Origin: Gloeobacteraceae cyanobacterium SOY_34_metabat_371 | GTDB taxonomy: Bacteria; Cyanobacteriota; Cyanobacteriia; Gloeobacterales; Anthocerotibacteraceae | NCBI GenBank assembly: GCA_031398925.1 | Contig: JANNOF010000131.1 | Coordinates: 1 to 47,816 of the forward strand | Reading direction: 5' to 3' | DNA: 47,816 nt | Part shown: one piece after another, positions 1-47,816 of the stretch | How the letters are laid out: the number at the start of each line of letters is the position of its first letter | Numbering within the stretch: the first letter of the stretch is position 1 | Made by a program: the position numbers and the translations under genes | The notes under the pieces: model-generated | Database searches by the model: none | What the model was told of the DNA's origin: nothing | Seen by the model: only the letters and a program-made list of their open reading frames with translations

Positions 1-27
1 CATATAATTAGCACATTCGTAAAACTC

Positions 28-2394
28 ATGACCTGTTCCCCTATGCCATTGAATGAGAAGGAACGCCTTACTGAACTCTATCGCTATAAATTGCTGGATA
101 CGCCCCCAGAAATCGCTTTTGATCGGATCACCGCTTTAGCCGCACGGCTTTTTAAAGTTCCTATTGCCATGGTGAGCTTAGTCGATGCCGACCGGCAATG
201 GTTTAAATCCTGTTATGGCATAAACGGAATCGAAACTCCCAGGGAATGGGCCTTTTGTGCCTACGGGATCTTGTCTTCTGGAGTGCTGGTAATACCTGAT
301 GCGCGGTTGGATCCGCGTTTTGCCCAAAACCCATTAGTCACTGGAGAACCGAAGATCCGCTTTTACGCCGGAGCGCCCTTGGTGACTCCGTCGGGGCACA
401 ATCTAGGAATGCTGTGCCTGATCGACCATCAACCCCGTAGTTTTAGCGCCGAAGATTGTGCCAATTTGCAAGACCTCGCAGCGGTGGTCAGTAGTGAACT
501 CGAACGCCGCCTAGCCGAGCGGGAACGTAAGCTTTTTGAAGAAAATAACCGCGCTTTGATCCAGGCGATCCCCGATGCCCTCCTACGCTTAGGCACGGAT
601 GGACAGATCTTAGACTGTAAGCCATCCCCCCAGAACCGGGTTTTAAGTTGTCCGGTGCAATGTACTATCAATGGAACCTTAGACCAGATTTTTACGCCAG
701 ACCTCGTCCACAGTCTCCGCAAACATCAAATCCAGGCCCTCCAAACGGGAACGATGCAAATATTTGAATTTCCCTGCTGGATCAATGGGATTGCCTATGA
801 GTATGAGGGGCGCATTGTCGTAAGCGGGGATCAAGAAATCCTGTTGATCCTGAGGGATATTACCGAGCGCAAACGCTTAGAACGAGAGTTAATTGCTACC
901 CGGGAACTTGCCCTCGAATCCTCCCGGATGAAATCAAGTTTTTTAGCCAATATGAGCCACGAGATCCGTACTCCGATGAATGGAGTAATCGGGATTGCAG
1001 AGCTTTTGCTGCATACCTCCCTTTCACCAGAACAAAGAGAATATGCCGAAACCATGCGCCAATCGGGGGAAGCCTTACTCACGATTATTAACGATATTTT
1101 GGATCTCTCTAAGATCGAAGCCGGTAAATTAGATCTCCATCAAACTAACTTTAATTTTCATAATGAAATCAAATACATCGGCACCTTTTTTCAACCCTCC
1201 GCTTTAAAAAAAGGGCTACAACTCAATTGGAACGTTGCACCGCATATTCCCACTAAACTTTACGGGGACGCGACCCGACTCAGGCAAATTTTGACTAATT
1301 TGATCGGCAACGCCCTGAAATTTACCGATCGTGGATCTATAACGCTAGACGTAACTCTTTTAGCGGCTACGGATCAACAGGTACAGCTACGCTTTGAGGT
1401 TACTGACACCGGAATTGGTCTTTCTGCCGAAGCCCAAGCTAAACTTTTTCAGGCCTTCATACAGGTTGATAATGCTTCTACCCGGCGCTATGGTGGCACC
1501 GGGCTAGGTTTGGTGATCTCGCGCCAACTCGTCGAAATGATGGGGGGGACTATTGGTGTTGAGAGTACTCCTGAGCGCGGATCTAAGTTTTGGTTTACCC
1601 TGACCTTTGCCCCTGCACTCAAGCTTGTGTCTACGTCTATGCCTTTAATACAACAGGTGAGCGCTTCTTCAAACACCAAAGTACGCATTTTATTGGCTGA
1701 AGATAACGTGATCAATCAAAAAGTTGCCCGTTGTCAACTAGAGCGTTTGGGCTTTCAGGTGGATGTGGCAGCCAATGGTCAAGAAGCCGTAGATGCCCTT
1801 GATCAAGCCTCTTATGCCTTAATACTTATGGATTGTCAAATGCCCGTATTAGATGGATTTACCGCCACAGCCCAGATCCGTCAACGGGCCGATGCCCTAG
1901 GGAAGATCCCGATTATTGCCATGACCGCCAACGCCATGCAGGGGGTCCGGGAGCAATGCTTGGCCGCAGGGATGAATGATTATTTACCCAAACCTGTGCG
2001 CCAAGAAGACCTCGCCCAGACGTTGAATCACTGGTTAATGGAACCCACTACCCCAGATCTGACGGTGGGGGTGCGCGAGCGTCTTGCTGATCTAGAGCAG
2101 GATTTTGGCTCAGATATGGTAGCCCAGTTCATCAATTTATCGATTCAAGAATTATCTGTACGCCTAGAAGCACTGCAAACTAACACCCCTCTAGCACCCG
2201 TGGCCCACAGCCTCAAGGGCAGTTTGGGCAATCTTGGGGCCAAAGAAGGCGTAGCGCTATGTATCCAAGTAGAAACACAGATCCATCAAGGGACGCTCGA
2301 TCCAGTGCTGGTGCAAAACCTCTGCACTGGACTGAAACTTTTGATCGATCTGCTCGATCAGTTAGTCCGGCAGCCTCGGCTCAAGACTTGTTAA
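28..2394 (+). CDS. Hybrid sensor histidine kinase (GAF, PAS-like, HisKA, HATPase_c, REC, HPt)
   Basis: 788-aa ORF. N-terminal GAF-like region ([18 protein letters not shown]). H-box [11 protein letters not shown]-box GNALKFT, G1 DTGIGL, G2 GGTGLGL. Receiver domain ([28 protein letters not shown]). HPt motif [15 protein letters not shown] at 28 or 43. Confidence 0.9.
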
Positions 2395-2613
2395 TTTATT
2401 GGTTAAATATTCTAATTCTTGTTCCACCCGATCCATGCGTTGTTGTAAAGCCTGGAGGGTACCGGACGGAGGAGGCGCAGGCAGGGTACGAAAAACCTGA
2501 TCTAACGCTTGAATAACAACGGCAGTACGGTTTTTGCCGAGGGCTTGAGCGTAACTGTCAATGGCTTCGAGGAGTTCAACCGGAAGCCTAAAGCCGACAA
2601 ATTTGTTGGTCAT
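2362..2613 (-). CDS. Ribbon-helix-helix (CopG/Arc-like) DNA-binding protein with C-terminal coiled coil
   Basis: The ORF 2362..2658 has an internal ATG at 2613 giving [37 protein letters not shown], a strand-helix-helix pattern typical of RHH. The tail is heptad-like ([22 protein letters not shown]). It overlaps the kinase 3' end convergently by 33 nt. Confidence 0.6.
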
Positions 2614-2864
2614 GGTTTTTTCTGCAGCAGGAGGGGACGCGTAAGCGGTGCCAATCACTTTAGCCGATCTGCTTAATCACAACAAGCTGTATATTCCGCA
2701 ACAGTGTCTATGATAGAAAGAGTATATTCACCCGTAAAGGTCTGTCATGAAATGTGCAGGATGGAAAGTCGGGGGACGCGAAAAACCCGGTAAACGCAAG
2801 GGCAAGACTAAGCCCCGTCTCAAAGACCAGGCATTGCACCGCATCAAAGCCACGGTTCAAAAGC

Positions 2865-4004
2865 TCAAAAACCAGACGACCCCGCCCCAGCGGGGTTTTT
2901 CTTTGGTAGGCCCTGATTTTCAAGAAATTCGCCTAGCGCCTCAGCCGCTAAATGATGCCCGGCCCGGTTCCAGTGTCCATCGGTACGAAAGTAAAGCTGG
3001 GGCTGCTTAGGGTCTCGGGCCTGTTGTTGAAAAACTGGGGTCAAGTCTAAGTAAGGGATCCTTTGCTTGGTCAATTGGGCTTGGATCTGTTGATAGGTAC
3101 GATCCGCTTGACGGATCAACCCCCGCTCTTCGGGTGTAAAAGCCCCTTGCACACGGTCAAAATAGACCATTTCCTTAGTCGGGATCAGCACTACCACCAG
3201 TTGGCAGTTTGGATCTTGGCAACTACCTTGGACTTGGGCCAAGCCCCTTGTTAATTGCTGGATCCCTTGGGGATACTGGGGACTTTGGGGTAATAAAAAT
3301 CGGTGGGTAACGGGAAAAAGCACTAAGTCTAAACCCGCCTGGCGGTAGGCCACAGGCTGGAGATCGGAGAGAAAAGCCCCTTGAATAATAAATTTTGCCA
3401 AACGATAAACCAGGGAATATTGATCGAGCCAAACGCGCCAAGAAACATCTGGAGTATTGAGGGTAGGGGCCGGGGCCGGGTCTAGATCATTGGCAAAAAA
3501 GGCCCAAACCACTAACCGGGGCTTTTTAGGGGCTACATAGCGTTGATAAACCTCGGCGTACTGCCAGGAACTAAAGCCACTTTGACCGTAGGATCCGGTG
3601 GGGATGCCCGACCGCTCAGCCCAACGGCGGACCCAGGTATGGGCCGCATCGACGCCAAAGCCCCAAACAAATGAATCTCCTAAAAAGGCGACCGTAGGCT
3701 TTTGCTGGGGGGGATTGCGGAAGCCCTCGTTATCGGTACGGACCTGGATTGTCTCCGTATCATTGATGCGGATCTGGAGCCGGTCCAAATTGGGACGGGT
3801 CATAGTCCCTAGGCCCGGTACTTGGGTAAAAAGATCTTCATCGGCAGCGCGATCAAAAAGCGCAGCTCTTAGGTCAGGCCCTACCCAGGGCTGAATTGAC
3901 CGCAATCCCCCTTCTAGAGCCGCAACCCCCAGTAGCAGCCCTCCTAGGGCCAAACCGCTATTGGTAACCAGCGTTTTAAAAAACCAGGGCCACGCTTTAC
4001 CCAC
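2865..4004 (-). CDS. SGNH/GDSL-family hydrolase with N-terminal membrane anchor
   Basis: 379-aa ORF. Block I FLGDSFVWGFG, block II GQSGFS, block III FFANDL, block V DGHWNRAGH. Hydrophobic N-terminus. Confidence 0.7.
   Translation of the reverse strand: MGKAWPWFFKTLVTNSGLALGGLLLGVAALEGGLRSIQPWVGPDLRAALFDRAADEDLFTQVPGLGTMTRPNLDRLQIRINDTETIQVRTDNEGFRNPPQQKPTVAFLGDSFVWGFGVDAAHTWVRRWAERSGIPTGSYGQSGFSSWQYAEVYQRYVAPKKPRLVVWAFFANDLDPAPAPTLNTPDVSWRVWLDQYSLVYRLAKFIIQGAFLSDLQPVAYRQAGLDLVLFPVTHRFLLPQSPQYPQGIQQLTRGLAQVQGSCQDPNCQLVVVLIPTKEMVYFDRVQGAFTPEERGLIRQADRTYQQIQAQLTKQRIPYLDLTPVFQQQARDPKQPQLYFRTDGHWNRAGHHLAAEALGEFLENQGLPKKNPAGAGSSGF
2880..2904 (+). terminator. Intrinsic-terminator-like hairpin: CCCCGC / CCCA loop / GCGGGG, then TTTTTCTTT
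   Basis: Perfect 6-bp GC stem at 2880-2885 / 2890-2895 with the T-tract immediately 3' on the + strand. On the - strand the T-run is separated from the stem by 8 nt. The hairpin lies inside the last codons of the - strand SGNH hydrolase ORF. Confidence 0.5.
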
Positions 4005-4028
4005 AAGTTCCCATGGCGATGCGTCTTC

Positions 4029-5252
4029 TTATGGTATCAGGAGCTTAGCATGGCCTCGGAGCGCTAAACAGGCCGCACCGTAGGCAGCTTCTTGGTGGAG
4101 GGCCCGGATCACGGGTACACCCAAATGACGTTCACGGATCCGAGTCCAAGTCGGATTAGGGGCCCCACCGCCACAGGTCCGCACGTGGGTTAAGGGCGGA
4201 GCACCGAGTTTTGCCAAAAGCCCATAGCCCTGGGCTTCGATCCGAGCCATGCCTTCGAGTAGGCCCTGCAAAAATGCTACGGGTTCAGCCGGGGGATCAA
4301 AACGGGGTGCATAGTGGGGATCATTGAGGGGGAAGCGTTCCCCGGCTTTGAGCAAAGGATAGTAATCCAGCAAACTGGGCACCTCAGGATCAATCTGAGT
4401 ACTCAAGGTCATGAGTTCTTGATCCGTAAAAAATTTACGTAAGACAGCGCCCCCTGTATTAGAAGCGCCCCCCGCCAGCCAAAGATCCCCTAAACGATGG
4501 CTATAGATGCCATAGGGAGCCGCTTCGATCCGGCGATGACTCAAAATTTTGAGGACCAGGGTAGATCCCAAAGAAGTTACGCCTGTCCCCGGTTGGGTTG
4601 CACCACTGGCGATCAAGGCGGCGGTACTATCGGTGGTTCCTGCGCACACTAGGGTTCTTTGGCCTTGGACCTGACCTACAGGAGTTCCTGGGACATAAAC
4701 GCGGGGCAAAAGTGCAGCTAAATCGGGCCATTGCTGGGTCAACCAAGCAGGATAGGTCCCCGTCTGCGGATCAAAGCCTAATTTCAGGGCATTGTGATGA
4801 TCGCTCACCCCCCAGGTGCGGTGTAATAGCCCGGCTAACCAATCGGCCTGATGGAGTAAATAGCGCCCCTGGGTAAAACAGGGCTGATCGCGGAACCAAA
4901 GGGCTTTAGCCAAACTAGACGTGGCACTGAGGACCCCATGGCCCACCGGAGCATAACGGGCTAAGTCTTGAACTAAGGCTTGGGCACGGTCATCGTTGTA
5001 CATCAAGGGCGCATGCACCGGATCCCCTTGGCGATCACACAGCAAAACAGTCCCGGAAGTCCCCGCGATGGCTAGGGCTTGGGGTTTGATGGGTACTTGG
5101 TCTAAAAAATTAAAGAGTACTTTTTGCCAAAGCTCTGGATCATCGGGTCGCATGAAGGCTTGGTGGGCTTCAAAGAGGACTGCTCCTTGGGGATCGACGA
5201 CAATAGCCCGTGCCCCGGAAGTACCAAAATCAAGGCCCAAGTAGCCGTCCAA
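4029..5252 (-). CDS. FGGY-family carbohydrate kinase (xylulokinase/ribulokinase-like)
   Basis: 407-aa ORF. N-terminal phosphate-1 motif LGLDFGTSGARA, later GTTDS and GGASNTGG motifs typical of the FGGY/ASKHA fold. Confidence 0.85.
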   Translation of the reverse strand: MDGYLGLDFGTSGARAIVVDPQGAVLFEAHQAFMRPDDPELWQKVLFNFLDQVPIKPQALAIAGTSGTVLLCDRQGDPVHAPLMYNDDRAQALVQDLARYAPVGHGVLSATSSLAKALWFRDQPCFTQGRYLLHQADWLAGLLHRTWGVSDHHNALKLGFDPQTGTYPAWLTQQWPDLAALLPRVYVPGTPVGQVQGQRTLVCAGTTDSTAALIASGATQPGTGVTSLGSTLVLKILSHRRIEAAPYGIYSHRLGDLWLAGGASNTGGAVLRKFFTDQELMTLSTQIDPEVPSLLDYYPLLKAGERFPLNDPHYAPRFDPPAEPVAFLQGLLEGMARIEAQGYGLLAKLGAPPLTHVRTCGGGAPNPTWTRIRERHLGVPVIRALHQEAAYGAACLALRGHAKLLIP

Positions 5253-5260
5253 CGGTCTGC

Positions 5261-5869
5261 CTACTCTTGGCTAGCTTGCAATTTTTCTTTATCTTGACGG
5301 CGCTTTTTGGCATAGAGCTGTATCGCTACCGCCATAAGTAAGATCATCAAGGCGACTGCCCCCGTAGCCCAATCAAGGGGGAGTTGGTCTTTAAAGACCG
5401 CCAAAAGTACAACCCCTACAAAAAAGACCGTGGGTATTTCATTAAAAACCCGAAAATTTTGCCCCGTCCAGGTACAGGTGCCCTGGGCCAGTTGCTTGAT
5501 CAGCCGACCACAGTAATGGTGATAGCCGATCAGCAGCACCACGGCCGTGAGCTTGATGTGGAGCCAATTTTCTTGAAGCAGCGCCGGGTTGAGCGTCACC
5601 ATGCCTATACCCATGGCTAGGGTCACGATCATGCCCGGTGTGGTAATAATGGTGTAAAGCCGCTTTTCCATGATCTGGAACTGGCTATGGAGTACCTGAC
5701 GGGTTTGCTCCGGCTGCTCTCTAGCCTCAGCATGGTACACAAAAAGACGCGGTAGATAAAATAACCCTGCAAACCAGACCACAAAGCCAATGATATGAAA
5801 GGCTTTGAACCAAAAATATTCCACCGCGTTGCTCCAGTGCCTGAAATCCAGAATAGCAGCTTGATCCAA
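5261..5869 (-). CDS. hemJ: Protoporphyrinogen IX oxidase, HemJ type
   Basis: 202-aa multi-TM ORF. WFKAFHIIGFVVWFAGLFYLPRLFVYH, MEKRLYTIITTPGM, WLHIKL and IQLYAKKRR closely follow the cyanobacterial HemJ (slr1790-type) sequence as I recall it. Confidence 0.8.
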   Translation of the reverse strand: MDQAAILDFRHWSNAVEYFWFKAFHIIGFVVWFAGLFYLPRLFVYHAEAREQPEQTRQVLHSQFQIMEKRLYTIITTPGMIVTLAMGIGMVTLNPALLQENWLHIKLTAVVLLIGYHHYCGRLIKQLAQGTCTWTGQNFRVFNEIPTVFFVGVVLLAVFKDQLPLDWATGAVALMILLMAVAIQLYAKKRRQDKEKLQASQE

Positions 5870-5919
5870 GCTAAGGGATCAGCACAGAAACACTAATTTT
5901 TGTAAAGGTATTCGCCCCA

Positions 5920-7221
5920 TCAAGCATTCAGTTTGCGGTCAAAGTCTTCACCCTCCAGATCCTTTTGATCTAGGACTGATTGACCACTGTCGTAGATCGT
6001 TTGATTGCGATCCAAGATCTGTTGTTGCATAAATTGGCGGGCAAAGGCTAATTTAGCCCTCAGCCCACTACTGGCCTGACTTAGGATTTTTGTGCGTTGG
6101 GCACGGGTTTGATTGCGGGCTTGGACCTTGGCATTACGACCGCCCAATAAGGCATAGCGCACCGCCGGGACCAATAAAAAAAGTGTTCCATAGATCAATA
6201 AAATGGGGCTGATCCAAGGGATCCAGGCCAGGGAAGTAGCCTCTAGGGAAAGATCCGCAATGACGGTAGCCAGAAAACCCGCTCCGATAAAATTAAGTAC
6301 CCCCAAACCTGCGGCCATGGCCAAGGTGCCCTGGGGCGCTTTAGAAAATTCCCAGGGCTTTTCCGCCAAGTAGGGTGGCTGGGGTGCAACGCTGGTTTGA
6401 TCTTGGGCCGTAACTTGCAATTGGGGAAATTGATACACCAGGCCCCCCTCATCGCTGACTTGGGGTTGACCATCAAACTTGACCAAGACGGGCAAAAGGT
6501 AATTTTCCTGCTCATCGTAGGGGGCATCTAAATAGGGTGCGAGTTCCTCAGCGGTTACCACCCCGCCTTTGGCGCGGATCGTGCGGCCCACCAATTGCCA
6601 GCGTTCATTTTCAAGGTTTTGGTTAGGGTCCCCATCCCCAAACAAAAAGGAGAATACCCCTTCTAAAAAACCGACCGGTTCCCCCGCTTCGTAACGCCGA
6701 CGGCGTTCTTGCTCTTGATCAGCACCGTAATAAAAAAATATATAGGGATCAAAGCCATACCAAAGCCAATAAAAACCACCGAAATTGACGTTCGGACCAT
6801 CGTCGTCGTCCTTATTCATGGCAGTACTTAGGGCAAAAAGGGCGACGGCAATTAAAACTAAAGATAAAACAAGCATCACCCCAAAAGATATCCGGCCTAG
6901 GTATAGAGCCGTCTTTTTTGCTTGGGCCATAAATGCCTGCCATTTGGCATTTTGGAGCTTCTGGTCCCAAATAGAGCGCCACTGGGGGGTAAATTGATAG
7001 GCGATCTCCCCCGAGGGTGCAACCTGAAGGGATCCGCCGGTTTGACTTGCTAAAAAATTGAGTTCGCGCCGGACCCGGTCTACCGACAGCCCGACTTCCG
7101 CTGCCACATCGCCGACGGTAACACGGTAACCTAATCGCGATACCGAATCCATCATCCGTACTTGAGTCTCGTTGATCATGGGCGATCCTGAGGGGCAGCT
7201 ATATTCTTCTATTGTGGACAC
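5920..7221 (-). CDS. Conserved membrane protein of unknown function (N-terminal winged-helix-like segment, several TM helices)
   Basis: 433-aa ORF with coding-like composition. N-terminal RLGYRVTVGDVAAEVGLSVDRVRRELNFLA looks like a wHTH. Hydrophobic segments sit mid-protein and near the C-terminus. No family recognised. Confidence 0.55.
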   Translation of the reverse strand: MSTIEEYSCPSGSPMINETQVRMMDSVSRLGYRVTVGDVAAEVGLSVDRVRRELNFLASQTGGSLQVAPSGEIAYQFTPQWRSIWDQKLQNAKWQAFMAQAKKTALYLGRISFGVMLVLSLVLIAVALFALSTAMNKDDDDGPNVNFGGFYWLWYGFDPYIFFYYGADQEQERRRRYEAGEPVGFLEGVFSFLFGDGDPNQNLENERWQLVGRTIRAKGGVVTAEELAPYLDAPYDEQENYLLPVLVKFDGQPQVSDEGGLVYQFPQLQVTAQDQTSVAPQPPYLAEKPWEFSKAPQGTLAMAAGLGVLNFIGAGFLATVIADLSLEATSLAWIPWISPILLIYGTLFLLVPAVRYALLGGRNAKVQARNQTRAQRTKILSQASSGLRAKLAFARQFMQQQILDRNQTIYDSGQSVLDQKDLEGEDFDRKLNA

Positions 7222-7302
7222 TAGAACGACTATTGCTCCAGATCCTTAAGTTTTTCCTATCCTTTGGCAGATACTCTAGAGGAGATCTTTGGAGTGGGCA
7301 GG

Positions 7303-8103
7303 ATGGCGATTCGTTTAGTGGCCTTAGACTTAGATGGAACAGTAGTCCCCCATACGGGTCAACCCTCAAAGGCTGTTTTAGAGGCCATAGCCCAAGTGCA
7401 GGCGAAGGATATTCCTGTCGTCGTGATCACGGGACGGATGTATCAATCGGCGCTACGCTACCACCAACTGTTGGCATCGACCCTACCCTTAGCCAGTTAT
7501 CAGGGTGCTTTAATTAAAGACCCCCATACCGGAGCAGTACACCGTCATCAGCCCGTAGACCCCGTTTTAGCCCAGGATCTAGTGGCCTTTCTACGTAGCC
7601 AAGATGTCGCCATTCATGGCTATTTTGACGATACCCTCTATGTTCAGCACCCCCTCCAGCCAATCAGTACGGAATATAGCCAGTACACCGGGGTAGCCCT
7701 CAACATCGTGCCGGATCTAAGCGCACTTTTAGTACAGCCGCCCACTAAGATCCTGGCCCTAGGAGAAGCAGCCAATATGGATCTGTTGCATACGCTAAAA
7801 AATCGCTATGACCCTCAGATCGTCCATTTCACCCGGTCTACGGATTTTTTTATTGAAGCGGTGCATCCATTGGTTCATAAGGGTCAGGCACTGGCCTACG
7901 TCGCCGAGGAGCTGTTGGGTCTGAGCGCCCAGGAAGTCCTCGCCATAGGCGATCATTTTAATGATCTTGAGATGCTCAGCTATGCCGGAGTTGGAGTAGC
8001 CATGGGGACTGCACCCTTGCCTGTACAAGCCGTAGCCGATTGGATCGCACCTCCGGTTTTAGAAGATGGGGTCCGGGTGGCCCTAGAACGGTTTGTACTT
8101 TAA
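7303..8103 (+). CDS. Cof-type HAD-IIB phosphatase
   Basis: Motif I LVALDLDGT, motif II VVITGR, C-terminal GDHFNDLEM (motif IV). ATG at 7303 is preceded by GGAG. The ORF track extends to a TTG at 7264. Confidence 0.85.
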   Translation: MAIRLVALDLDGTVVPHTGQPSKAVLEAIAQVQAKDIPVVVITGRMYQSALRYHQLLASTLPLASYQGALIKDPHTGAVHRHQPVDPVLAQDLVAFLRSQDVAIHGYFDDTLYVQHPLQPISTEYSQYTGVALNIVPDLSALLVQPPTKILALGEAANMDLLHTLKNRYDPQIVHFTRSTDFFIEAVHPLVHKGQALAYVAEELLGLSAQEVLAIGDHFNDLEMLSYAGVGVAMGTAPLPVQAVADWIAPPVLEDGVRVALERFVL

Positions 8104-8117
8104 AACGCGAGCGCCGA

Positions 8118-8588
8118 TCATTCCTGATTGAGTAAGGTCTCAACGGCTTGACGGAGTTGGGGCGCTTCAGGACTGACGGAGGAAGCAAAGGATTTGATCA
8201 CTTCACCTTTTTTGTTCAGCAGGAATTTATGAAAATTCCACTGGACCTCACTGGCTCCAAGAAAACGGTAGATCTCAGAGGGATTAGGGCCTTTGATCTG
8301 CACTTTGGCAAACAGGGGAAAATTAACGCTATAGCGCGTAGTACAAAAAGTCTGGATCTCTTCTTCGGTACCGGGTTCTTGGCCCCCAAAGTCATTACAC
8401 GGAAACCCTAAGACCACTAAACCCGCATCTTTATATTCATCGTAGAGATGCTGCAACCCCCGGTATTGGGAGGTAAAGCCACAATAGGAGGCTACATTGA
8501 CAACTAAGATCACGTGGTGGGCATAGGTTTGGAGGGGCATAGGGGTGCCCTCCAGGGTATTTACCGTGAAATCAAAAAATGAACTCAT
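8118..8588 (-). CDS. gpx: Glutathione peroxidase (Cys type)
   Basis: 156-aa ORF with NVASYCGFT (catalytic Cys), LGFPCNDFGGQEPG and WNFHKFL signatures. Confidence 0.9.
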   Translation of the reverse strand: MSSFFDFTVNTLEGTPMPLQTYAHHVILVVNVASYCGFTSQYRGLQHLYDEYKDAGLVVLGFPCNDFGGQEPGTEEEIQTFCTTRYSVNFPLFAKVQIKGPNPSEIYRFLGASEVQWNFHKFLLNKKGEVIKSFASSVSPEAPQLRQAVETLLNQE

Positions 8589-8623
8589 TGTGATCCTCCA
8601 TTCCAGATCCTATGGTAAAGCCC

Positions 8624-9679
8624 CTAGCCCCCCGCAGGCTCGTAGTATTCATTAGCCAAGGCGAGGGCAGATTGAAATTTATCCTTAGGATCAAGGTCTT
8701 TACGACGGGCAATCTGGGCAAATTTATTGATATCTGCGGGTAAAAAAGCAAAACTACGTTGTTCGGTAACAATGTCAACGATCAGATCACACAGGGATTT
8801 TTGATAATCGTTATAAAAGATTTCACCCAGAGCATTAAGCCGTCCATCGGGAACAGGATTATTGAAGTCGATGGCTTGAAGATTCCCCTCATAATCCACA
8901 AACATTTCGACAGAATTCATCTCATAGCCCAATACCCGGTTGATCACTTTGCAGGTATCGATCACCTGTTGACCTAGATCAGGATTGAGAAAATTCGGCT
9001 CAAAGAAGTATTGACTCGCATCCCTTTTCCGAAAGATATACTTAATGGGAATGATCTTGCGCCCCACACATAGTGCGCGGACTTGCCACTCATAGGGCGT
9101 ATGAACTTTTTGTTGGATCATCATGACCTGAGACCCAGACTGATCATAGTAATACAGTAACTCTTGCATAGTGTGGGCAATATTAAAGCCAATGGCCTCA
9201 CGACCCTCAGCGGGCTTGATCACAATGGGCCAACCTAAGTCTTCGGTCATGGCGCGCCAGTCAAAATGCCGATGATATTTAAAATCATCTTGTGTAAATC
9301 CCGGTACCTCTTTGGGGGGCAGAATGTAGGTCTTGGGAATACTAATGCCCAGTTCACGGGCGACCATATAGGCCGCATCTTTATTGCGGAGGTAATAGTA
9401 AAAACTAAAGGGGTTGTTGATCATATATACCCCCCGAAAGGCATAGCCCATAAAAACGCCTATGGCTTGGGGATAGAGATAGCTATAACGGTCTAAAATC
9501 AAATGATATTTAGTCTGATAATCCAACGTCACCTCATGGATCATCATGTGTTCGGCGCGGATCTTATAGTGCTGTCCATTTTTAGCCGTAACGGGCGCTA
9601 AATTGTTTAAGCGATGGATCGTTTCATCGCCAAACGTTTCACTGAAGTGCAGGCTTCCTACCCAAAAATCATGGATCAT
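8624..9679 (-). CDS. ATP-grasp fold ligase, substrate unknown
   Basis: 351-aa ORF. Central WPIVIKPAEGREAIGF (ATP-grasp lysine strand), followed by MMIQQKV and the C-terminal NSVEMFVD...AIDFNNP acidic Mg/ATP region, laid out as in RimK/glutathione-synthetase-like proteins. Confidence 0.65.
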   Translation of the reverse strand: MIHDFWVGSLHFSETFGDETIHRLNNLAPVTAKNGQHYKIRAEHMMIHEVTLDYQTKYHLILDRYSYLYPQAIGVFMGYAFRGVYMINNPFSFYYYLRNKDAAYMVARELGISIPKTYILPPKEVPGFTQDDFKYHRHFDWRAMTEDLGWPIVIKPAEGREAIGFNIAHTMQELLYYYDQSGSQVMMIQQKVHTPYEWQVRALCVGRKIIPIKYIFRKRDASQYFFEPNFLNPDLGQQVIDTCKVINRVLGYEMNSVEMFVDYEGNLQAIDFNNPVPDGRLNALGEIFYNDYQKSLCDLIVDIVTEQRSFAFLPADINKFAQIARRKDLDPKDKFQSALALANEYYEPAGG

Positions 9680-9690
9680 GGTGATATTCC

Positions 9691-10425
9691 TTAAGCAAAG
9701 GTTTTAAGCTGCGCCCGCCATACGGGCCAATCATGGTCTCCTTCCCACACCTCTAGTTGATGACGAATACCATTGCGGTTAAAGATTTCAGCTAGGCGTA
9801 GATTATCCCAGAGGCAAATATCCCGATGGGCTGTGAGCAGTTTAATATCTAGCTGATCGCCGCCCAATTGTTGCCACTGCCCTTGATTCATGTTGGACAT
9901 ATACGCCACAGGATTTATAAAATACAGTTCCCGGTCGCGGTCCTGATGGGAATAGTCACTAAAAAGTGGAGCCGCATTCGCCAGATCATGGGGACCTGCC
10001 AGCGCTAGACAGCGGCGGACCAATTGGGGATGACGCAGCGCTAAATTAAGCGCATGGGTGCCCCCTAGGGAGCATCCGGCCGCAACCAAAAAATTATTTT
10101 GCGCCTGTTGGATGGCATAGGGGATAAATTCTTCTACCCAGTGGCGCTCCAGAGCGAGCCAACGGTCTCGCCGCTGTTGAATAGGCAACGACCGGGCATC
10201 TAGGGTTTCCTGATCTAAAGTCTCAAGGCAAAAGATCTGGAGGTAGCCCTGTTCTAGATGGGATCTTAATCCTGCAATAATCCCCTGATCCTCAAGGTCA
10301 TAAAAACGTCCGCCGCTGGTGGGGAACAACAGCATGGGGTAACCCCAGGTGCCAAAGTGTAAAACGTCTAATTCTCGGCTCAAAATTGAGGAATAAAAAC
10401 GGAAATGGCGGCGCGCGTAGGCCAT
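9691..10425 (-). CDS. Alpha/beta-hydrolase, putative esterase family (esterase D-like)
   Basis: 244-aa ORF with nucleophile elbow GCSLGG and a late GDHDW (His). Size and layout resemble the putative esterase family. An 11-nt gap separates it from the downstream ATP-grasp gene. Confidence 0.65.
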   Translation of the reverse strand: MAYARRHFRFYSSILSRELDVLHFGTWGYPMLLFPTSGGRFYDLEDQGIIAGLRSHLEQGYLQIFCLETLDQETLDARSLPIQQRRDRWLALERHWVEEFIPYAIQQAQNNFLVAAGCSLGGTHALNLALRHPQLVRRCLALAGPHDLANAAPLFSDYSHQDRDRELYFINPVAYMSNMNQGQWQQLGGDQLDIKLLTAHRDICLWDNLRLAEIFNRNGIRHQLEVWEGDHDWPVWRAQLKTFA

Positions 10426-10502
10426 GGGGATTCAGAAATTTTGCCTCAATGACTGTACCACAGGGTGGATCACCGCATCCCCGTGGTATTACAGATTTCC
10501 AG

Positions 10503-10829
10503 TTACCGCAAAGCCATGGTCGGTACTAACTGAGACCGTGCTGCCAGCAAATCTTGTGCAGAAATCGATGGATTAGTAGGGGTATGCATGTCAATTAAAA
10601 CATGGGTAGCCGATAAACACCAAACTTCTAAATGTTGACCATGTTGGACAATTAAACTAGTTGCACCACAGGTTTTGGCATAAAACATTGCCTGTTGTTC
10701 CTCACCATGACAAAATGTCATAGAGCAGGCGTAGACTTGATCCCCCCATCTAATTCCTGTTTCAGTTTCATCTGAGTCCTGCCGTCTGATTTGACAGTAA
10801 TTGACTACTGTTTTATTCAGTATGAGCAT
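10503..10829 (-). CDS. Hypothetical Cys/His-rich protein in a low-GC islet
   Basis: 108-aa ORF with no recognisable motifs. It is flanked by an AT-rich 200-nt upstream region. Confidence 0.35.
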   Translation of the reverse strand: MLILNKTVVNYCQIRRQDSDETETGIRWGDQVYACSMTFCHGEEQQAMFYAKTCGATSLIVQHGQHLEVWCLSATHVLIDMHTPTNPSISAQDLLAARSQLVPTMALR

Positions 10830-10974
10830 TCTGTCCTCTCCTGATTTGCGATTCCCTCTTCTATTATGCGAGGTTTGTTTAGGGTGTGCTACTGTTTGTT
10901 ACAGGAATTTATCAAATTATGAGGATTTATTTGCATTAGTTCATAAATGGTATTTAGCAGCACATTAATGCTCA

Positions 10975-11008
10975 GCAAAAAAATACCCCAGGGATATCTT
11001 CCTTAGGG
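10975..11008 (-). terminator. Intrinsic terminator downstream of iscA
   Basis: On the - strand: CCCUAAGG / AAGAUAU / CCCUGGGG (7 of 8 pairs including one G-U), followed by UAUUUUUUUG, 22 nt after the iscA stop. Confidence 0.55.
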
Positions 11009-11029
11009 CAGATTGTTTTAATTAGTAGA

Positions 11030-11389
11030 TCACGCGGAAAAAGAAGTTCCGCAGCTACACGAACGCTCGGCATTGGGGTTGTTGAACTTAAACCCCCCGT
11101 CCAACAGATCATCACTGTAATCGAGCACCAAGCCATAGAGAAAAAGAAGACTCTTTTTGTCTACGATCACTTTAAATCCGGCGTCGTAGTCATATACTTC
11201 ATCGTGAACTGTGATATTTTCAGGCCGATCAAAGTCCATGGTGTATGAAAGCCCGGAACAGCCACCGCCCTTAACACCGACACGCAAAAAAAGATCGTCA
11301 GGACGACGTTCGCGCAAGCGTAGGACTTCTTCGAGGGCATTAGCGGTCATCTGAATGCCCTTTTTTTTGATGGTAGCGACCATGACCAC
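11030..11389 (-). CDS. iscA: HesB/IscA-family iron-sulfur cluster insertion protein
   Basis: 119-aa ORF with GGGCSG in the N-terminal half and the C-terminal CSCGTSF motif (three conserved Cys). Confidence 0.9.
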   Translation of the reverse strand: MVMVATIKKKGIQMTANALEEVLRLRERRPDDLFLRVGVKGGGCSGLSYTMDFDRPENITVHDEVYDYDAGFKVIVDKKSLLFLYGLVLDYSDDLLDGGFKFNNPNAERSCSCGTSFSA

Positions 11390-11392
11390 TCC

Positions 11393-11776
11393 TTAGGTGC
11401 TTTGCTTGGCTTGATAGTCGGCAATGGCGGCCTTAATCGCATCTTCGGCTAAGACCGAACAGTGAATCTTGACCGGAGGCAGGTTCAGTTCTTTAACAAT
11501 GTCGGTATTACGGATCTTGAGGGCTTCATCAAGGGTGCAGCCCTTGAGATATTCCGTTGCCAAAGAAGAAGAGGCAATGGCGGAACCACAACCGTAGGTC
11601 TTAAAGCGGGCATCTTCGATCACCCCGGCTTCGTTGACCCGGATCTGGAGTTTCATCACATCCCCACACTCCGGTGCTCCGACCATGCCCGTACCAACTT
11701 GGGCATCGGTTTTGTCCAAAGAGCCAATATTGCGGGGGTTATTGTAATGATCAATCACTTTATCGCTGTAGGCCAT
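11393..11776 (-). CDS. iscU: IscU-type Fe-S cluster scaffold
   Basis: 127-aa ORF. MAYSDKVIDHYNNPRN, GAPECGDVMKL, FKTYGCGSAIASSS, LPPVKIHCSVLAEDAIKAAIADY. It is nearly collinear with E. coli IscU as I recall it. Confidence 0.92.
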   Translation of the reverse strand: MAYSDKVIDHYNNPRNIGSLDKTDAQVGTGMVGAPECGDVMKLQIRVNEAGVIEDARFKTYGCGSAIASSSLATEYLKGCTLDEALKIRNTDIVKELNLPPVKIHCSVLAEDAIKAAIADYQAKQST

Positions 11777-11844
11777 GGGTGGTTCCTCAAAAGTCAGCAG
11801 AAAGAAGACTAACTTAGTCTTGTATTAAGCATAGCGCAAAAGTA

Positions 11845-13377
11845 TTAAGCCGTGGGATCTAGCCGTAGAAAGACAGGGGCGGGTTCTCCCGTGGGTTGTC
11901 CAACCACCAATCCTCCCCAAGCCGTATCTTCCCAGCGAAGGGGCATATTAAGATCACAGCCCAACTGACTTAAGATCCGCTGACTCAAACTAGGGGTAAT
12001 GGGGCTAAGTAAGACCGCACTGATCCGTACTGCCTCTAAAACATTGGCTAAGACGGCCAAGGCTTTTTGAGGGTCTCCTTTTTTAAACAAGCTCCAGGGG
12101 GCTTGATCGTCTAAGTAGCGATTACCCGCCCGGGCGATGTTTAAAGCCGCTTCACACGCCCCATTGAAGTCCAAGGATTCATAGGCGGTCTGCGCTAAGG
12201 GGACTTGGTGCTCGGCGGCGGTCCGCAAAGCATTATCCGCTTCTCCCGGTGGGATCAGGCTCTGGTTATTTTTGCGGACTAAAGCTAACGTCCGGTTGAG
12301 TAAATTACCCAAGTCATTGGCGAGATCGGCATTTAAGGTATGTACAAAGCGGTCTAGGGCAAAATCGCCGTCTTTCCCAAACTCAATGCCCTTGAGAAAG
12401 TAGTACCGTACCGCATCGGTTCCGTAGCGTGCCACCAGATCAAAAGGATCTAGGACATTGCCTAGGGATTTACCCATTTTGAGACCATCTTTGGTCAAAT
12501 GCCCGTGCCCAAAGATCTTGTCTGGCAGCGCAACGCCCGCAGACATCAGCATGGCGGGCCAATACACCGCATGAAAGCGCAGGATATCCTTGCCAATAAT
12601 ATGTAATTGAGCAGGCCAACGGGTCAGCGCCTGATCGAGGGTGGGAGCCTCAGTGGGTTCTAGTAGCGCGGTTACATAACCCAACAGGGCATCAAACCAG
12701 ACATAGACCGTTTGGGTCGGGTCCTGCGGGAGCGGAATGCCCCACTGCACCGCCGCCCGTGAAATCGAAAAATCCCGGAGTCCCTCTTTAACCCAGCCTT
12801 TGACTTCGTTAAATCGAGATTCTGGCTGGACAAAGCCAGGATTCGCGGCAAAAAAAGTATCTAAAGCCTGTTGATAGTTAGAAAGCGCAAAAAAATAATT
12901 TTCCTCCCGTCGGGTGACTACGGGTTTGCGGTGCAAGGGACAAAGCTGATCGTCGATCAGGTCCTTAGGGTCTTTAAATTCTTCGCAACCGACGCAATAT
13001 AGCCCTTCGTAATCCGCCTTATAGATGTCACCCTTGGCCCAGACACGGGCTAAAAATTCTTGGACAATGGGGGTATGACGCGGATCTGTAGTGCGAATAA
13101 AACGGTCCGGCTCAATGCCCAACTGCTCCCATAGGGCCTTAAATTCACCCACAATCTGATCACACAGGGCTTGGGGTTCTAGACCCCGTTCTTGGGCGGT
13201 GAGGGCAATTTTCTCCCCATGTTCATCACAGCCGGTGATCATCAAAACTTCGTCCCCCCGCAAACGGTAGTAGCGGGCTAAGGCATCGGCGGCCAAAGTC
13301 GGGTAGGCACTGCCCATGTGGGGGCTAGCGTTGACATAAAAAAGCGGGGTGGTGCAGGTAAAACGCACAATACTCAA
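11845..13377 (-). CDS. metG: Methionyl-tRNA synthetase
   Basis: The class I HIGH-equivalent PHMGSAY follows the conserved TTPLFYVNASPH. Zinc knuckle CVGCEEF...CPLH. KMSKS-equivalent KMGKS. The likely start is TTG 13377 or GTG 13368. The ORF-track start at 13485 would overlap abgT by 82 nt. Confidence 0.9.
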   Translation of the reverse strand: MSIVRFTCTTPLFYVNASPHMGSAYPTLAADALARYYRLRGDEVLMITGCDEHGEKIALTAQERGLEPQALCDQIVGEFKALWEQLGIEPDRFIRTTDPRHTPIVQEFLARVWAKGDIYKADYEGLYCVGCEEFKDPKDLIDDQLCPLHRKPVVTRREENYFFALSNYQQALDTFFAANPGFVQPESRFNEVKGWVKEGLRDFSISRAAVQWGIPLPQDPTQTVYVWFDALLGYVTALLEPTEAPTLDQALTRWPAQLHIIGKDILRFHAVYWPAMLMSAGVALPDKIFGHGHLTKDGLKMGKSLGNVLDPFDLVARYGTDAVRYYFLKGIEFGKDGDFALDRFVHTLNADLANDLGNLLNRTLALVRKNNQSLIPPGEADNALRTAAEHQVPLAQTAYESLDFNGACEAALNIARAGNRYLDDQAPWSLFKKGDPQKALAVLANVLEAVRISAVLLSPITPSLSQRILSQLGCDLNMPLRWEDTAWGGLVVGQPTGEPAPVFLRLDPTA

Positions 13378-13403
13378 TGATCCAGTTCTGCCATGATAGG
13401 GGA

Positions 13404-14930
13404 TCACCCGGCGCCATAGTACAACGGCGCATCTGGACCCAAGGGTAAGCCCCCCACAAACCAAACCAGGAGCATCAAGGTCCAACTAATTAAAAAAGCA
13501 CTGGAGAAGGGCAACATAGCACTAATTAGGGTGCCAATACGGATCTTAGGGTCATATTTTTGGGCGAAGGCAATCACAATGGGAAAGTAGGGATTGAGGG
13601 GTGTAATCATATTTACCACCGAATCCCCCACCCGGTAGGCGGCTTGGATCAGTTCTGGGCTGTAGCCCAAATTCATACCGAGGGGTACAAAGACCGTAGC
13701 CATGACGGCCCATTTAGCTGAAGCTGAGCCAATCAGTAAATCAATTACCGCCGAGATCACGACGATCCCCAAGATCAAGGGCAAACCACCCAAACCAACG
13801 GCTCGGAGCGTTTCGGCCCCGGCAAGGGCCAGCATTAACCCTAAATTGGACCAACTAAAGTAAGCGACGAATTGAGCCGCAGCAAAGGCTAAGACAATAT
13901 AGCTACCCATAGTTGCCATCGTATCGCCAGCCATTTGGGCCACATCTCGGTCCGAGCGGATCGATCCGGTGAGCAGGCCATAGGCTAATCCCGGCAGAAA
14001 AAAAGCCACGGAGAGCAGCAGCACTAAAGACCGATAAAAAGGCTGAAGATTGCCATTTTCACCATTGAGTAAAGCCCCTGGCAAAAAGCTGATCCCGGCA
14101 AAGACGCCCAGAGTTAGCACAAAGATAACGCCAGCCCACCCCGCCGCCTGCTTTTCTCGAACCGTAGTCTCGGTCAAACGGGTTTCTAAACCCTCCGGGG
14201 CTTGCCAGGGGCCTAAACGGGGTTCGACGATCTTTTCGCTGATCCACCACCCCACAGGGGTTAAAACAAAGACTGAAGCCGCCATAAAATAATAATTGGC
14301 CGTCGGCGCAACGAGGTACTGGGGGTCATAGAGTTGGGCGGCGGCCTGGGTTAAGCCCGCCAATAAAGGATCTAAAGAAGTAAGGAGTAAGTTGGCCGAA
14401 AATCCTCCGGCGACGCCAGCAAAGGCTGCGCATAACCCAGCAATGGGATTACGGCCCACCCCCGCAAAGAGTACGGCCCCTAAGGGGATCAACACGACGT
14501 AGCCCGCATCCGCCGCCAAGGAACTCATTACCCCGGCAAAAACGATAGTCGCTGTGATCAAAGTAGGGGGTACTGCGGTAACCAATAACTTTAAAAGGGT
14601 CGCGATCAAACCACTGCGCTCCGCCACACCAATCCCAATCACAGCGACCAATACGGTTCCCAAGGGCGGAAAAGCCGTGAAATTGGCCACAGCTTCTGAA
14701 AAAACGCGCTGGAGTTGGGCTGGAGCTAAAAGATTGACCACCGTGATGGGCTGCTGGGTGGTGGGATTGATCATCGTCCAGCCCGTCAAAGAAATCACCC
14801 AACTGACTAGCGGTACCAAGGCCGCCAAGACCACAAAGAGGGTTAAGGGGTCCGGAAGGCGATTACCCAGCCGTTCAATACGGTCGAGTACTTGCCCTAA
14901 GCGGTTAGAACTGGCGCGCGAATCATTCAT
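13404..14930 (-). CDS. abgT: AbgT-family transporter (p-aminobenzoyl-glutamate / antimetabolite efflux family)
   Basis: 508-aa polytopic ORF. N-terminal RIERLGNRLPDPLTLF and overall collinearity with E. coli AbgT (FTAFPPLG, GRNPIAGL, YYFMAAS, IVEPRLGPWQ). Confidence 0.85.
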   Translation of the reverse strand: MNDSRASSNRLGQVLDRIERLGNRLPDPLTLFVVLAALVPLVSWVISLTGWTMINPTTQQPITVVNLLAPAQLQRVFSEAVANFTAFPPLGTVLVAVIGIGVAERSGLIATLLKLLVTAVPPTLITATIVFAGVMSSLAADAGYVVLIPLGAVLFAGVGRNPIAGLCAAFAGVAGGFSANLLLTSLDPLLAGLTQAAAQLYDPQYLVAPTANYYFMAASVFVLTPVGWWISEKIVEPRLGPWQAPEGLETRLTETTVREKQAAGWAGVIFVLTLGVFAGISFLPGALLNGENGNLQPFYRSLVLLLSVAFFLPGLAYGLLTGSIRSDRDVAQMAGDTMATMGSYIVLAFAAAQFVAYFSWSNLGLMLALAGAETLRAVGLGGLPLILGIVVISAVIDLLIGSASAKWAVMATVFVPLGMNLGYSPELIQAAYRVGDSVVNMITPLNPYFPIVIAFAQKYDPKIRIGTLISAMLPFSSAFLISWTLMLLVWFVGGLPLGPDAPLYYGAG

Positions 14931-14977
14931 TTCCTGAACTTAGGGGCTATGGGTCAAGAAAAATGTGTCTAAACCTA

Positions 14978-15003
14978 CGATTAGGTCAGGCGATTAGGTC
15001 AGG
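14978..15003. repeat. Perfect 13-nt tandem direct duplication, CGATTAGGTCAGG x2
   Basis: Read directly: copies at 14978-14990 and 14991-15003. The second copy contains the Rrf2 stop codon. The pair sits 48-73 nt upstream of the abgT start. It is flanked by the 8-mer CTAAACCT on both sides (14969-14976 and 15005-15012). Confidence 0.9.
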
Positions 15004-15446
15004 GCTAAACCTTTGATCTGAATATTCATATGATCTAACCTGCGCTGTTCGGTAGCCAGATCCGCCAGGGTTGTACTGGCAAGTACACGGGTAAAGGCGT
15101 TTTGGGCCCGGTCCCAGACACTCAAGGAAGGACAGCGTTCCGCCTGGTCACAAATCTGCGGCGTAGCAATACAAAGGCTAATAACCAGCGGGCCTTCAAC
15201 GGCTTCTAAAACCTGCAAAACAGTAATTTGTTCACTAGGACAGGCAAGGCTAAAGCCACCGCGGATTCCACGGTGGGAGTTGACCAACTGGGCTTTGTGC
15301 AAAAGTTGCAGGATCCGGGCTAAAAATTTAGGGGGTACGCCTTGGGCGAGGGCAATGTCATGAACCATAGCTACTTGACCCGCCGGTTGTGCAGCGAGGT
15401 AGGTCATGGCGCGGAGGGCATAATCTGTAGAGCGATTGACCTGCAT
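14994..15446 (-). CDS. Rrf2-family transcriptional regulator, probable Fe-S binding (IscR/NsrR-like)
   Basis: 150-aa ORF. N-terminal STDYALRAMTYLA wHTH, HRGIRGGFSLA, and three clustered Cys (C-x6-C-x5-C) in SLCIATPQICDQAERC. Confidence 0.85.
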   Translation of the reverse strand: MQVNRSTDYALRAMTYLAAQPAGQVAMVHDIALAQGVPPKFLARILQLLHKAQLVNSHRGIRGGFSLACPSEQITVLQVLEAVEGPLVISLCIATPQICDQAERCPSLSVWDRAQNAFTRVLASTTLADLATEQRRLDHMNIQIKGLALT

Positions 15447-15472
15447 AGTATCTATTGTAAGAGGGATTTGGC

Positions 15473-15709
15473 CTAGGGGTCGGTGCCTAGGATATTCTGT
15501 TTAGAAGCTTTGAGCTGTTTCCAAAGACGCTTGATCTCAGCATAGGCATCCTCGGGGGACATTTTACCGCCATTTTCAAGGGCGCACACCATGGTCACCC
15601 GTTGGGAAAATTCTTGGAGATTGGCATCAAAGATCATATTGGGCAGCGAAGCATCGCCATGGAACCTACGGTAGGGAAAAACAAAATCGTCTTTATCGTT
15701 GCTTGACAT
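15473..15709 (-). CDS. Small hypothetical protein (78 aa)
   Basis: Clean ORF with coding-like composition immediately upstream of and co-directional with the Rrf2 gene. No motif recognised. Confidence 0.45.
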   Translation of the reverse strand: MSSNDKDDFVFPYRRFHGDASLPNMIFDANLQEFSQRVTMVCALENGGKMSPEDAYAEIKRLWKQLKASKQNILGTDP

Positions 15710-15886
15710 GGTAGCTCCGTTGACCTTTCATCCTATTATCATGCAACTTTCCCTAAGATTTTTTTTTATAAGGCTTGGCCTAGAGAGAACCATAGCTTAA
15801 GATAGGGTTGCTAGTAGTACAAACATGTTAGTGTACTGCTGGTAGCCAGTCATGATCTGTGGTTAATGCTGAGGAGTGTGCGCGTA

Positions 15887-17719
15887 ATGAAAGCCAAGTC
15901 CGTAAATCTGCTTGCTGAGTACCGGAGTCTGGTGGTAACCGCCACTGCGGTTATGGCCCTAGGAAGTTTGCCCGTTTTTGCCCTGCCTGATACATCAGTA
16001 AAGCAAATGATGGATGGCAGTACTACTGAGGTAGCTCAGGTTAGTTCTGTTTCCGAATTAACTGACGTTGATCCCAATAGCTGGGCCTTTCAAGCGCTTA
16101 AGTCCGTAGTCGAGCGCTATGGTTGTTTAGAAGGTTATCCTTCTAAGGTTTACCTAGGAAATAAGGCACTGACTCGTTATGAGTTCGCCGCTGGCCTTAA
16201 TGCCTGCCTCGAAAAAATCAACGAACTCATTGCCGGTTCAACCGGTAATTTTGTGACCAAGGACGATCTGGCTTCCCTCCAGCGTCTTATGGAAGAATTT
16301 AAGGCTGAGCTAGCCACGCTCAAGGCACGGATCGAAGGCCTTGAAGCCCGTGCTCAAGAACTTGAAGACAACTTGTTTTCAACCACCGCCAAGCTTGACG
16401 CTGAAGTGATCTTCTTGGTCGCTGGTGCTGATTCTGGCGGCGATGGTATCAAAGTCAACAATGCTGAATTGGTCTCTGGGCAAGATAAAGAAGCCGATGT
16501 GATCAGCGGTAGTTCGCAGAACGTTACCTTTGGTGGACGGACCCGGTTCAATATCCGTGCGCGCAACCTAGGTACCAAAGGCGATCAACTGCGGATCCGC
16601 CTCACGGGTCGTACTGGGGATGGTTCTTTTTACGGAACCAACCCTATCGTTACGCCTGGGGCCGATGGTAACCCTAACTTTAGTCGCGTAGGCCGGATCG
16701 ATATTCTTGGTTCTCAAGGTGGCGAAACCACCAACGGCAACCAACCCGTAACTTTTGACAAGGTGTTTTACGAGTTTCCGATGTTTGATAACGCAGTCCG
16801 ACTGACCTTTGGTCCCCGCGTTGAAAACATCGATTACCTAGGCACCAACACCAACACCGCTAACGAAGGTAAAAACTTCGCCCTGCGGGTGTTTCGCCGC
16901 AACACTGCTATCTCCTTGCTCAGCACCTCTGTGCCTGGGGCAGCCTTGACCTGGAAGATCAGCCCTCAAGTTGATCTGCGCGCTTACTACGGTGCCACCG
17001 CTGGTGGTCGTTCCTCCCGTGATGGCAGCGGTGGGCTCGGTGGACCCGGTCAGCTTGCTGTGGAACTAGGGTTCAGACCTTTTAAAGAGGTCAACCTAGG
17101 GGTGGGCTACTACCGCACGGTTTGTAATGCCGCCAATTCTGGTCTTGGATCTGCTGAAGAGTCTCCTAGTACCCAAAACCGTCTCTTTTGTGATGCTAGC
17201 GTCGGCGGGAGCACCCGCTATCCCTTCAACTCTGGTGTCATCAACAACGTCCAACACGACACGTTCAACGCCCACTTAGATTGGGATATCAGCCCGAGTA
17301 TCAGTCTATTTGGTCGGGTGTCCTACGGTAACGTCTCCCTCAGTGATCTCAACATTGGCGACAATGTCGATTACGGCGGTGATCTTTCCTACAACGAATG
17401 GATGGCTGGGGTGACCTTTAAAGATCCCTTCGGACGCAAGGGGGATGCGATTGGTCTAGCAGTGGTTCAACCTGCTTTTATCACCAGCAACAACACCTAC
17501 TCTGGAACCTTTAACTCAGATGTACTGCAAAGTGTTCCTGGGGAAAAAGGTGGCGATTTGCCCCGCGTCGCCGAGTACAACTACGGTGCTTACTATCGCC
17601 TAGGCGTTGCCAAGGGGATCAGCATCACACCTGAGCTGTACTTCATCACCAATGCTGGTGCCATCGAAGGCCAGCCCACGGTGACCATCGGTTTACTCAA
17701 GGCAACATTCGAGTTCTAA
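15887..17719 (+). CDS. Outer-membrane porin, SLH domain + coiled coil + OprB-like beta-barrel
   Basis: Signal-like N-terminus from MKAKSV (ATG 15887; the ORF track starts at 15866). SLH motif WAFQALKSVVERYGCLEGYP...LTRYEFAAGLNACL, then a coiled coil, then a long Gly/Asn/Tyr-rich alternating barrel ending in a terminal F (ATFEF). Confidence 0.85.
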   Translation: MKAKSVNLLAEYRSLVVTATAVMALGSLPVFALPDTSVKQMMDGSTTEVAQVSSVSELTDVDPNSWAFQALKSVVERYGCLEGYPSKVYLGNKALTRYEFAAGLNACLEKINELIAGSTGNFVTKDDLASLQRLMEEFKAELATLKARIEGLEARAQELEDNLFSTTAKLDAEVIFLVAGADSGGDGIKVNNAELVSGQDKEADVISGSSQNVTFGGRTRFNIRARNLGTKGDQLRIRLTGRTGDGSFYGTNPIVTPGADGNPNFSRVGRIDILGSQGGETTNGNQPVTFDKVFYEFPMFDNAVRLTFGPRVENIDYLGTNTNTANEGKNFALRVFRRNTAISLLSTSVPGAALTWKISPQVDLRAYYGATAGGRSSRDGSGGLGGPGQLAVELGFRPFKEVNLGVGYYRTVCNAANSGLGSAEESPSTQNRLFCDASVGGSTRYPFNSGVINNVQHDTFNAHLDWDISPSISLFGRVSYGNVSLSDLNIGDNVDYGGDLSYNEWMAGVTFKDPFGRKGDAIGLAVVQPAFITSNNTYSGTFNSDVLQSVPGEKGGDLPRVAEYNYGAYYRLGVAKGISITPELYFITNAGAIEGQPTVTIGLLKATFEF

Positions 17720-17740
17720 ATTCCTTGATTGAGCAGTAAA

Positions 17741-17770
17741 GCCGGGGCCCTGTGCCCCGGTTTTGTTTTG
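17741..17770 (+). terminator. Intrinsic terminator after the porin gene
   Basis: CCGGGGC / CCTGT / GCCCCGG (7-bp perfect stem, 17742-17760) followed by TTTTGTTTTG, 22 nt after the stop codon. Confidence 0.8.
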
Positions 17771-17811
17771 CGTAATACACTGAAGTAAAAGATTACTCAG
17801 GAGCACCACAG

Positions 17812-18033
17812 ATGAAGGTTGGGGATCAAGTCAAAGTCAAAGTTCCTGTACTGGTATACACCCATCCAGAACACCGCAATGAAGCCCATAACATTGAGGG
17901 CATGGAAGGCGAGATCGAACAAATTTTATTGGAGTGGCATGGTAAACCCATCAGTGCCAATTTCCCCTACAAAGTCAAATTTGATCGTCGTTTTAAGGCG
18001 CACCTTTCAGAGGAAGAGTTAGCGGTCCTATGA
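17812..18033 (+). CDS. ftrV: Ferredoxin-thioredoxin reductase variable subunit
   Basis: 73-aa ORF. MKVGDQVKV...VYTHPEHRN...GMEGEI...EWHGKPISANFPYKVKFDRRFKAHL matches the cyanobacterial FtrV pattern as I recall it. Confidence 0.8.
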   Translation: MKVGDQVKVKVPVLVYTHPEHRNEAHNIEGMEGEIEQILLEWHGKPISANFPYKVKFDRRFKAHLSEEELAVL

Positions 18034-18173
18034 AAGGAAATCTGCTCTTTTTTGGGGTCATGGTCTTGTTTTTATTGGCGTTGGTGATCGTTTCATCACG
18101 GCCTTTTTTGCCAGAAGAACTGAAGCAGCCCGCCCCAGTGAGTAGGGTTGATCGCTTATTGCCTCGTGTCTGA
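18030..18173 (+). CDS. Candidate 47-aa single-TM small protein, translationally coupled to ftrV
   Basis: Not in the ORF track (too short). The ATG at 18030 overlaps the ftrV TGA (ATGA). Product: MKGNLLFFGVMVLFLLALVIVSSRPFLPEELKQPAPVSRVDRLLPRV, with one clear hydrophobic helix. A GAGGAAGAG purine run lies about 12 nt upstream. Confidence 0.35.
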   Translation: MKGNLLFFGVMVLFLLALVIVSSRPFLPEELKQPAPVSRVDRLLPRV

Positions 18174-18648
18174 AGTATCTTTAGCCCTACTTCCCCCGTA
18201 CACGATCACCTGTTCACGGAGTTGGCAGGGGGGGCTATTACTCAAGTTTTTCCAAGCTGCCTATAGAGAATTAAGCCCGGATCAGGACTTAGCTCATCTG
18301 GCCCAAACCGTAACCCTTTTTTATCAACCGGACCGCTCACCGGTATGGTTTCTCACCCATGCGAGCGAGACAGTGGGCTGTCTTTGGTGCGGACCTGGTG
18401 TGGATCAAACCAACGGGGCACGGACAGCGTATATTTTTTTAGTGTATATTCACCCCGATCACCGCCGTCTGGGGTTAGCGACCTATCTGTTGCATACGGC
18501 CTTTCGGTGGGCTAAGGCCCAAGGTCTAACCGAGATCCAACTCCAAGTTTTAATCGAAAGTGAAATAGCCCAGGTGCTTTATCGCAACCTGGGCTTTAAG
18601 ACACGGGCCTATGTACTGAGTCGGTCTTTAGGGAGTGATGGCAGCTAA
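18148..18648 (+). CDS. GNAT-family N-acetyltransferase
   Basis: Motif A region VYIHPDHRRLGLATYLLHTAFRWAKAQG, then a C-terminal YRNLGF. The start is uncertain (TTG 18148 or GTG 18166). Confidence 0.75.
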   Translation: MIAYCLVSEVSLALLPPYTITCSRSWQGGLLLKFFQAAYRELSPDQDLAHLAQTVTLFYQPDRSPVWFLTHASETVGCLWCGPGVDQTNGARTAYIFLVYIHPDHRRLGLATYLLHTAFRWAKAQGLTEIQLQVLIESEIAQVLYRNLGFKTRAYVLSRSLGSDGS

Positions 18649-20226
18649 TTTAGAAACCCCATTAAAGACCTGAAACTTAGCCAGTTGGAAGGCTTGGGCG
18701 GTCTGCGCAGTCACGGTGCCAACCGCCTCATAGGAAACGGTTACGGCTTCTTCACGCACAATCATCTTAGTAAAGACATGGTACGTAAGATCCAAGTACT
18801 TCATGCTGGGATTAGCACCCAAGATCAAGGTTTGACCCAATTCTGTCAGGTCCAATCCCCCTGTGAGTTCGGCAATTCCAGAGGAAGTTACCGAGCCACC
18901 GACGACCTCCACAGCCACGGAGTCGCTGGTCTCATCTAAAAAGTCGGGGCGCAGTTCTCCGGCGTAGCAATTGTGAATATCTCCCGTGCAGACCACTACG
19001 TTTTTGATCCCTTCGTCTTTGATGAATTGCAAGATCCCTTTGCGCTCTTCGGGGTAACCATCCCAGGCATCCAAGTTAATATAAACACCCGGATCCACCG
19101 CTAGGGGGTTTTTAAAGATCTTTTGGGGCAGATCCTTACCGGCTCCCGATCCAAAGCCCAAGATGGTAAAGCGCTGCCACATAACCTCACTCATCAACAT
19201 TTTCCACCGCCGCGTAGGGCTGGATTGCAGCGCATCTTTTAACCAAGCCGCTTGGGTAGTGCCCAACATCGTCCGGTTAGGATCATCCAAACCTTCGCAA
19301 CCCGTGGTAAAAAAGCTGGTGTCACAGATTAAGGGATCACGGTACTGACGTTCATCGGTCAAAATGAGATCCATCAATAACCCAAAGGGTACTTTGCGGT
19401 ACATCCGCAGTTCATTGGGGTCCGTGGTGCTCTGGGGCGCCATAGGCATGTATTCCATAAATGCCTGGTACCCATCTTGACGCCGACCTGGGGCTACGGT
19501 GTCTACGGTCGTGCCTGCATAGTCATTAAACACTTCGTGGTCATCCCACATGATGAACCAAGGAAACAGGCGGCGGACTTCCCGCATATTGGGATCAGTT
19601 AGATAGAGTTTATATTTTTGGCGGTACTCATCTAAGACCTTAGCTTCGCCATCGCCAATGGTATCTTCGCGGACCGCACCTTGGAAGGCAGCACTTCCGG
19701 TTTCATAAATGTTATCGCCCAGATGGACACAAAAATCTATGTCATCTTGGGTGGCCATGTTGGCATAAACCGTATAGTACCCGGCGGTAAAGTCTTGACA
19801 GGAAACATAGGCGAAGCGGACTTCTTCAATACGCTGACCATAATTAGGGATCGTTTTAGTCCTACCCGTCACACTGGTGTAGCCCGTAGTGGTGGTAAAG
19901 CCATAGTAATAGCGGGTAAAGGGTTCTAGTCCAGACACCCGGAGCTTGACGGTCCAGTCACGGGTAGCACTGGTGGTAAAGGTTCCGGTGGCTACAGGCT
20001 GCGATAGATCGGCATTGCGGGAGACTTTGTAGGAAACCACAACACTGGTACCGCTTTGGGCAAACTCAGGCACCCTGGTCCAAATAACCACGCTGTAGGG
20101 GCGGGGGTCACCGGAGGCTACCCCCACATCTCCTTCAAGCTGTGCTTGAGCACTGGGGGCCAAAGTGAGTAACATAGGAGCGGCAACGGAAGCTTTTAAA
20201 AGACTGCGACGATTGGGCATGATCAT
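18628..20226 (-). CDS. phoD: PhoD-family alkaline phosphatase / phosphodiesterase with Tat signal
   Basis: Twin-arginine signal NRRSLLKASVAAPMLLTLAPSAQA. Metallophosphatase motifs VHLGDNIYE and WDDHEVFND. Candidate starts are GTG 20232, ATG 20226 and ATG 20220. Confidence 0.85.
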   Translation of the reverse strand: MIMPNRRSLLKASVAAPMLLTLAPSAQAQLEGDVGVASGDPRPYSVVIWTRVPEFAQSGTSVVVSYKVSRNADLSQPVATGTFTTSATRDWTVKLRVSGLEPFTRYYYGFTTTTGYTSVTGRTKTIPNYGQRIEEVRFAYVSCQDFTAGYYTVYANMATQDDIDFCVHLGDNIYETGSAAFQGAVREDTIGDGEAKVLDEYRQKYKLYLTDPNMREVRRLFPWFIMWDDHEVFNDYAGTTVDTVAPGRRQDGYQAFMEYMPMAPQSTTDPNELRMYRKVPFGLLMDLILTDERQYRDPLICDTSFFTTGCEGLDDPNRTMLGTTQAAWLKDALQSSPTRRWKMLMSEVMWQRFTILGFGSGAGKDLPQKIFKNPLAVDPGVYINLDAWDGYPEERKGILQFIKDEGIKNVVVCTGDIHNCYAGELRPDFLDETSDSVAVEVVGGSVTSSGIAELTGGLDLTELGQTLILGANPSMKYLDLTYHVFTKMIVREEAVTVSYEAVGTVTAQTAQAFQLAKFQVFNGVSKLAAITP

Positions 20227-20261
20227 TCTCACGGGGTGCCAAAATTCAGGCTACGCCCAAG

Positions 20262-20280
20262 CCATTAAGGTTAGGTTAAC
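20262..20280 (-). promoter_or_regulatory. Candidate Pho box (two TTAA-core repeats with 11-bp periodicity) upstream of phoD
   Basis: The - strand reads GTTAACCT-AAC-CTTAATGG, about 42-60 nt upstream of the phoD ATG. This resembles the cyanobacterial SphR/PhoB box consensus PyTTAAPyPy(T/A) repeated every 11 bp. Only two repeats are present and the second is imperfect. Confidence 0.4.
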
Positions 20281-20328
20281 ACCAGCCCCGCAGTCCCTAA
20301 TAATAGGATCATCACCAAAGGATCAGTC

Positions 20329-20613
20329 ATGCATTTGGAGCGACTTTTCTGCCTGGGGCTTGTGCTTGGCTCCCTAACCGTTGCCGTACGGGCTGATCCC
20401 GAAGTGACCGAAGAAGTAGCCCGTTTGGAACGCTTCAGTTATGCACGTTCTCCGGTAGATAATCGGGTGCTCACCCCAGGGGAACTAGTCCTAGAACGCG
20501 AATACCTCCAAACAGCACCCCCTAGCGAACCTAGCCCCCAATTAAAAGAACTCATTACCCTGCTCAGGCTCCGTAAGCTCCTGAAGTCAGTGATCCCGAT
20601 TGTGCCGATCTAA
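20329..20613 (+). CDS. Hypothetical small secreted protein
   Basis: 94-aa ORF with signal-like LFCLGLVLGSLTVAVRA. Convergent 4-nt overlap with the dnaE stop. No family recognised. Confidence 0.4.
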   Translation: MHLERLFCLGLVLGSLTVAVRADPEVTEEVARLERFSYARSPVDNRVLTPGELVLEREYLQTAPPSEPSPQLKELITLLRLRKLLKSVIPIVPI

Positions 20614-23600
20614 GACACAAGGGCTTTGATCTCAGCATGAAAGCCTTGGGAACGGAGACTTTGCACCGTAGCTTGGGGGTCTTTGACCCGAAATTGCGGG
20701 CCAAAACGCACCAGGCATTGACGATGAAGATGATTAATCCGGGCCACTACCGGAGCTTTACCCTGGTCTTCGGCGGTATTGAGGGCTAACTTCAGGCGTT
20801 GTTGGATCTGAATATCCTGGGCCTGATCTAAGGGCAGATCAACCACGACAATATGGACTTCTTCAACGGGTTCAGCATCCATGAGGATCAGTTGCGTCCG
20901 GTCATCCCGGCGGTCTACGCGGCCCCACAGCACCAATCTACGGTCTAGGGCTAAATGATGCTGCACCCGTTCAAAGACTTTAGGGAACACCACCACCTCC
21001 GCCGATCCTGTCCAGTCTTCTACGGTTAAGATTGCCATCCGGTCCCCTTTTTTAGTGACCGTTTGCTTCATTTCTAAAACCAGTACGATCATGCTGATAC
21101 TTTGTTCTTCTGCAACCTCGCCTAACTGGGCCAGCAGCACGGGGGCCAGATACTGGGAAGGTTCCTTCAGCGCATTAAGGGGATGATCGGAAATATAAAA
21201 ACCCAATAGTTCTTTTTCGTACTTAAGTTTTTCTTGGGGCGGAAAATCTTCGACCAAAACACTGAGCTGGGGAGCAGCACTGCTGACGGCCAGCATATCA
21301 AAGAGGCTGCCTTGACCTACGGCTTGGTCTTTGGCCCGTTGGGAAGCCCAATCGATCACCCCATCGAGATCCTGCAACAACTGTTTACGATTACTGTGGA
21401 GCTGATCGAGGGCCCCGCACTTAATTAATGCTTCTAGGGCCCGTTTATTTACCCCACTGAGGCGACTACATAGATCAGATAGGTCGTTAAACGATCCCGC
21501 TTCCCGGCGGACTTTAAGGATCTCTTCGATGACCCCTTCGCCGACGTTTTTAACTGCTCCCAAACCAAATAGGATGGCGCCCTTAACGGGGGTAAAATCA
21601 TTTTCCGAACGATTAATATCCGGCGGTTGAATGGGAATATTGAGGGTTGAACAATCGGCTAAATAACGCTGGACTTTATCTTGATCACCTTTGATCGAAC
21701 TCAATAACGCCGCTAGATACTCCACCGGATAGTGGGCCTTAAGATAGGCCGTCTGGTAAGTAATATAGCCGTAGGCCATGGAGTGGGATTTATTAAAGCA
21801 ATATTCGGCAAAAACCACCATTTGTTCAAACAGATCACGGGCAACTTCTTGGGCAACACCATTTTTAGCGGCACCGTCAATAAAAGTCTCGCGATGTTTT
21901 TCCATTTCTGAGAGTTTCTTTTTACCCATGGCGCGACGCAATAGATCCGCTTGCCCTAGGGAATAGCCCCCTAGATCTTGGGCAATGCGCATGATCTGTT
22001 CTTGATAAAGGATCGTGCCGTAGGTATCTTTTAGGATCGGTTGGAGTTCAGGACAGGCATATTGAATTTGGCGGGGATCATGTTTACGGGAAATGAAAAT
22101 CGGGATCATACCGGAATCTAAAGGCCCAGGGCGATAGAGGGCTAAAATGGCGCACACGTCATCAATACAGGAAGGCTTCAGGTCTTTAACAATCTGCTTC
22201 ATCCCAGAGGATTCCAATTGAAAGATCCCCGCCAGTTCCCCGGCACTCAACAGTTTATAGGTTTCGGGATCATCAATGGGAATGGTATCAATATCAATGC
22301 GTTGGCTATTGGTTTTAGCAATCCAATCAATGGCTTGCTCGATCAAAGTCAGGTTTCTAAGACCCAAAAAGTCCATTTTCAATAGACCTAGATCCGCAAT
22401 ATCTTCCATGTAGTACTGGGTGATCACTTGACCTTCTTTATTCCGTTGCAGGGGAACAATTTGATCAAGACAATCCCGTGAGATCACCACGCCAGCCGCA
22501 TGGACCCCATAGTTTTTGTTGACATTTTCTAGACGCAGGGCCATATCTAGCCAAGCGGTTACTTTGGGATCATTCAGGTAGGCTTGTTTAAATTCTGGTG
22601 CGGGCGTGTCATCGCCAATCATCACTTTGAGTTTGGCGGGTTTACCCCGTGATACCGGGATCATTTTAGCCATCTTATCCGCATCCCCGTAGGGAATATC
22701 CATTACCCGCGCCACATCCTTGAGTACCGCTTTAGACGTAAGACGATTAAACGTAATGATCTGGGCGACGTGACTGGTACCGTATTTCTGGGTCACATAC
22801 TCAATCAGTTCTTCACGGCGTTCGATGCAAAAATCCGTATCTATATCGGGCATTGATTTACGTTCAGGATTTAAAAATCGTTCAAAAAGCAGATCATATT
22901 TCACCGGATCAATATTGGTAATCCGTAGGGCATAGGCAACTAAAGATCCTGCGGCGGAGCCACGCCCAGGGCCGACGGGAATTTTTCGCTCTCGGGCAAA
23001 ACGAATATAATCCCAAACCACTAGAAAATAATTGGAAAAGCCCATTTTTTCAATGGTTTCAATCTCAAAGCGTAAGCGCTTGCGGTAAGGGTCCTGGTCT
23101 TCGTCCATAATCCCGCGCTCGAAAAAGCGTTCTTTTATCCCCTGATAAATGCAGTGCTCTAGAAAACTATCCGCAGTATATCCCTGGGGCACCGGATAGT
23201 TGGGCATCCGCGCTTCGCCAAAGAGTTTTTGATCGTAGGGTTCGATTTTAGCGCACACTTCTAAAGTTGTCTTAATCGCCGTGTTAACGGTTTCTTGATC
23301 GAGGTGATCGCGATATAGTTTCGCCATTTGATCCGCAGATTTAAGATATTCTGTGCCTGTGTAGCGCAATCGTTTTTCTTCGGTAATTAATTTACCTGTT
23401 TGAATACACAGTAAGGCATCGTGGGCACTGACATCCTCTGCACAGGTAAAGTGGGAATCATTGGTCGCAATGATCTTAATGCCTAATTCTTTACTGAGCC
23501 GGGTCAAGGCAACATTAACGATCCGGTCTTCTCGACTGCCATGATCTTGAATTTCTAAATAAAAGTCATCGCCAAAATGCTCTTGGTACCAGACCGCAAT

Positions 23601-24077
23601 TTCGCGGGCTTTATCCATGCGACCCTGCAACAGGGCTTGGGGAATCTCGCCCCCTAAACAGGCTGAGGTGACAATTAAGCCTTCTCGATACTGTTCTAAA
23701 AGGGGCTTATAAATACAGGGCCGCCGAAAGATTCCCTTACCGACTTCCCCTTCTAGGTGAGAAATTGTGACTAATTTCACTAAATTTTGATAGCCTTGAA
23801 AATTTTTGGCCAGGATCACCTGATGGTATTTGTGGATTCTACCGGCTTGCACCTTAGGATCGGCATTGACGATATAGCCTTCGACCCCAACGATGGGCTT
23901 GATCCCCGCCTTCAGACAGAGTTTGATCAGCTCTACCGCTCCATACATCACCCCGTGATCCGTCAGGGCAATCCCTGGCATCCCCAGTTGGCGGGCCTGT
24001 TCCACCAATTGCGGGAGCTGGCTCGCGCCATCTAACAGCGAGTATTCACTATGAACGTGTAAACCGACAAAGCTCAT
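20610..24077 (-). CDS. dnaE: DNA polymerase III alpha subunit (contiguous, no intein)
   Basis: 1155-aa ORF. N-terminal PHP domain FVGLHVHSEYSLLDGA, polymerase core (PDIDTDF, GLLKMDFLGLRNLT), HhH region and C-terminal OB fold. Confidence 0.95.
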   Translation of the reverse strand: MSFVGLHVHSEYSLLDGASQLPQLVEQARQLGMPGIALTDHGVMYGAVELIKLCLKAGIKPIVGVEGYIVNADPKVQAGRIHKYHQVILAKNFQGYQNLVKLVTISHLEGEVGKGIFRRPCIYKPLLEQYREGLIVTSACLGGEIPQALLQGRMDKAREIAVWYQEHFGDDFYLEIQDHGSREDRIVNVALTRLSKELGIKIIATNDSHFTCAEDVSAHDALLCIQTGKLITEEKRLRYTGTEYLKSADQMAKLYRDHLDQETVNTAIKTTLEVCAKIEPYDQKLFGEARMPNYPVPQGYTADSFLEHCIYQGIKERFFERGIMDEDQDPYRKRLRFEIETIEKMGFSNYFLVVWDYIRFARERKIPVGPGRGSAAGSLVAYALRITNIDPVKYDLLFERFLNPERKSMPDIDTDFCIERREELIEYVTQKYGTSHVAQIITFNRLTSKAVLKDVARVMDIPYGDADKMAKMIPVSRGKPAKLKVMIGDDTPAPEFKQAYLNDPKVTAWLDMALRLENVNKNYGVHAAGVVISRDCLDQIVPLQRNKEGQVITQYYMEDIADLGLLKMDFLGLRNLTLIEQAIDWIAKTNSQRIDIDTIPIDDPETYKLLSAGELAGIFQLESSGMKQIVKDLKPSCIDDVCAILALYRPGPLDSGMIPIFISRKHDPRQIQYACPELQPILKDTYGTILYQEQIMRIAQDLGGYSLGQADLLRRAMGKKKLSEMEKHRETFIDGAAKNGVAQEVARDLFEQMVVFAEYCFNKSHSMAYGYITYQTAYLKAHYPVEYLAALLSSIKGDQDKVQRYLADCSTLNIPIQPPDINRSENDFTPVKGAILFGLGAVKNVGEGVIEEILKVRREAGSFNDLSDLCSRLSGVNKRALEALIKCGALDQLHSNRKQLLQDLDGVIDWASQRAKDQAVGQGSLFDMLAVSSAAPQLSVLVEDFPPQEKLKYEKELLGFYISDHPLNALKEPSQYLAPVLLAQLGEVAEEQSISMIVLVLEMKQTVTKKGDRMAILTVEDWTGSAEVVVFPKVFERVQHHLALDRRLVLWGRVDRRDDRTQLILMDAEPVEEVHIVVVDLPLDQAQDIQIQQRLKLALNTAEDQGKAPVVARINHLHRQCLVRFGPQFRVKDPQATVQSLRSQGFHAEIKALVS

Positions 24078-24193
24078 GATCTGATCCCCTGGGCTGGATC
24101 AACTATACCCCCCCTTAAAAGGCCGATTTCACAGCGATCATCCAGGGCAAGGTTGCTTTACCATGGGGCTAGTAGCCTGCTGGGAACCCTGCC

Positions 24194-25375
24194 ATGTCCA
24201 TTATTGAAACCCGTGCTGACCGTATGGTCCTCAGTTTGGGGCCGCATCATCCTTCGATGCACGGGGTCCTGCGGCTGATCGTTACCCTCAACGGCGAAAA
24301 CGTCGAGGACTGTGAACCCGTCTTGGGTTATTTACACCGGGGTATGGAAAAAATTGCTGAAAATCGCACCATTGTGCAGTATTTGCCCTACGTTACCCGT
24401 TGGGATTACGCCGCGACCATGTTCACCGAGGCCATTACCTGCATGGCCCCGGAGCAATTGGCGGATGTGGCGGTTCCGCGTCGCGCTCGGTATATCCGCG
24501 TGATCATGATGGAACTTTCACGCATTGCCTCCCATTTGCTTTGGCTTGGCCCTTTTATGATCGATTTGGGGGCTAACTCGCCCTTCTTTTATATTTTCCG
24601 GGAACGTGAACTTATTTATGATCTTTTTGAGGCCGCGACCGGCATGCGGATGATGCATAACTATTTTCGCATTGGCGGTGTCGCAGCCGATCTACCCTAC
24701 GGTTGGGTTGATAAATGCCGTGACTTTTGTGAATATTTTCCGCCCAAAGTTGATGAATACGAACGCATCATCACCAATAATCCGATCTTTCGCAAACGGG
24801 TTGAGGGTCTGGGTATTATCTCCAGCGAAGAAGCCATTAATTGGGGTTTATCGGGTCCTATGCTCCGGGGATCGGGGATCAATTGGGATCTGCGGCGTGT
24901 AGATAGTTACGAGATCTACGATGAAGTGGATTTTGAAGTTGCCTACGAAACCGCCGGTGATGTTATGGCCCGCTATGTGATCCGCATGAAGGAAATGCGC
25001 GAATCCACCAAAATCATTTTGCAATGTTTAGATCAACTGCCCGGTGGCCCCTACGAAAGTTTAGAAGCCAAGCGCATTAGCGAAGGCCCTAAAAGTTCTT
25101 GGAATAGCTTTGACTATCAGTTTATTGGCAAAAAATCCGCCCCTAACTTCAAGATCCCCCAAGGAGAACACTACGTTCGGGTTGAAGCCCCCAAGGGTGA
25201 GTTAGGGGTCTACCTGATCGGTGATGGCACCCAGATGCCCTGGCGCTTCAAGATCCGGCCCCCTGGGTTTGTCAATCTGGGGCCGCTTTCCCAAAGTCTC
25301 CAAGGCTGCAAGATCGCGGATCTAATGGCGATTTTAGGGTCAGTAGATATCATCATGGGCGAAGTGGATCGCTAG
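24194..25375 (+). CDS. ndhH: NAD(P)H-quinone oxidoreductase (NDH-1) subunit H
   Basis: 393-aa [45 protein letters not shown] and the C-terminal [14 protein letters not shown] are canonical NdhH/NuoD motifs. Confidence 0.95.
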
Positions 25376-25444
25376 GGTCTGCCGTCGGATCGGGGAATAG
25401 CAATAAGGGGCTTAAAATAAAGGGAAACTCTGGTAAGGCTTACC

Positions 25445-26821
25445 GTGTTACGGCAACTGACACCGGCTACCACCTTGATCGAGATCTACAAAACTCTTTC
25501 GACCGAGCCACTTGAGCAACCGGAGGAGTTAAAAGCATTTTATCGTTCAGAGCTAAATCAGGCGCGGGGAAAGGATATTGTTGCACGTATGCAACGGTTG
25601 CTAGCAAATGCATACCAATCCGTGCCCTATCGCACTTTCCTGATGGGACATCTCGGGGTAGGTAAGTCTACGGAAATGAGTCGGCTAATTCAACAGATCC
25701 AAGGGCAGTTTGAAGTGATCCGGCTAAGTGCCAAAGAACTTGACCCAGTAGGATTTAAGGTTTTTGATGTGTTGATCTTGATGATTATGGAAATCACTGA
25801 ACGTACCATCAAGATCCCTGGTGTAAATAGCCCATCTTTTAATAGACAGTTAGAAGAATTCCAGCGTTGGTTTGATGTAGAAAAGCGTTTGTTTACCGAA
25901 GCAACGGATGTAGCAGGGAGTGTGGTTGCTGGTGCAGGAATGACTGGAGAAAACCCAATCGCTAAGATATTCGGCTTCTTTGGGCAGTTGCGCGGTGAAA
26001 TCAAATACGCTACGACCCGTAAGCGTGAAGTGGTCGAGTATCGCTTGAGCCGTATTCCAGAACTAGTGAGTTTAGCAAACAAGATTCTAATCGAATGCAA
26101 TCAACTACTCGGTGAAGTAAATAACAAAGAATGGATCTTTATTTGGGAGGATTTTGATAAACGGATCGCGCCTGAACGGATCGAAGAACTCTTTATTACT
26201 AATGGTAGTGTGTTTGCTGATTTGAATGTCCATGCTATTTTTAATTTACCCATTGGCTTGGGCTATTCAGGACGTGCTAAGCAATTACCATTTGACTGTG
26301 TGGCGGTTCCTGACACACCAATTTTTACCGCTGATCATCAACTAAATGAAGATGGTCTTCTGGCACTACGGGCTATTGTCAAGACTAGGGTCCAATTAAA
26401 TCTATTTGCATCTGACCAACTCGATAGACTGATCATTGCTTCTGGGGGCAATATCCGCGATCTTTTTTCGATGATTATCTTTGCCGCGACTTCTGCTGCA
26501 GAGTGTATTTCAGAGCCAGATGTAACCCAGGCTATTAATGATCTACGTTTACAGTACCGTAACCGTTTAGGAACAAGCGAATATGATAAAGATAAAATTG
26601 AATATTCAGAGAAAGCTAAGCGACTGATCGCGATTTATAACCGAGAGCCTGAGTCCGATATTCCTAGTCCGGTATTGTATGTCTTACTGCGTTCACGGGC
26701 GGTCTTAGAATTTAACGGTAGGGGTTGGTTTGGAGTACATCCGTTGGTAGTAGATATCCTTGCCGATCAGGGGCGGATCGAACCGGATGCTACAGGGAAG
26801 GTGCCCGGTGGTTCTAACTAG
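25445..26821 (+). CDS. STAND/ORC-Cdc6-like P-loop NTPase (NBD, helical, winged-helix-like), function unknown
   Basis: 458-aa ORF with a GTG start. Walker A GHLGVGKST, Walker-B-like WIFIWEDFD, GGNIRD sensor-like motif, and a C-terminal wH-like segment (LYVLLRSRAVLEFNGRGWFGVHPLV). GC is markedly lower than the flanks (sampled lines 32-35%). Confidence 0.7.
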   Translation: MLRQLTPATTLIEIYKTLSTEPLEQPEELKAFYRSELNQARGKDIVARMQRLLANAYQSVPYRTFLMGHLGVGKSTEMSRLIQQIQGQFEVIRLSAKELDPVGFKVFDVLILMIMEITERTIKIPGVNSPSFNRQLEEFQRWFDVEKRLFTEATDVAGSVVAGAGMTGENPIAKIFGFFGQLRGEIKYATTRKREVVEYRLSRIPELVSLANKILIECNQLLGEVNNKEWIFIWEDFDKRIAPERIEELFITNGSVFADLNVHAIFNLPIGLGYSGRAKQLPFDCVAVPDTPIFTADHQLNEDGLLALRAIVKTRVQLNLFASDQLDRLIIASGGNIRDLFSMIIFAATSAAECISEPDVTQAINDLRLQYRNRLGTSEYDKDKIEYSEKAKRLIAIYNREPESDIPSPVLYVLLRSRAVLEFNGRGWFGVHPLVVDILADQGRIEPDATGKVPGGSN

Positions 26822-27989
26822 CCCTACGCCGGGATCAACCGCAGATATCCAACAACGTTTGGTGAAGTGGTGTCTGGGTACGGAACGAGGTTTAGCGCGG
26901 GTTGAGTATTTTGCAGACTCCTACCGTCAAGCGGTTATTGCTCATTTAAAAACTCAGCTCTCGGATCAAAATATTCCTTTTTATCAAATTAAACTACCTG
27001 ATCATACTGAGGCTGCCCAAGTCTTATATTTTTTGCGCGAACAATTGGAGCACTATACTTCTGGCGTAGTCTCGATTGTAGGATTTCATACTGCCTTTAC
27101 ACCAGAAGATCAGCAAGAGGGATTAAGCGGGCTGAACTTTAATCGTGAACTGTGGGCGAATTTTCCACTACGGCAAATCTGGTGGTTTACACCAGGGTTT
27201 AGTCACCTGAGCCAAGAGGAGATGCCAGATCTCAATTCGTGGTTTATTCTGCGGCTTCGGCTTTTAGAGAGTCTACCGCAAGCTTTTATTCCAGCAGAAG
27301 AGATTCAATTAACAAGTCTATCTACTTCTAAAGCTACCGATACAAAACGCCGTACGGATTATCTTTTGATGCGATTTAACCAAGCTAAGCAAAAGAATGC
27401 TGATCCATTGAGCACGCTAAAGCTCTTTGGTCTCCCTGCACTCCAAGGACTTTTGAATAGTGGAGACTATACAGAAGGACGACGATTTAACCAACAACTT
27501 GAATCACAACTTAATGCTGTACTTACCGCAAAAGAAACATCATTATTGATAATTTGGGCCGAGATCTATAAGCAGTTCAGTGAATTTGAAAAAGCTAAAG
27601 GATTGTATCAACATTTAATTCAGATCTTTGATGAATTTATACAGATAGATTCTGATGATGTCGATGCCCACTACAACAAAGGGAATGTGCTACGGAGTTT
27701 AGGAGACTTACAGACAGATCTAGAGCAAATCAGTGAAGCCTTAGCAAGCTATCAAGCCGCGATTAATTCCTTTGATCGGGCATTACAGTTAGCTCCTGAC
27801 CATCTAGTAATCCTCAGGAATCAAGGTAAGACCTGTGAGCGATTAGGATCATTACTAGAGAAGAACGGAGATCAAGCTATTGCTCAGTATCAATTGGCTA
27901 TTGCTGCTTACAATCATCTGTTGGAATTGGTACCGAGTGATCAAACGATCCGTCAGCGGCGTGATGGGTTGGCGATTCTTATCCACTGA
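26808..27989 (+). CDS. TPR-repeat protein with an N-terminal alpha/beta domain lacking a Walker A
   Basis: The ORF overlaps the upstream NTPase 3' end. An in-frame GTG at 26808 is preceded by GGAAGG (alternatives ATG 26787, TTG 26760). The C-terminal third has TPR-like units (AHYNKGNVLRSLGDL...ALASYQAAINSFDRALQLAPDH; NQGKTCERLG...AIAQYQLAIAAYNHLLELVPSD). Low GC (a sampled line is 33%). Confidence 0.65.
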   Translation: MVLTSPTPGSTADIQQRLVKWCLGTERGLARVEYFADSYRQAVIAHLKTQLSDQNIPFYQIKLPDHTEAAQVLYFLREQLEHYTSGVVSIVGFHTAFTPEDQQEGLSGLNFNRELWANFPLRQIWWFTPGFSHLSQEEMPDLNSWFILRLRLLESLPQAFIPAEEIQLTSLSTSKATDTKRRTDYLLMRFNQAKQKNADPLSTLKLFGLPALQGLLNSGDYTEGRRFNQQLESQLNAVLTAKETSLLIIWAEIYKQFSEFEKAKGLYQHLIQIFDEFIQIDSDDVDAHYNKGNVLRSLGDLQTDLEQISEALASYQAAINSFDRALQLAPDHLVILRNQGKTCERLGSLLEKNGDQAIAQYQLAIAAYNHLLELVPSDQTIRQRRDGLAILIH

Positions 27990-28031
27990 TCCCAAGAAGA
28001 TGCTCAGTACTGCTTAGCGACGTAACTTGCA

Positions 28032-28946
28032 TCAGGCTTCTTTTTCTTTCAACCGTTGATTCTGTTGATATTCTCGCCAAATCACCAACAGAATCGAAGC
28101 ATTAAAAATACTAGAGTAGGCCCCGGAGACAAAGCCAACGATCAGGGCCAATGAGAAATCGCGGAGCGTGGGCCCACCAAAGAAAAATAGGGCAAACAAA
28201 GTCAGTAGGGCGGTGACAGAGGTATTGATCGAACGACCAAAGGTTTGATTAACCGATTGATTGACGATCTCAGCAAAGGTTTTTTTACGGGAAATAAACT
28301 TGACATTTTCCCGGACCCGGTCAAAAACGATTACCGTATCATTGACCGAAAATCCTGCAATGGTTAGGAGCGCCACAATAAAGAGAGAATCGATCTCAGT
28401 GCCAAAAACAAGACCTAAAATGGCAAAAAAGCCCGTAGTCACTAAAACGTCATGGATAAGGGCCAAAATAGCGAAAAAGGCATAATCCCACTGAAAGCGG
28501 ATGGTCATATAAATATAGATCCCCAATAGGGTCACGATTAAGGCCAGCACACTATTTAAAAGTAATTCTTGACCTAACGTAGGTCCAACCGATTCAATTT
28601 TTTCAATCGTAAAGGTTTTTAAATTAGTCTGCATTAGCTTCTGAACATCTAAGCGTTCCTCTTGGGTGAGGGGCTTAGAGCGGATCAGCATTTCTTTTTC
28701 ACCGGAAGTCTGGATGATACTGCTCCCCAAGTCTTTTTCTGTCAATACCGCCCGGACTTCAGCCACCGAAGGCGCTTGATCCTTAAATTGCAGCTGCCAG
28801 AGCGTCCCGCCGGTAAAATCAATGCCCAGCCGTAACGGTGAACCAATAGTTAGGGCGGAATAGATCATCGCGATGATCCCTAGGCCGATCACGCCCGCAG
28901 AAATCCCTAACCACAGCCCACGTTTACCGACAACATCAATATTCAC
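28032..28946 (-). CDS. secF: Protein-export membrane protein SecF
   Basis: GIDFTGGT, FFAILALIHDVL, AGFSVNDTVIVFDRVREN and SINTSVTALLT are canonical SecF motifs. The probable start is GTG 28946 (VNIDVVGKRGLW...). The ORF track extends to GTG 29057. Confidence 0.85.
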   Translation of the reverse strand: MNIDVVGKRGLWLGISAGVIGLGIIAMIYSALTIGSPLRLGIDFTGGTLWQLQFKDQAPSVAEVRAVLTEKDLGSSIIQTSGEKEMLIRSKPLTQEERLDVQKLMQTNLKTFTIEKIESVGPTLGQELLLNSVLALIVTLLGIYIYMTIRFQWDYAFFAILALIHDVLVTTGFFAILGLVFGTEIDSLFIVALLTIAGFSVNDTVIVFDRVRENVKFISRKKTFAEIVNQSVNQTFGRSINTSVTALLTLFALFFFGGPTLRDFSLALIVGFVSGAYSSIFNASILLVIWREYQQNQRLKEKEA

Positions 28947-29059
28947 AGGATTGATCCAGACATTAAACTCAGTGTGCCACGCTCTTGCCCCTGTAGGCCA
29001 CCTGCTTATGGGGGGCAAGGCGGAGTACAATAATAGACCGTCCTGAAAAAATTGCACCC

Positions 29060-29218
29060 ATGCGTCAACGTGACCAAGAGATCACCCGCCGCCGGCACCG
29101 TAAAGCCAAGCTTGCCCGCCTCCGGGTCCGCCATGCCGAAGCAAACACCGCCGCCGCCAAACAAGAGATTGCCGATAAGATCCGCCGGGTTTCGGTCTAT
29201 GCTCCGGTTGAACTTTAA
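29060..29218 (+). CDS. Candidate 52-aa arginine/lysine-rich small protein
   Basis: Not in the ORF track. ATG 29060 to TAA 29216-29218: MRQRDQEITRRRHRKAKLARLRVRHAEANTAAAKQEIADKIRRVSVYAPVEL. Third codon positions are C/G-biased as in neighbouring genes. Its stop overlaps the pepF stop convergently. Confidence 0.35.
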   Translation: MRQRDQEITRRRHRKAKLARLRVRHAEANTAAAKQEIADKIRRVSVYAPVEL

Positions 29219-30918
29219 AGTTTGAGCACTCTTTGGGCCTGTTGCACCACATCGGCCAAAGCCCCCGGACTAAAGGGTGAAACTAAACCTGCGGTGCGTA
29301 CCAACTCCTGAAAAGGAGCGGATCCCCCCAGTCGGCATAGCTTGACATAGTCTTGGAGCGCCCCAGCGAAATCCTGTTCGGCCCGCACCCAAAATTGGAG
29401 GGCACAACAACCCGCTAGGGTGTAGTCGATGTAGTAAAAAGGCTCGCCATAAATATGTCCTTGGGCCTGCCAGCGTCCGCCCATCGCTGGGTGGGTTAGA
29501 TCGCCGTAGTCACGCCAGGGTAAGTACAGGGCCTCCATCGTTTGCCACATGTCATGACGCTCTTGGGCACTGGCCGTGGGGTTGGCATAGACCAAGTGCT
29601 GGAAGTGATCTACAGCCACACCGTAGGGTAAAAAGAGTAACGACTCGGCTAAATGAATCTCCCGGAAGCGCTGGGCTTCTTCGGGACCAAAGAAATAATC
29701 CATATAGGGCCAAGTCAGAAATTCCAAACTCATGGAATGGATCTCGCAGGACTCTAACGTGGGCCAAAGATATTCAGAGACAGAGCCGTGGCGACTTTGC
29801 CAGCCCTGGAAGGCATGGCCCATTTCGTGGGTAAAAACCTCTACATCGCCTTTGGTCCCGTTGAAGTTAGCAAAGACAAAGGGCAAGCCGTAGCTTGGAA
29901 AACTAGTGCAAAATCCCCCGCCCGCTTTACCAGGTCGGTTTTTAAGATCTAGTAATTGCTTATCGACCAAGAGCCGAAAAAAGCTGCTGAGTTCCGGGTC
30001 CATGCTGTCAAACATGCGCTGGGCTTGGATCAACATCCAGTCATGATCCCCTTGGGGTTTAGGATTGCCCCTGAGATCAAAAACCGCCTCATCCCAAGCC
30101 ATCAAACGATCTACGCCTAGGCGCTCTGCTTGACGAGCCAAGATCTTTTGGGCTAGAGGTACTACTTCCTGTCGGACTTGGTCCCGGTAGCGCTCCACAT
30201 CCTGTTGGGTATAGTCCACCCGGCGCATGCGCTTGTAGCCCAGGGGAATGTAGTTTTCGTAGCCCAGTTTCTGCGCCATTCCCTGACGGACCTGGACTAG
30301 GTCTCCATAAATGCGGTCTAAATCAGCTTGATGGGCGGCAAAAAATTCCCACCGCACCTGTTCGGCGTCATGGCGGGTGGCGCGGTCCGCATCTTCACAA
30401 AAGCGTCGGATTCCCGAAAGATTGAGGGTTTCACCCCGAAAATTTAACGCAGCGGCGGCCAAAAGAGCGGTGTACTCGGCTTTGAGCTTAGATTCCTGGA
30501 TCAGATCAGCCTCAATAACCGGATCAAACGTCAAAATATCCGATTCCCAAAGCGCAAAAACCTGTGCTCCCAAAGCTGCCTCGAGCTGAGGACGGTGGGG
30601 ACTAATCAGCAATTGTTTTTTGATCCGTACGGTCCAGTCGGTGATCTTGGGGATCAGTTCATCACAGTAATCCCGCGCTTTTTGGTAGCTTTCGTTTTGC
30701 GTATCTTGGTCAAAACGCAACCAAATTAGGGCCGACCAAGTATCGAGGCTGCGCCGGAGGTCTTCCCATTGCGCTATAACCTGGAGCTGATCTTGCGGCG
30801 TTACGGCCTCTTGAAAAGCCTGTTCTAGGAGTGAAAACTCCCTTTGGATCGATTCGGGACTAGGGGACTCAGGTTTGATTTGCGTAAAGGAAACGGGTTC
30901 GTGTAGGGTGACAGACAT
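29215..30918 (-). CDS. pepF: M3B-family oligoendopeptidase F-like metallopeptidase
   Basis: 567-aa ORF with the zinc motif FTHEMGHAF and a downstream E ligand region (LESCEIHSMSLE). Length and layout are typical of PepF. Confidence 0.85.
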   Translation of the reverse strand: MSVTLHEPVSFTQIKPESPSPESIQREFSLLEQAFQEAVTPQDQLQVIAQWEDLRRSLDTWSALIWLRFDQDTQNESYQKARDYCDELIPKITDWTVRIKKQLLISPHRPQLEAALGAQVFALWESDILTFDPVIEADLIQESKLKAEYTALLAAAALNFRGETLNLSGIRRFCEDADRATRHDAEQVRWEFFAAHQADLDRIYGDLVQVRQGMAQKLGYENYIPLGYKRMRRVDYTQQDVERYRDQVRQEVVPLAQKILARQAERLGVDRLMAWDEAVFDLRGNPKPQGDHDWMLIQAQRMFDSMDPELSSFFRLLVDKQLLDLKNRPGKAGGGFCTSFPSYGLPFVFANFNGTKGDVEVFTHEMGHAFQGWQSRHGSVSEYLWPTLESCEIHSMSLEFLTWPYMDYFFGPEEAQRFREIHLAESLLFLPYGVAVDHFQHLVYANPTASAQERHDMWQTMEALYLPWRDYGDLTHPAMGGRWQAQGHIYGEPFYYIDYTLAGCCALQFWVRAEQDFAGALQDYVKLCRLGGSAPFQELVRTAGLVSPFSPGALADVVQQAQRVLKL

Positions 30919-31003
30919 ATAAGGCCCAGTCGGTATGACTTAATTGTACGCTGGCCCAAATCCAGTCCTTGACGGGATGCAAAGGAATCTCTAGAGTTGC
31001 TGT

Positions 31004-32032
31004 ATGCAAAAGCGAATGAATACACAACGCCCAACCAACCGTATGCCTAGGGTCCAAGGCCGTACCCAGCGCAGTCGTCAACGCCGTCCCTGGTGGTTAG
31101 CTGTGATCCTAGTAGCAGTAGGACTGATCCTGTGGAGTATATTCCAAGGGTTACAAACACATAGCCTAATGACTACCCGCGCTCCCTTTGGGCCGCCTCA
31201 ACAGTTACCACGGGCCTTACCCTATACCCTAGGCAATGTAGATACTTTACTCGAACGACAACTGAATACCTTGACCCCCACGGCTCTACTTCAAACAGGT
31301 TATTTTGCCCTAGACTTAACCACAGGTCAATATGCTCAACACCAAGCTGGACTTAGTTTTCCAGCCGCCAGTACCATCAAGTTGCCGATTCTTTTAGCAC
31401 TGTTGCAAGCTATCGACCAAGGGCTCGTACAGTGGGATGAAACTGCGGTCTTGACCCCCACCAATAAAGTATCTGGATCTGGTTTTTTACAATATAAGCC
31501 CTTAGGAACACAACTTAGATTATGGGAAGTTGCTGACTTGATGATCACAGAAAGTGATAATACCGCTACCCATATGATCATTGACCGCCTGGGGGGTATG
31601 GAAGTATTGAACCGGCGCTTTCAGTGGTGGGGACTGACGCAAACCGCCTTAAGGGCAAAATTACCGGATATTGAGGGGCGCAACACCACGAGTCCCCAGG
31701 ATCTAGCCTTGACCCTGAGCTATTTAGATCAAGGAATTGGGATCACCGCTTGGAGCCGAGACCGGGCCTTGGACATACTTTATCGGGTCAGTAACCGTTC
31801 TTTATTACCCACAGGGCTAGCCAAAGTAGAACCCAGCGCTCGGATCGCCCACAAAACCGGGACGATTGGTATTGCCCTAGGCGATGCCGGATTGATCAAT
31901 CTGCCTAATGGCAAACGCTATATTTTGGCAACCCTAGTAAAACGTCCCCGCAATAATCCCCAAGCAGTAACCGTGATCCAAAATCTATCCACGCAAGTGG
32001 CCCAAAGCTGGTCAACTCCCCTATCCCGATAG
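31004..32032 (+). CDS. Class A beta-lactamase-related serine hydrolase, membrane-anchored
   Basis: S-x-x-K (ASTIKLPI), SDN (ESDNTA) and KTG (HKTGT) motifs in the right order. Arg-rich N-terminus followed by a TM helix (WWLAVILVAVGLILWSIF). Confidence 0.75.
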   Translation: MQKRMNTQRPTNRMPRVQGRTQRSRQRRPWWLAVILVAVGLILWSIFQGLQTHSLMTTRAPFGPPQQLPRALPYTLGNVDTLLERQLNTLTPTALLQTGYFALDLTTGQYAQHQAGLSFPAASTIKLPILLALLQAIDQGLVQWDETAVLTPTNKVSGSGFLQYKPLGTQLRLWEVADLMITESDNTATHMIIDRLGGMEVLNRRFQWWGLTQTALRAKLPDIEGRNTTSPQDLALTLSYLDQGIGITAWSRDRALDILYRVSNRSLLPTGLAKVEPSARIAHKTGTIGIALGDAGLINLPNGKRYILATLVKRPRNNPQAVTVIQNLSTQVAQSWSTPLSR

Positions 32033-32060
32033 ACATCAAGTACAATAAGATCACTGCCCG

Positions 32061-33011
32061 GTGCTGATTATGGTCCTTTCGCCGCCCGTAGTCCCGCTTT
32101 CCCGCTCCGCTGTCGATGATCCAACGCAATTGGTGGGCAATACCCCGTTGATTCGGCTCAATCGGGTGACCGCAGATTTGGCCCCAGGGGTAGCGGTTTT
32201 CGCCAAAGCGGAATATTTTAACCCCGGCGGCTCGGTAAAAGACCGGCCGGCCCTGAATATGATCCTCCAAGGGGAGCGATCCGGTCAACTTACCCCGGAC
32301 AAGATTATTCTAGATGCCACCTCTGGGAATACAGGGATTGCCTACGCCTGGATTAGTGCGGTGCGTGGCTATCGGGTACGTTTAGCGTTACCGCAAAATG
32401 CCTCCGAAGAGCGTAAACGCATCCTAAAAGCCTACGGAGTTGATCTGGTTCTCACCGATCCAGCCCAGGGTTCTGATGGAGCCATTATTAAAGCCAAGGA
32501 ACTTTATGCGGCCGATCCTGAACGTTATTTTTACCCGGATCAGTACGGTAATCCCCACAATTGGAAAGCCCATTATCTGACCACTGGAGTTGAAATCTAT
32601 GCCCAGACCCAGGGCCGGGTCAGTCATTTTGTCACGGGGTTAGGTACTTCGGGAACCTGTATGGGTGTGGGTAGACGGCTCAAAGAATACAATCCTGAGA
32701 TCCAGATCCTTTCGATGCAGCCGGATTCGCCCTTTCATGGTTTAGAGGGCTTGAAGCATATGGAGACGGCCATTATTCCGCCGATCTATGACCCCACGGT
32801 ACCCCAGGGGAATGTGGAAATTGCCACTGAAACAGCGCAGAAAATGGTTAAGCGCCTAGCCCGCGAAGAGGGTTTACTGGTCGGGATCTCAGCGGGAGCC
32901 AATGTAGTTGCCGCCCTCCGCGTTGCCCAGACCTTGACTACGGGCGTAGTTGTGACAATCCTGTGTGATAGCGCAGATAAATATCTGTCAGAACAGTTTT
33001 GGGATGAGTGA
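32061..33011 (+). CDS. Cysteine synthase (O-acetylserine sulfhydrylase, PLP-dependent)
   Basis: LVGNTPLIRLNR, NPGGSVKDRPA (PLP lysine), TSGNTGIA and GLGTSGT motifs. A versus B isoform cannot be decided by eye. The start is GTG 32061 or ATG 32070. Confidence 0.9.
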   Translation: MLIMVLSPPVVPLSRSAVDDPTQLVGNTPLIRLNRVTADLAPGVAVFAKAEYFNPGGSVKDRPALNMILQGERSGQLTPDKIILDATSGNTGIAYAWISAVRGYRVRLALPQNASEERKRILKAYGVDLVLTDPAQGSDGAIIKAKELYAADPERYFYPDQYGNPHNWKAHYLTTGVEIYAQTQGRVSHFVTGLGTSGTCMGVGRRLKEYNPEIQILSMQPDSPFHGLEGLKHMETAIIPPIYDPTVPQGNVEIATETAQKMVKRLAREEGLLVGISAGANVVAALRVAQTLTTGVVVTILCDSADKYLSEQFWDE

Positions 33012-33061
33012 AGTCGATGGAGAAGGCTTTGGATTTTGGCACTGCTTACAGGGGGCAGTTT

Positions 33062-33553
33062 TCACCAGCCCCAACTGCCCAGATCCCCTTTAAATGGGCC
33101 GACGATATCAGAAGTGATCCAACCGCCGTAGAAATCTCCCGCTTGGGCTTGGACACGTTCGTCCTCGAGATAACAGGCATCGACCCGACTTGGGTAAAAA
33201 GCCACATATCCGGTGATGGCTTCAAAGGTAACGGTGGGATTGGGATAGTACCAGGCGATTTGGGCGACTTTGCGGTTAGCTAACGTAAGGTCGTAATAAT
33301 GGGCTACCCCTTTCCATTCACAAAAAGTTTGGAGCAGGGCGGGTTGCAGATACTGCATCTGAATATCCGCCGGAGGAAGGTAGTAGACCGGTGGATGGCT
33401 CGTTTCTAAAATACGGTACGCGTGGGCGGAGTCTGCCAAAACCAAATCTCCCAGCATGATCCGTACCCGTTTGGTCGCGACTTCGCAACGGGGCGGGCGG
33501 GGATAGTCCCACACCGACTCTTGATTGGGACCGGGAACAATGCGCTGGATCAT
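33062..33553 (-). CDS. DUF427-domain protein
   Basis: 163-aa ORF with PVYYLPPADI, CEWKGVAHYYDL and AWYYPNPT...VAFYP, the duplicated signature I associate with DUF427. Confidence 0.7.
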   Translation of the reverse strand: MIQRIVPGPNQESVWDYPRPPRCEVATKRVRIMLGDLVLADSAHAYRILETSHPPVYYLPPADIQMQYLQPALLQTFCEWKGVAHYYDLTLANRKVAQIAWYYPNPTVTFEAITGYVAFYPSRVDACYLEDERVQAQAGDFYGGWITSDIVGPFKGDLGSWGW

Positions 33554-33594
33554 CGGTAGTCCTAAGAGGGTTCTTCTAACTAACTATCCCCTGA

Positions 33595-34317
33595 TCATAC
33601 GTTTAAGTGGCTAAGGATCATCCAGACCCCTGCACCCAGCAAGATCACGCCACTGGTTTGACTGAGGACACTCCCCCAACGACGCAACGTCAGTAAACCC
33701 TTGATCGCTTGGGTAAAAAGCGCCGCCACCACTAAAGGCAAGCCATGTCCGAGAGAATAGGCAAAGAGCAACCCAGCCCCCAAAAGGGGATTTTGAGCCG
33801 CGCTCACAAAACCCAATAGGGCGATCAATACGGGGGAGGAACAGGGGGAAGCCACTAGGCCAAAACTCGCACCCACAAATAAAGCCCGGAGTTGATCGGG
33901 GGGCTTAACGTCATCAAGGGCTTTGATCTGGGGCCAGCGAAACGTAATTAGTTCTAATTGCACTAAGCCCATGAAAACGGCGATCAAGCCCATGATCACA
34001 AAGACAACACTGCCAAAGGGGAGTTGCCCATAAATCGTACCGATCAAACCGGCGATCAAACCGAGGACAGTCAGGGTCAAAGCTAAGCCTAAAATAAAAT
34101 TACCCGCCAGGATCAGGCTCTCTTGGGTAGTACGGTTCTCTTTACCCCCGGCTAAATAACCCACCGTGATCGGCAACATCGAAAGTGTACAGGGGCTAAA
34201 ACTGGTCAATAGCCCCGCCAAAAAAACCACCGCCACCGAAAGCGGGGTGAGTTGAACCAGTTGGGTGGTTACCAAGCCCGTTAACCCCTGCTCAAACTGG
34301 TATAGCCATTCCGCCAT
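33595..34317 (-). CDS. ccdA: Cytochrome c biogenesis thiol-disulfide transporter CcdA (DsbD family)
   Basis: 240-aa polytopic ORF with conserved Cys in FSPCTLSMLP and ASPCSSPVL. Confidence 0.85.
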   Translation of the reverse strand: MAEWLYQFEQGLTGLVTTQLVQLTPLSVAVVFLAGLLTSFSPCTLSMLPITVGYLAGGKENRTTQESLILAGNFILGLALTLTVLGLIAGLIGTIYGQLPFGSVVFVIMGLIAVFMGLVQLELITFRWPQIKALDDVKPPDQLRALFVGASFGLVASPCSSPVLIALLGFVSAAQNPLLGAGLLFAYSLGHGLPLVVAALFTQAIKGLLTLRRWGSVLSQTSGVILLGAGVWMILSHLNV

Positions 34318-34327
34318 GACCCCTCTA

Positions 34328-35635
34328 CTAAGCGCGACTTGCGACCCCTAGGGATTTAAATAATAGGGCAGGCATTTTGGCTGATCCAAAAACCCACTCC
34401 GCCTGACTGCCTATAGCTTCGATGGCTTGACCGGCGGTGAAAAAATTACCCGCAACCATCGTATTTTTTAGGCGACCCACCACTTCCCCTTTTTCAACTT
34501 TATAGCCCAAGTCCAAATTGACCGAAAATTCTCCCGCCAATTGATTGGACTGTCCGGCCCCCAAAACCTGATCCACGATGACCCCCTCTTTGAGGCTGGC
34601 GATCATTTCAGCCAAGCTCACTTCCCCCGGATCCATACAGAGATTGACCGGGCGGGCAGTGGGCCGACTCAACCCTCCCCGAAAACCATTGCCTGTGGGT
34701 ACAACCCCACCGCGCTTGGCCCAGGTGCGGTCCCAATAAAAGCCTTGGACCCGGCCCCCTTGGATAAAATATTTTTTCTGGGTAGGGGTGCCTTCATCAT
34801 CTACTTGTGTGTGGGCAGGGCCGACCATTGGATCTTCATAGATATTGAGGCGCGAATCAAAGAGCAATTCCCCGACTTTATCCGCTACGGGAGAAGATTT
34901 TTGGACTACGGCTTGTCCGGCAAAGATCGACCGTACCAAACCGCCCAAGATCATCGTGACCGCACGGGGCGTAAAGATCACAGGCATCGTACCGCTGGTG
35001 ACGTGGGCCGTGGCCGTGGCTTGGGCTAATTTACTTTGGACTTCGTGGATCAGGGATTCATAATCTAAAGGCTCATCCCGGGCGACGCGGTAACTATAGA
35101 CATTGAGCATATCCTCACCCCGGACCCAGTTTGCGCCTAGACTGGCCCCCAAGCCCTGGGATTGCTGGGCGACGTGTATGCCTCCGGTGGTAGCAATGAT
35201 CTTTAAATTACGGCGGATATCAAATTCGGCTTCAATCAAAAGATCGGGATTAAATTCCCGCAGGCGGCTAATTAATTCTTTACCTTTAGCCACCAAATCC
35301 CCGGTGGTCGGCAAAGTTGGAGCTGGGGGTTCAGAGCTAAGCTGAGGCGGCTGATGGGCAAAAGTTAAATCCGCCGGATCGCCAATGCTAGCGGTTTGGA
35401 GGGCTGCTGCCACCAAAAGTTCGGGCCGCGCCAAATCCGTTGAACTCGCAAAACCTAAGCGTCCCTCATGAATTACCCGTAGGGCGATCCCGCGCTGGGC
35501 TTTGGTCTGGAGGGATTTGAGGCGATTGGCCTCAAATTGAATGGGGGTTTCATCTTGCTCTAGATAAAAAACCTCCGCTTCGGCCCCCTGTTGTTGGGCT
35601 AATTCCAAAATTTGATCAAGTACCACTTGGGCCAC
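34328..35635 (-). CDS. PmbA/TldD-family metalloprotease component
   Basis: 435-aa ORF. N-terminal GAEAEVFY...RGIALRV..GRLGFASS and a Gly-rich C-terminal region (PTGNGFRGG, GAGQSN..GEFS) typical of PmbA/TldE. Confidence 0.85.
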   Translation of the reverse strand: MAQVVLDQILELAQQQGAEAEVFYLEQDETPIQFEANRLKSLQTKAQRGIALRVIHEGRLGFASSTDLARPELLVAAALQTASIGDPADLTFAHQPPQLSSEPPAPTLPTTGDLVAKGKELISRLREFNPDLLIEAEFDIRRNLKIIATTGGIHVAQQSQGLGASLGANWVRGEDMLNVYSYRVARDEPLDYESLIHEVQSKLAQATATAHVTSGTMPVIFTPRAVTMILGGLVRSIFAGQAVVQKSSPVADKVGELLFDSRLNIYEDPMVGPAHTQVDDEGTPTQKKYFIQGGRVQGFYWDRTWAKRGGVVPTGNGFRGGLSRPTARPVNLCMDPGEVSLAEMIASLKEGVIVDQVLGAGQSNQLAGEFSVNLDLGYKVEKGEVVGRLKNTMVAGNFFTAGQAIEAIGSQAEWVFGSAKMPALLFKSLGVASRA

Positions 35636-35679
35636 TACTTTTTCCCACCGGATTGCTCCAGTTTAGCCCCCCCTTGGGT

Positions 35680-35937
35680 CTAAGGTAATTTCGGCAACTC
35701 CACCGGGCGCGGTGGCTTGCGCTGAAGACGGGGTTCGACGGGCAAGCTATAGGGGGCGCAAACATTCCCAGTGCCATCTACATTCCACACTTGGCGACTG
35801 GTGGTATGCCGTAGGCGACGGTACCGGGGGTCCCAGTGGAAGGTTCCGTCCCAGGCACAAACCAGGACACTATCTTCTAGAGTGGCAATGGCGCGGAGGG
35901 AACGGTGGCAACAAGGACAATTACGGGGAAGAATCAT
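35680..35937 (-). CDS. Hypothetical Cys-rich small protein
   Basis: 85-aa ORF beginning MILPRNCPCCHRSL (possible zinc ribbon). No family recognised. Confidence 0.35.
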   Translation of the reverse strand: MILPRNCPCCHRSLRAIATLEDSVLVCAWDGTFHWDPRYRRLRHTTSRQVWNVDGTGNVCAPYSLPVEPRLQRKPPRPVELPKLP

Positions 35938-36173
35938 GCTTTAGAAACGCCTGGGATCACTTGTATGCACGATCATACACTACAGCTAGTCTTGTCAATA
36001 GGCAAATATCTATCGGTAGTAATGAATGTTTTTAGTACTGGTTAAACTATAAAGCAAATAAAAAAACCTGATCTAAAACTAAAAGTCAAACAAAAACCTT
36101 AAGATTAGTGTGGGACTGAGTATTTATCCTTAGTGTTCACCTAGTATGAATATATGAGTGAAAGGATAACCTC

Positions 36174-36515
36174 GTGTTCTACCGTCTGGCTGATCAGTAC
36201 CATCAATTCACTTTAGATCTAGTAACGAGCCTTCAAGCGTTGGCTATCGTGCTAGAGCGCAGGGGCTACATGACCTCTTGCTACACCTGTGGCGAAGAAC
36301 AAGACAGTGCTTCTTTTATTGTCAGTCTAGCCCCCCGCCACTTGATCCGCTTTTTAGTTTCTGACTGTGGCATTTCTTGGACCGAACTCCGGGATGACCA
36401 AGAATTGATGAAACTCGAAGGCGCAGAAGCGATCATGCAACTTCAAGAACTAGCGGATCAGGTCAAAAAAGACATGGTACGTCCTACCCTTGCTGCGGTC
36501 AAAGAGTCCCGCTAA
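36174..36515 (+). CDS. Hypothetical protein (113 aa)
   Basis: ORF with a GTG start after an AT-rich 236-nt intergenic region. No motif recognised. Confidence 0.4.
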   Translation: MFYRLADQYHQFTLDLVTSLQALAIVLERRGYMTSCYTCGEEQDSASFIVSLAPRHLIRFLVSDCGISWTELRDDQELMKLEGAEAIMQLQELADQVKKDMVRPTLAAVKESR

Positions 36516-36518
36516 GGC

Positions 36519-37061
36519 TTAACTCCCACGCAATTTGCGGGTTGCCAGCACGAGTGACTCGGCAAGTTTGTCAAGGCGGGTAGTTAAATTAGGGTCCGTG
36601 AGCTTCCCTTCAGCATCAAATTGTTTCCAGGCTTGACCGATGGCGACTTGTTCCGGGATCATCCAACCGTGGACCCAACGGACTACTAAGCGCAGATCAT
36701 TGAGCGCATTACTATTGGCTCCACCGCCGAGGACGCTAAGGGCAGCAAAGACTTTACCGTCTAGTTCCTCAAAGCTCAACAGATCCAGGGTATTTTTTAG
36801 TACTCCACTCATACTGCCGTGGTATTCCGGTGTACTCAAGATCAAAGCATCCGCAGCTTTAGCTTGGGCTTGGAGCAGGGCGACCGCTGGATGGGCACTG
36901 TAGTCATCGCCCCCATGACAGAAAGGTAAAGAATGGACTAACGGATCAAAAAAGTGTACCGTAGCTCCGTGCGCTTGCGCCCGTTCCAGAGCCAAAACCA
37001 ACGCTTGGCGGCTCGCAGACTGGGGGCGCAGACTCCCTAAAAGACCAAGCACATGGACCAT
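36519..37061 (-). CDS. NADPH-dependent FMN reductase-family flavoprotein
   Basis: From ATG 37061: MVHVLGLLGSLRPQSASR (flavodoxin-like strand 1), LILSTPEYHGSMSGVLKNTLD. The ORF track extends to 37136. Confidence 0.8.
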   Translation of the reverse strand: MVHVLGLLGSLRPQSASRQALVLALERAQAHGATVHFFDPLVHSLPFCHGGDDYSAHPAVALLQAQAKAADALILSTPEYHGSMSGVLKNTLDLLSFEELDGKVFAALSVLGGGANSNALNDLRLVVRWVHGWMIPEQVAIGQAWKQFDAEGKLTDPNLTTRLDKLAESLVLATRKLRGS

Positions 37062-37180
37062 TAGTACCGCCTTGCCCTGGGAAGAGGTCCACTTTAGAAT
37101 ATCACCGCTCAAAAAGAAATAGCTGTATCGATCCATCGGGACAGGCTTGTGTATTCTGTATTTAATATTCGCTGGGATCC

Positions 37181-38017
37181 ATGTCAGAATCCACCGCTGA
37201 TCCTTCTTCTATCGAGCAGTTACTTGCGACAGCCCTTTGGGATACCCACGCAGAAACCGCTTGGCAAGCAGTCCAAACCTTGCACAACTACGGTGGAACA
37301 CTTGTTTTAACGGTGGCCCAACAGCTTTGTCAACATCCCGATCCTCAAAAACGACGGCTAGGCATAGAAGCTTTATTACTAGAGCGCATGATCGCTCCTG
37401 AATACTTCTATGTAGACCCGCCTCAACTAGGGATCCCCAAGGGGACAGCCCCCCCAACATCCATTACCCTTTTACATCGACTCTTGGCGACAGAACAGGA
37501 TCTTGGGGTACTCGCGGCGGCGGGTTTTGCCCTAGGCCATTTAAAAGATAGCCAAGCCATTGAACCTTTGTTTGCGATGCAACACCACCCGTCAGCCGAA
37601 GTCCGGCTTACCATCGTACGCAGTCTTTTGGGGCACACAACACCCCAGGCCATCCAAATTTTGATCCGGCTATCCACCGATCCTGAGGATCAGGTCCGTA
37701 GCTGGGCCACCTTTGGTCTAGGCTCCATGATCACCCTTTCCGAACCAGCAATCCTGGCGGCCCTTGAGGCACGCCTCAGGGATCACCATGAGGAAACCCG
37801 TGCTGAGGCAATTTTGGGCCTAGCGTACCGCAAAGATGAGCGCATTATTCCGTTATTACAACAGGACCTCACCCGTACTACAGTGAGCAGCCTATGTGTA
37901 GAAGCCGCCCAAGCCCTAGGGGATTCACGACTTTATCCCCTCTTGATCGATCTCCAAAAATGGTGGGATCTGGATAAACCACTCCTGGAAGCGGCAATCC
38001 GAAGTACCCAGCCCTGA
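37181..38017 (+). CDS. HEAT-repeat (PBS-lyase-like) protein
   Basis: Repeated units of the form D..VR..A..ALG (DPEDQVRSWATFGLGSM; HHEETRAEAILGLAY; SAEVRLTIVRSLLG). Confidence 0.7.
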   Translation: MSESTADPSSIEQLLATALWDTHAETAWQAVQTLHNYGGTLVLTVAQQLCQHPDPQKRRLGIEALLLERMIAPEYFYVDPPQLGIPKGTAPPTSITLLHRLLATEQDLGVLAAAGFALGHLKDSQAIEPLFAMQHHPSAEVRLTIVRSLLGHTTPQAIQILIRLSTDPEDQVRSWATFGLGSMITLSEPAILAALEARLRDHHEETRAEAILGLAYRKDERIIPLLQQDLTRTTVSSLCVEAAQALGDSRLYPLLIDLQKWWDLDKPLLEAAIRSTQP

Positions 38018-38058
38018 TCCCTGGGCCTACAATTGAAAACATACCCGGAGTTTACGCG

Positions 38059-38739
38059 ATGGTTCTACTATCTCAAAAAATAATCTACCCTGAGTCCGAT
38101 GGTCAACCAATGGCAGATAATACGGAGCAATTCAATTGGATTGTCCTGATTAAAGAAAACTTAGAAATACTTTTTGCCCATGATCCAGTAGTTTTTGTAG
38201 CAGGAGATCTATTGTGGTATCCCATTCAAGAAGATAACAAACTACATCAAGCCCCTGATGTTCTAGTTGCTTTTGGACGACCCAAGGGCAAGCGGGGTAG
38301 TTATCAGCAGTGGAAAGAAGACAATATAGCGCCGCAAGTGGTGTTTGAGATTCTTTCCCCTGGCAATACCCTCAAAGAAATGGCGAAAAAACTTAATTTT
38401 TATCATCGTTATGGGGTCCAAGAATATTACTTATATGATCCCGATAAAAACGATCTAGGGGGTTGGTTGAGAATAGACAATAATCTAGAAGTCATTGAAG
38501 AAATCGAGGGTTGGGTAAGCCCCCGTTTGGGGATCCGTTTTGTGATGACCGCAGATATTTTAGAAATTTATGGCCCTGATGATCAAAAATTTTTAAGTTC
38601 TGTACAGTTAGCACAACGAGCACAGCAAGCTGAACAAGGACAAGTCATCGAACGACAACGGGCTGAACGATCTGAGCAACGAGCAGAACGTCTAGCAGCT
38701 AAATTACATGCACTCGGCATAGATCCCGATCAAAGCTGA
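38059..38739 (+). CDS. Uma2-family (DUF820) PD-(D/E)xK endonuclease-like protein
   Basis: YPESDGQPMADNT, PDVLVAFG and VVFEILSPGNT...K...YHRYGVQEYYLYDP are hallmark Uma2 motifs. GC is lower than neighbouring genes. Confidence 0.85.
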   Translation: MVLLSQKIIYPESDGQPMADNTEQFNWIVLIKENLEILFAHDPVVFVAGDLLWYPIQEDNKLHQAPDVLVAFGRPKGKRGSYQQWKEDNIAPQVVFEILSPGNTLKEMAKKLNFYHRYGVQEYYLYDPDKNDLGGWLRIDNNLEVIEEIEGWVSPRLGIRFVMTADILEIYGPDDQKFLSSVQLAQRAQQAEQGQVIERQRAERSEQRAERLAAKLHALGIDPDQS

Positions 38740-38927
38740 TCCGGTCCCAACGCGCCGAAGCTGGATCCGAGCACCCTATCCCGTTGATTAACTACGCCCT
38801 TGAGGTCTAGGGAGATGGGTATTTGAGGAAAAAACTCGCACCTGTAGCACTACGTAGCAAGAATCCCCGTAGCTTTAGCCCTAGGAGTGTCAAGATAGGG
38901 GAGAAACTAAGGACAAGGGAGCTAGCG

Positions 38928-39641
38928 ATGCGTAAGACGATCTACTTCCTTTTAGGTGAAAAGGCGGGTCGTACCGTAGTGGGCAGTTGGAACTGGTTGT
39001 GGGGTAAGCCTGTGGACCAGGGGGGACAGGTAGCCGTGGCCGTAGCCGAAGAATCGTTAAAAACGATGCAAGAATCGATCCAAAAGTTTACCCAGGCAGT
39101 GGCTACACAGGTCGCCGCCTATCAACGTGCCCAACAAAAATATAACGCCAAGGTCAAAGAATACCAGACCTACGAACAACAGGTACGGACAGCCCAGAAA
39201 AATGGCAGTCAAGATGCCGCGCGCCTAGCAATGGGTAGATTGCTTCAGATCGAACAGATCCTGCCGCAACTCGAAGAACAGGTGAAACAGGCTGAACAAT
39301 TCGTGGGGACCGCCAAAGAAAAGCTTAACCGCGAAAAAATGAAACTGGAGAATTACAAGACCGATTTGCAAAACATGAAAGATATGTCTGAGATCAATGA
39401 GGCCCTAGCACAAATGGCCCAAGTTAATTCCCAATACAGTATTGACTCGGCCCGCTCACAATTTGAAGAAGCCAAAGGTGCCGTTCAACGCCGTAATCTC
39501 AAAGTCGCCGCTTTTAATGAACTCTCGGATAATCCCACGGAAAAGCTGGCGGCGGATCTGGATAAAATGACCCTTGATGATGAGATCTCGCGCCGTTTAG
39601 CGATGATCGATACCCCCACACCCAAAAAGCTAACGGAGTAA
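38928..39641 (+). CDS. PspA/IM30 (Vipp1)-like coiled-coil protein with atypical N-terminus
   Basis: ATG 38928 is preceded by AAGGGA. TMQESIQKFTQAVATQVAAYQRAQQKYN...QDAARLAMGRL parallels the IM30/PspA helix 1-3 pattern (DMQEDLVQLRQAVA...EE.LAREAL). A long heptad-rich Q/E/K/A body follows. The N-terminal 30 aa (MRKTIYFLLGEKAGRTVVGSWNWLWGKP) is unlike the usual amphipathic helix. Confidence 0.55.
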   Translation: MRKTIYFLLGEKAGRTVVGSWNWLWGKPVDQGGQVAVAVAEESLKTMQESIQKFTQAVATQVAAYQRAQQKYNAKVKEYQTYEQQVRTAQKNGSQDAARLAMGRLLQIEQILPQLEEQVKQAEQFVGTAKEKLNREKMKLENYKTDLQNMKDMSEINEALAQMAQVNSQYSIDSARSQFEEAKGAVQRRNLKVAAFNELSDNPTEKLAADLDKMTLDDEISRRLAMIDTPTPKKLTE

Positions 39642-39646
39642 TACAC

Positions 39647-40573
39647 ATGGCCCAAAATAGCGGTCCTCCCCCAATTATTTTTATCTTGGCGGCCCTAGTC
39701 ATTGCTGGCGGCGGTTTCTACTGGTTTACCAATCAAAATAGTAGCCCCACCGCAACCAATAGTGCTACCCCCGTCGAAGTGGTACCGGGCGCTGATCCCC
39801 CTAGTACCCCCGCACCAACCCCCAGCCCTGAAGCCCTAGCCATCCCCACAACACTCCCCCAGGGCAGCTCAGTCAAAGTAGACGGATCTACAAGCATGGT
39901 CCGTCTCAACAAAAATCTAGGCACTGCCTTTCAGGCTAAATTTCCGGGCGTTGGCTACACCTGGAAAGCCAACGGTAGTTCTAACGGGATCAAAGCCCTA
40001 GTTGCCAAAGAAATCGATGTAGCAGCTTCTTCTCGCCCACTTAAGGAAGAAGAAGTCAGCCAAGGGCTCGTTGCCGTCCCCGTCAAAACCGATGCCATCG
40101 CAGTGATCATTGGCAAGGCCAATGCGTTTAGTAGTGGGTTGACCTCTGAGCAGTTACGCAATGTTTTTTCGGGCCAAGTCAATAACTGGAGTCAAGTCGG
40201 CGGTACGGCGCTACCGCTTAGGGTCGTCAACCGCAACCCGGAAAGCGGTACCTATGGCTTATTCAAGGACGCCGTTTTGGGGGGCAATGCATTTGGCAAT
40301 GGCCCTAACTGGACGACGATGTCTCGGGATGTAACCACCGAGCTGATCCAAAAATTAGGTACCAATGGCATTGGCTATGCCAACTACAGTCAGATCAAGA
40401 CCCAAAAGACGATCAAAGCCTTGGCTATTGATGGGGCGACCCCTGATTCTCCCAACTATGGGTTACTCAGTGTGCTGTATTACGTTTACCGGTCCGATAG
40501 TTCAGAGGCTGCCAAGGCTTTTATTGCCTTTGCCACTAGCCCCGAAGGACAAGCTGTTGCTGTTGTGGAGTAA
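39647..40573 (+). CDS. PstS-like (PBP_like_2) phosphate-binding-protein homologue with N-terminal TM anchor, copy 1
   Basis: GPPPIIFILAALVIAGGGFYWF anchor, a Pro/Thr/Ser linker, then GSTSMV, NGSSNGIKAL, VAASSRPLK.EE, NRNPESGTY and GIGYANYS, which is the PstS/PhoT-family order of motifs. Confidence 0.8.
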   Translation: MAQNSGPPPIIFILAALVIAGGGFYWFTNQNSSPTATNSATPVEVVPGADPPSTPAPTPSPEALAIPTTLPQGSSVKVDGSTSMVRLNKNLGTAFQAKFPGVGYTWKANGSSNGIKALVAKEIDVAASSRPLKEEEVSQGLVAVPVKTDAIAVIIGKANAFSSGLTSEQLRNVFSGQVNNWSQVGGTALPLRVVNRNPESGTYGLFKDAVLGGNAFGNGPNWTTMSRDVTTELIQKLGTNGIGYANYSQIKTQKTIKALAIDGATPDSPNYGLLSVLYYVYRSDSSEAAKAFIAFATSPEGQAVAVVE

Positions 40574-40575
40574 CC

Positions 40576-41460
40576 ATGTCCCAAAGTGGTCCCCCGCCCA
40601 TTATTTTTGTCCTAGGTGCTTTGCTCTTAGCAGGCGGGGGCTACTACTGGTACACGCTCCAGGGTAAAGATCCCCTAGCTACGGTACGCAATGCCATTGA
40701 CAAAAGCCAGTCCCCGGCCCAGTTAACGGTACCCCAATCTTTACCCGCCAATGCGGGGATCAAGATCGATGGCTCCACCAGTATGGTGCGCTTAAATGTC
40801 AATTTAGGTAAGCTCTTTCAAAAGAAATTTCCTACAGCTAGCTATACGTGGCAGGCCAATGGTAGCTCCAAAGGGATCAAAGCCTTACTGGACGGAACCG
40901 TTGATCTCGCGGCTTCCTCCCGTGCGCTTAAGCCCGAAGAAGTCAGTCAGGGCTTAGTGGCGGTACCGGTTAAAAATGATGCCATTGCCGTGATCGTGGG
41001 TCGGGGTAATCCTTTTCGCGGGGAATTGACCCTAGAGCAACTCAAACAGATCTTTACGGGGACACTCAAAAACTGGTCTGACGTCGGGGGACCACCCCTG
41101 CCCTTGCGCGTGATTAATCGTAATCCCGAAAGCGGTACCTATAAGCAGTTTGAAGATACGGTACTAGGGGGCGGTAGCTTTGGTAGTGGACCTAACTGGA
41201 CAACGATGCCCAGGGATGTGACAACCGAGTTGATCCAAAAACTGGGTACCAATGGCATTGGCTATGCCAATTACAGCCAGATCCGCGATCAAAAGACAAT
41301 TCGGGCGGTAGCTTTAGAAGGGGCTAGCCCTGATGCTGCCAACTACCCCATTGTTAGTATTCTGTACTATGTCTACGGTCCCAACAGCTCAGAGGCGGCC
41401 AAAGCTTTTGTGGCTTTAGCAACGAGTACCGAAGGTCAAGCCGTCGCCGTGATCGACTAG
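40576..41460 (+). CDS. PstS-like phosphate-binding-protein homologue with N-terminal TM anchor, copy 2 (tandem paralogue)
   Basis: Same architecture and motifs as copy 1 (GPPPIIFVLGALLLAGGGYYWY; GSTSMV; NGSSKGIKAL; LAASSRALK.EE; NRNPESGTY; GIGYANYS). Starts 2 nt after the copy 1 stop. Confidence 0.8.
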   Translation: MSQSGPPPIIFVLGALLLAGGGYYWYTLQGKDPLATVRNAIDKSQSPAQLTVPQSLPANAGIKIDGSTSMVRLNVNLGKLFQKKFPTASYTWQANGSSKGIKALLDGTVDLAASSRALKPEEVSQGLVAVPVKNDAIAVIVGRGNPFRGELTLEQLKQIFTGTLKNWSDVGGPPLPLRVINRNPESGTYKQFEDTVLGGGSFGSGPNWTTMPRDVTTELIQKLGTNGIGYANYSQIRDQKTIRAVALEGASPDAANYPIVSILYYVYGPNSSEAAKAFVALATSTEGQAVAVID

Positions 41461-41840
41461 GGCAGGGGGGGAGTCAAGTCTACCGGCTTATTTTCCGTGG
41501 GAATAATTTCTCCCGTGACGGTATTTGTCGTCCCTTTGGCTTGGGGTTGGATCAACTCCGGGGTAATCTTGAGCGTATTGCGGGAGCGAAACTTAGTGAT
41601 CTCATCGGCCATATTTTGATTGGCATCTTTTTTAAAGTCTTTGAAACTCTTGGGATTTGCTAAGTTACTGCGGTGGAGTAGATCAAAGATCCCTAAACCG
41701 CCACCCGTGGCCCCAAAAGGATTATTTTCGTCTTCGGTCTTAGTATCGACGGTTCCGGTAAATTCTCCGCCGAAGGTTTGGGCACCCACGCTAGGAGTCA
41801 AAAGAAGGATACCGATTATGAGTGTGGTCCAAGTGCGCAT
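41457..41840 (-). CDS. Hypothetical secreted protein
   Basis: 127-aa ORF with a signal peptide (LIIGILLLTPSVGAQT). Convergent 4-nt overlap with PstS-like copy 2. No family recognised. Confidence 0.45.
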   Translation of the reverse strand: MRTWTTLIIGILLLTPSVGAQTFGGEFTGTVDTKTEDENNPFGATGGGLGIFDLLHRSNLANPKSFKDFKKDANQNMADEITKFRSRNTLKITPELIQPQAKGTTNTVTGEIIPTENKPVDLTPPLP

Positions 41841-41873
41841 GTGTTTTCCTCTCTGTCCTATAATAAAACGACC

Positions 41874-42866
41874 ATGCAGTTATCATACCAAGTCGGCATT
41901 TTGGGGGCTACTGGTGCCGTCGGCACTGAACTATTAGCCCTTTTGCAAGAACGTCAATTTCCCTTAAAATCCCTCGTCCTAATGGCTTCCGAGCGCTCTG
42001 TCGGTAAGACGACCCCGTGGGGCGTGATCAAACCCATAGCTGCTGCCTCTTTAGCCGGGCTAGATTTTGTTTTTGGGTGTACCGGCAAAGACTTAGCCCA
42101 ACAGTGGTCTGGGGCGATTACGGAGGCTGGGGCGGTCTTTATTGACAATTCCAGTGCCTATCGTCTGACCCACCCATTAGTAGTCCCCGAGGTCAATGCC
42201 CTAGATCTGCATGATCATCAAGGGATCATTGCTAATCCCAACTGCTCTACGATTTTGATGGTCTTGGCCCTCGGGCCGCTCCATCGGGTCCGCCCGATTA
42301 GACGGGTCGTAGTTTCAACCTATCAAGCGGCCAGTGGCGCCGGGCTTCCGGCAATGGCTGAACTCCAAGCGCAAACCGCCCAGGTTTTGCAGGGTCAGGT
42401 ACCCCAACCGGAGGTCTTTCCTTTTCCACTGGCCTTTAATCTCTTTTTGCATGACTCGCCCATGACGCCCCTGGGCTACTGCGAAGAAGAACTCAAAATG
42501 ATCTACGAGACCCGCCGGATCCTGCATGTGCCTGATCTGGCGGTTACGGCGACCTGTGTCCGGGTGCCCGTACTCCGTGCCCACGCGGAGGCAGTCAATA
42601 TTGAGTTTTATGACCCGTTTCCTGTAGCTGAAGCACGGGCAATTTTAGCCCAAGCCCCAGGGCTCCGCCTATTAGAAGATTGGGAGCACAATCGGTTTCC
42701 CATGCCCCTTGATGCCAGTGGCAAAGATGAAGTGCTGGTGGGACGTATCCGTCAAGATCTCAGTAATCCCTGTGCCTTAGATCTATGGTTAGTGGGCGAT
42801 CAGATCCGTAAAGGGGCCGCACTCAATGCCTTACAAATCGCTGAAACATTGATCGCGCAAGCCTAA
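41874..42866 (+). CDS. asd: Aspartate-semialdehyde dehydrogenase
   Basis: From ATG 41874: VGILGATGAVGTELL (Rossmann), NPNCSTI (active-site Cys), STYQAASGAG, RVPVLRAHAE. The ORF track extends upstream to 41778 over the neighbouring gene. Confidence 0.9.
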   Translation: MQLSYQVGILGATGAVGTELLALLQERQFPLKSLVLMASERSVGKTTPWGVIKPIAAASLAGLDFVFGCTGKDLAQQWSGAITEAGAVFIDNSSAYRLTHPLVVPEVNALDLHDHQGIIANPNCSTILMVLALGPLHRVRPIRRVVVSTYQAASGAGLPAMAELQAQTAQVLQGQVPQPEVFPFPLAFNLFLHDSPMTPLGYCEEELKMIYETRRILHVPDLAVTATCVRVPVLRAHAEAVNIEFYDPFPVAEARAILAQAPGLRLLEDWEHNRFPMPLDASGKDEVLVGRIRQDLSNPCALDLWLVGDQIRKGAALNALQIAETLIAQA

Positions 42867-43894
42867 ATCCTGCGACAAACAGCTAAGGTTTTTTGGGCAG
42901 TGGCTTCCCAACTAAAGCCCTGGGCTTGCTGGATCCCTTGCCGAGCCAGTTGATCTCGCCATATTGGGTCACTTAAAAGCTGGGTAATCACCCGCACAAG
43001 ATCCGTAGGGGATTGGGGATCAAAATAGGCCACCGCTTGACCCCCCACCTCCGGGAGGCTGCTACTATGGGCGCAGATCACCGGGGTGCCACAGGCCATG
43101 GCTTCTAAAATAGGTAGCCCAAAACCCTCAAAAAGACTAGGAAAAATAAAGGCTGTGGCCCGTCGATAAAGCTGGGGCAGCGCCTCTGGCGGTATGTAGT
43201 CCAACCAACGAATCCTTCCTTTGCCCGCACGCTGTAACTCAGGGGTATACCGGGGGTCAGCACGCCCTGCAATCCATAATTCTCCCTGCCATTGGGTCTG
43301 GATCTGCCCAAAAGCCTGGATTAGGGTCATGAGGTTTTTGTGGGGTTCATGGGAACCGACATATAAAAGATAGGGTACTGGGGGCGCGACTTCGGCCTGA
43401 GCAAAAAAACGTTCGCGGTCATAGGCCAAAGGGATCACCGTGATCCGTTCTGGGGCAAGGTTATAAAATTCCGTCAGATCCCGCTGGGTCTGGTGCGAAT
43501 TACAGATGATCTGCCGCGCCGAACGTAGCGAAAGGGGCACCCAGTAGCGAAAGTAGGCCAATTTTTGCCCATAAACGTGCGGGTAACGCAGGGGGATCAC
43601 ATCGTGAGCCATCACCACTTGCGGATAAAGCCCCCACCCCCCTTCGGGTACCGGATGAAAAACAAGATCCCCTTTTTTGATCTTACGGGGCCAGTGGGTT
43701 TGATTCCAGAGTAACCGGGTCGCGTGGGAATGGACGGGAACGGGCTGATAAGGGTGATCCCAGGCATAACCCTGGGGTAAGTAGGCGACCAGATCAGGAA
43801 TACACTGCTGCCACTGTTTGAGCATATTGCGGCAATAGGTCGCAATCCCCGTTTGCGGCAAGTGTAGATAGCTACCGTTGAAATAAAAAGTCAT
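42863..43894 (-). CDS. Glycosyltransferase family 4 (GT-B, retaining)
   Basis: C-terminal FIFPSLFEGFGLPILEAMACGTPVI (E-x7-E region) typical of GT4. Confidence 0.85.
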   Translation of the reverse strand: MTFYFNGSYLHLPQTGIATYCRNMLKQWQQCIPDLVAYLPQGYAWDHPYQPVPVHSHATRLLWNQTHWPRKIKKGDLVFHPVPEGGWGLYPQVVMAHDVIPLRYPHVYGQKLAYFRYWVPLSLRSARQIICNSHQTQRDLTEFYNLAPERITVIPLAYDRERFFAQAEVAPPVPYLLYVGSHEPHKNLMTLIQAFGQIQTQWQGELWIAGRADPRYTPELQRAGKGRIRWLDYIPPEALPQLYRRATAFIFPSLFEGFGLPILEAMACGTPVICAHSSSLPEVGGQAVAYFDPQSPTDLVRVITQLLSDPIWRDQLARQGIQQAQGFSWEATAQKTLAVCRRI

Positions 43895-45072
43895 CCGCCC
43901 TTAGGGGTACTAGACAAACGGGATGCGTTGGGGGGATGGATCTCTAGGGCCTTAAACCCAAGTGCTTGCCATTGGCCCTTTGCATTTTTTTGAACCTCAA
44001 CGGTCAAACTAACGGGTCCATCCATGGTGTAGCGAAAGCCCTTCCCCATGGCATCGGTAAACAGCAAGACCAGTCCCCGTTCGTTTAAGGGATAGCGTTC
44101 AGGATCAATCTGGATCTGAGTCAATTGTTTTTGCAGGGGAGCACTTAAAAATGGCCGGGTCCACTGGGGAGCGCGGTCCTTACGCATCAAAGCAACTAAT
44201 GCCCCATAGAGCGCGTTATCGGGCACATTGAGCACTTGGCTACTGACATTCCGATAGCCCTGGGGTCCCCATTGCCACAGGGAGCGCTGACCCACCAAAC
44301 CGCAACTATCACAGGCCGCCATGATCCGCTCAGGATCTAATAACAGGGTATCCAGCTTGAGATTGGGGGTATTCCCAATGAATTCACTGGTGCCAAAGGC
44401 ACTGTACATGGCTTCGGGAATATAACTGGGGCTGACATCTTTAAACCGGGTACCCTCTTGACGAAAAACCTTAATAAAGGGAGCGGTATCTTCTAATTGC
44501 TGCGTCTGCCCATTGACGATTAAAAACGGCGTTTTTTCTACCTTAACGATGCGTAGGGCATTCACCTGGGCCTGCCACTCTAGCTCGTAGTCATTAAGAA
44601 TGACGACGTGGGACTCAGATTGCCAAAGGGCAAGGTGACGAATATCCAACTCCGATTCAACCACACTCACTTGGATCAGTTGCCCCTGAGTCAATCGCGT
44701 ATAGGTAAATTGAAAGCGTTCATCGGGGGCTAGGGCCTGGAGCTGGGCCACCAGAGGTTGGTTAGTTTGCTTTACATTGACTAAAAATTGCTCTAGGTGA
44801 CGTACAAATTCTTGGCGTTGAATGATTAAAAAATCAGCACTCCGGGCTAAAGCCGGACCGTTGCCCGTTTGTAGCGCCACTTCATAGCTATCTAGTTGTT
44901 GGGCATAGTCCGCCAAGATAAGTTCCAACTGTTGGGTGTTGGCCAGATCTTGGGGCAGAGGATCGGTGGCTGGGGTAGACCTTAATAAGTAAAAAGAAAT
45001 AGCCCCTGCTATCAAAAACAGTACAGGTAGCCAAACCACAGGCCGGGTAATGATCCGCAAAGTTGAGACCAT
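43891..45072 (-). CDS. Hypothetical membrane-anchored protein
   Basis: ATG 45072 is preceded by GAGGAG. The N-terminal TM helix is VVWLPVLFLIAGAISFYLL and the rest is predicted soluble. A 4-nt overlap with the downstream GT4 gene suggests co-translation. No family recognised. Confidence 0.5.
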   Translation of the reverse strand: MVSTLRIITRPVVWLPVLFLIAGAISFYLLRSTPATDPLPQDLANTQQLELILADYAQQLDSYEVALQTGNGPALARSADFLIIQRQEFVRHLEQFLVNVKQTNQPLVAQLQALAPDERFQFTYTRLTQGQLIQVSVVESELDIRHLALWQSESHVVILNDYELEWQAQVNALRIVKVEKTPFLIVNGQTQQLEDTAPFIKVFRQEGTRFKDVSPSYIPEAMYSAFGTSEFIGNTPNLKLDTLLLDPERIMAACDSCGLVGQRSLWQWGPQGYRNVSSQVLNVPDNALYGALVALMRKDRAPQWTRPFLSAPLQKQLTQIQIDPERYPLNERGLVLLFTDAMGKGFRYTMDGPVSLTVEVQKNAKGQWQALGFKALEIHPPNASRLSSTPKGG

Positions 45073-45119
45073 AGGGATTGCGCTCCTCAAAGCGCTAGGG
45101 TCAGCCCTCAATAACTGTT

Positions 45120-45254
45120 TTATTCTTCTTTGCCGTGGGCAGAACCATTGCCTTTGTAATGGGGGCCATTATAGTAGCCCCCCTTGGTGGTGAAGAAAAA
45201 CACTGTGGGGACAAATAGCGCTGTAAGTAACAAAATGATGTCTTTGGTCAACAT
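45120..45254 (-). CDS. Candidate 44-aa single-TM small protein
   Basis: Not in the ORF track. MLTKDIILLLTALFVPTVFFFTTKGGYYNGPHYKGNGSAHGKEE: one hydrophobic helix plus a Gly/Tyr/His-rich tail. It lies 8 nt upstream of the ORF-track start (45111) of the downstream gene and about 47 nt from its preferred ATG at 45072, on the same strand. Confidence 0.4.
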   Translation of the reverse strand: MLTKDIILLLTALFVPTVFFFTTKGGYYNGPHYKGNGSAHGKEE

Positions 45255-45320
45255 AAATACCCCCAGCGAACGCAAAGGCTGTACTTCCAGTAAAGCATAT
45301 CCCCCAAGGGTTTAACGGGA

Positions 45321-45749
45321 CTAAGGTCGCTTGGTCGCAAGGAGCAGGATATTGGCCTGTTGGGAAAGATCCACCCAGTTCTTATAGAGCAGATCTAAAG
45401 TCAAGCCCTGTTGATCTACCACCAATTGGGTGGTCTGGGTGGCCTTCAGTTGCGAGATCAAAGCACTCCCCGCCTGGAGGGTCCGTAGGGTCTGACTCCG
45501 CCGTACGTTGTGGGCCTGGGCACAGGGTTCATCGCAGGGATTGCCATAAAAGAAATGGTTTTGGCGAAACTGCCGCAGGATCATAATGTGTCCCGTAAGC
45601 TCTTGATTTTTTTGCTGGAGTTCAAGGGCCAAGGCTTGCGGATCGGCGCTACTCGGCGGTGCAGGAGCAAGGGGGGCACTGAAGCTGGGCTGAGCGAACA
45701 GCAAGAACAGAGCCAAGATCTTCTTCACAGGGATCACGACAAAGAGCAC
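45321..45749 (-). CDS. Hypothetical secreted protein
   Basis: 142-aa ORF with a signal-like ILALFLLFAQPSFSAP. No family recognised. Confidence 0.45.
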   Translation of the reverse strand: MLFVVIPVKKILALFLLFAQPSFSAPLAPAPPSSADPQALALELQQKNQELTGHIMILRQFRQNHFFYGNPCDEPCAQAHNVRRSQTLRTLQAGSALISQLKATQTTQLVVDQQGLTLDLLYKNWVDLSQQANILLLATKRP

Positions 45750-45945
45750 TCTCTAGTCTAATAGATAGGGTTATGCTACGGAAAAAGTTATAGAGGAAGC
45801 GGTGGCAACAGCAATAGAAGGGGCAGGTAGCGTTCCGCCACTGGCTAAACCTAGAGCACCTGATCCGCCGATCCCGGAAATGCCTGTTAAGATCCCTGCT
45901 GATCCGTAGGCAACATCTAGTAGACCCCAGAGGATCTTGTTAAGC

Positions 45946-45988
45946 GATCTACCCGATCAAGGACTGCCCAGATTGGGTAGATCTTTTT
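45946..45988 (+). terminator. Strong intrinsic-terminator-like hairpin with a + strand U-tract
   Basis: GATCTACCCGATC (45946-45958) / 12-nt loop / GATTGGGTAGATC (45971-45983): 13 bp with one G-U, followed by TTTTT (45984-45988). On the - strand the stem is followed by GCTTAAC, with no U-tract. Confidence 0.55.
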
Positions 45989-46059
45989 CAGTTATTTAGT
46001 TGTCAAGATGCGTGTAATGGATATTTTAGCCTGATCAGGAATTTCTATATAAGCCAAGA

Positions 46060-47726
<1,667 letters not shown>

Positions 47727-47746
47727 CTAGGGTAGCGCTACAACCC

Positions 47747-47815
47747 TTAGCCGTAAACCGACACATCTTCGCCCTGTTCTTCTAAATAGTTGAGGGCACG
47801 GTAACGGATGCCGAT
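47747..47815 (-). CDS. 3' end of an unidentified gene running off the window edge
   Basis: An open frame from the window edge reads ...IGIRYRALNYLEEQGEDVSVYG then TAA (47747-47749). It is too short to identify. Confidence 0.3.
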   Translation of the reverse strand: MGIRYRALNYLEEQGEDVSVYG

Positions 47816-47816
47816 C

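Follow-up and report, generated by a model that had tools for sequence, protein, structure and literature searches.

An ORC/STAND-type ATPase gene coupled to a TPR-protein gene: a candidate minimal member of an NLR-type conflict family in a Gloeobacterales contig

Introduction

Bacterial NLR-like receptors are viewed as single-chain machines. STAND proteins (Leipe et al. 2004) reportedly consist of a nucleotide-binding domain (NBD), a helical domain and a winged helix, fused to a repeat sensor and an effector or adaptor. Avs/AVAST, bNACHT and TIR-NLR proteins are encoded by single genes. The two-gene family described here resembles them through relatives of its second gene that encode TIR-NB-ARC-TPR proteins, an effector-NTPase-repeat arrangement, but it adds an obligatory upstream ATPase and an N-terminal domain. 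The copy in the window differs further from bacterial NLR-like proteins in that it has neither an NB-ARC nor an effector.

The nSTAND2 system is a mobile two-gene operon encoding an active STAND NTPase and a second protein (Kaur, Iyer, Burroughs & Aravind 2021, eLife, PMC8195603, Fig. 6C). The second protein possesses an NTPase-like domain with eroded nucleotide-binding motifs that is fused to variable modules, and a hetero-oligomeric ring is predicted (PMC8195603). Our pair is alike in that an active NTPase accompanies a partner domain without a P-loop, also fused to variable modules. However, both genes of the nSTAND2 system encode nSTAND2 modules, with GT4 or HEPN effectors, whereas the second protein of the pair has only an N-terminal domain of ~155 aa (the N-domain) without a detectable sequence relation to gene 1. 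The variable parts also differ and are TPR, NB-ARC-TPR, TIR-NB-ARC-TPR or STAND-WD40. In the Pfam survey of gene-2 partners (64 partners, 72 families matched; 19 long partners also scanned singly), GT4 and HEPN were outside the 25 most frequent families and absent from the 19 long partners. There is no significant Pfam nSTAND match in ORF1 or its family.

The MoxR-vWA ternary conflict systems include VMAP, iSTAND and iSTAND2 (Kaur et al. 2020 and 2021, PMC7159879, PMC8195603). In these systems, which are found chiefly in multicellular or social bacteria, cyanobacteria among them, a constant NTPase is predicted to gate a partner with AP-ATPase, TIR or TPR modules (PMC7159879, PMC8195603). The same gating logic would apply to the pair, and a module like ORF1 is physically present in such a system in Nostoc sp. 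C057. The pair differs in that it has two conserved genes only, without MoxR, vWA or a third component, and in that its ATPase is of the ORC/STAND type.

A coupled cassette between ndhH and secF

The window is the whole stretch of DNA that was analysed, 47,816 nucleotides of a contig from Gloeobacteraceae cyanobacterium SOY_34_metabat_371. The pair lies on the + strand, with ndhH and secF as flanking genes. ORF1 (25445-26821) begins with GTG and encodes 458 aa. ORF2 (26808-27989) encodes 393 aa in a frame that is open from 26760 to 27989. Both ORFs are present where the original prediction placed them, and the GC values that it gave for four 60-nt lines are exact (0.35, 0.317 and 0.333 in the cassette; 0.60 in ndhH). 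Overall, the cassette has a GC content of 0.435, the minimum of the window, against 0.507 +/- 0.019 in other segments of the same size. GC3 is 0.402 in ORF1 and 0.372 in ORF2 versus 0.47-0.59 (about 0.53) in all other genes of the window except one. The drop in GC is significant, but "collapse", as it had been called, is too strong a word.

The two genes meet at a coupling junction (26795-26821). The element GGGAAGG (26795-26801) precedes the ORF2 GTG (26808-26810), which lies across two Gly codons of ORF1 (GGT GGT), and the ORF1 stop codon TAG follows at 26819-26821. The overlap is 14 nt, as had been predicted together with the GTG start. An alternative in-frame start, the ATG at 26787, was chosen by the gene caller for P0121 and would extend ORF2 to 400 aa; the start at 26808 is favoured because of the family-wide geometry of the junction. 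The same 14-nt overlap is found behind a GGGGAGG-like element in 50 of 79 loci (49 with GTG, 1 with ATG), and in 11 further loci an ATG directly follows the ORF1 stop. This geometry is kept across phyla, in line with the translational coupling that was first suggested for the window locus.

Of 80 loci spread over several phyla, 79 encode the N-terminal domain of ORF2 directly after an ORF1 homologue. Neighbourhood of the two genes had been named as a check on the prediction, and they prove to be obligate neighbours. No third conserved gene stands beside the pair across the loci compared. Pairwise distances measured on ORF1 and on the N-domain are correlated (r = 0.85), a value that does not show contact because any co-inherited operon would give it. 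The pair is rare and patchy, with 260 stretches among 185,579 species genomes. It occurs, at 43-50% identity, in Cyanobacteriota, Acidobacteriota, Planctomycetota, Accumulibacter and others, including non-phototrophs, and some genomes hold two copies (loci L004 and L046; L031 and L039).

In a short 5' leader (25407-25444), which moves with the cassette, the ORF1 GTG is preceded by AAGG, a Shine-Dalgarno-like element. The nucleotide match to the closest relative, locus L081 (89% aa identity in ORF1), starts at 25407. The 170 nt upstream of the cassette in L081 match neither ndhH nor the rest of the window. Because of the atypical composition, the patchy distribution across phyla and this different upstream flank, the cassette was probably acquired horizontally, as originally proposed. 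An empty site was not seen in the collections searched, which contain no close relative of the host. The cassette is a self-contained, translationally coupled module of two genes.

The ATPase encoded by ORF1

The constant member of the pair is ORF1, an AAA+ ATPase of the ORC/Cdc6-STAND type. The family is composed of proteins of ~465 aa that share 43-52% identity across phyla, and the roughly 300 homologues are stand-alone proteins. The AF2 model (pLDDT 91.3, pTM 0.89) has a nucleotide-binding domain, a helical lid and a winged helix in this order, the layout of a STAND module. The best Foldseek matches are PAB2304, CED-4, ORC1/4, Cdc6, TnsC, Apaf-1, RFC and RdrA, with E ~1e-4 for CED-4 (2a5y) and Apaf-1 (5juy). 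The domain order and the Foldseek matches agree with the predicted class of STAND/ORC-Cdc6 NTPases, and the three motifs named in support of it are found at the expected residues (GHLGVGKST at aa 68, WIFIWEDFD at aa 230 and GGNIRD at aa 334).

The N-terminal helical region (aa 1-56; 25445-25612) is strongly conserved. Its pattern, TPATxL..YKTL..EPL..EEL.AFYR.E.N..RG, consists of invariant or near-invariant columns in the alignments, forms four short helices in the model and recurs in Nostoc C057, in the fusion protein linked to MoxR. The Walker A motif, or P-loop, GHLGVGKST (aa 68-76; 25646-25672) follows strand b1 (aa 63-68), and all 118 aligned sequences share its residues G68, H69, G71, G73, K74 and T76. 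A helical insertion of ~95 aa (aa 130-226; 25832-26122), recognised from the secondary structure and pLDDT profile of the model, separates helix a2 from strand b3. It is modelled as soluble helices with a Gly/Ala-rich loop, disordered, at aa 155-168. From AAA+ anatomy, we take its site to be the position of the initiator-specific motif in ORC/DnaA-type AAA+ proteins, though the insertion is far bigger than the canonical motif. The Walker B strand WIFIWEDFD (aa 230-238; 26132-26158) is part of b3 (aa 229-235). E235 is invariant in 118 sequences, D238 is invariant in 30 sequences and D236 is nearly invariant. Walker A and Walker B are positioned on adjacent strands of the a/b core, as in active AAA+/P-loop ATPases.

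In the helical lid, between helices 325-333 and 337-350, lies the sensor-2-like arginine motif SGGNIRD (aa 333-339; 26441-26461). S333 and G335 are invariant in the alignments, and G334, N336, R338 and D339 are nearly so. The distant MoxR-linked homologue keeps the motif as SGGIMRD. The C-terminal domain is winged-helix-like (aa 387-441; 26603-26767) and contains WFGVHPLVVDIL. It is modelled as helices 387-398, 402-405 and 409-416, a strand hairpin at 420-431 and a helix at 433-441, with W428, H432, P433, L434 and V435 invariant in 118 sequences.

Several described classes come near to ORF1. Single-chain STAND proteins combine the NTPase with repeats and an effector or adaptor; in the pair, a second gene, gene 2, encodes the repeats. 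No curated STAND model (NB-ARC, NACHT, nSTAND1-6 or MalT-type) matches ORF1 in Pfam at E <= 1. Among 30 family members, weak AAA_16 matches occur in 23, and one has an nSTAND3 match at E 0.051. ORF1 may belong to the ORC/Cdc6 initiator clade: the model has the insertion at aa 130-226, the near-invariant R338 and the winged helix, but TM-scores to ORC1, ORC4 and Cdc6 are 0.3-0.4. UniRef names the homologues "Orc1-like AAA ATPase domain-containing protein". KAP NTPases (Aravind et al. 2004) are said to have transmembrane helices inserted in the NTPase domain. Neither ORF1 nor the 30 family members match KAP_NTPase (PF07693), and weak KAP matches are confined to relatives of ORF1 at 22-26% identity. 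PAB2304/SSO1545 (Pfam ATPase_2), ORC/Cdc6 and CED-4/Apaf-1 share the AAA+ core, helical lid and winged helix with ORF1, at TM-scores of 0.3-0.49 and 9-14% identity, but lack its ~95-aa insertion and its conserved 56-aa N-terminal region. Distant relatives of ORF1 give weak ATPase_2 matches.

Compared with L081, dN/dS is ~0.08 for ORF1 and ~0.25 for ORF2, ratios that indicate that both genes are under purifying selection.

The N-domain and TPR array of ORF2

ORF2 encodes an N-domain, a linker and a TPR array (26808-27989), and its AF2 model has a pLDDT of 91.6. The N-terminal a/b domain (aa 10-152; 26835-27263) has the element order a0-b1-a1-b2-a2-b3-a3-b4-a4-b5. It has no P-loop, the b1-a1 link being two residues, and no acidic Walker B. 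The model thus agrees with the alternating strands and helices without a P-loop that had been read from the sequence. R113, Q123, W125, W126, D141 and F146 are invariant. The domain forms 365 representative clusters at 50% identity and is N-terminal in every one. The N-domain is a hallmark of loci with an ATPase of the ORF1 family.

Searches of Pfam, the PDB and PADLOC gave no match for the N-domain. At the profile level, it is similar neither to ORF1 (hhalign probability 0.2%) nor to NB-ARC. The lone non-TPR Foldseek match of ORF2 is the clamp-loader delta subunit 1jr3_D at rank 33, and it is the single fold match of the N-domain because TPR matches dominate the search. Clamp-loader delta works inside a hetero-oligomer with active ATPases. 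It consists of an AAA+-like domain, free of nucleotide, with helical domains behind it, a layout to which ORF2 may correspond; at TMq 0.28 the match is weak, comes without sequence similarity and serves as an analogy for a hypothesis, not as a classification. Because of the element order and this one low-TM match, it is plausible, at the fold level only, that the N-domain is an inactivated NTPase-like or AAA+-like module.

A disordered linker (aa 156-172; 27273-27323; pLDDT < 50) leads to a helical region of about 11 helices (aa 175-392; 27330-27983). This begins with a conserved helical linker of ~60-70 aa, which aligns in TIR-type relatives too, and continues as a short TPR array. Pfam TPRs lie at aa 260-340 (27585-27827). 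TPR_11 scores 33.3 bits (cut-off 26.8), TPR_2 32.8 (27) and TPR_14 30.5 (23.5), and TPR_17 and TPR_8 are likewise above their gathering thresholds. These scores and the helical model identify ORF2 as a TPR protein, and the TPR units of the prediction stand. The top Foldseek matches are kinesin-light-chain, BtubC and consensus TPRs. Weak NCBIfam matches of the TPR part are to Ycf3 and MamA-type adaptors.

Effector and defence context

Searches of both proteins with Pfam, NCBIfam, PADLOC and PHROGs found no effector domain, as the first reading of the sequence had held. It had also recognised no named defence system, and neither protein matches PADLOC. The ATPase family and the N-domain are without a representative in Pfam, NCBIfam, PADLOC or the PDB. 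No experimental paper on the pair was found in the literature, and no homologues were found on viral contigs. The check for defence islands proposed with the original prediction found no consistent context of this kind: the flanks of 30 loci have no recurrent defence genes, and their PADLOC matches are sporadic and partly generic. An effector, a STAND module and repeats in one protein, the arrangement of Avs/NLR-type defence proteins, are found only in gene-2 relatives and not here.

Architectures of gene 2 and relatives of ORF1

In Pfam, all 64 gene-2 partners have TPRs, 10 of the 64 have an NB-ARC and the other 54 consist of the N-domain and TPRs only. Longer forms include TIR_2-NB-ARC-DUF7779-TPR proteins. 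Complete gene-2 proteins mostly measure 420-650 aa, with lengths of up to 1156 aa. Their repeat number varies, and gene 2 evolves faster than ORF1. Plasmids of cyanobacteria carry a sister family in which a region like the N-domain, with nSTAND1 and WD40, follows an ORF1-like ATPase. In Nostoc sp. C057, a vWA protein encoded next to MoxR contains the ORF1-like module as a fusion (hhalign 99.7%, E 3e-25). On domain content, the larger family members are TIR-NLR-type proteins, and the window pair is a stripped-down form in an undescribed family.

Proposed role and alternative explanations

The reading we prefer, at a probability of about 0.6, is that the locus encodes a minimal pair of ATPase and TPR sensor from an NLR-type conflict family, in which the N-domain docks the ATPase and the ATPase gates the sensor. 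The N-domain would be the surface on which the ORF1 ATPase docks onto the gene-2 partner, at a roughly fixed stoichiometry. By analogy with the inactive subunit of clamp loaders and ORC, it may insert into the ATPase oligomer. Binding or hydrolysis of ATP by ORF1 would decide when the repeat-sensor protein assembles or becomes active. This gate might set an NTP-dependent threshold or license the sensor, comparable to the MoxR step predicted by Kaur et al. (2020). The window copy would be the minimal form, a sensor and a switch with no effector built in; its output would have to be produced by the ATPase oligomer or by partners whose genes lie outside the cassette. Judged by its domain architectures, the whole family most probably serves in conflict or immunity of the NLR type, and we infer a defence role for the pair. 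The window locus is an intact, effector-less and probably acquired member.

The original prediction was instead of one NLR split into NTPase and TPR halves, with ORF1 as the sole nucleotide-binding oligomerisation module, ORF2 as a detached TPR sensor and an effector that is unknown or in trans. Gene 2 lacks its own NTPase in most partners, the window locus included, the NBD-helical-winged helix layout of ORF1 matches CED-4 and Apaf-1, and the tight coupling suggests a fixed stoichiometry. However, the gene 2 of relatives carries the N-domain together with its own complete NB-ARC, often with TIR, or with nSTAND1-WD40. ORF1 is not simply the missing oligomerisation module, because the pair exists with these NTPases inside gene 2. 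The fusion of the ORF1 module to vWA next to MoxR and an N-domain profile unlike both ORF1 and NB-ARC also speak against a true split, which we consider unlikely. ORF1 is better read, from the relatives, as an additional and separately conserved partner ATPase and not the split-off NTPase of an NLR. More doubtful again is a non-immune role, in which an AAA+ ATPase and a TPR adaptor work in assembly or remodelling or serve as a scaffold for signalling, with TIR and NB-ARC recruited secondarily. It would suit the ordinary housekeeping neighbours here and at other loci, the absence of both an effector and a PADLOC match, the Ycf3/MamA-type matches and the strong purifying selection on ORF1. The rarity and patchiness of the pair argue against it, as do the atypical codon composition here, the occurrence in non-phototrophs and the two copies in some genomes. 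The faster evolution and variable repeat number of gene 2 point the same way, as do the TIR, NB-ARC and WD40 variants and the MoxR-vWA link; all these traits are typical of conflict systems.

The size of ORF2 raises the question of decay. Its 393 aa are among the shortest of complete members, and its closest full-length relative, P0122, has 579 aa; ORF2 could be the truncated leftover of a longer NLR-like gene in a non-functional pair. Such a remnant is improbable, since both ORFs are intact, all invariant family residues are kept, the dN/dS values are low, the coupling junction is preserved and complete partners of similar size exist (L066, 376 aa; L029, 386 aa). Hardly credible is an ATPase for transposition (TnsC/IstB-like) or replication (Orc1/Cdc6-like) that works with an accessory protein. 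TnsC, ORC and Cdc6 match ORF1 in Foldseek on a level with STAND proteins, and the UniRef name fits, but the searches found neither a transposase nor terminal inverted repeats, target duplications or a third gene that is conserved. Moreover, gene 2 encodes a TPR or NLR protein, and no homologues were found on viral contigs.

Implications

An extension of the preferred conflict-family reading, which we consider rather unlikely, is a helper-ATPase layer in prokaryotic NLR immunity. An ORC/clamp-loader-like AAA+ protein would co-assemble with the N-domain and license or load TPR, NB-ARC-TPR, TIR-NB-ARC-TPR or STAND-WD40 sensors. The effector-less pair might then be a stand-alone sensor-switch, or a decoy or regulator that passes its signal in trans through other NLR-like proteins. 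Should the ATPase gate the sensor, NTP-dependent licensing would be added to NLR biology, and the family would be a small, tractable two-gene model for this step. At least 260 loci pair TPR, NB-ARC or TIR-NB-ARC sensors with a separate conserved ORC/STAND-like ATPase and a private N-domain. Defining both families would better annotate entries now called "hypothetical" or "TPR repeat protein". It would also mend the annotation of the WD40 sister family, which is currently "ribosome assembly protein 4".

The ORF1-ORF2 gene pair

The cassette lies between ndhH (24194-25375) and secF (28032-29057, minus strand), with dnaE (20610-24077, minus strand) and an M3-type oligopeptidase gene (29215-30918, minus strand) as the outer flanking genes. 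ORF1 has a GTG start and spans 25445-26821, encoding 458 aa; ORF2 lies in a frame that is open over 26760-27989. When one genome per GTDB species was scanned for ORF1 relatives, 260 stretches were recovered and 80 were kept for analysis. The kept loci come from Cyanobacteriota, Acidobacteriota (Bryobacterales, Solibacter), Planctomycetota, Omnitrophota, Armatimonadota, Competibacteraceae, Accumulibacter, and others, and their ORF1 relatives are all 43-50% identical. The first ~160 residues of ORF2 were found by tblastn directly 3' of the ORF1 homologue in 79 of the 80 loci; in the single unpaired locus, the contig stops within ORF1. ORF1 and the gene encoding the ORF2 N-terminal domain (N-domain) are an obligate unit, and all-against-all clustering of the flank ORFs found no third conserved gene.

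The two genes overlap. GTG 26808 is located 6 nt past GGGAAGG, so that ORF2 overlaps the last 14 nt of ORF1. A gene 2 start exactly 14 nt before the ORF1 end is found in 50/79 loci (49 GTG, 1 ATG), and the GTG is placed across the conserved C-terminal Gly-Gly codons of ORF1 (GGT GGN), after a GGGGAGG-like element. The coupling geometry described in the original prediction is therefore a trait of the family. In 11 further loci, mainly from Acidobacteriota, an ATG directly follows the ORF1 stop. An alternative in-frame ORF2 start, ATG 26787 (35-nt overlap, 400 aa), was chosen by a gene caller (P0121). Because the GTG across the Gly-Gly codons is conserved in the family, the evidence favours 26808 over 26787.

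Pairwise distances of ORF1 and the N-domain are correlated (r = 0.85; 0/999 permutations as high), as is expected for any co-inherited operon. Compared with L081, the locus most closely related to the cassette, ORF1 has a dN of 0.062 and a dS of 0.74, and ORF2 has a dN of 0.25 and a dS of 1.0. Both genes are under purifying selection and, given the two dN values, the gene 2 protein therefore changes approximately 4 times faster. Two genomes carry two cassette paralogues on separate contigs: MAG J06638_20 (L004 and L046) and Solibacteraceae SbA4 (L031 and L039).

ORF1 is a STAND / ORC-Cdc6-like ATPase

ORF1 was compared to Pfam, NCBIfam, PADLOC, and PHROGs with no curated family match, only noise, and a sequence search of the PDB returned nothing beyond P-loop noise. 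The ORF1 family is composed of ~465-aa proteins in at least 298 clusters, which are 43-52% identical from end to end; mean column identity is 57-62%. AAA_16 is weakly matched in 23 of the 30 members scanned and KAP_NTPase in none of them (0/30). The Walker A, Walker B, PDTP, and C-terminal WFGVHPLVVD motifs are invariant in the family alignments, and SGGN.RDL is mostly invariant in the 30-sequence alignment. In ORF1 itself, the motifs of the original prediction were confirmed in place: GHLGVGKST (aa 68), WIFIWEDFD (aa 230), and GGNIRD (aa 334).

The AlphaFold2 (AF2) model of ORF1, built with 118 homologues, has a pLDDT of 91.3 and a pTM of 0.89. It consists of a conserved helical N-terminus (aa 1-56), a AAA+ core with a ~95-aa helical insertion between a2 and b3 that includes one disordered loop, a helical lid, and a winged helix. 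Foldseek comparison of the model to the PDB recovered PAB2304 (2qen), CED-4, ORC1/ORC4/Cdc6, TnsC, Apaf-1, RFC, RuvB, RdrA, and SSO1545, with E-values from 2e-5 to 1e-3 and TM-scores of 0.3-0.49. The earlier assignment of ORF1 to a STAND / ORC-Cdc6-like class with nucleotide-binding, helical, and winged-helix parts is supported because the parts of the model and the Foldseek matches fit it. Placement in a specific named clade is not supported.

ORF2 carries a private N-terminal domain and a TPR array

The AF2 model of ORF2 (42-sequence alignment; pLDDT 91.6) has three parts: an a/b domain at aa 10-152 in the order a0-b1-a1-b2-a2-b3-a3-b4-a4-b5, a disordered linker at aa 156-172, and ~11 helices at aa 175-392. 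In this model, just two residues connect b1 to a1, and b3 lacks an acidic end; with so short a b1-a1 connection, the N-domain therefore has no P-loop. R113, Q123, W125, W126, D141, and F146 are invariant in the N-domain.

The N-domain profile had no sequence match in Pfam or the PDB. It matched 365 clusters among 1.84 billion representatives, in proteins of 126 to 1156 aa. Among the 150 matches listed, the domain is N-terminal with a single exception, the homologous protein P0281, which probably has an extended or mis-called start. A third word-indexed homologue search with this profile added little, recovering 26 mainly truncated proteins. In sequence, there is no support for the N-domain as a recognisable paralogue of ORF1 or NB-ARC: hhalign was negative with the profile of the whole ORF1 family, with that of its nucleotide-binding domain alone, and with an NB-ARC profile derived from gene 2 relatives.

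The C-terminal part is a TPR array. Pfam TPR models are above thresholds at ORF2 aa 260-340, and the Foldseek matches of the ORF2 model are kinesin-light-chain, BtubC, and designed TPRs. KLC-type TPRs (TPR_10 / TPR_12) are present in 64/64 complete partners, 10 of which also have NB-ARC. Gene 2 occurs in three architectures. The majority of loci, including the one in the window, encode the N-domain, a helical linker, and TPRs; others encode the N-domain, NB-ARC, and TPRs. The third is composed of the N-domain, a linker, TIR_2 (~aa 250-385), NB-ARC, DUF7779, and TPRs, and was found in 8 of 9 scanned members longer than 1050 aa. A TIR-containing pair is encoded at L085, on a 7.1-Mb ENA contig, and the Accumulibacter pair near 1,365,400 of NC_013194.1 has DUF7779 and TPRs, with no TIR detected. 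Two Leptolyngbya iicbica assemblies (loci L083 11406-13103 and L084 11406-12894) have identical ORF1 homologues, and gene 2 encodes 565 aa in one assembly versus 426 + 80 aa in the other, which is either TPR repeat number variation or misassembly.

Relatives on cyanobacterial plasmids

More distant ORF1 relatives were found by tblastn on plasmids of Nostoc, Acaryochloris, and Calothrix, with 22-26% identity over ~90% of the length. Six plasmid loci were inspected, and in most of them a giant WD40 protein follows the ORF1 relative. In two Nostoc plasmid loci (L167 7572-13106 and L170 6478-11248), the giant WD40 proteins are labelled 'ribosome assembly protein 4', almost certainly a misannotation from the WD40 repeats. 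Against the ORF2 N-domain profile, the partner N-terminus aligns with 75% probability in Acaryochloris pMB06 (E 2.5e-5) and with 40% in Nostoc (E 3e-4). They share the N..RE and PDL.SW motifs. On pMB06, the ATPase and partner genes share a 4-nt overlap, and the partner is composed of the N-domain-like region, nSTAND1 (aa 511-837), and WD40. Immediately upstream of this pair, the conjugative plasmid carries a run of NB-ARC, TIR, and TPR genes (L168 1-5481) that has the appearance of an NLR-type gene cluster.

The Nostoc sp. C057 plasmid p057_J (L169 4324-7248) encodes a 974-aa protein annotated as 'SAV_2336 N-terminal domain-related protein', in which the C-terminal 430 aa are an ORF1-like module (hhalign 99.7% probability, E 3e-25). 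This module has EPLTTPEEL, GHRGGGKTTEL, and SGGIMRDL motifs, and its ATPase is apparently active. A vWA-like motif was read by eye in the protein, with no Pfam vWA match. A MoxR ATPase gene is located directly upstream, and this fusion beside MoxR ties the ATPase family to the MoxR-vWA ternary conflict systems (Kaur et al. 2020, PMC7159879). A short ORF that follows the fusion gene does not encode an N-domain.

Proposed mechanism

The cassette encodes an ATPase that is intact and, translationally coupled to it, a partner with an N-terminal domain of its own and a TPR array; its family is linked to TIR, NB-ARC, WD40, and MoxR-vWA. The original prediction explained the separate NTPase and TPR polypeptides as a split NLR-like module. 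The window pair has this arrangement, as does the majority of loci. The decisive point against a simple split is that a complete TIR-NLR gene 2 still retains the N-domain and the upstream ATPase, which disfavours this explanation. The suggestion that the N-domain is an inactivated NTPase-like module is reasonable at the level of the predicted fold and is not established; the sole non-TPR Foldseek match of the whole ORF2 model was weak, an inactive clamp-loader delta subunit at rank 33 (TMq 0.28).

We favour a reading, to which we assign a probability of about 0.6, in which the N-domain docks and the ATPase gates the sensor. The N-domain would dock the partner to the ATPase, perhaps by serving as an inactive subunit inside the ATPase oligomer. 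Whether the repeat sensor assembles or is activated would then depend on the nucleotide state that the ATPase is in. In TIR-bearing members, the output would be NAD+-derived. In the effector-less window pair, output may come from the ATPase oligomer, via the conserved N-terminus, the large helical insertion, or the winged helix; alternatively, it may come from partners in trans. The pairing and the family definition are very probably correct, and a biological role in anti-phage or anti-MGE defence is about as likely as not.

Relation to known systems

In its logic, the pair is closest to the published nSTAND2 two-gene operon (Kaur et al. 2021, PMC8195603), which couples an active NTPase with an eroded one that is fused to GT4 or HEPN; the MoxR-vWA ternary systems rank second. 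The pair does not fit the definition of either, nor that of KAP NTPases or single-chain Avs/bNACHT systems. In the literature searched, no paper described the pair or either component, and a description may exist elsewhere; no entry for either component was found in Pfam, NCBIfam, or PADLOC. For this reason, the pair is rated as a variant of the NTPase-centred, NLR-associated conflict systems and not as categorically new.

Genomic context and origin

Family contexts vary by locus. Most neighbours are ordinary genes of metabolism or housekeeping, and one locus of the TIR type adjoins MazE/ParE and transposase fragments. Residence in defence islands, raised with the original prediction, did not emerge among 118 flank proteins of 30 loci, where 162 Pfam families were found, none seen more than 4 times. 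PADLOC matches among these proteins were sporadic and partly generic. With no recurrent flank family and such sporadic matches, the flanks do not establish a consistent setting in defence islands. No homologues were found on viral contigs in IMG/VR.

The exact NdhH protein of the window has no database record; among 589 metagenome relatives, the closest shares 77% identity with it. Within 6 kb of the 80 best metagenome ndhH loci, neither dnaE, secF, pepF, nor the cassette was present. The cyanobacterial lineage of the host appears to be either poorly sampled or divergent. L081 (89% aa identity in ORF1) matches the window from 25407 onward only, and its upstream sequence is unrelated. Around the cassette, direct and inverted repeats in the flanks did not exceed chance, and no tRNA, Rfam family, or transposase was found.

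The four 60-nt GC values quoted in the original prediction were exact on recomputation. The cassette has 43.5% GC versus a mean of 50.7 +/- 1.9% for same-size segments elsewhere and is the minimum of the whole window. The contrast is clearer in GC3: ORF1 has 0.402 and ORF2 0.372, and the other long ORFs lie at 0.47-0.59 with the sole exception of ORF 38059-38739. Composition, phyletic scatter, and the differing L081 flank thus support the proposal that the cassette was probably acquired horizontally. ORF 38059-38739 (plus strand, 226 aa) has the lowest GC3 of the window, 0.314, and may be a second compositionally foreign gene. By eye, it resembles what we take to be a cyanobacterial Uma2-family PD-(D/E)xK endonuclease.

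Follow-up and report, generated by a model that had tools for sequence, protein, structure and literature searches.

Almost without exception, about 190 independent loci from cyanobacteria encode a PspA/IM30-family protein with a Trp-rich N-terminus, here called PspA-W, directly ahead of a membrane-tethered solute-binding protein. This linkage is not due to chance and is near-obligate. The sequence comparisons point to a previously undescribed PspA partner system that is present in most cyanobacterial lineages.

Results

Organization of the locus

In the window, by which we mean the whole 47.8-kb stretch of DNA that was analysed, pspA-W is followed by the genes for two tandem binding proteins, PBP1 and PBP2 (Table 1). 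The open reading frame coordinates, the shared + strand and the intergenic gaps of 5 and 2 nt were exactly those given in the first-pass annotation. Direct reading of the sequence placed a GGAG 7-9 nt before each downstream ATG of the trio, and the layout of the two junctions is compatible with translational coupling. Across homologous loci, the gap between pspA-W and the binding-protein gene ranged from -4 to about 100 nt.

The observation that pstC, pstA and pstB were not nearby held up for the window: none of these genes, and no BPD_transp or ABC ATPase domain, occurred among the 30 further open reading frames, and tblastn searches of the window for pstC, pstA and pstB found none. PspB, PspC, PspF, LiaI, LiaF and two-component genes were likewise missing from the open reading frames of the window and from the corresponding locus of Anthocerotibacter panamensis.

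Table 1. Features of the pspA-W locus, in coordinates of the window.
Feature	Position	Strand	Basis
pspA-W (PspA/IM30-family, ESCRT-III-like paralogue, 237 aa)	38928..39641	+	ORF, Pfam PF04012
Trp-rich N-terminal segment, codons for residues 10-28 (GEKAGRTVVGSWNWLWGKP), at the position of helix alpha0	38955..39011	+	Conservation in 14 homologues
Junction 1: GGAG, stop TAA (39639-39641), 5-nt spacer TACAC	39635..39646	+	Direct sequence reading
PBP1, membrane-tethered Sll0540-type (S-type PstS-like) binding protein, 308 aa	39647..40573	+	PBP_like_2; 9L8J match
PBP1 predicted signal-anchor, residues 5-27: SGPPPIIFILAALVIAGGGFYWF	39659..39727	+	Logo of 79 homologues
PBP1 tether, residues 28-73, Pro/Thr/Ser/Ala-rich low-complexity linker	39728..39865	+	Family composition
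Junction 2: GGAG, stop TAA (40571-40573), 2-nt spacer CC	40567..40575	+	Direct sequence reading
PBP2, tandem paralogue of PBP1, 294 aa	40576..41460	+	PBP_like_2; 64% identity to PBP1
PBP2 predicted signal-anchor, residues 4-26	40585..40653	+	Same anchor as PBP1

Linkage of pspA-W to binding-protein genes

PspA-W was encoded in 296 GTDB species genomes and, among the matches listed, almost all were cyanobacteria. A PstS-like gene lay directly downstream of pspA-W on the same strand in 12 of 20 loci of a first set, and in 76 of the 78 best alignment-derived pspA-W loci with room for one. As a reverse and independent test, we scanned for a DNA pattern encoding GPPPIVFIL. Of the 107 usable in-frame matches, 103 lay immediately behind pspA-W. 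Two of the remaining four were second copies within the same operon; in another (L184), pspA-W was split by an insertion, and in the last (L281) it was missing and an IS605-type TnpB gene stood upstream. None of the 107 matches carried the anchor on any type of protein other than a binding protein. The survey is phylogenetically redundant in that it includes many Microcoleus genomes.

In the complete genome of A. panamensis, pspA-W and the binding-protein gene share 4 nt, and the genes on either side are unrelated and lie on the other strand. Tandem binding-protein copies, as in the window, also occur at L046, L062, L083, L090, L248 and L256. Since pspA-W was found without a binding protein at two loci (L007 and L028), and Sll0540, the Synechocystis counterpart of PBP1 and PBP2, occurs without PspA-W, neither partner is strictly dependent on the other. 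Across 219 related loci (1.84 Mb) pstC or pstA occurred at none, compared with 60 of 73 ordinary PstS loci examined as a control.

A gene-neighbourhood survey had been set out beforehand as a check, and the linkage proved to be among the most conserved features of the PspA-W clade. Two comparative surveys of PSP systems (PMC11237479, PMC9239133) and a full-text literature search contained no description of the PspA-W/binding-protein pairing, in line with the first-pass annotation, which was aware of no described association of PspA with PstS.

Expression and regulation

Co-transcription of pspA-W and the binding-protein gene was observed in a Microcoleus relative, in which contigs from RNA libraries of biocrust metatranscriptomes, which may contain carried-over DNA, span the junction of the two genes; one such contig of 1547 nt covers positions 5109-6650 of L049. 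Between positions 38000 and 42000 of the window we counted 8 promoter-like sites versus 4.8 expected, none of them upstream of 38928 on the + strand, and 1 terminator-like site versus 5.3 expected; neither count amounts to a usable signal. An upstream alignment of the window and five Gloeobacterales relatives contained no conserved block corresponding to a Pho box or shared operator. The window sequence itself was found only in one freshwater-sediment DNA metagenome, and a Mastigocoleus query for RNA evidence returned one run of unclear type.

PspA-W keeps the family core and differs at its N-terminus

The assignment of the first gene to PspA/IM30 was borne out by the Pfam profile PspA_IM30 (PF04012), against which it scored 50.8 bits (gathering cut-off 33.9, E 2.2e-13). 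Residues 41-222 aligned to profile positions 29-209 of 220, and thus the first ~40 residues are not covered by the family profile. A PspA-W family profile compared with PDB chains retrieved Vipp1/PspA at E 4e-9, with residues 38-222 falling on Vipp1 26-212. The AlphaFold2 model, of moderate confidence (pLDDT 69.6, about 50 or lower at the N-terminus), was all-helical, with a long hairpin (H33-91 and H95-146) followed by the shorter helices H154-169, H173-198, H204-213 and H216-227. When this model was searched against the PDB with Foldseek, ranks 1-12 were all Vipp1/PspA (probability 1.0, E 1e-3 to 4e-2), and CHMP1B and CdvB appeared below them. Judged by profile and model, PspA-W is a third cyanobacterial PspA/IM30 paralogue that has kept the ESCRT-III-like helical core.

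The Trp-rich N-terminus noted earlier is real and strongly conserved, with G10, A13, G14, R15, W21, N22, W23, W25, G26 and P28 invariant across 14 diverse PspA-W homologues (down to 38% identity). Its earlier description as non-canonical can be refined, in that the segment occupies the position of helix alpha0 of PspA and Vipp1. Its best 11-mer had a strongly favourable Wimley-White interfacial energy of -5.3 kcal/mol, whereas canonical alpha0 sequences gave about 0, and its helical hydrophobic moment was 0.16 versus 0.32-0.37 for the canonical sequences. The Trp-rich segment (WNWLWGKP) would appear to replace the canonical amphipathic helix alpha0 with a sequence of interfacial character that is not a classic amphipathic helix, and the N-terminus of PspA-W is likely to be a membrane-binding segment of another kind than alpha0.

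PBP1 and PBP2 are related to the orphan PstS Sll0540

Both paralogues had been described as having a PstS-type domain, and both matched PBP_like_2 (PF12849), PBP1 with 129 bits and PBP2 with 118, while staying below the cut-offs of the NCBIfam PstS models TIGR02136 (144.1 and 143.2 versus 206.6 bits) and TIGR00975 (41 and 47 versus 205). The closest PDB relative of PBP1 was 9L8J, 'Sll0540 protein' (E 1.2e-68, about 50% identity); the next PDB family followed at E 8e-24. PDB matches also included 4Q8R and 1TWY. The binding proteins, anonymous in the first-pass annotation, are by these comparisons orthologues of Synechocystis Sll0540, an orphan fourth PstS with a solved structure. Sll0540 of Synechocystis sp. 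PCC 6803 is described as a 'fourth' PstS that is encoded apart from the pst genes; it was reported to bind phosphate weakly and to show little response when phosphate is limiting (PMC13614923).

We used the nine phosphate-ligand residues of C. perfringens PBP-1 (PMC5381212) as the reference list for the anion-binding site. In the alignment all nine S-type positions were present and identical to PBP-1 in both PBP1 (S81, T82, S83, S111, S129, R196, S200, G201, T202) and PBP2 (S67, T68, S69, S97, S115, R182, S186, G187, T188). They were kept in 80-84 of 84 linked binding proteins, and by this measure the predicted phosphate site is under selection. The position that discriminates D-type from S-type sites, Ser59 of PBP-1, corresponds to S129 in PBP1 and S115 in PBP2, marking both as S-type; position 41 is Ser in these two proteins and Thr in Sll0540. 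The ectodomain is probably an S-type, micromolar phosphate binder.

A conserved anchor accompanies PspA-W

The N-termini of PBP1 and PBP2 read SGPPPII[FV]...GGG[FY]YW[FY], and the logo of 79 linked homologues reads [KR]-S-G-P-P-P-I-V-[FY]-I-L...G-G-G-[YW]-[WF]-F, with PPPI invariant in 79/79 motif-bearing linked binding proteins. Within the family, the uncharged hydrophobic stretch of the anchor has a median length of 24 residues and is preceded by a predicted cytoplasmic tail with a median of 4 residues ahead of PPPI. Cysteine is missing in 82/84 members and hence there is no lipobox, consistent with the earlier view that these proteins are not lipoproteins. The tether is typically 54 residues long (median), and P, A, T and S make up 57% of it; the 9L8J crystal construct begins past this linker.

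In the PstS-like class, Lys and Arg averaged 1.2 before the helix and 1.5 after it, and therefore charge alone leaves the topology of this anchor undecided. An N-in orientation is favoured by the Peripla_BP_6 partners described below, in which 3-4 Lys/Arg precede the helix. We considered a cytoplasmic binding domain as the main reading and rejected it on the basis of these Lys/Arg residues and of CHAT and caspase domains that lie N-terminal of the same anchor. A 44-residue anchor profile searched against a 5.8-billion-protein set for other clients gave only weak scores (best E 0.06).

SGPPPI was absent from all four orphan proteins of the Sll0540 type whose genes have no pspA-W up to 8 kb away; these represent four loci and perhaps three independent lineages (Synechocystis salina, a related MAG, Hydrococcus and Coleofasciculus) and retain the helix end GGG[WY]W. 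In a divergent PspA-W subclade (45-50% identity), pspA-W is followed by Peripla_BP_6 proteins with KKS[ILP]PPI[IAV][YW] anchors, and at L256 a single pspA-W is followed by both classes of binding protein, each with GPPPIVFIL. Other relatives carry a further domain: a protein 62% identical to PBP1 (P0126) consists of a CHAT protease, a TM segment (SSPPAPIAYIF...GGGVYYWY) and the binding protein, others have a caspase or DUF7469 ahead of the TM helix, and DUF4912 is joined to the binding domain in 38 of 57 longer relatives. No fusion of PspA to a binding protein was present among the best 150 representatives.

Discussion

We tentatively favour, at somewhat less than even confidence, a model in which the anchor is the membrane receptor of PspA-W and the ectodomain is its periplasmic ligand input. 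PspA-W and one or more tethered binding proteins would make up a self-contained plasma-membrane module in many cyanobacterial lineages. The binding protein would be held by an N-in signal-anchor on a long flexible tether, with [KR]SGPPPI at the cytoplasm-proximal end of the anchor. Where the membrane borders the cytoplasm, this PPPI end would contact the Trp-rich N-terminus of PspA-W. We infer this contact from co-occurrence; the PPPI and Trp-rich motifs are both too invariant for covariation to be shown. The anchor might then serve PspA-W as LiaI serves LiaH or PspB/C serves PspA, and the ectodomain would supply the ligand input, most likely by occupancy-dependent clustering of anchors rather than by a conformational push, given that the ~54-residue tether is disordered. 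The output would be a PspA-W polymer that assembles against the cytoplasmic side of the plasma membrane and stabilises or remodels it, and the binding proteins would be sensor or adaptor subunits, not dedicated PstCAB transport components.

The first-pass annotation had proposed that an ESCRT-III-like polymer uses the binding proteins as its sensors or scaffolds, and that they are not transport components. This is partly supported, and the support is all comparative: PPPI is lost where PspA-W is absent, the class of binding protein is exchangeable, cytoplasmic domains are wired through a TM helix to relatives inside the clade and close to it, and pstCAB is consistently absent. Against the receptor reading, the ~4-residue tail ahead of PPPI is a very small docking surface, and an intact phosphate site is equally expected of a transport protein that serves a distant PstCAB. 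A more far-reaching proposal is possible, if doubtful: an unrecognised transmembrane pathway by which periplasmic nutrient status directly sets how an ESCRT-III-like polymer assembles at the cyanobacterial plasma membrane, through a new interfacial contact of a Trp ladder with polyproline, and which would be ancient and common to Gloeobacterales and crown cyanobacteria. The ligands in such nutrient control would be phosphate or, in the Peripla_BP_6 variant, of the amino-acid type.

The best surviving alternative, which we regard as unlikely, reverses the roles, with PspA-W serving the binding proteins. Polymerised beneath the membrane, it would use the anchors to cluster or immobilise binding proteins for phosphate (or amino acids) that go on supplying distant ABC transporters, so that a capture array or reservoir arises in the periplasm close to those transporters. 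The fully conserved phosphate ligands are in keeping with this, as are a long flexible tether suited to reaching a transporter and two to three tandem copies that resemble client dosage. Orphan Sll0540 keeps its fold and site without PspA-W, which implies a function of the binding protein's own, and an exchangeable ectodomain is as compatible with 'different cargo, same scaffold' as with 'different sensor'. However, linkage to pstCAB, usual for ordinary pstS, was seen at 0/219 loci, relatives inside and near the clade that are wired to effector-like CHAT or caspase domains have the architecture of signalling rather than transport, and Sll0540 was reported to be of low affinity and barely responsive to phosphate limitation (PMC13614923).

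It is improbable that the genes are merely co-expressed, their products making no contact and the operon bringing together an accessory PstS for a distant PstCAB and a PspA paralogue that protects the membrane, for example under nutrient or envelope stress. Operons often join genes that are linked functionally and not physically, the tail on the cytoplasmic side spans a median of only 4 residues, and both genes are found alone in a few genomes; anchor conservation would then reflect constraints of membrane insertion or lipids. A near-invariant 11-residue TM-anchor sequence from Gloeobacterales to Nostocales would, however, be unusual for a passive anchor. The motif is also gone exactly where PspA-W is absent, the anchor is common to an unrelated binding-protein fold that is also encoded behind PspA-W, and the association is near 100% in both directions. 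A role for PspA-W confined to biogenesis, as a chaperone that aids insertion of proline-capped signal-anchor proteins or shields the membrane meanwhile and has no later role, is very unlikely: PspA/Vipp1 proteins are linked to Sec/Tat export efficiency and membrane-protein insertion, pspA-W comes first and is tightly coupled as for a chaperone made before its client, and the pairing follows the anchor rather than the ectodomain, but orphan Sll0540-type proteins, albeit with a different N-terminal cap, insert without PspA-W, and a full ESCRT-III-like polymerising core seems excessive for the task.

As a candidate adaptor, the tethered binding protein can be compared with PspB/PspC of E. coli, LiaI of B. 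subtilis and PspM of mycobacteria, which are encoded beside a pspA-family gene and are thought to recruit or regulate the PspA-family protein at the membrane (PMC11237479, PMC9239133). The window likewise has a small membrane-anchored partner beside a pspA-family gene. We found no sequence relationship of its partners to PspB/C or LiaI and, unlike PspB/C, LiaI and PspM, the partner bears a complete periplasmic solute-binding domain on a tether, of a class that is exchangeable between PBP_like_2 and Peripla_BP_6. Nor, in contrast to classical Psp and Lia systems, is a transcription factor or two-component system linked here.

PspA-W itself resembles PspA, IM30 (Vipp1) and LiaH (PF04012; 6ZVR, 7O3W, 8QFV) in size and in its predicted helical core alpha1-alpha5, and is expected to be peripheral on the cytoplasmic face of the membrane; it differs in having a longer Gly- and Trp-rich interfacial segment instead of alpha0. 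Unlike Vipp1, with which it shares about 20-25% identity, it has no C-terminal extension, and it forms a separate clade. It is also carried by Anthocerotibacter, which lacks thylakoids, and presumably it therefore acts at the plasma membrane.

The binding proteins share with PstS of PstSCAB (TIGR02136/TIGR00975; for the S-type, C. perfringens PBP-1, 4Q8R) the Venus-flytrap PBP_like_2 fold and the nine ligands, but PBP1 and PBP2 score below the cut-off and are carried on a conserved predicted signal-anchor and would be neither lipoproteins nor free in the periplasm. Sll0540 (9L8J) is closer, with an S-type site, a TM anchor with GGGWW and no pst genes alongside, although Synechocystis-type genes lack the pspA-W neighbour and the SGPPPI cap and the window has two tandem copies. 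Single-pass proteins in which a CHAT or caspase domain or DUF4912 is combined with a binding domain, or a Ser/Thr kinase with Peripla_BP_6, have a similar anchor and identical or nearly related types of binding domain, up to 62% identical in sequence; in these proteins the cytoplasmic domain is covalently attached, whereas PspA-W, the putative effector here, is separate and would dock non-covalently.

In bacteria, the ESCRT-III superfamily is represented by the PspA/Vipp1 proteins. If the receptor model is true, the module would represent a new recruitment principle for the PspA family, in which a solute-binding protein is the adaptor and a Trp-rich segment replaces alpha0. The module also gives orphan phosphate-binding proteins of the Sll0540 type, for which a crystal structure is available, a first testable functional context. 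Because the module occurs in the thylakoid-less Gloeobacterales, it bears on the plasma-membrane role that the PspA family may have had before thylakoids and Vipp1 arose.

A three-gene module without Pst transporter genes

The first-pass annotation had described three co-directional genes separated by gaps of 5 and 2 nt, and our coordinates agreed with it exactly. The spacers are TACAC after the stop codon of gene 1 and CC after that of gene 2, and a GGAG lies 7-9 nt 5' of the ATG of both gene 2 and gene 3, a layout typical of translationally coupled genes. The product of gene 1 (PspA-W) matched Pfam PspA_IM30 with 50.8 bits against a gathering threshold of 33.9, while the products of genes 2 and 3 (PBP1 and PBP2) matched PBP_like_2 with 129 and 118 bits and were 64% identical to each other, which bears out their initial description as a PspA/IM30 protein followed by two PstS-like paralogues. 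The claim that pstC, pstA and pstB are absent nearby also held: Pfam scans of the 30 other ORFs of the 47.8-kb window revealed no permease or ABC ATPase, and tblastn of the same window gave no match to PstC, PstA, PstB or PhoU. Every testable particular of the original observation was thus confirmed.

Features of the module and other genes of the window
Feature	Coordinates	Strand	Product
Gene 1, pspA-W	38928-39641	+	237 aa
Gene 2, PBP1	39647-40573	+	308 aa
Gene 3, PBP2	40576-41460	+	294 aa
Convergent ORF	41457-41840	-	127 aa
Uma2-family gene	38059-38739	+	putative endonuclease
PhoD-like gene	18628-20232	-	alkaline phosphatase (304 bits)
OprB-family gene	15866-17719	+	porin
Hybrid sensor kinase gene	28-2394	+	GAF - HisKA - HATPase_c - receiver - Hpt
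ORF	25445-26821	+	458 aa
ORF	5920-7221	-	433 aa
ORF	8624-9679	-	351 aa
ORF	43891-45111	-	406 aa

The window derives from an uncultured member of the Gloeobacterales related to Anthocerotibacter and 'Candidatus Cyanaurora', with PspA-W identities of 77-79%. Its sequence was detected solely in one freshwater-sediment DNA metagenome, and no RNA for the window was found. The PhoD-like phosphatase and the OprB-family porin are its sole other phosphate-related genes; they lie ~20 kb from the module, and a linkage to it is unsupported. The convergent ORF overlaps the PBP2 stop by 4 nt and has a signal-peptide-like N-terminus (MRTWTTLIIGILLLTPSVGAQT); it matched nothing in Pfam, and the first 20 related loci contained no homologue of it. 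The Uma2-family gene lies just 5' of the module, and Uma2-type genes are also found a few kb away in A. panamensis (locus L300, 4170-4751) and, in Synechocystis salina (locus L101, 7040-7651), beside a gene of the Sll0540 type that has no pspA-W neighbour. Since this family is plentiful in cyanobacteria, its proximity is probably coincidence. The last four ORFs in the table had no Pfam match at E 1e-5, and the 458-aa ORF contains a motif caught by an ABC-ATPase regular expression (Walker-A-like or LSGGQ-like). The hybrid sensor kinase gene is at the left end, far from the module.

PspA-W is a PspA/IM30 protein with an atypical N-terminus

The Pfam match was limited to PspA-W residues 41-222, equivalent to profile positions 29-209 of 220. 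A profile built from 39 PspA-W homologues and compared with the PDB retrieved Vipp1/PspA chains (E 4e-9), aligning residues 38-222 with Vipp1 26-212. The AlphaFold2 model (pLDDT 69.6, pTM 0.60) was all-helical, with a long hairpin (H33-91/H95-146) and then shorter helices, and a Foldseek search with it placed Vipp1/PspA structures at ranks 1-12, with CHMP1B and CdvB after them. On both the sequence and the fold criteria examined, PspA-W belongs to the PspA/IM30 family, with an atypical alpha0 region.

The non-canonical, Trp-rich N-terminus noted at first reading falls outside the Pfam match and is strongly conserved: G10, A13, G14, R15, W21, N22, W23, W25, G26 and P28 were invariant in 14 homologues with identity down to 38%. 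Its best 11-mer, TVVGSWNWLWG, scored -5.3 kcal/mol on the Wimley-White interfacial scale. The alpha0 segments of Vipp1 from Synechocystis and PspA from E. coli score ~0 on this scale, a comparison that is indicative at most. The helical hydrophobic moment was half that of these alpha0 segments. Together, the invariant Trp pattern, the interfacial score and the halved moment make the N-terminus look like a constitutive Trp-rich interfacial segment at the usual place of the amphipathic helix alpha0.

pspA-W is linked to binding-protein genes across cyanobacteria

We carried out the neighbourhood survey that the first-pass annotation had proposed. Scanning one genome for each GTDB species first yielded 20 loci, and in 12 of them a PstS-like gene lay directly 3' of pspA-W. 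An alignment-based scan found a PspA-W relative in 296 genomes; in the best 80 loci, a PstS-like gene came next on the same strand in 76 of the 78 with room, at a distance of a few to ~100 nt, and several had two or three tandem binding-protein copies, as in the window. The complete A. panamensis genome shows a 4-nt overlap between the two genes, whose flanking genes are unrelated and on the opposite strand.

As a reverse test, we scanned the same genome collection for DNA encoding the anchor GPPPIVFIL and obtained at least 120 matches. Among the matches listed, 107 were in frame, N-terminal and had upstream room, and PspA-W lay directly upstream in 103 of these; 11 more were too near a contig end to judge. 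Two of the 107 were second copies within the same operon, and the remaining two are apparently decayed modules. In one of them (Microcoleus locus L184; 3447-3760 and 5272-5376) pspA-W is split by a ~1.5-kb insertion, and in the other (locus L281; 4036-5130) pspA-W is absent and an IS605-type TnpB gene lies directly 5' of the binding-protein gene. Four non-cyanobacterial matches among those listed fell outside ORFs >60 aa, and the anchor was found on no other protein type among the matches listed. Neither pstC nor pstA occurred in any of 219 PspA-W or anchor loci (1.84 Mb), one of which had a weak generic ABC ATPase match; in the control, pstC and pstA lay alongside in 60 of 73 non-cyanobacterial PstS loci. 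Carriers included Gloeobacterales, Microcoleus, Kamptonema, Tychonema, Nodosilinea, Leptolyngbya, Calothrix, Nostoc, Dolichospermum, Aphanizomenon, Mastigocoleus, Spirulina and others. The linkage is near-obligate across many cyanobacterial lineages.

The operon of Microcoleus orthologues (PspA-W 65% identical) was present in biocrust and soil metatranscriptomes. A 1547-nt RNA-library contig spanning 5109-6650 of locus L049 starts inside pspA-W (5001-5705) and, past the junction, takes in the whole binding-protein gene (5725-6645); contigs from two further runs likewise span the junction. These are contigs rather than reads, with DNA carry-over possible, and they support expression and co-transcription in Microcoleus.

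The binding proteins retain a ligand site

PBP1 and PBP2 scored 144 and 143 bits with the NCBIfam PstS-family model, below its cut-off of 206.6, and differ from PstS proper in this curated score and in linkage to pstCAB. The closest solved relative of PBP1, at E 1.2e-68, was 9L8J, the Synechocystis 6803 'Sll0540 protein' (structure paper: Wang et al. 2025, BBRC 775:152142), followed by C. perfringens PBP-1 (4Q8R). Sll0540 has been described as a 'fourth' PstS, away from pst1 and pst2, whose role is not known, with weak phosphate binding and little response to phosphate limitation; PspA is unmentioned there (PMC13614923). Synechocystis lacks a pspA-W neighbour.

Nine residues of PBP-1 contact phosphate: S11, T12, S13, S41, S59, R125, S129, G130 and T131 (PMC5381212). 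Their counterparts are S81, T82, S83, S111, S129, R196, S200, G201 and T202 in PBP1, and S67, T68, S69, S97, S115, R182, S186, G187 and T188 in PBP2. These positions were kept in 80-84 of 84 PspA-W-linked homologues, so ligand binding by the linked proteins is probably under selection. The site in PBP1 and PBP2 is 'S-type', with Ser replacing the low-barrier Asp, which the literature ties to lower affinity, and both are S-type PstS-like proteins belonging to the Sll0540 clade.

The anchor is conserved with PspA-W

The annotation had given genes 2 and 3 an N-terminal TM tether (GPPPIIF...GGG.YW). Cysteine was absent from 82 of 84 linked proteins, and the cap is intact in both window copies. In 79 linked proteins the consensus was [KR]-S-G-P-P-P-I-V-[FY]-I-L-L-F-L-L-L-A-G-G-G-[YW]-[WF]-F-F, with PPPI invariant in all 79. 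Median lengths were 4 residues for the tail preceding the hydrophobic stretch, 24 for the uncharged stretch and 54 for the linker leading to the domain; Pro, Ala, Thr and Ser make up 57% of the linker. Conservation of the anchor to this degree is unusual for a passive signal-anchor.

The anchor appears to be tied to PspA-W because the cap is lost without the partner, recurs on another fold and degenerates in second copies. Sll0540-type orphans without pspA-W within 8 kb (Synechocystis salina L101, a MAG L102, Hydrococcus L106 and Coleofasciculus L107) lacked the PPP cap in four of four cases (e.g. MGQKNEAVILIGALAITGVVVAGGGWWLW) and kept the GGG[WY]W end. In loci L008, L009, L011, L013 and L020, PspA-W homologues at 45-50% identity are followed by a ~470-aa Peripla_BP_6 protein instead of a PstS-like one, with anchors such as KKSLPPIIYLG, KKSIPPIAYVG and KKSPPPIVYIL. 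On the minus strand of a Phormidesmidales MAG locus (L256), a single pspA-W (2843-2133) is followed by a Peripla_BP_6-type gene (1930-698) and a PBP_like_2-type gene (597-1), both encoding tethered binding proteins with GPPPIVFIL; one PspA-W would here be common to two unrelated folds. Second tandem copies in L046, L062, L083 and L090 had degenerate caps.

Related binding domains are joined to cytoplasmic domains

The Peripla_BP_6 partners have 3-4 Lys/Arg ahead of the helix, which favours an N-in/C-out orientation. Two further genes adjoin modules of this type (L008 2115-4544(-) and 4486-5760(-), with counterparts in L012 and L020): one encodes a Ser/Thr protein kinase whose C-terminal Peripla_BP_6 domain shares 28-33% identity with the PspA-W partner, the other an NB-ARC/STAND NTPase. 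L008 is also unusual in that a DUF3592 membrane protein (6705-7349) separates pspA-W from the binding protein.

When 1.84 billion representative proteins were searched in full by HMMER with PBP1 as the query, many of its relatives turned out to belong to larger multidomain proteins with a single TM pass. One of them, P0126, consists of a CHAT protease, a TM helix (SSPPAPIAYIFLL...GGGVYYWY), a linker and the binding domain, and is 62% identical over the entire PBP1, anchor included, with PPxPI...GGG.YYWY kept. The domain N-terminal of the helix was CHAT in P0139, caspase (Peptidase_C14) in P0153 and DUF7469 in P0151; among longer relatives, 38 of 57 had DUF4912 plus PBP_like_2 and 8 had WD40 repeats. 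From the CHAT, caspase, DUF and kinase architectures, cyanobacteria repeatedly wire such binding domains via one TM helix to cytoplasmic domains. Unlike in the CHAT and caspase fusions, the cytoplasmic partner in the pspA-W module would be a separate polypeptide.

Discussion

Our tentative reading, held with somewhat less than even confidence, is that the anchored binding protein serves as PspA-W's membrane receptor, comparable in function to LiaI with LiaH or PspB/C with PspA, and as a sensor or adaptor with ligand input. The [KR]SGPPPI cap would sit at the cytoplasmic interface of the membrane, at the depth expected for partitioning of PspA-W's Trp-rich N-terminus, and cap and N-terminus may dock at this depth. 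Recognition of a polyproline turn by aromatic side chains is common in other systems. Because the ~54-residue disordered tether would be unable to pass on a conformational change, ligand input, if any, would come via occupancy-dependent clustering of anchors.

This reading and three others are each compatible with some of the data. PspA-W might act as a scaffold clustering binding proteins that work in transport, which we consider unlikely; the intact ligand site fits sensing and transport alike and does not discriminate. Mere co-expression of PspA-W and the binding proteins seems improbable to us. That PspA-W is a dedicated insertion chaperone we regard as more improbable still.

The first-pass annotation knew of no described PspA-PstS association, nor did the papers searched here describe one. 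A large PSP survey lists PspA dyads and triads, thioredoxin and NlpC as cyanobacterial contexts, with no PstS or binding-protein partner of PspA in its text or supplement (PMC11237479), and cyanobacteria are nowhere mentioned by Popp et al. (PMC9239133). Open-licence and preprint full text held nothing relevant on PspA with PstS, SphX or a phosphate-binding protein, which is not proof of absence. We regard the module as a PspA-family system whose putative membrane partner is of a new type.
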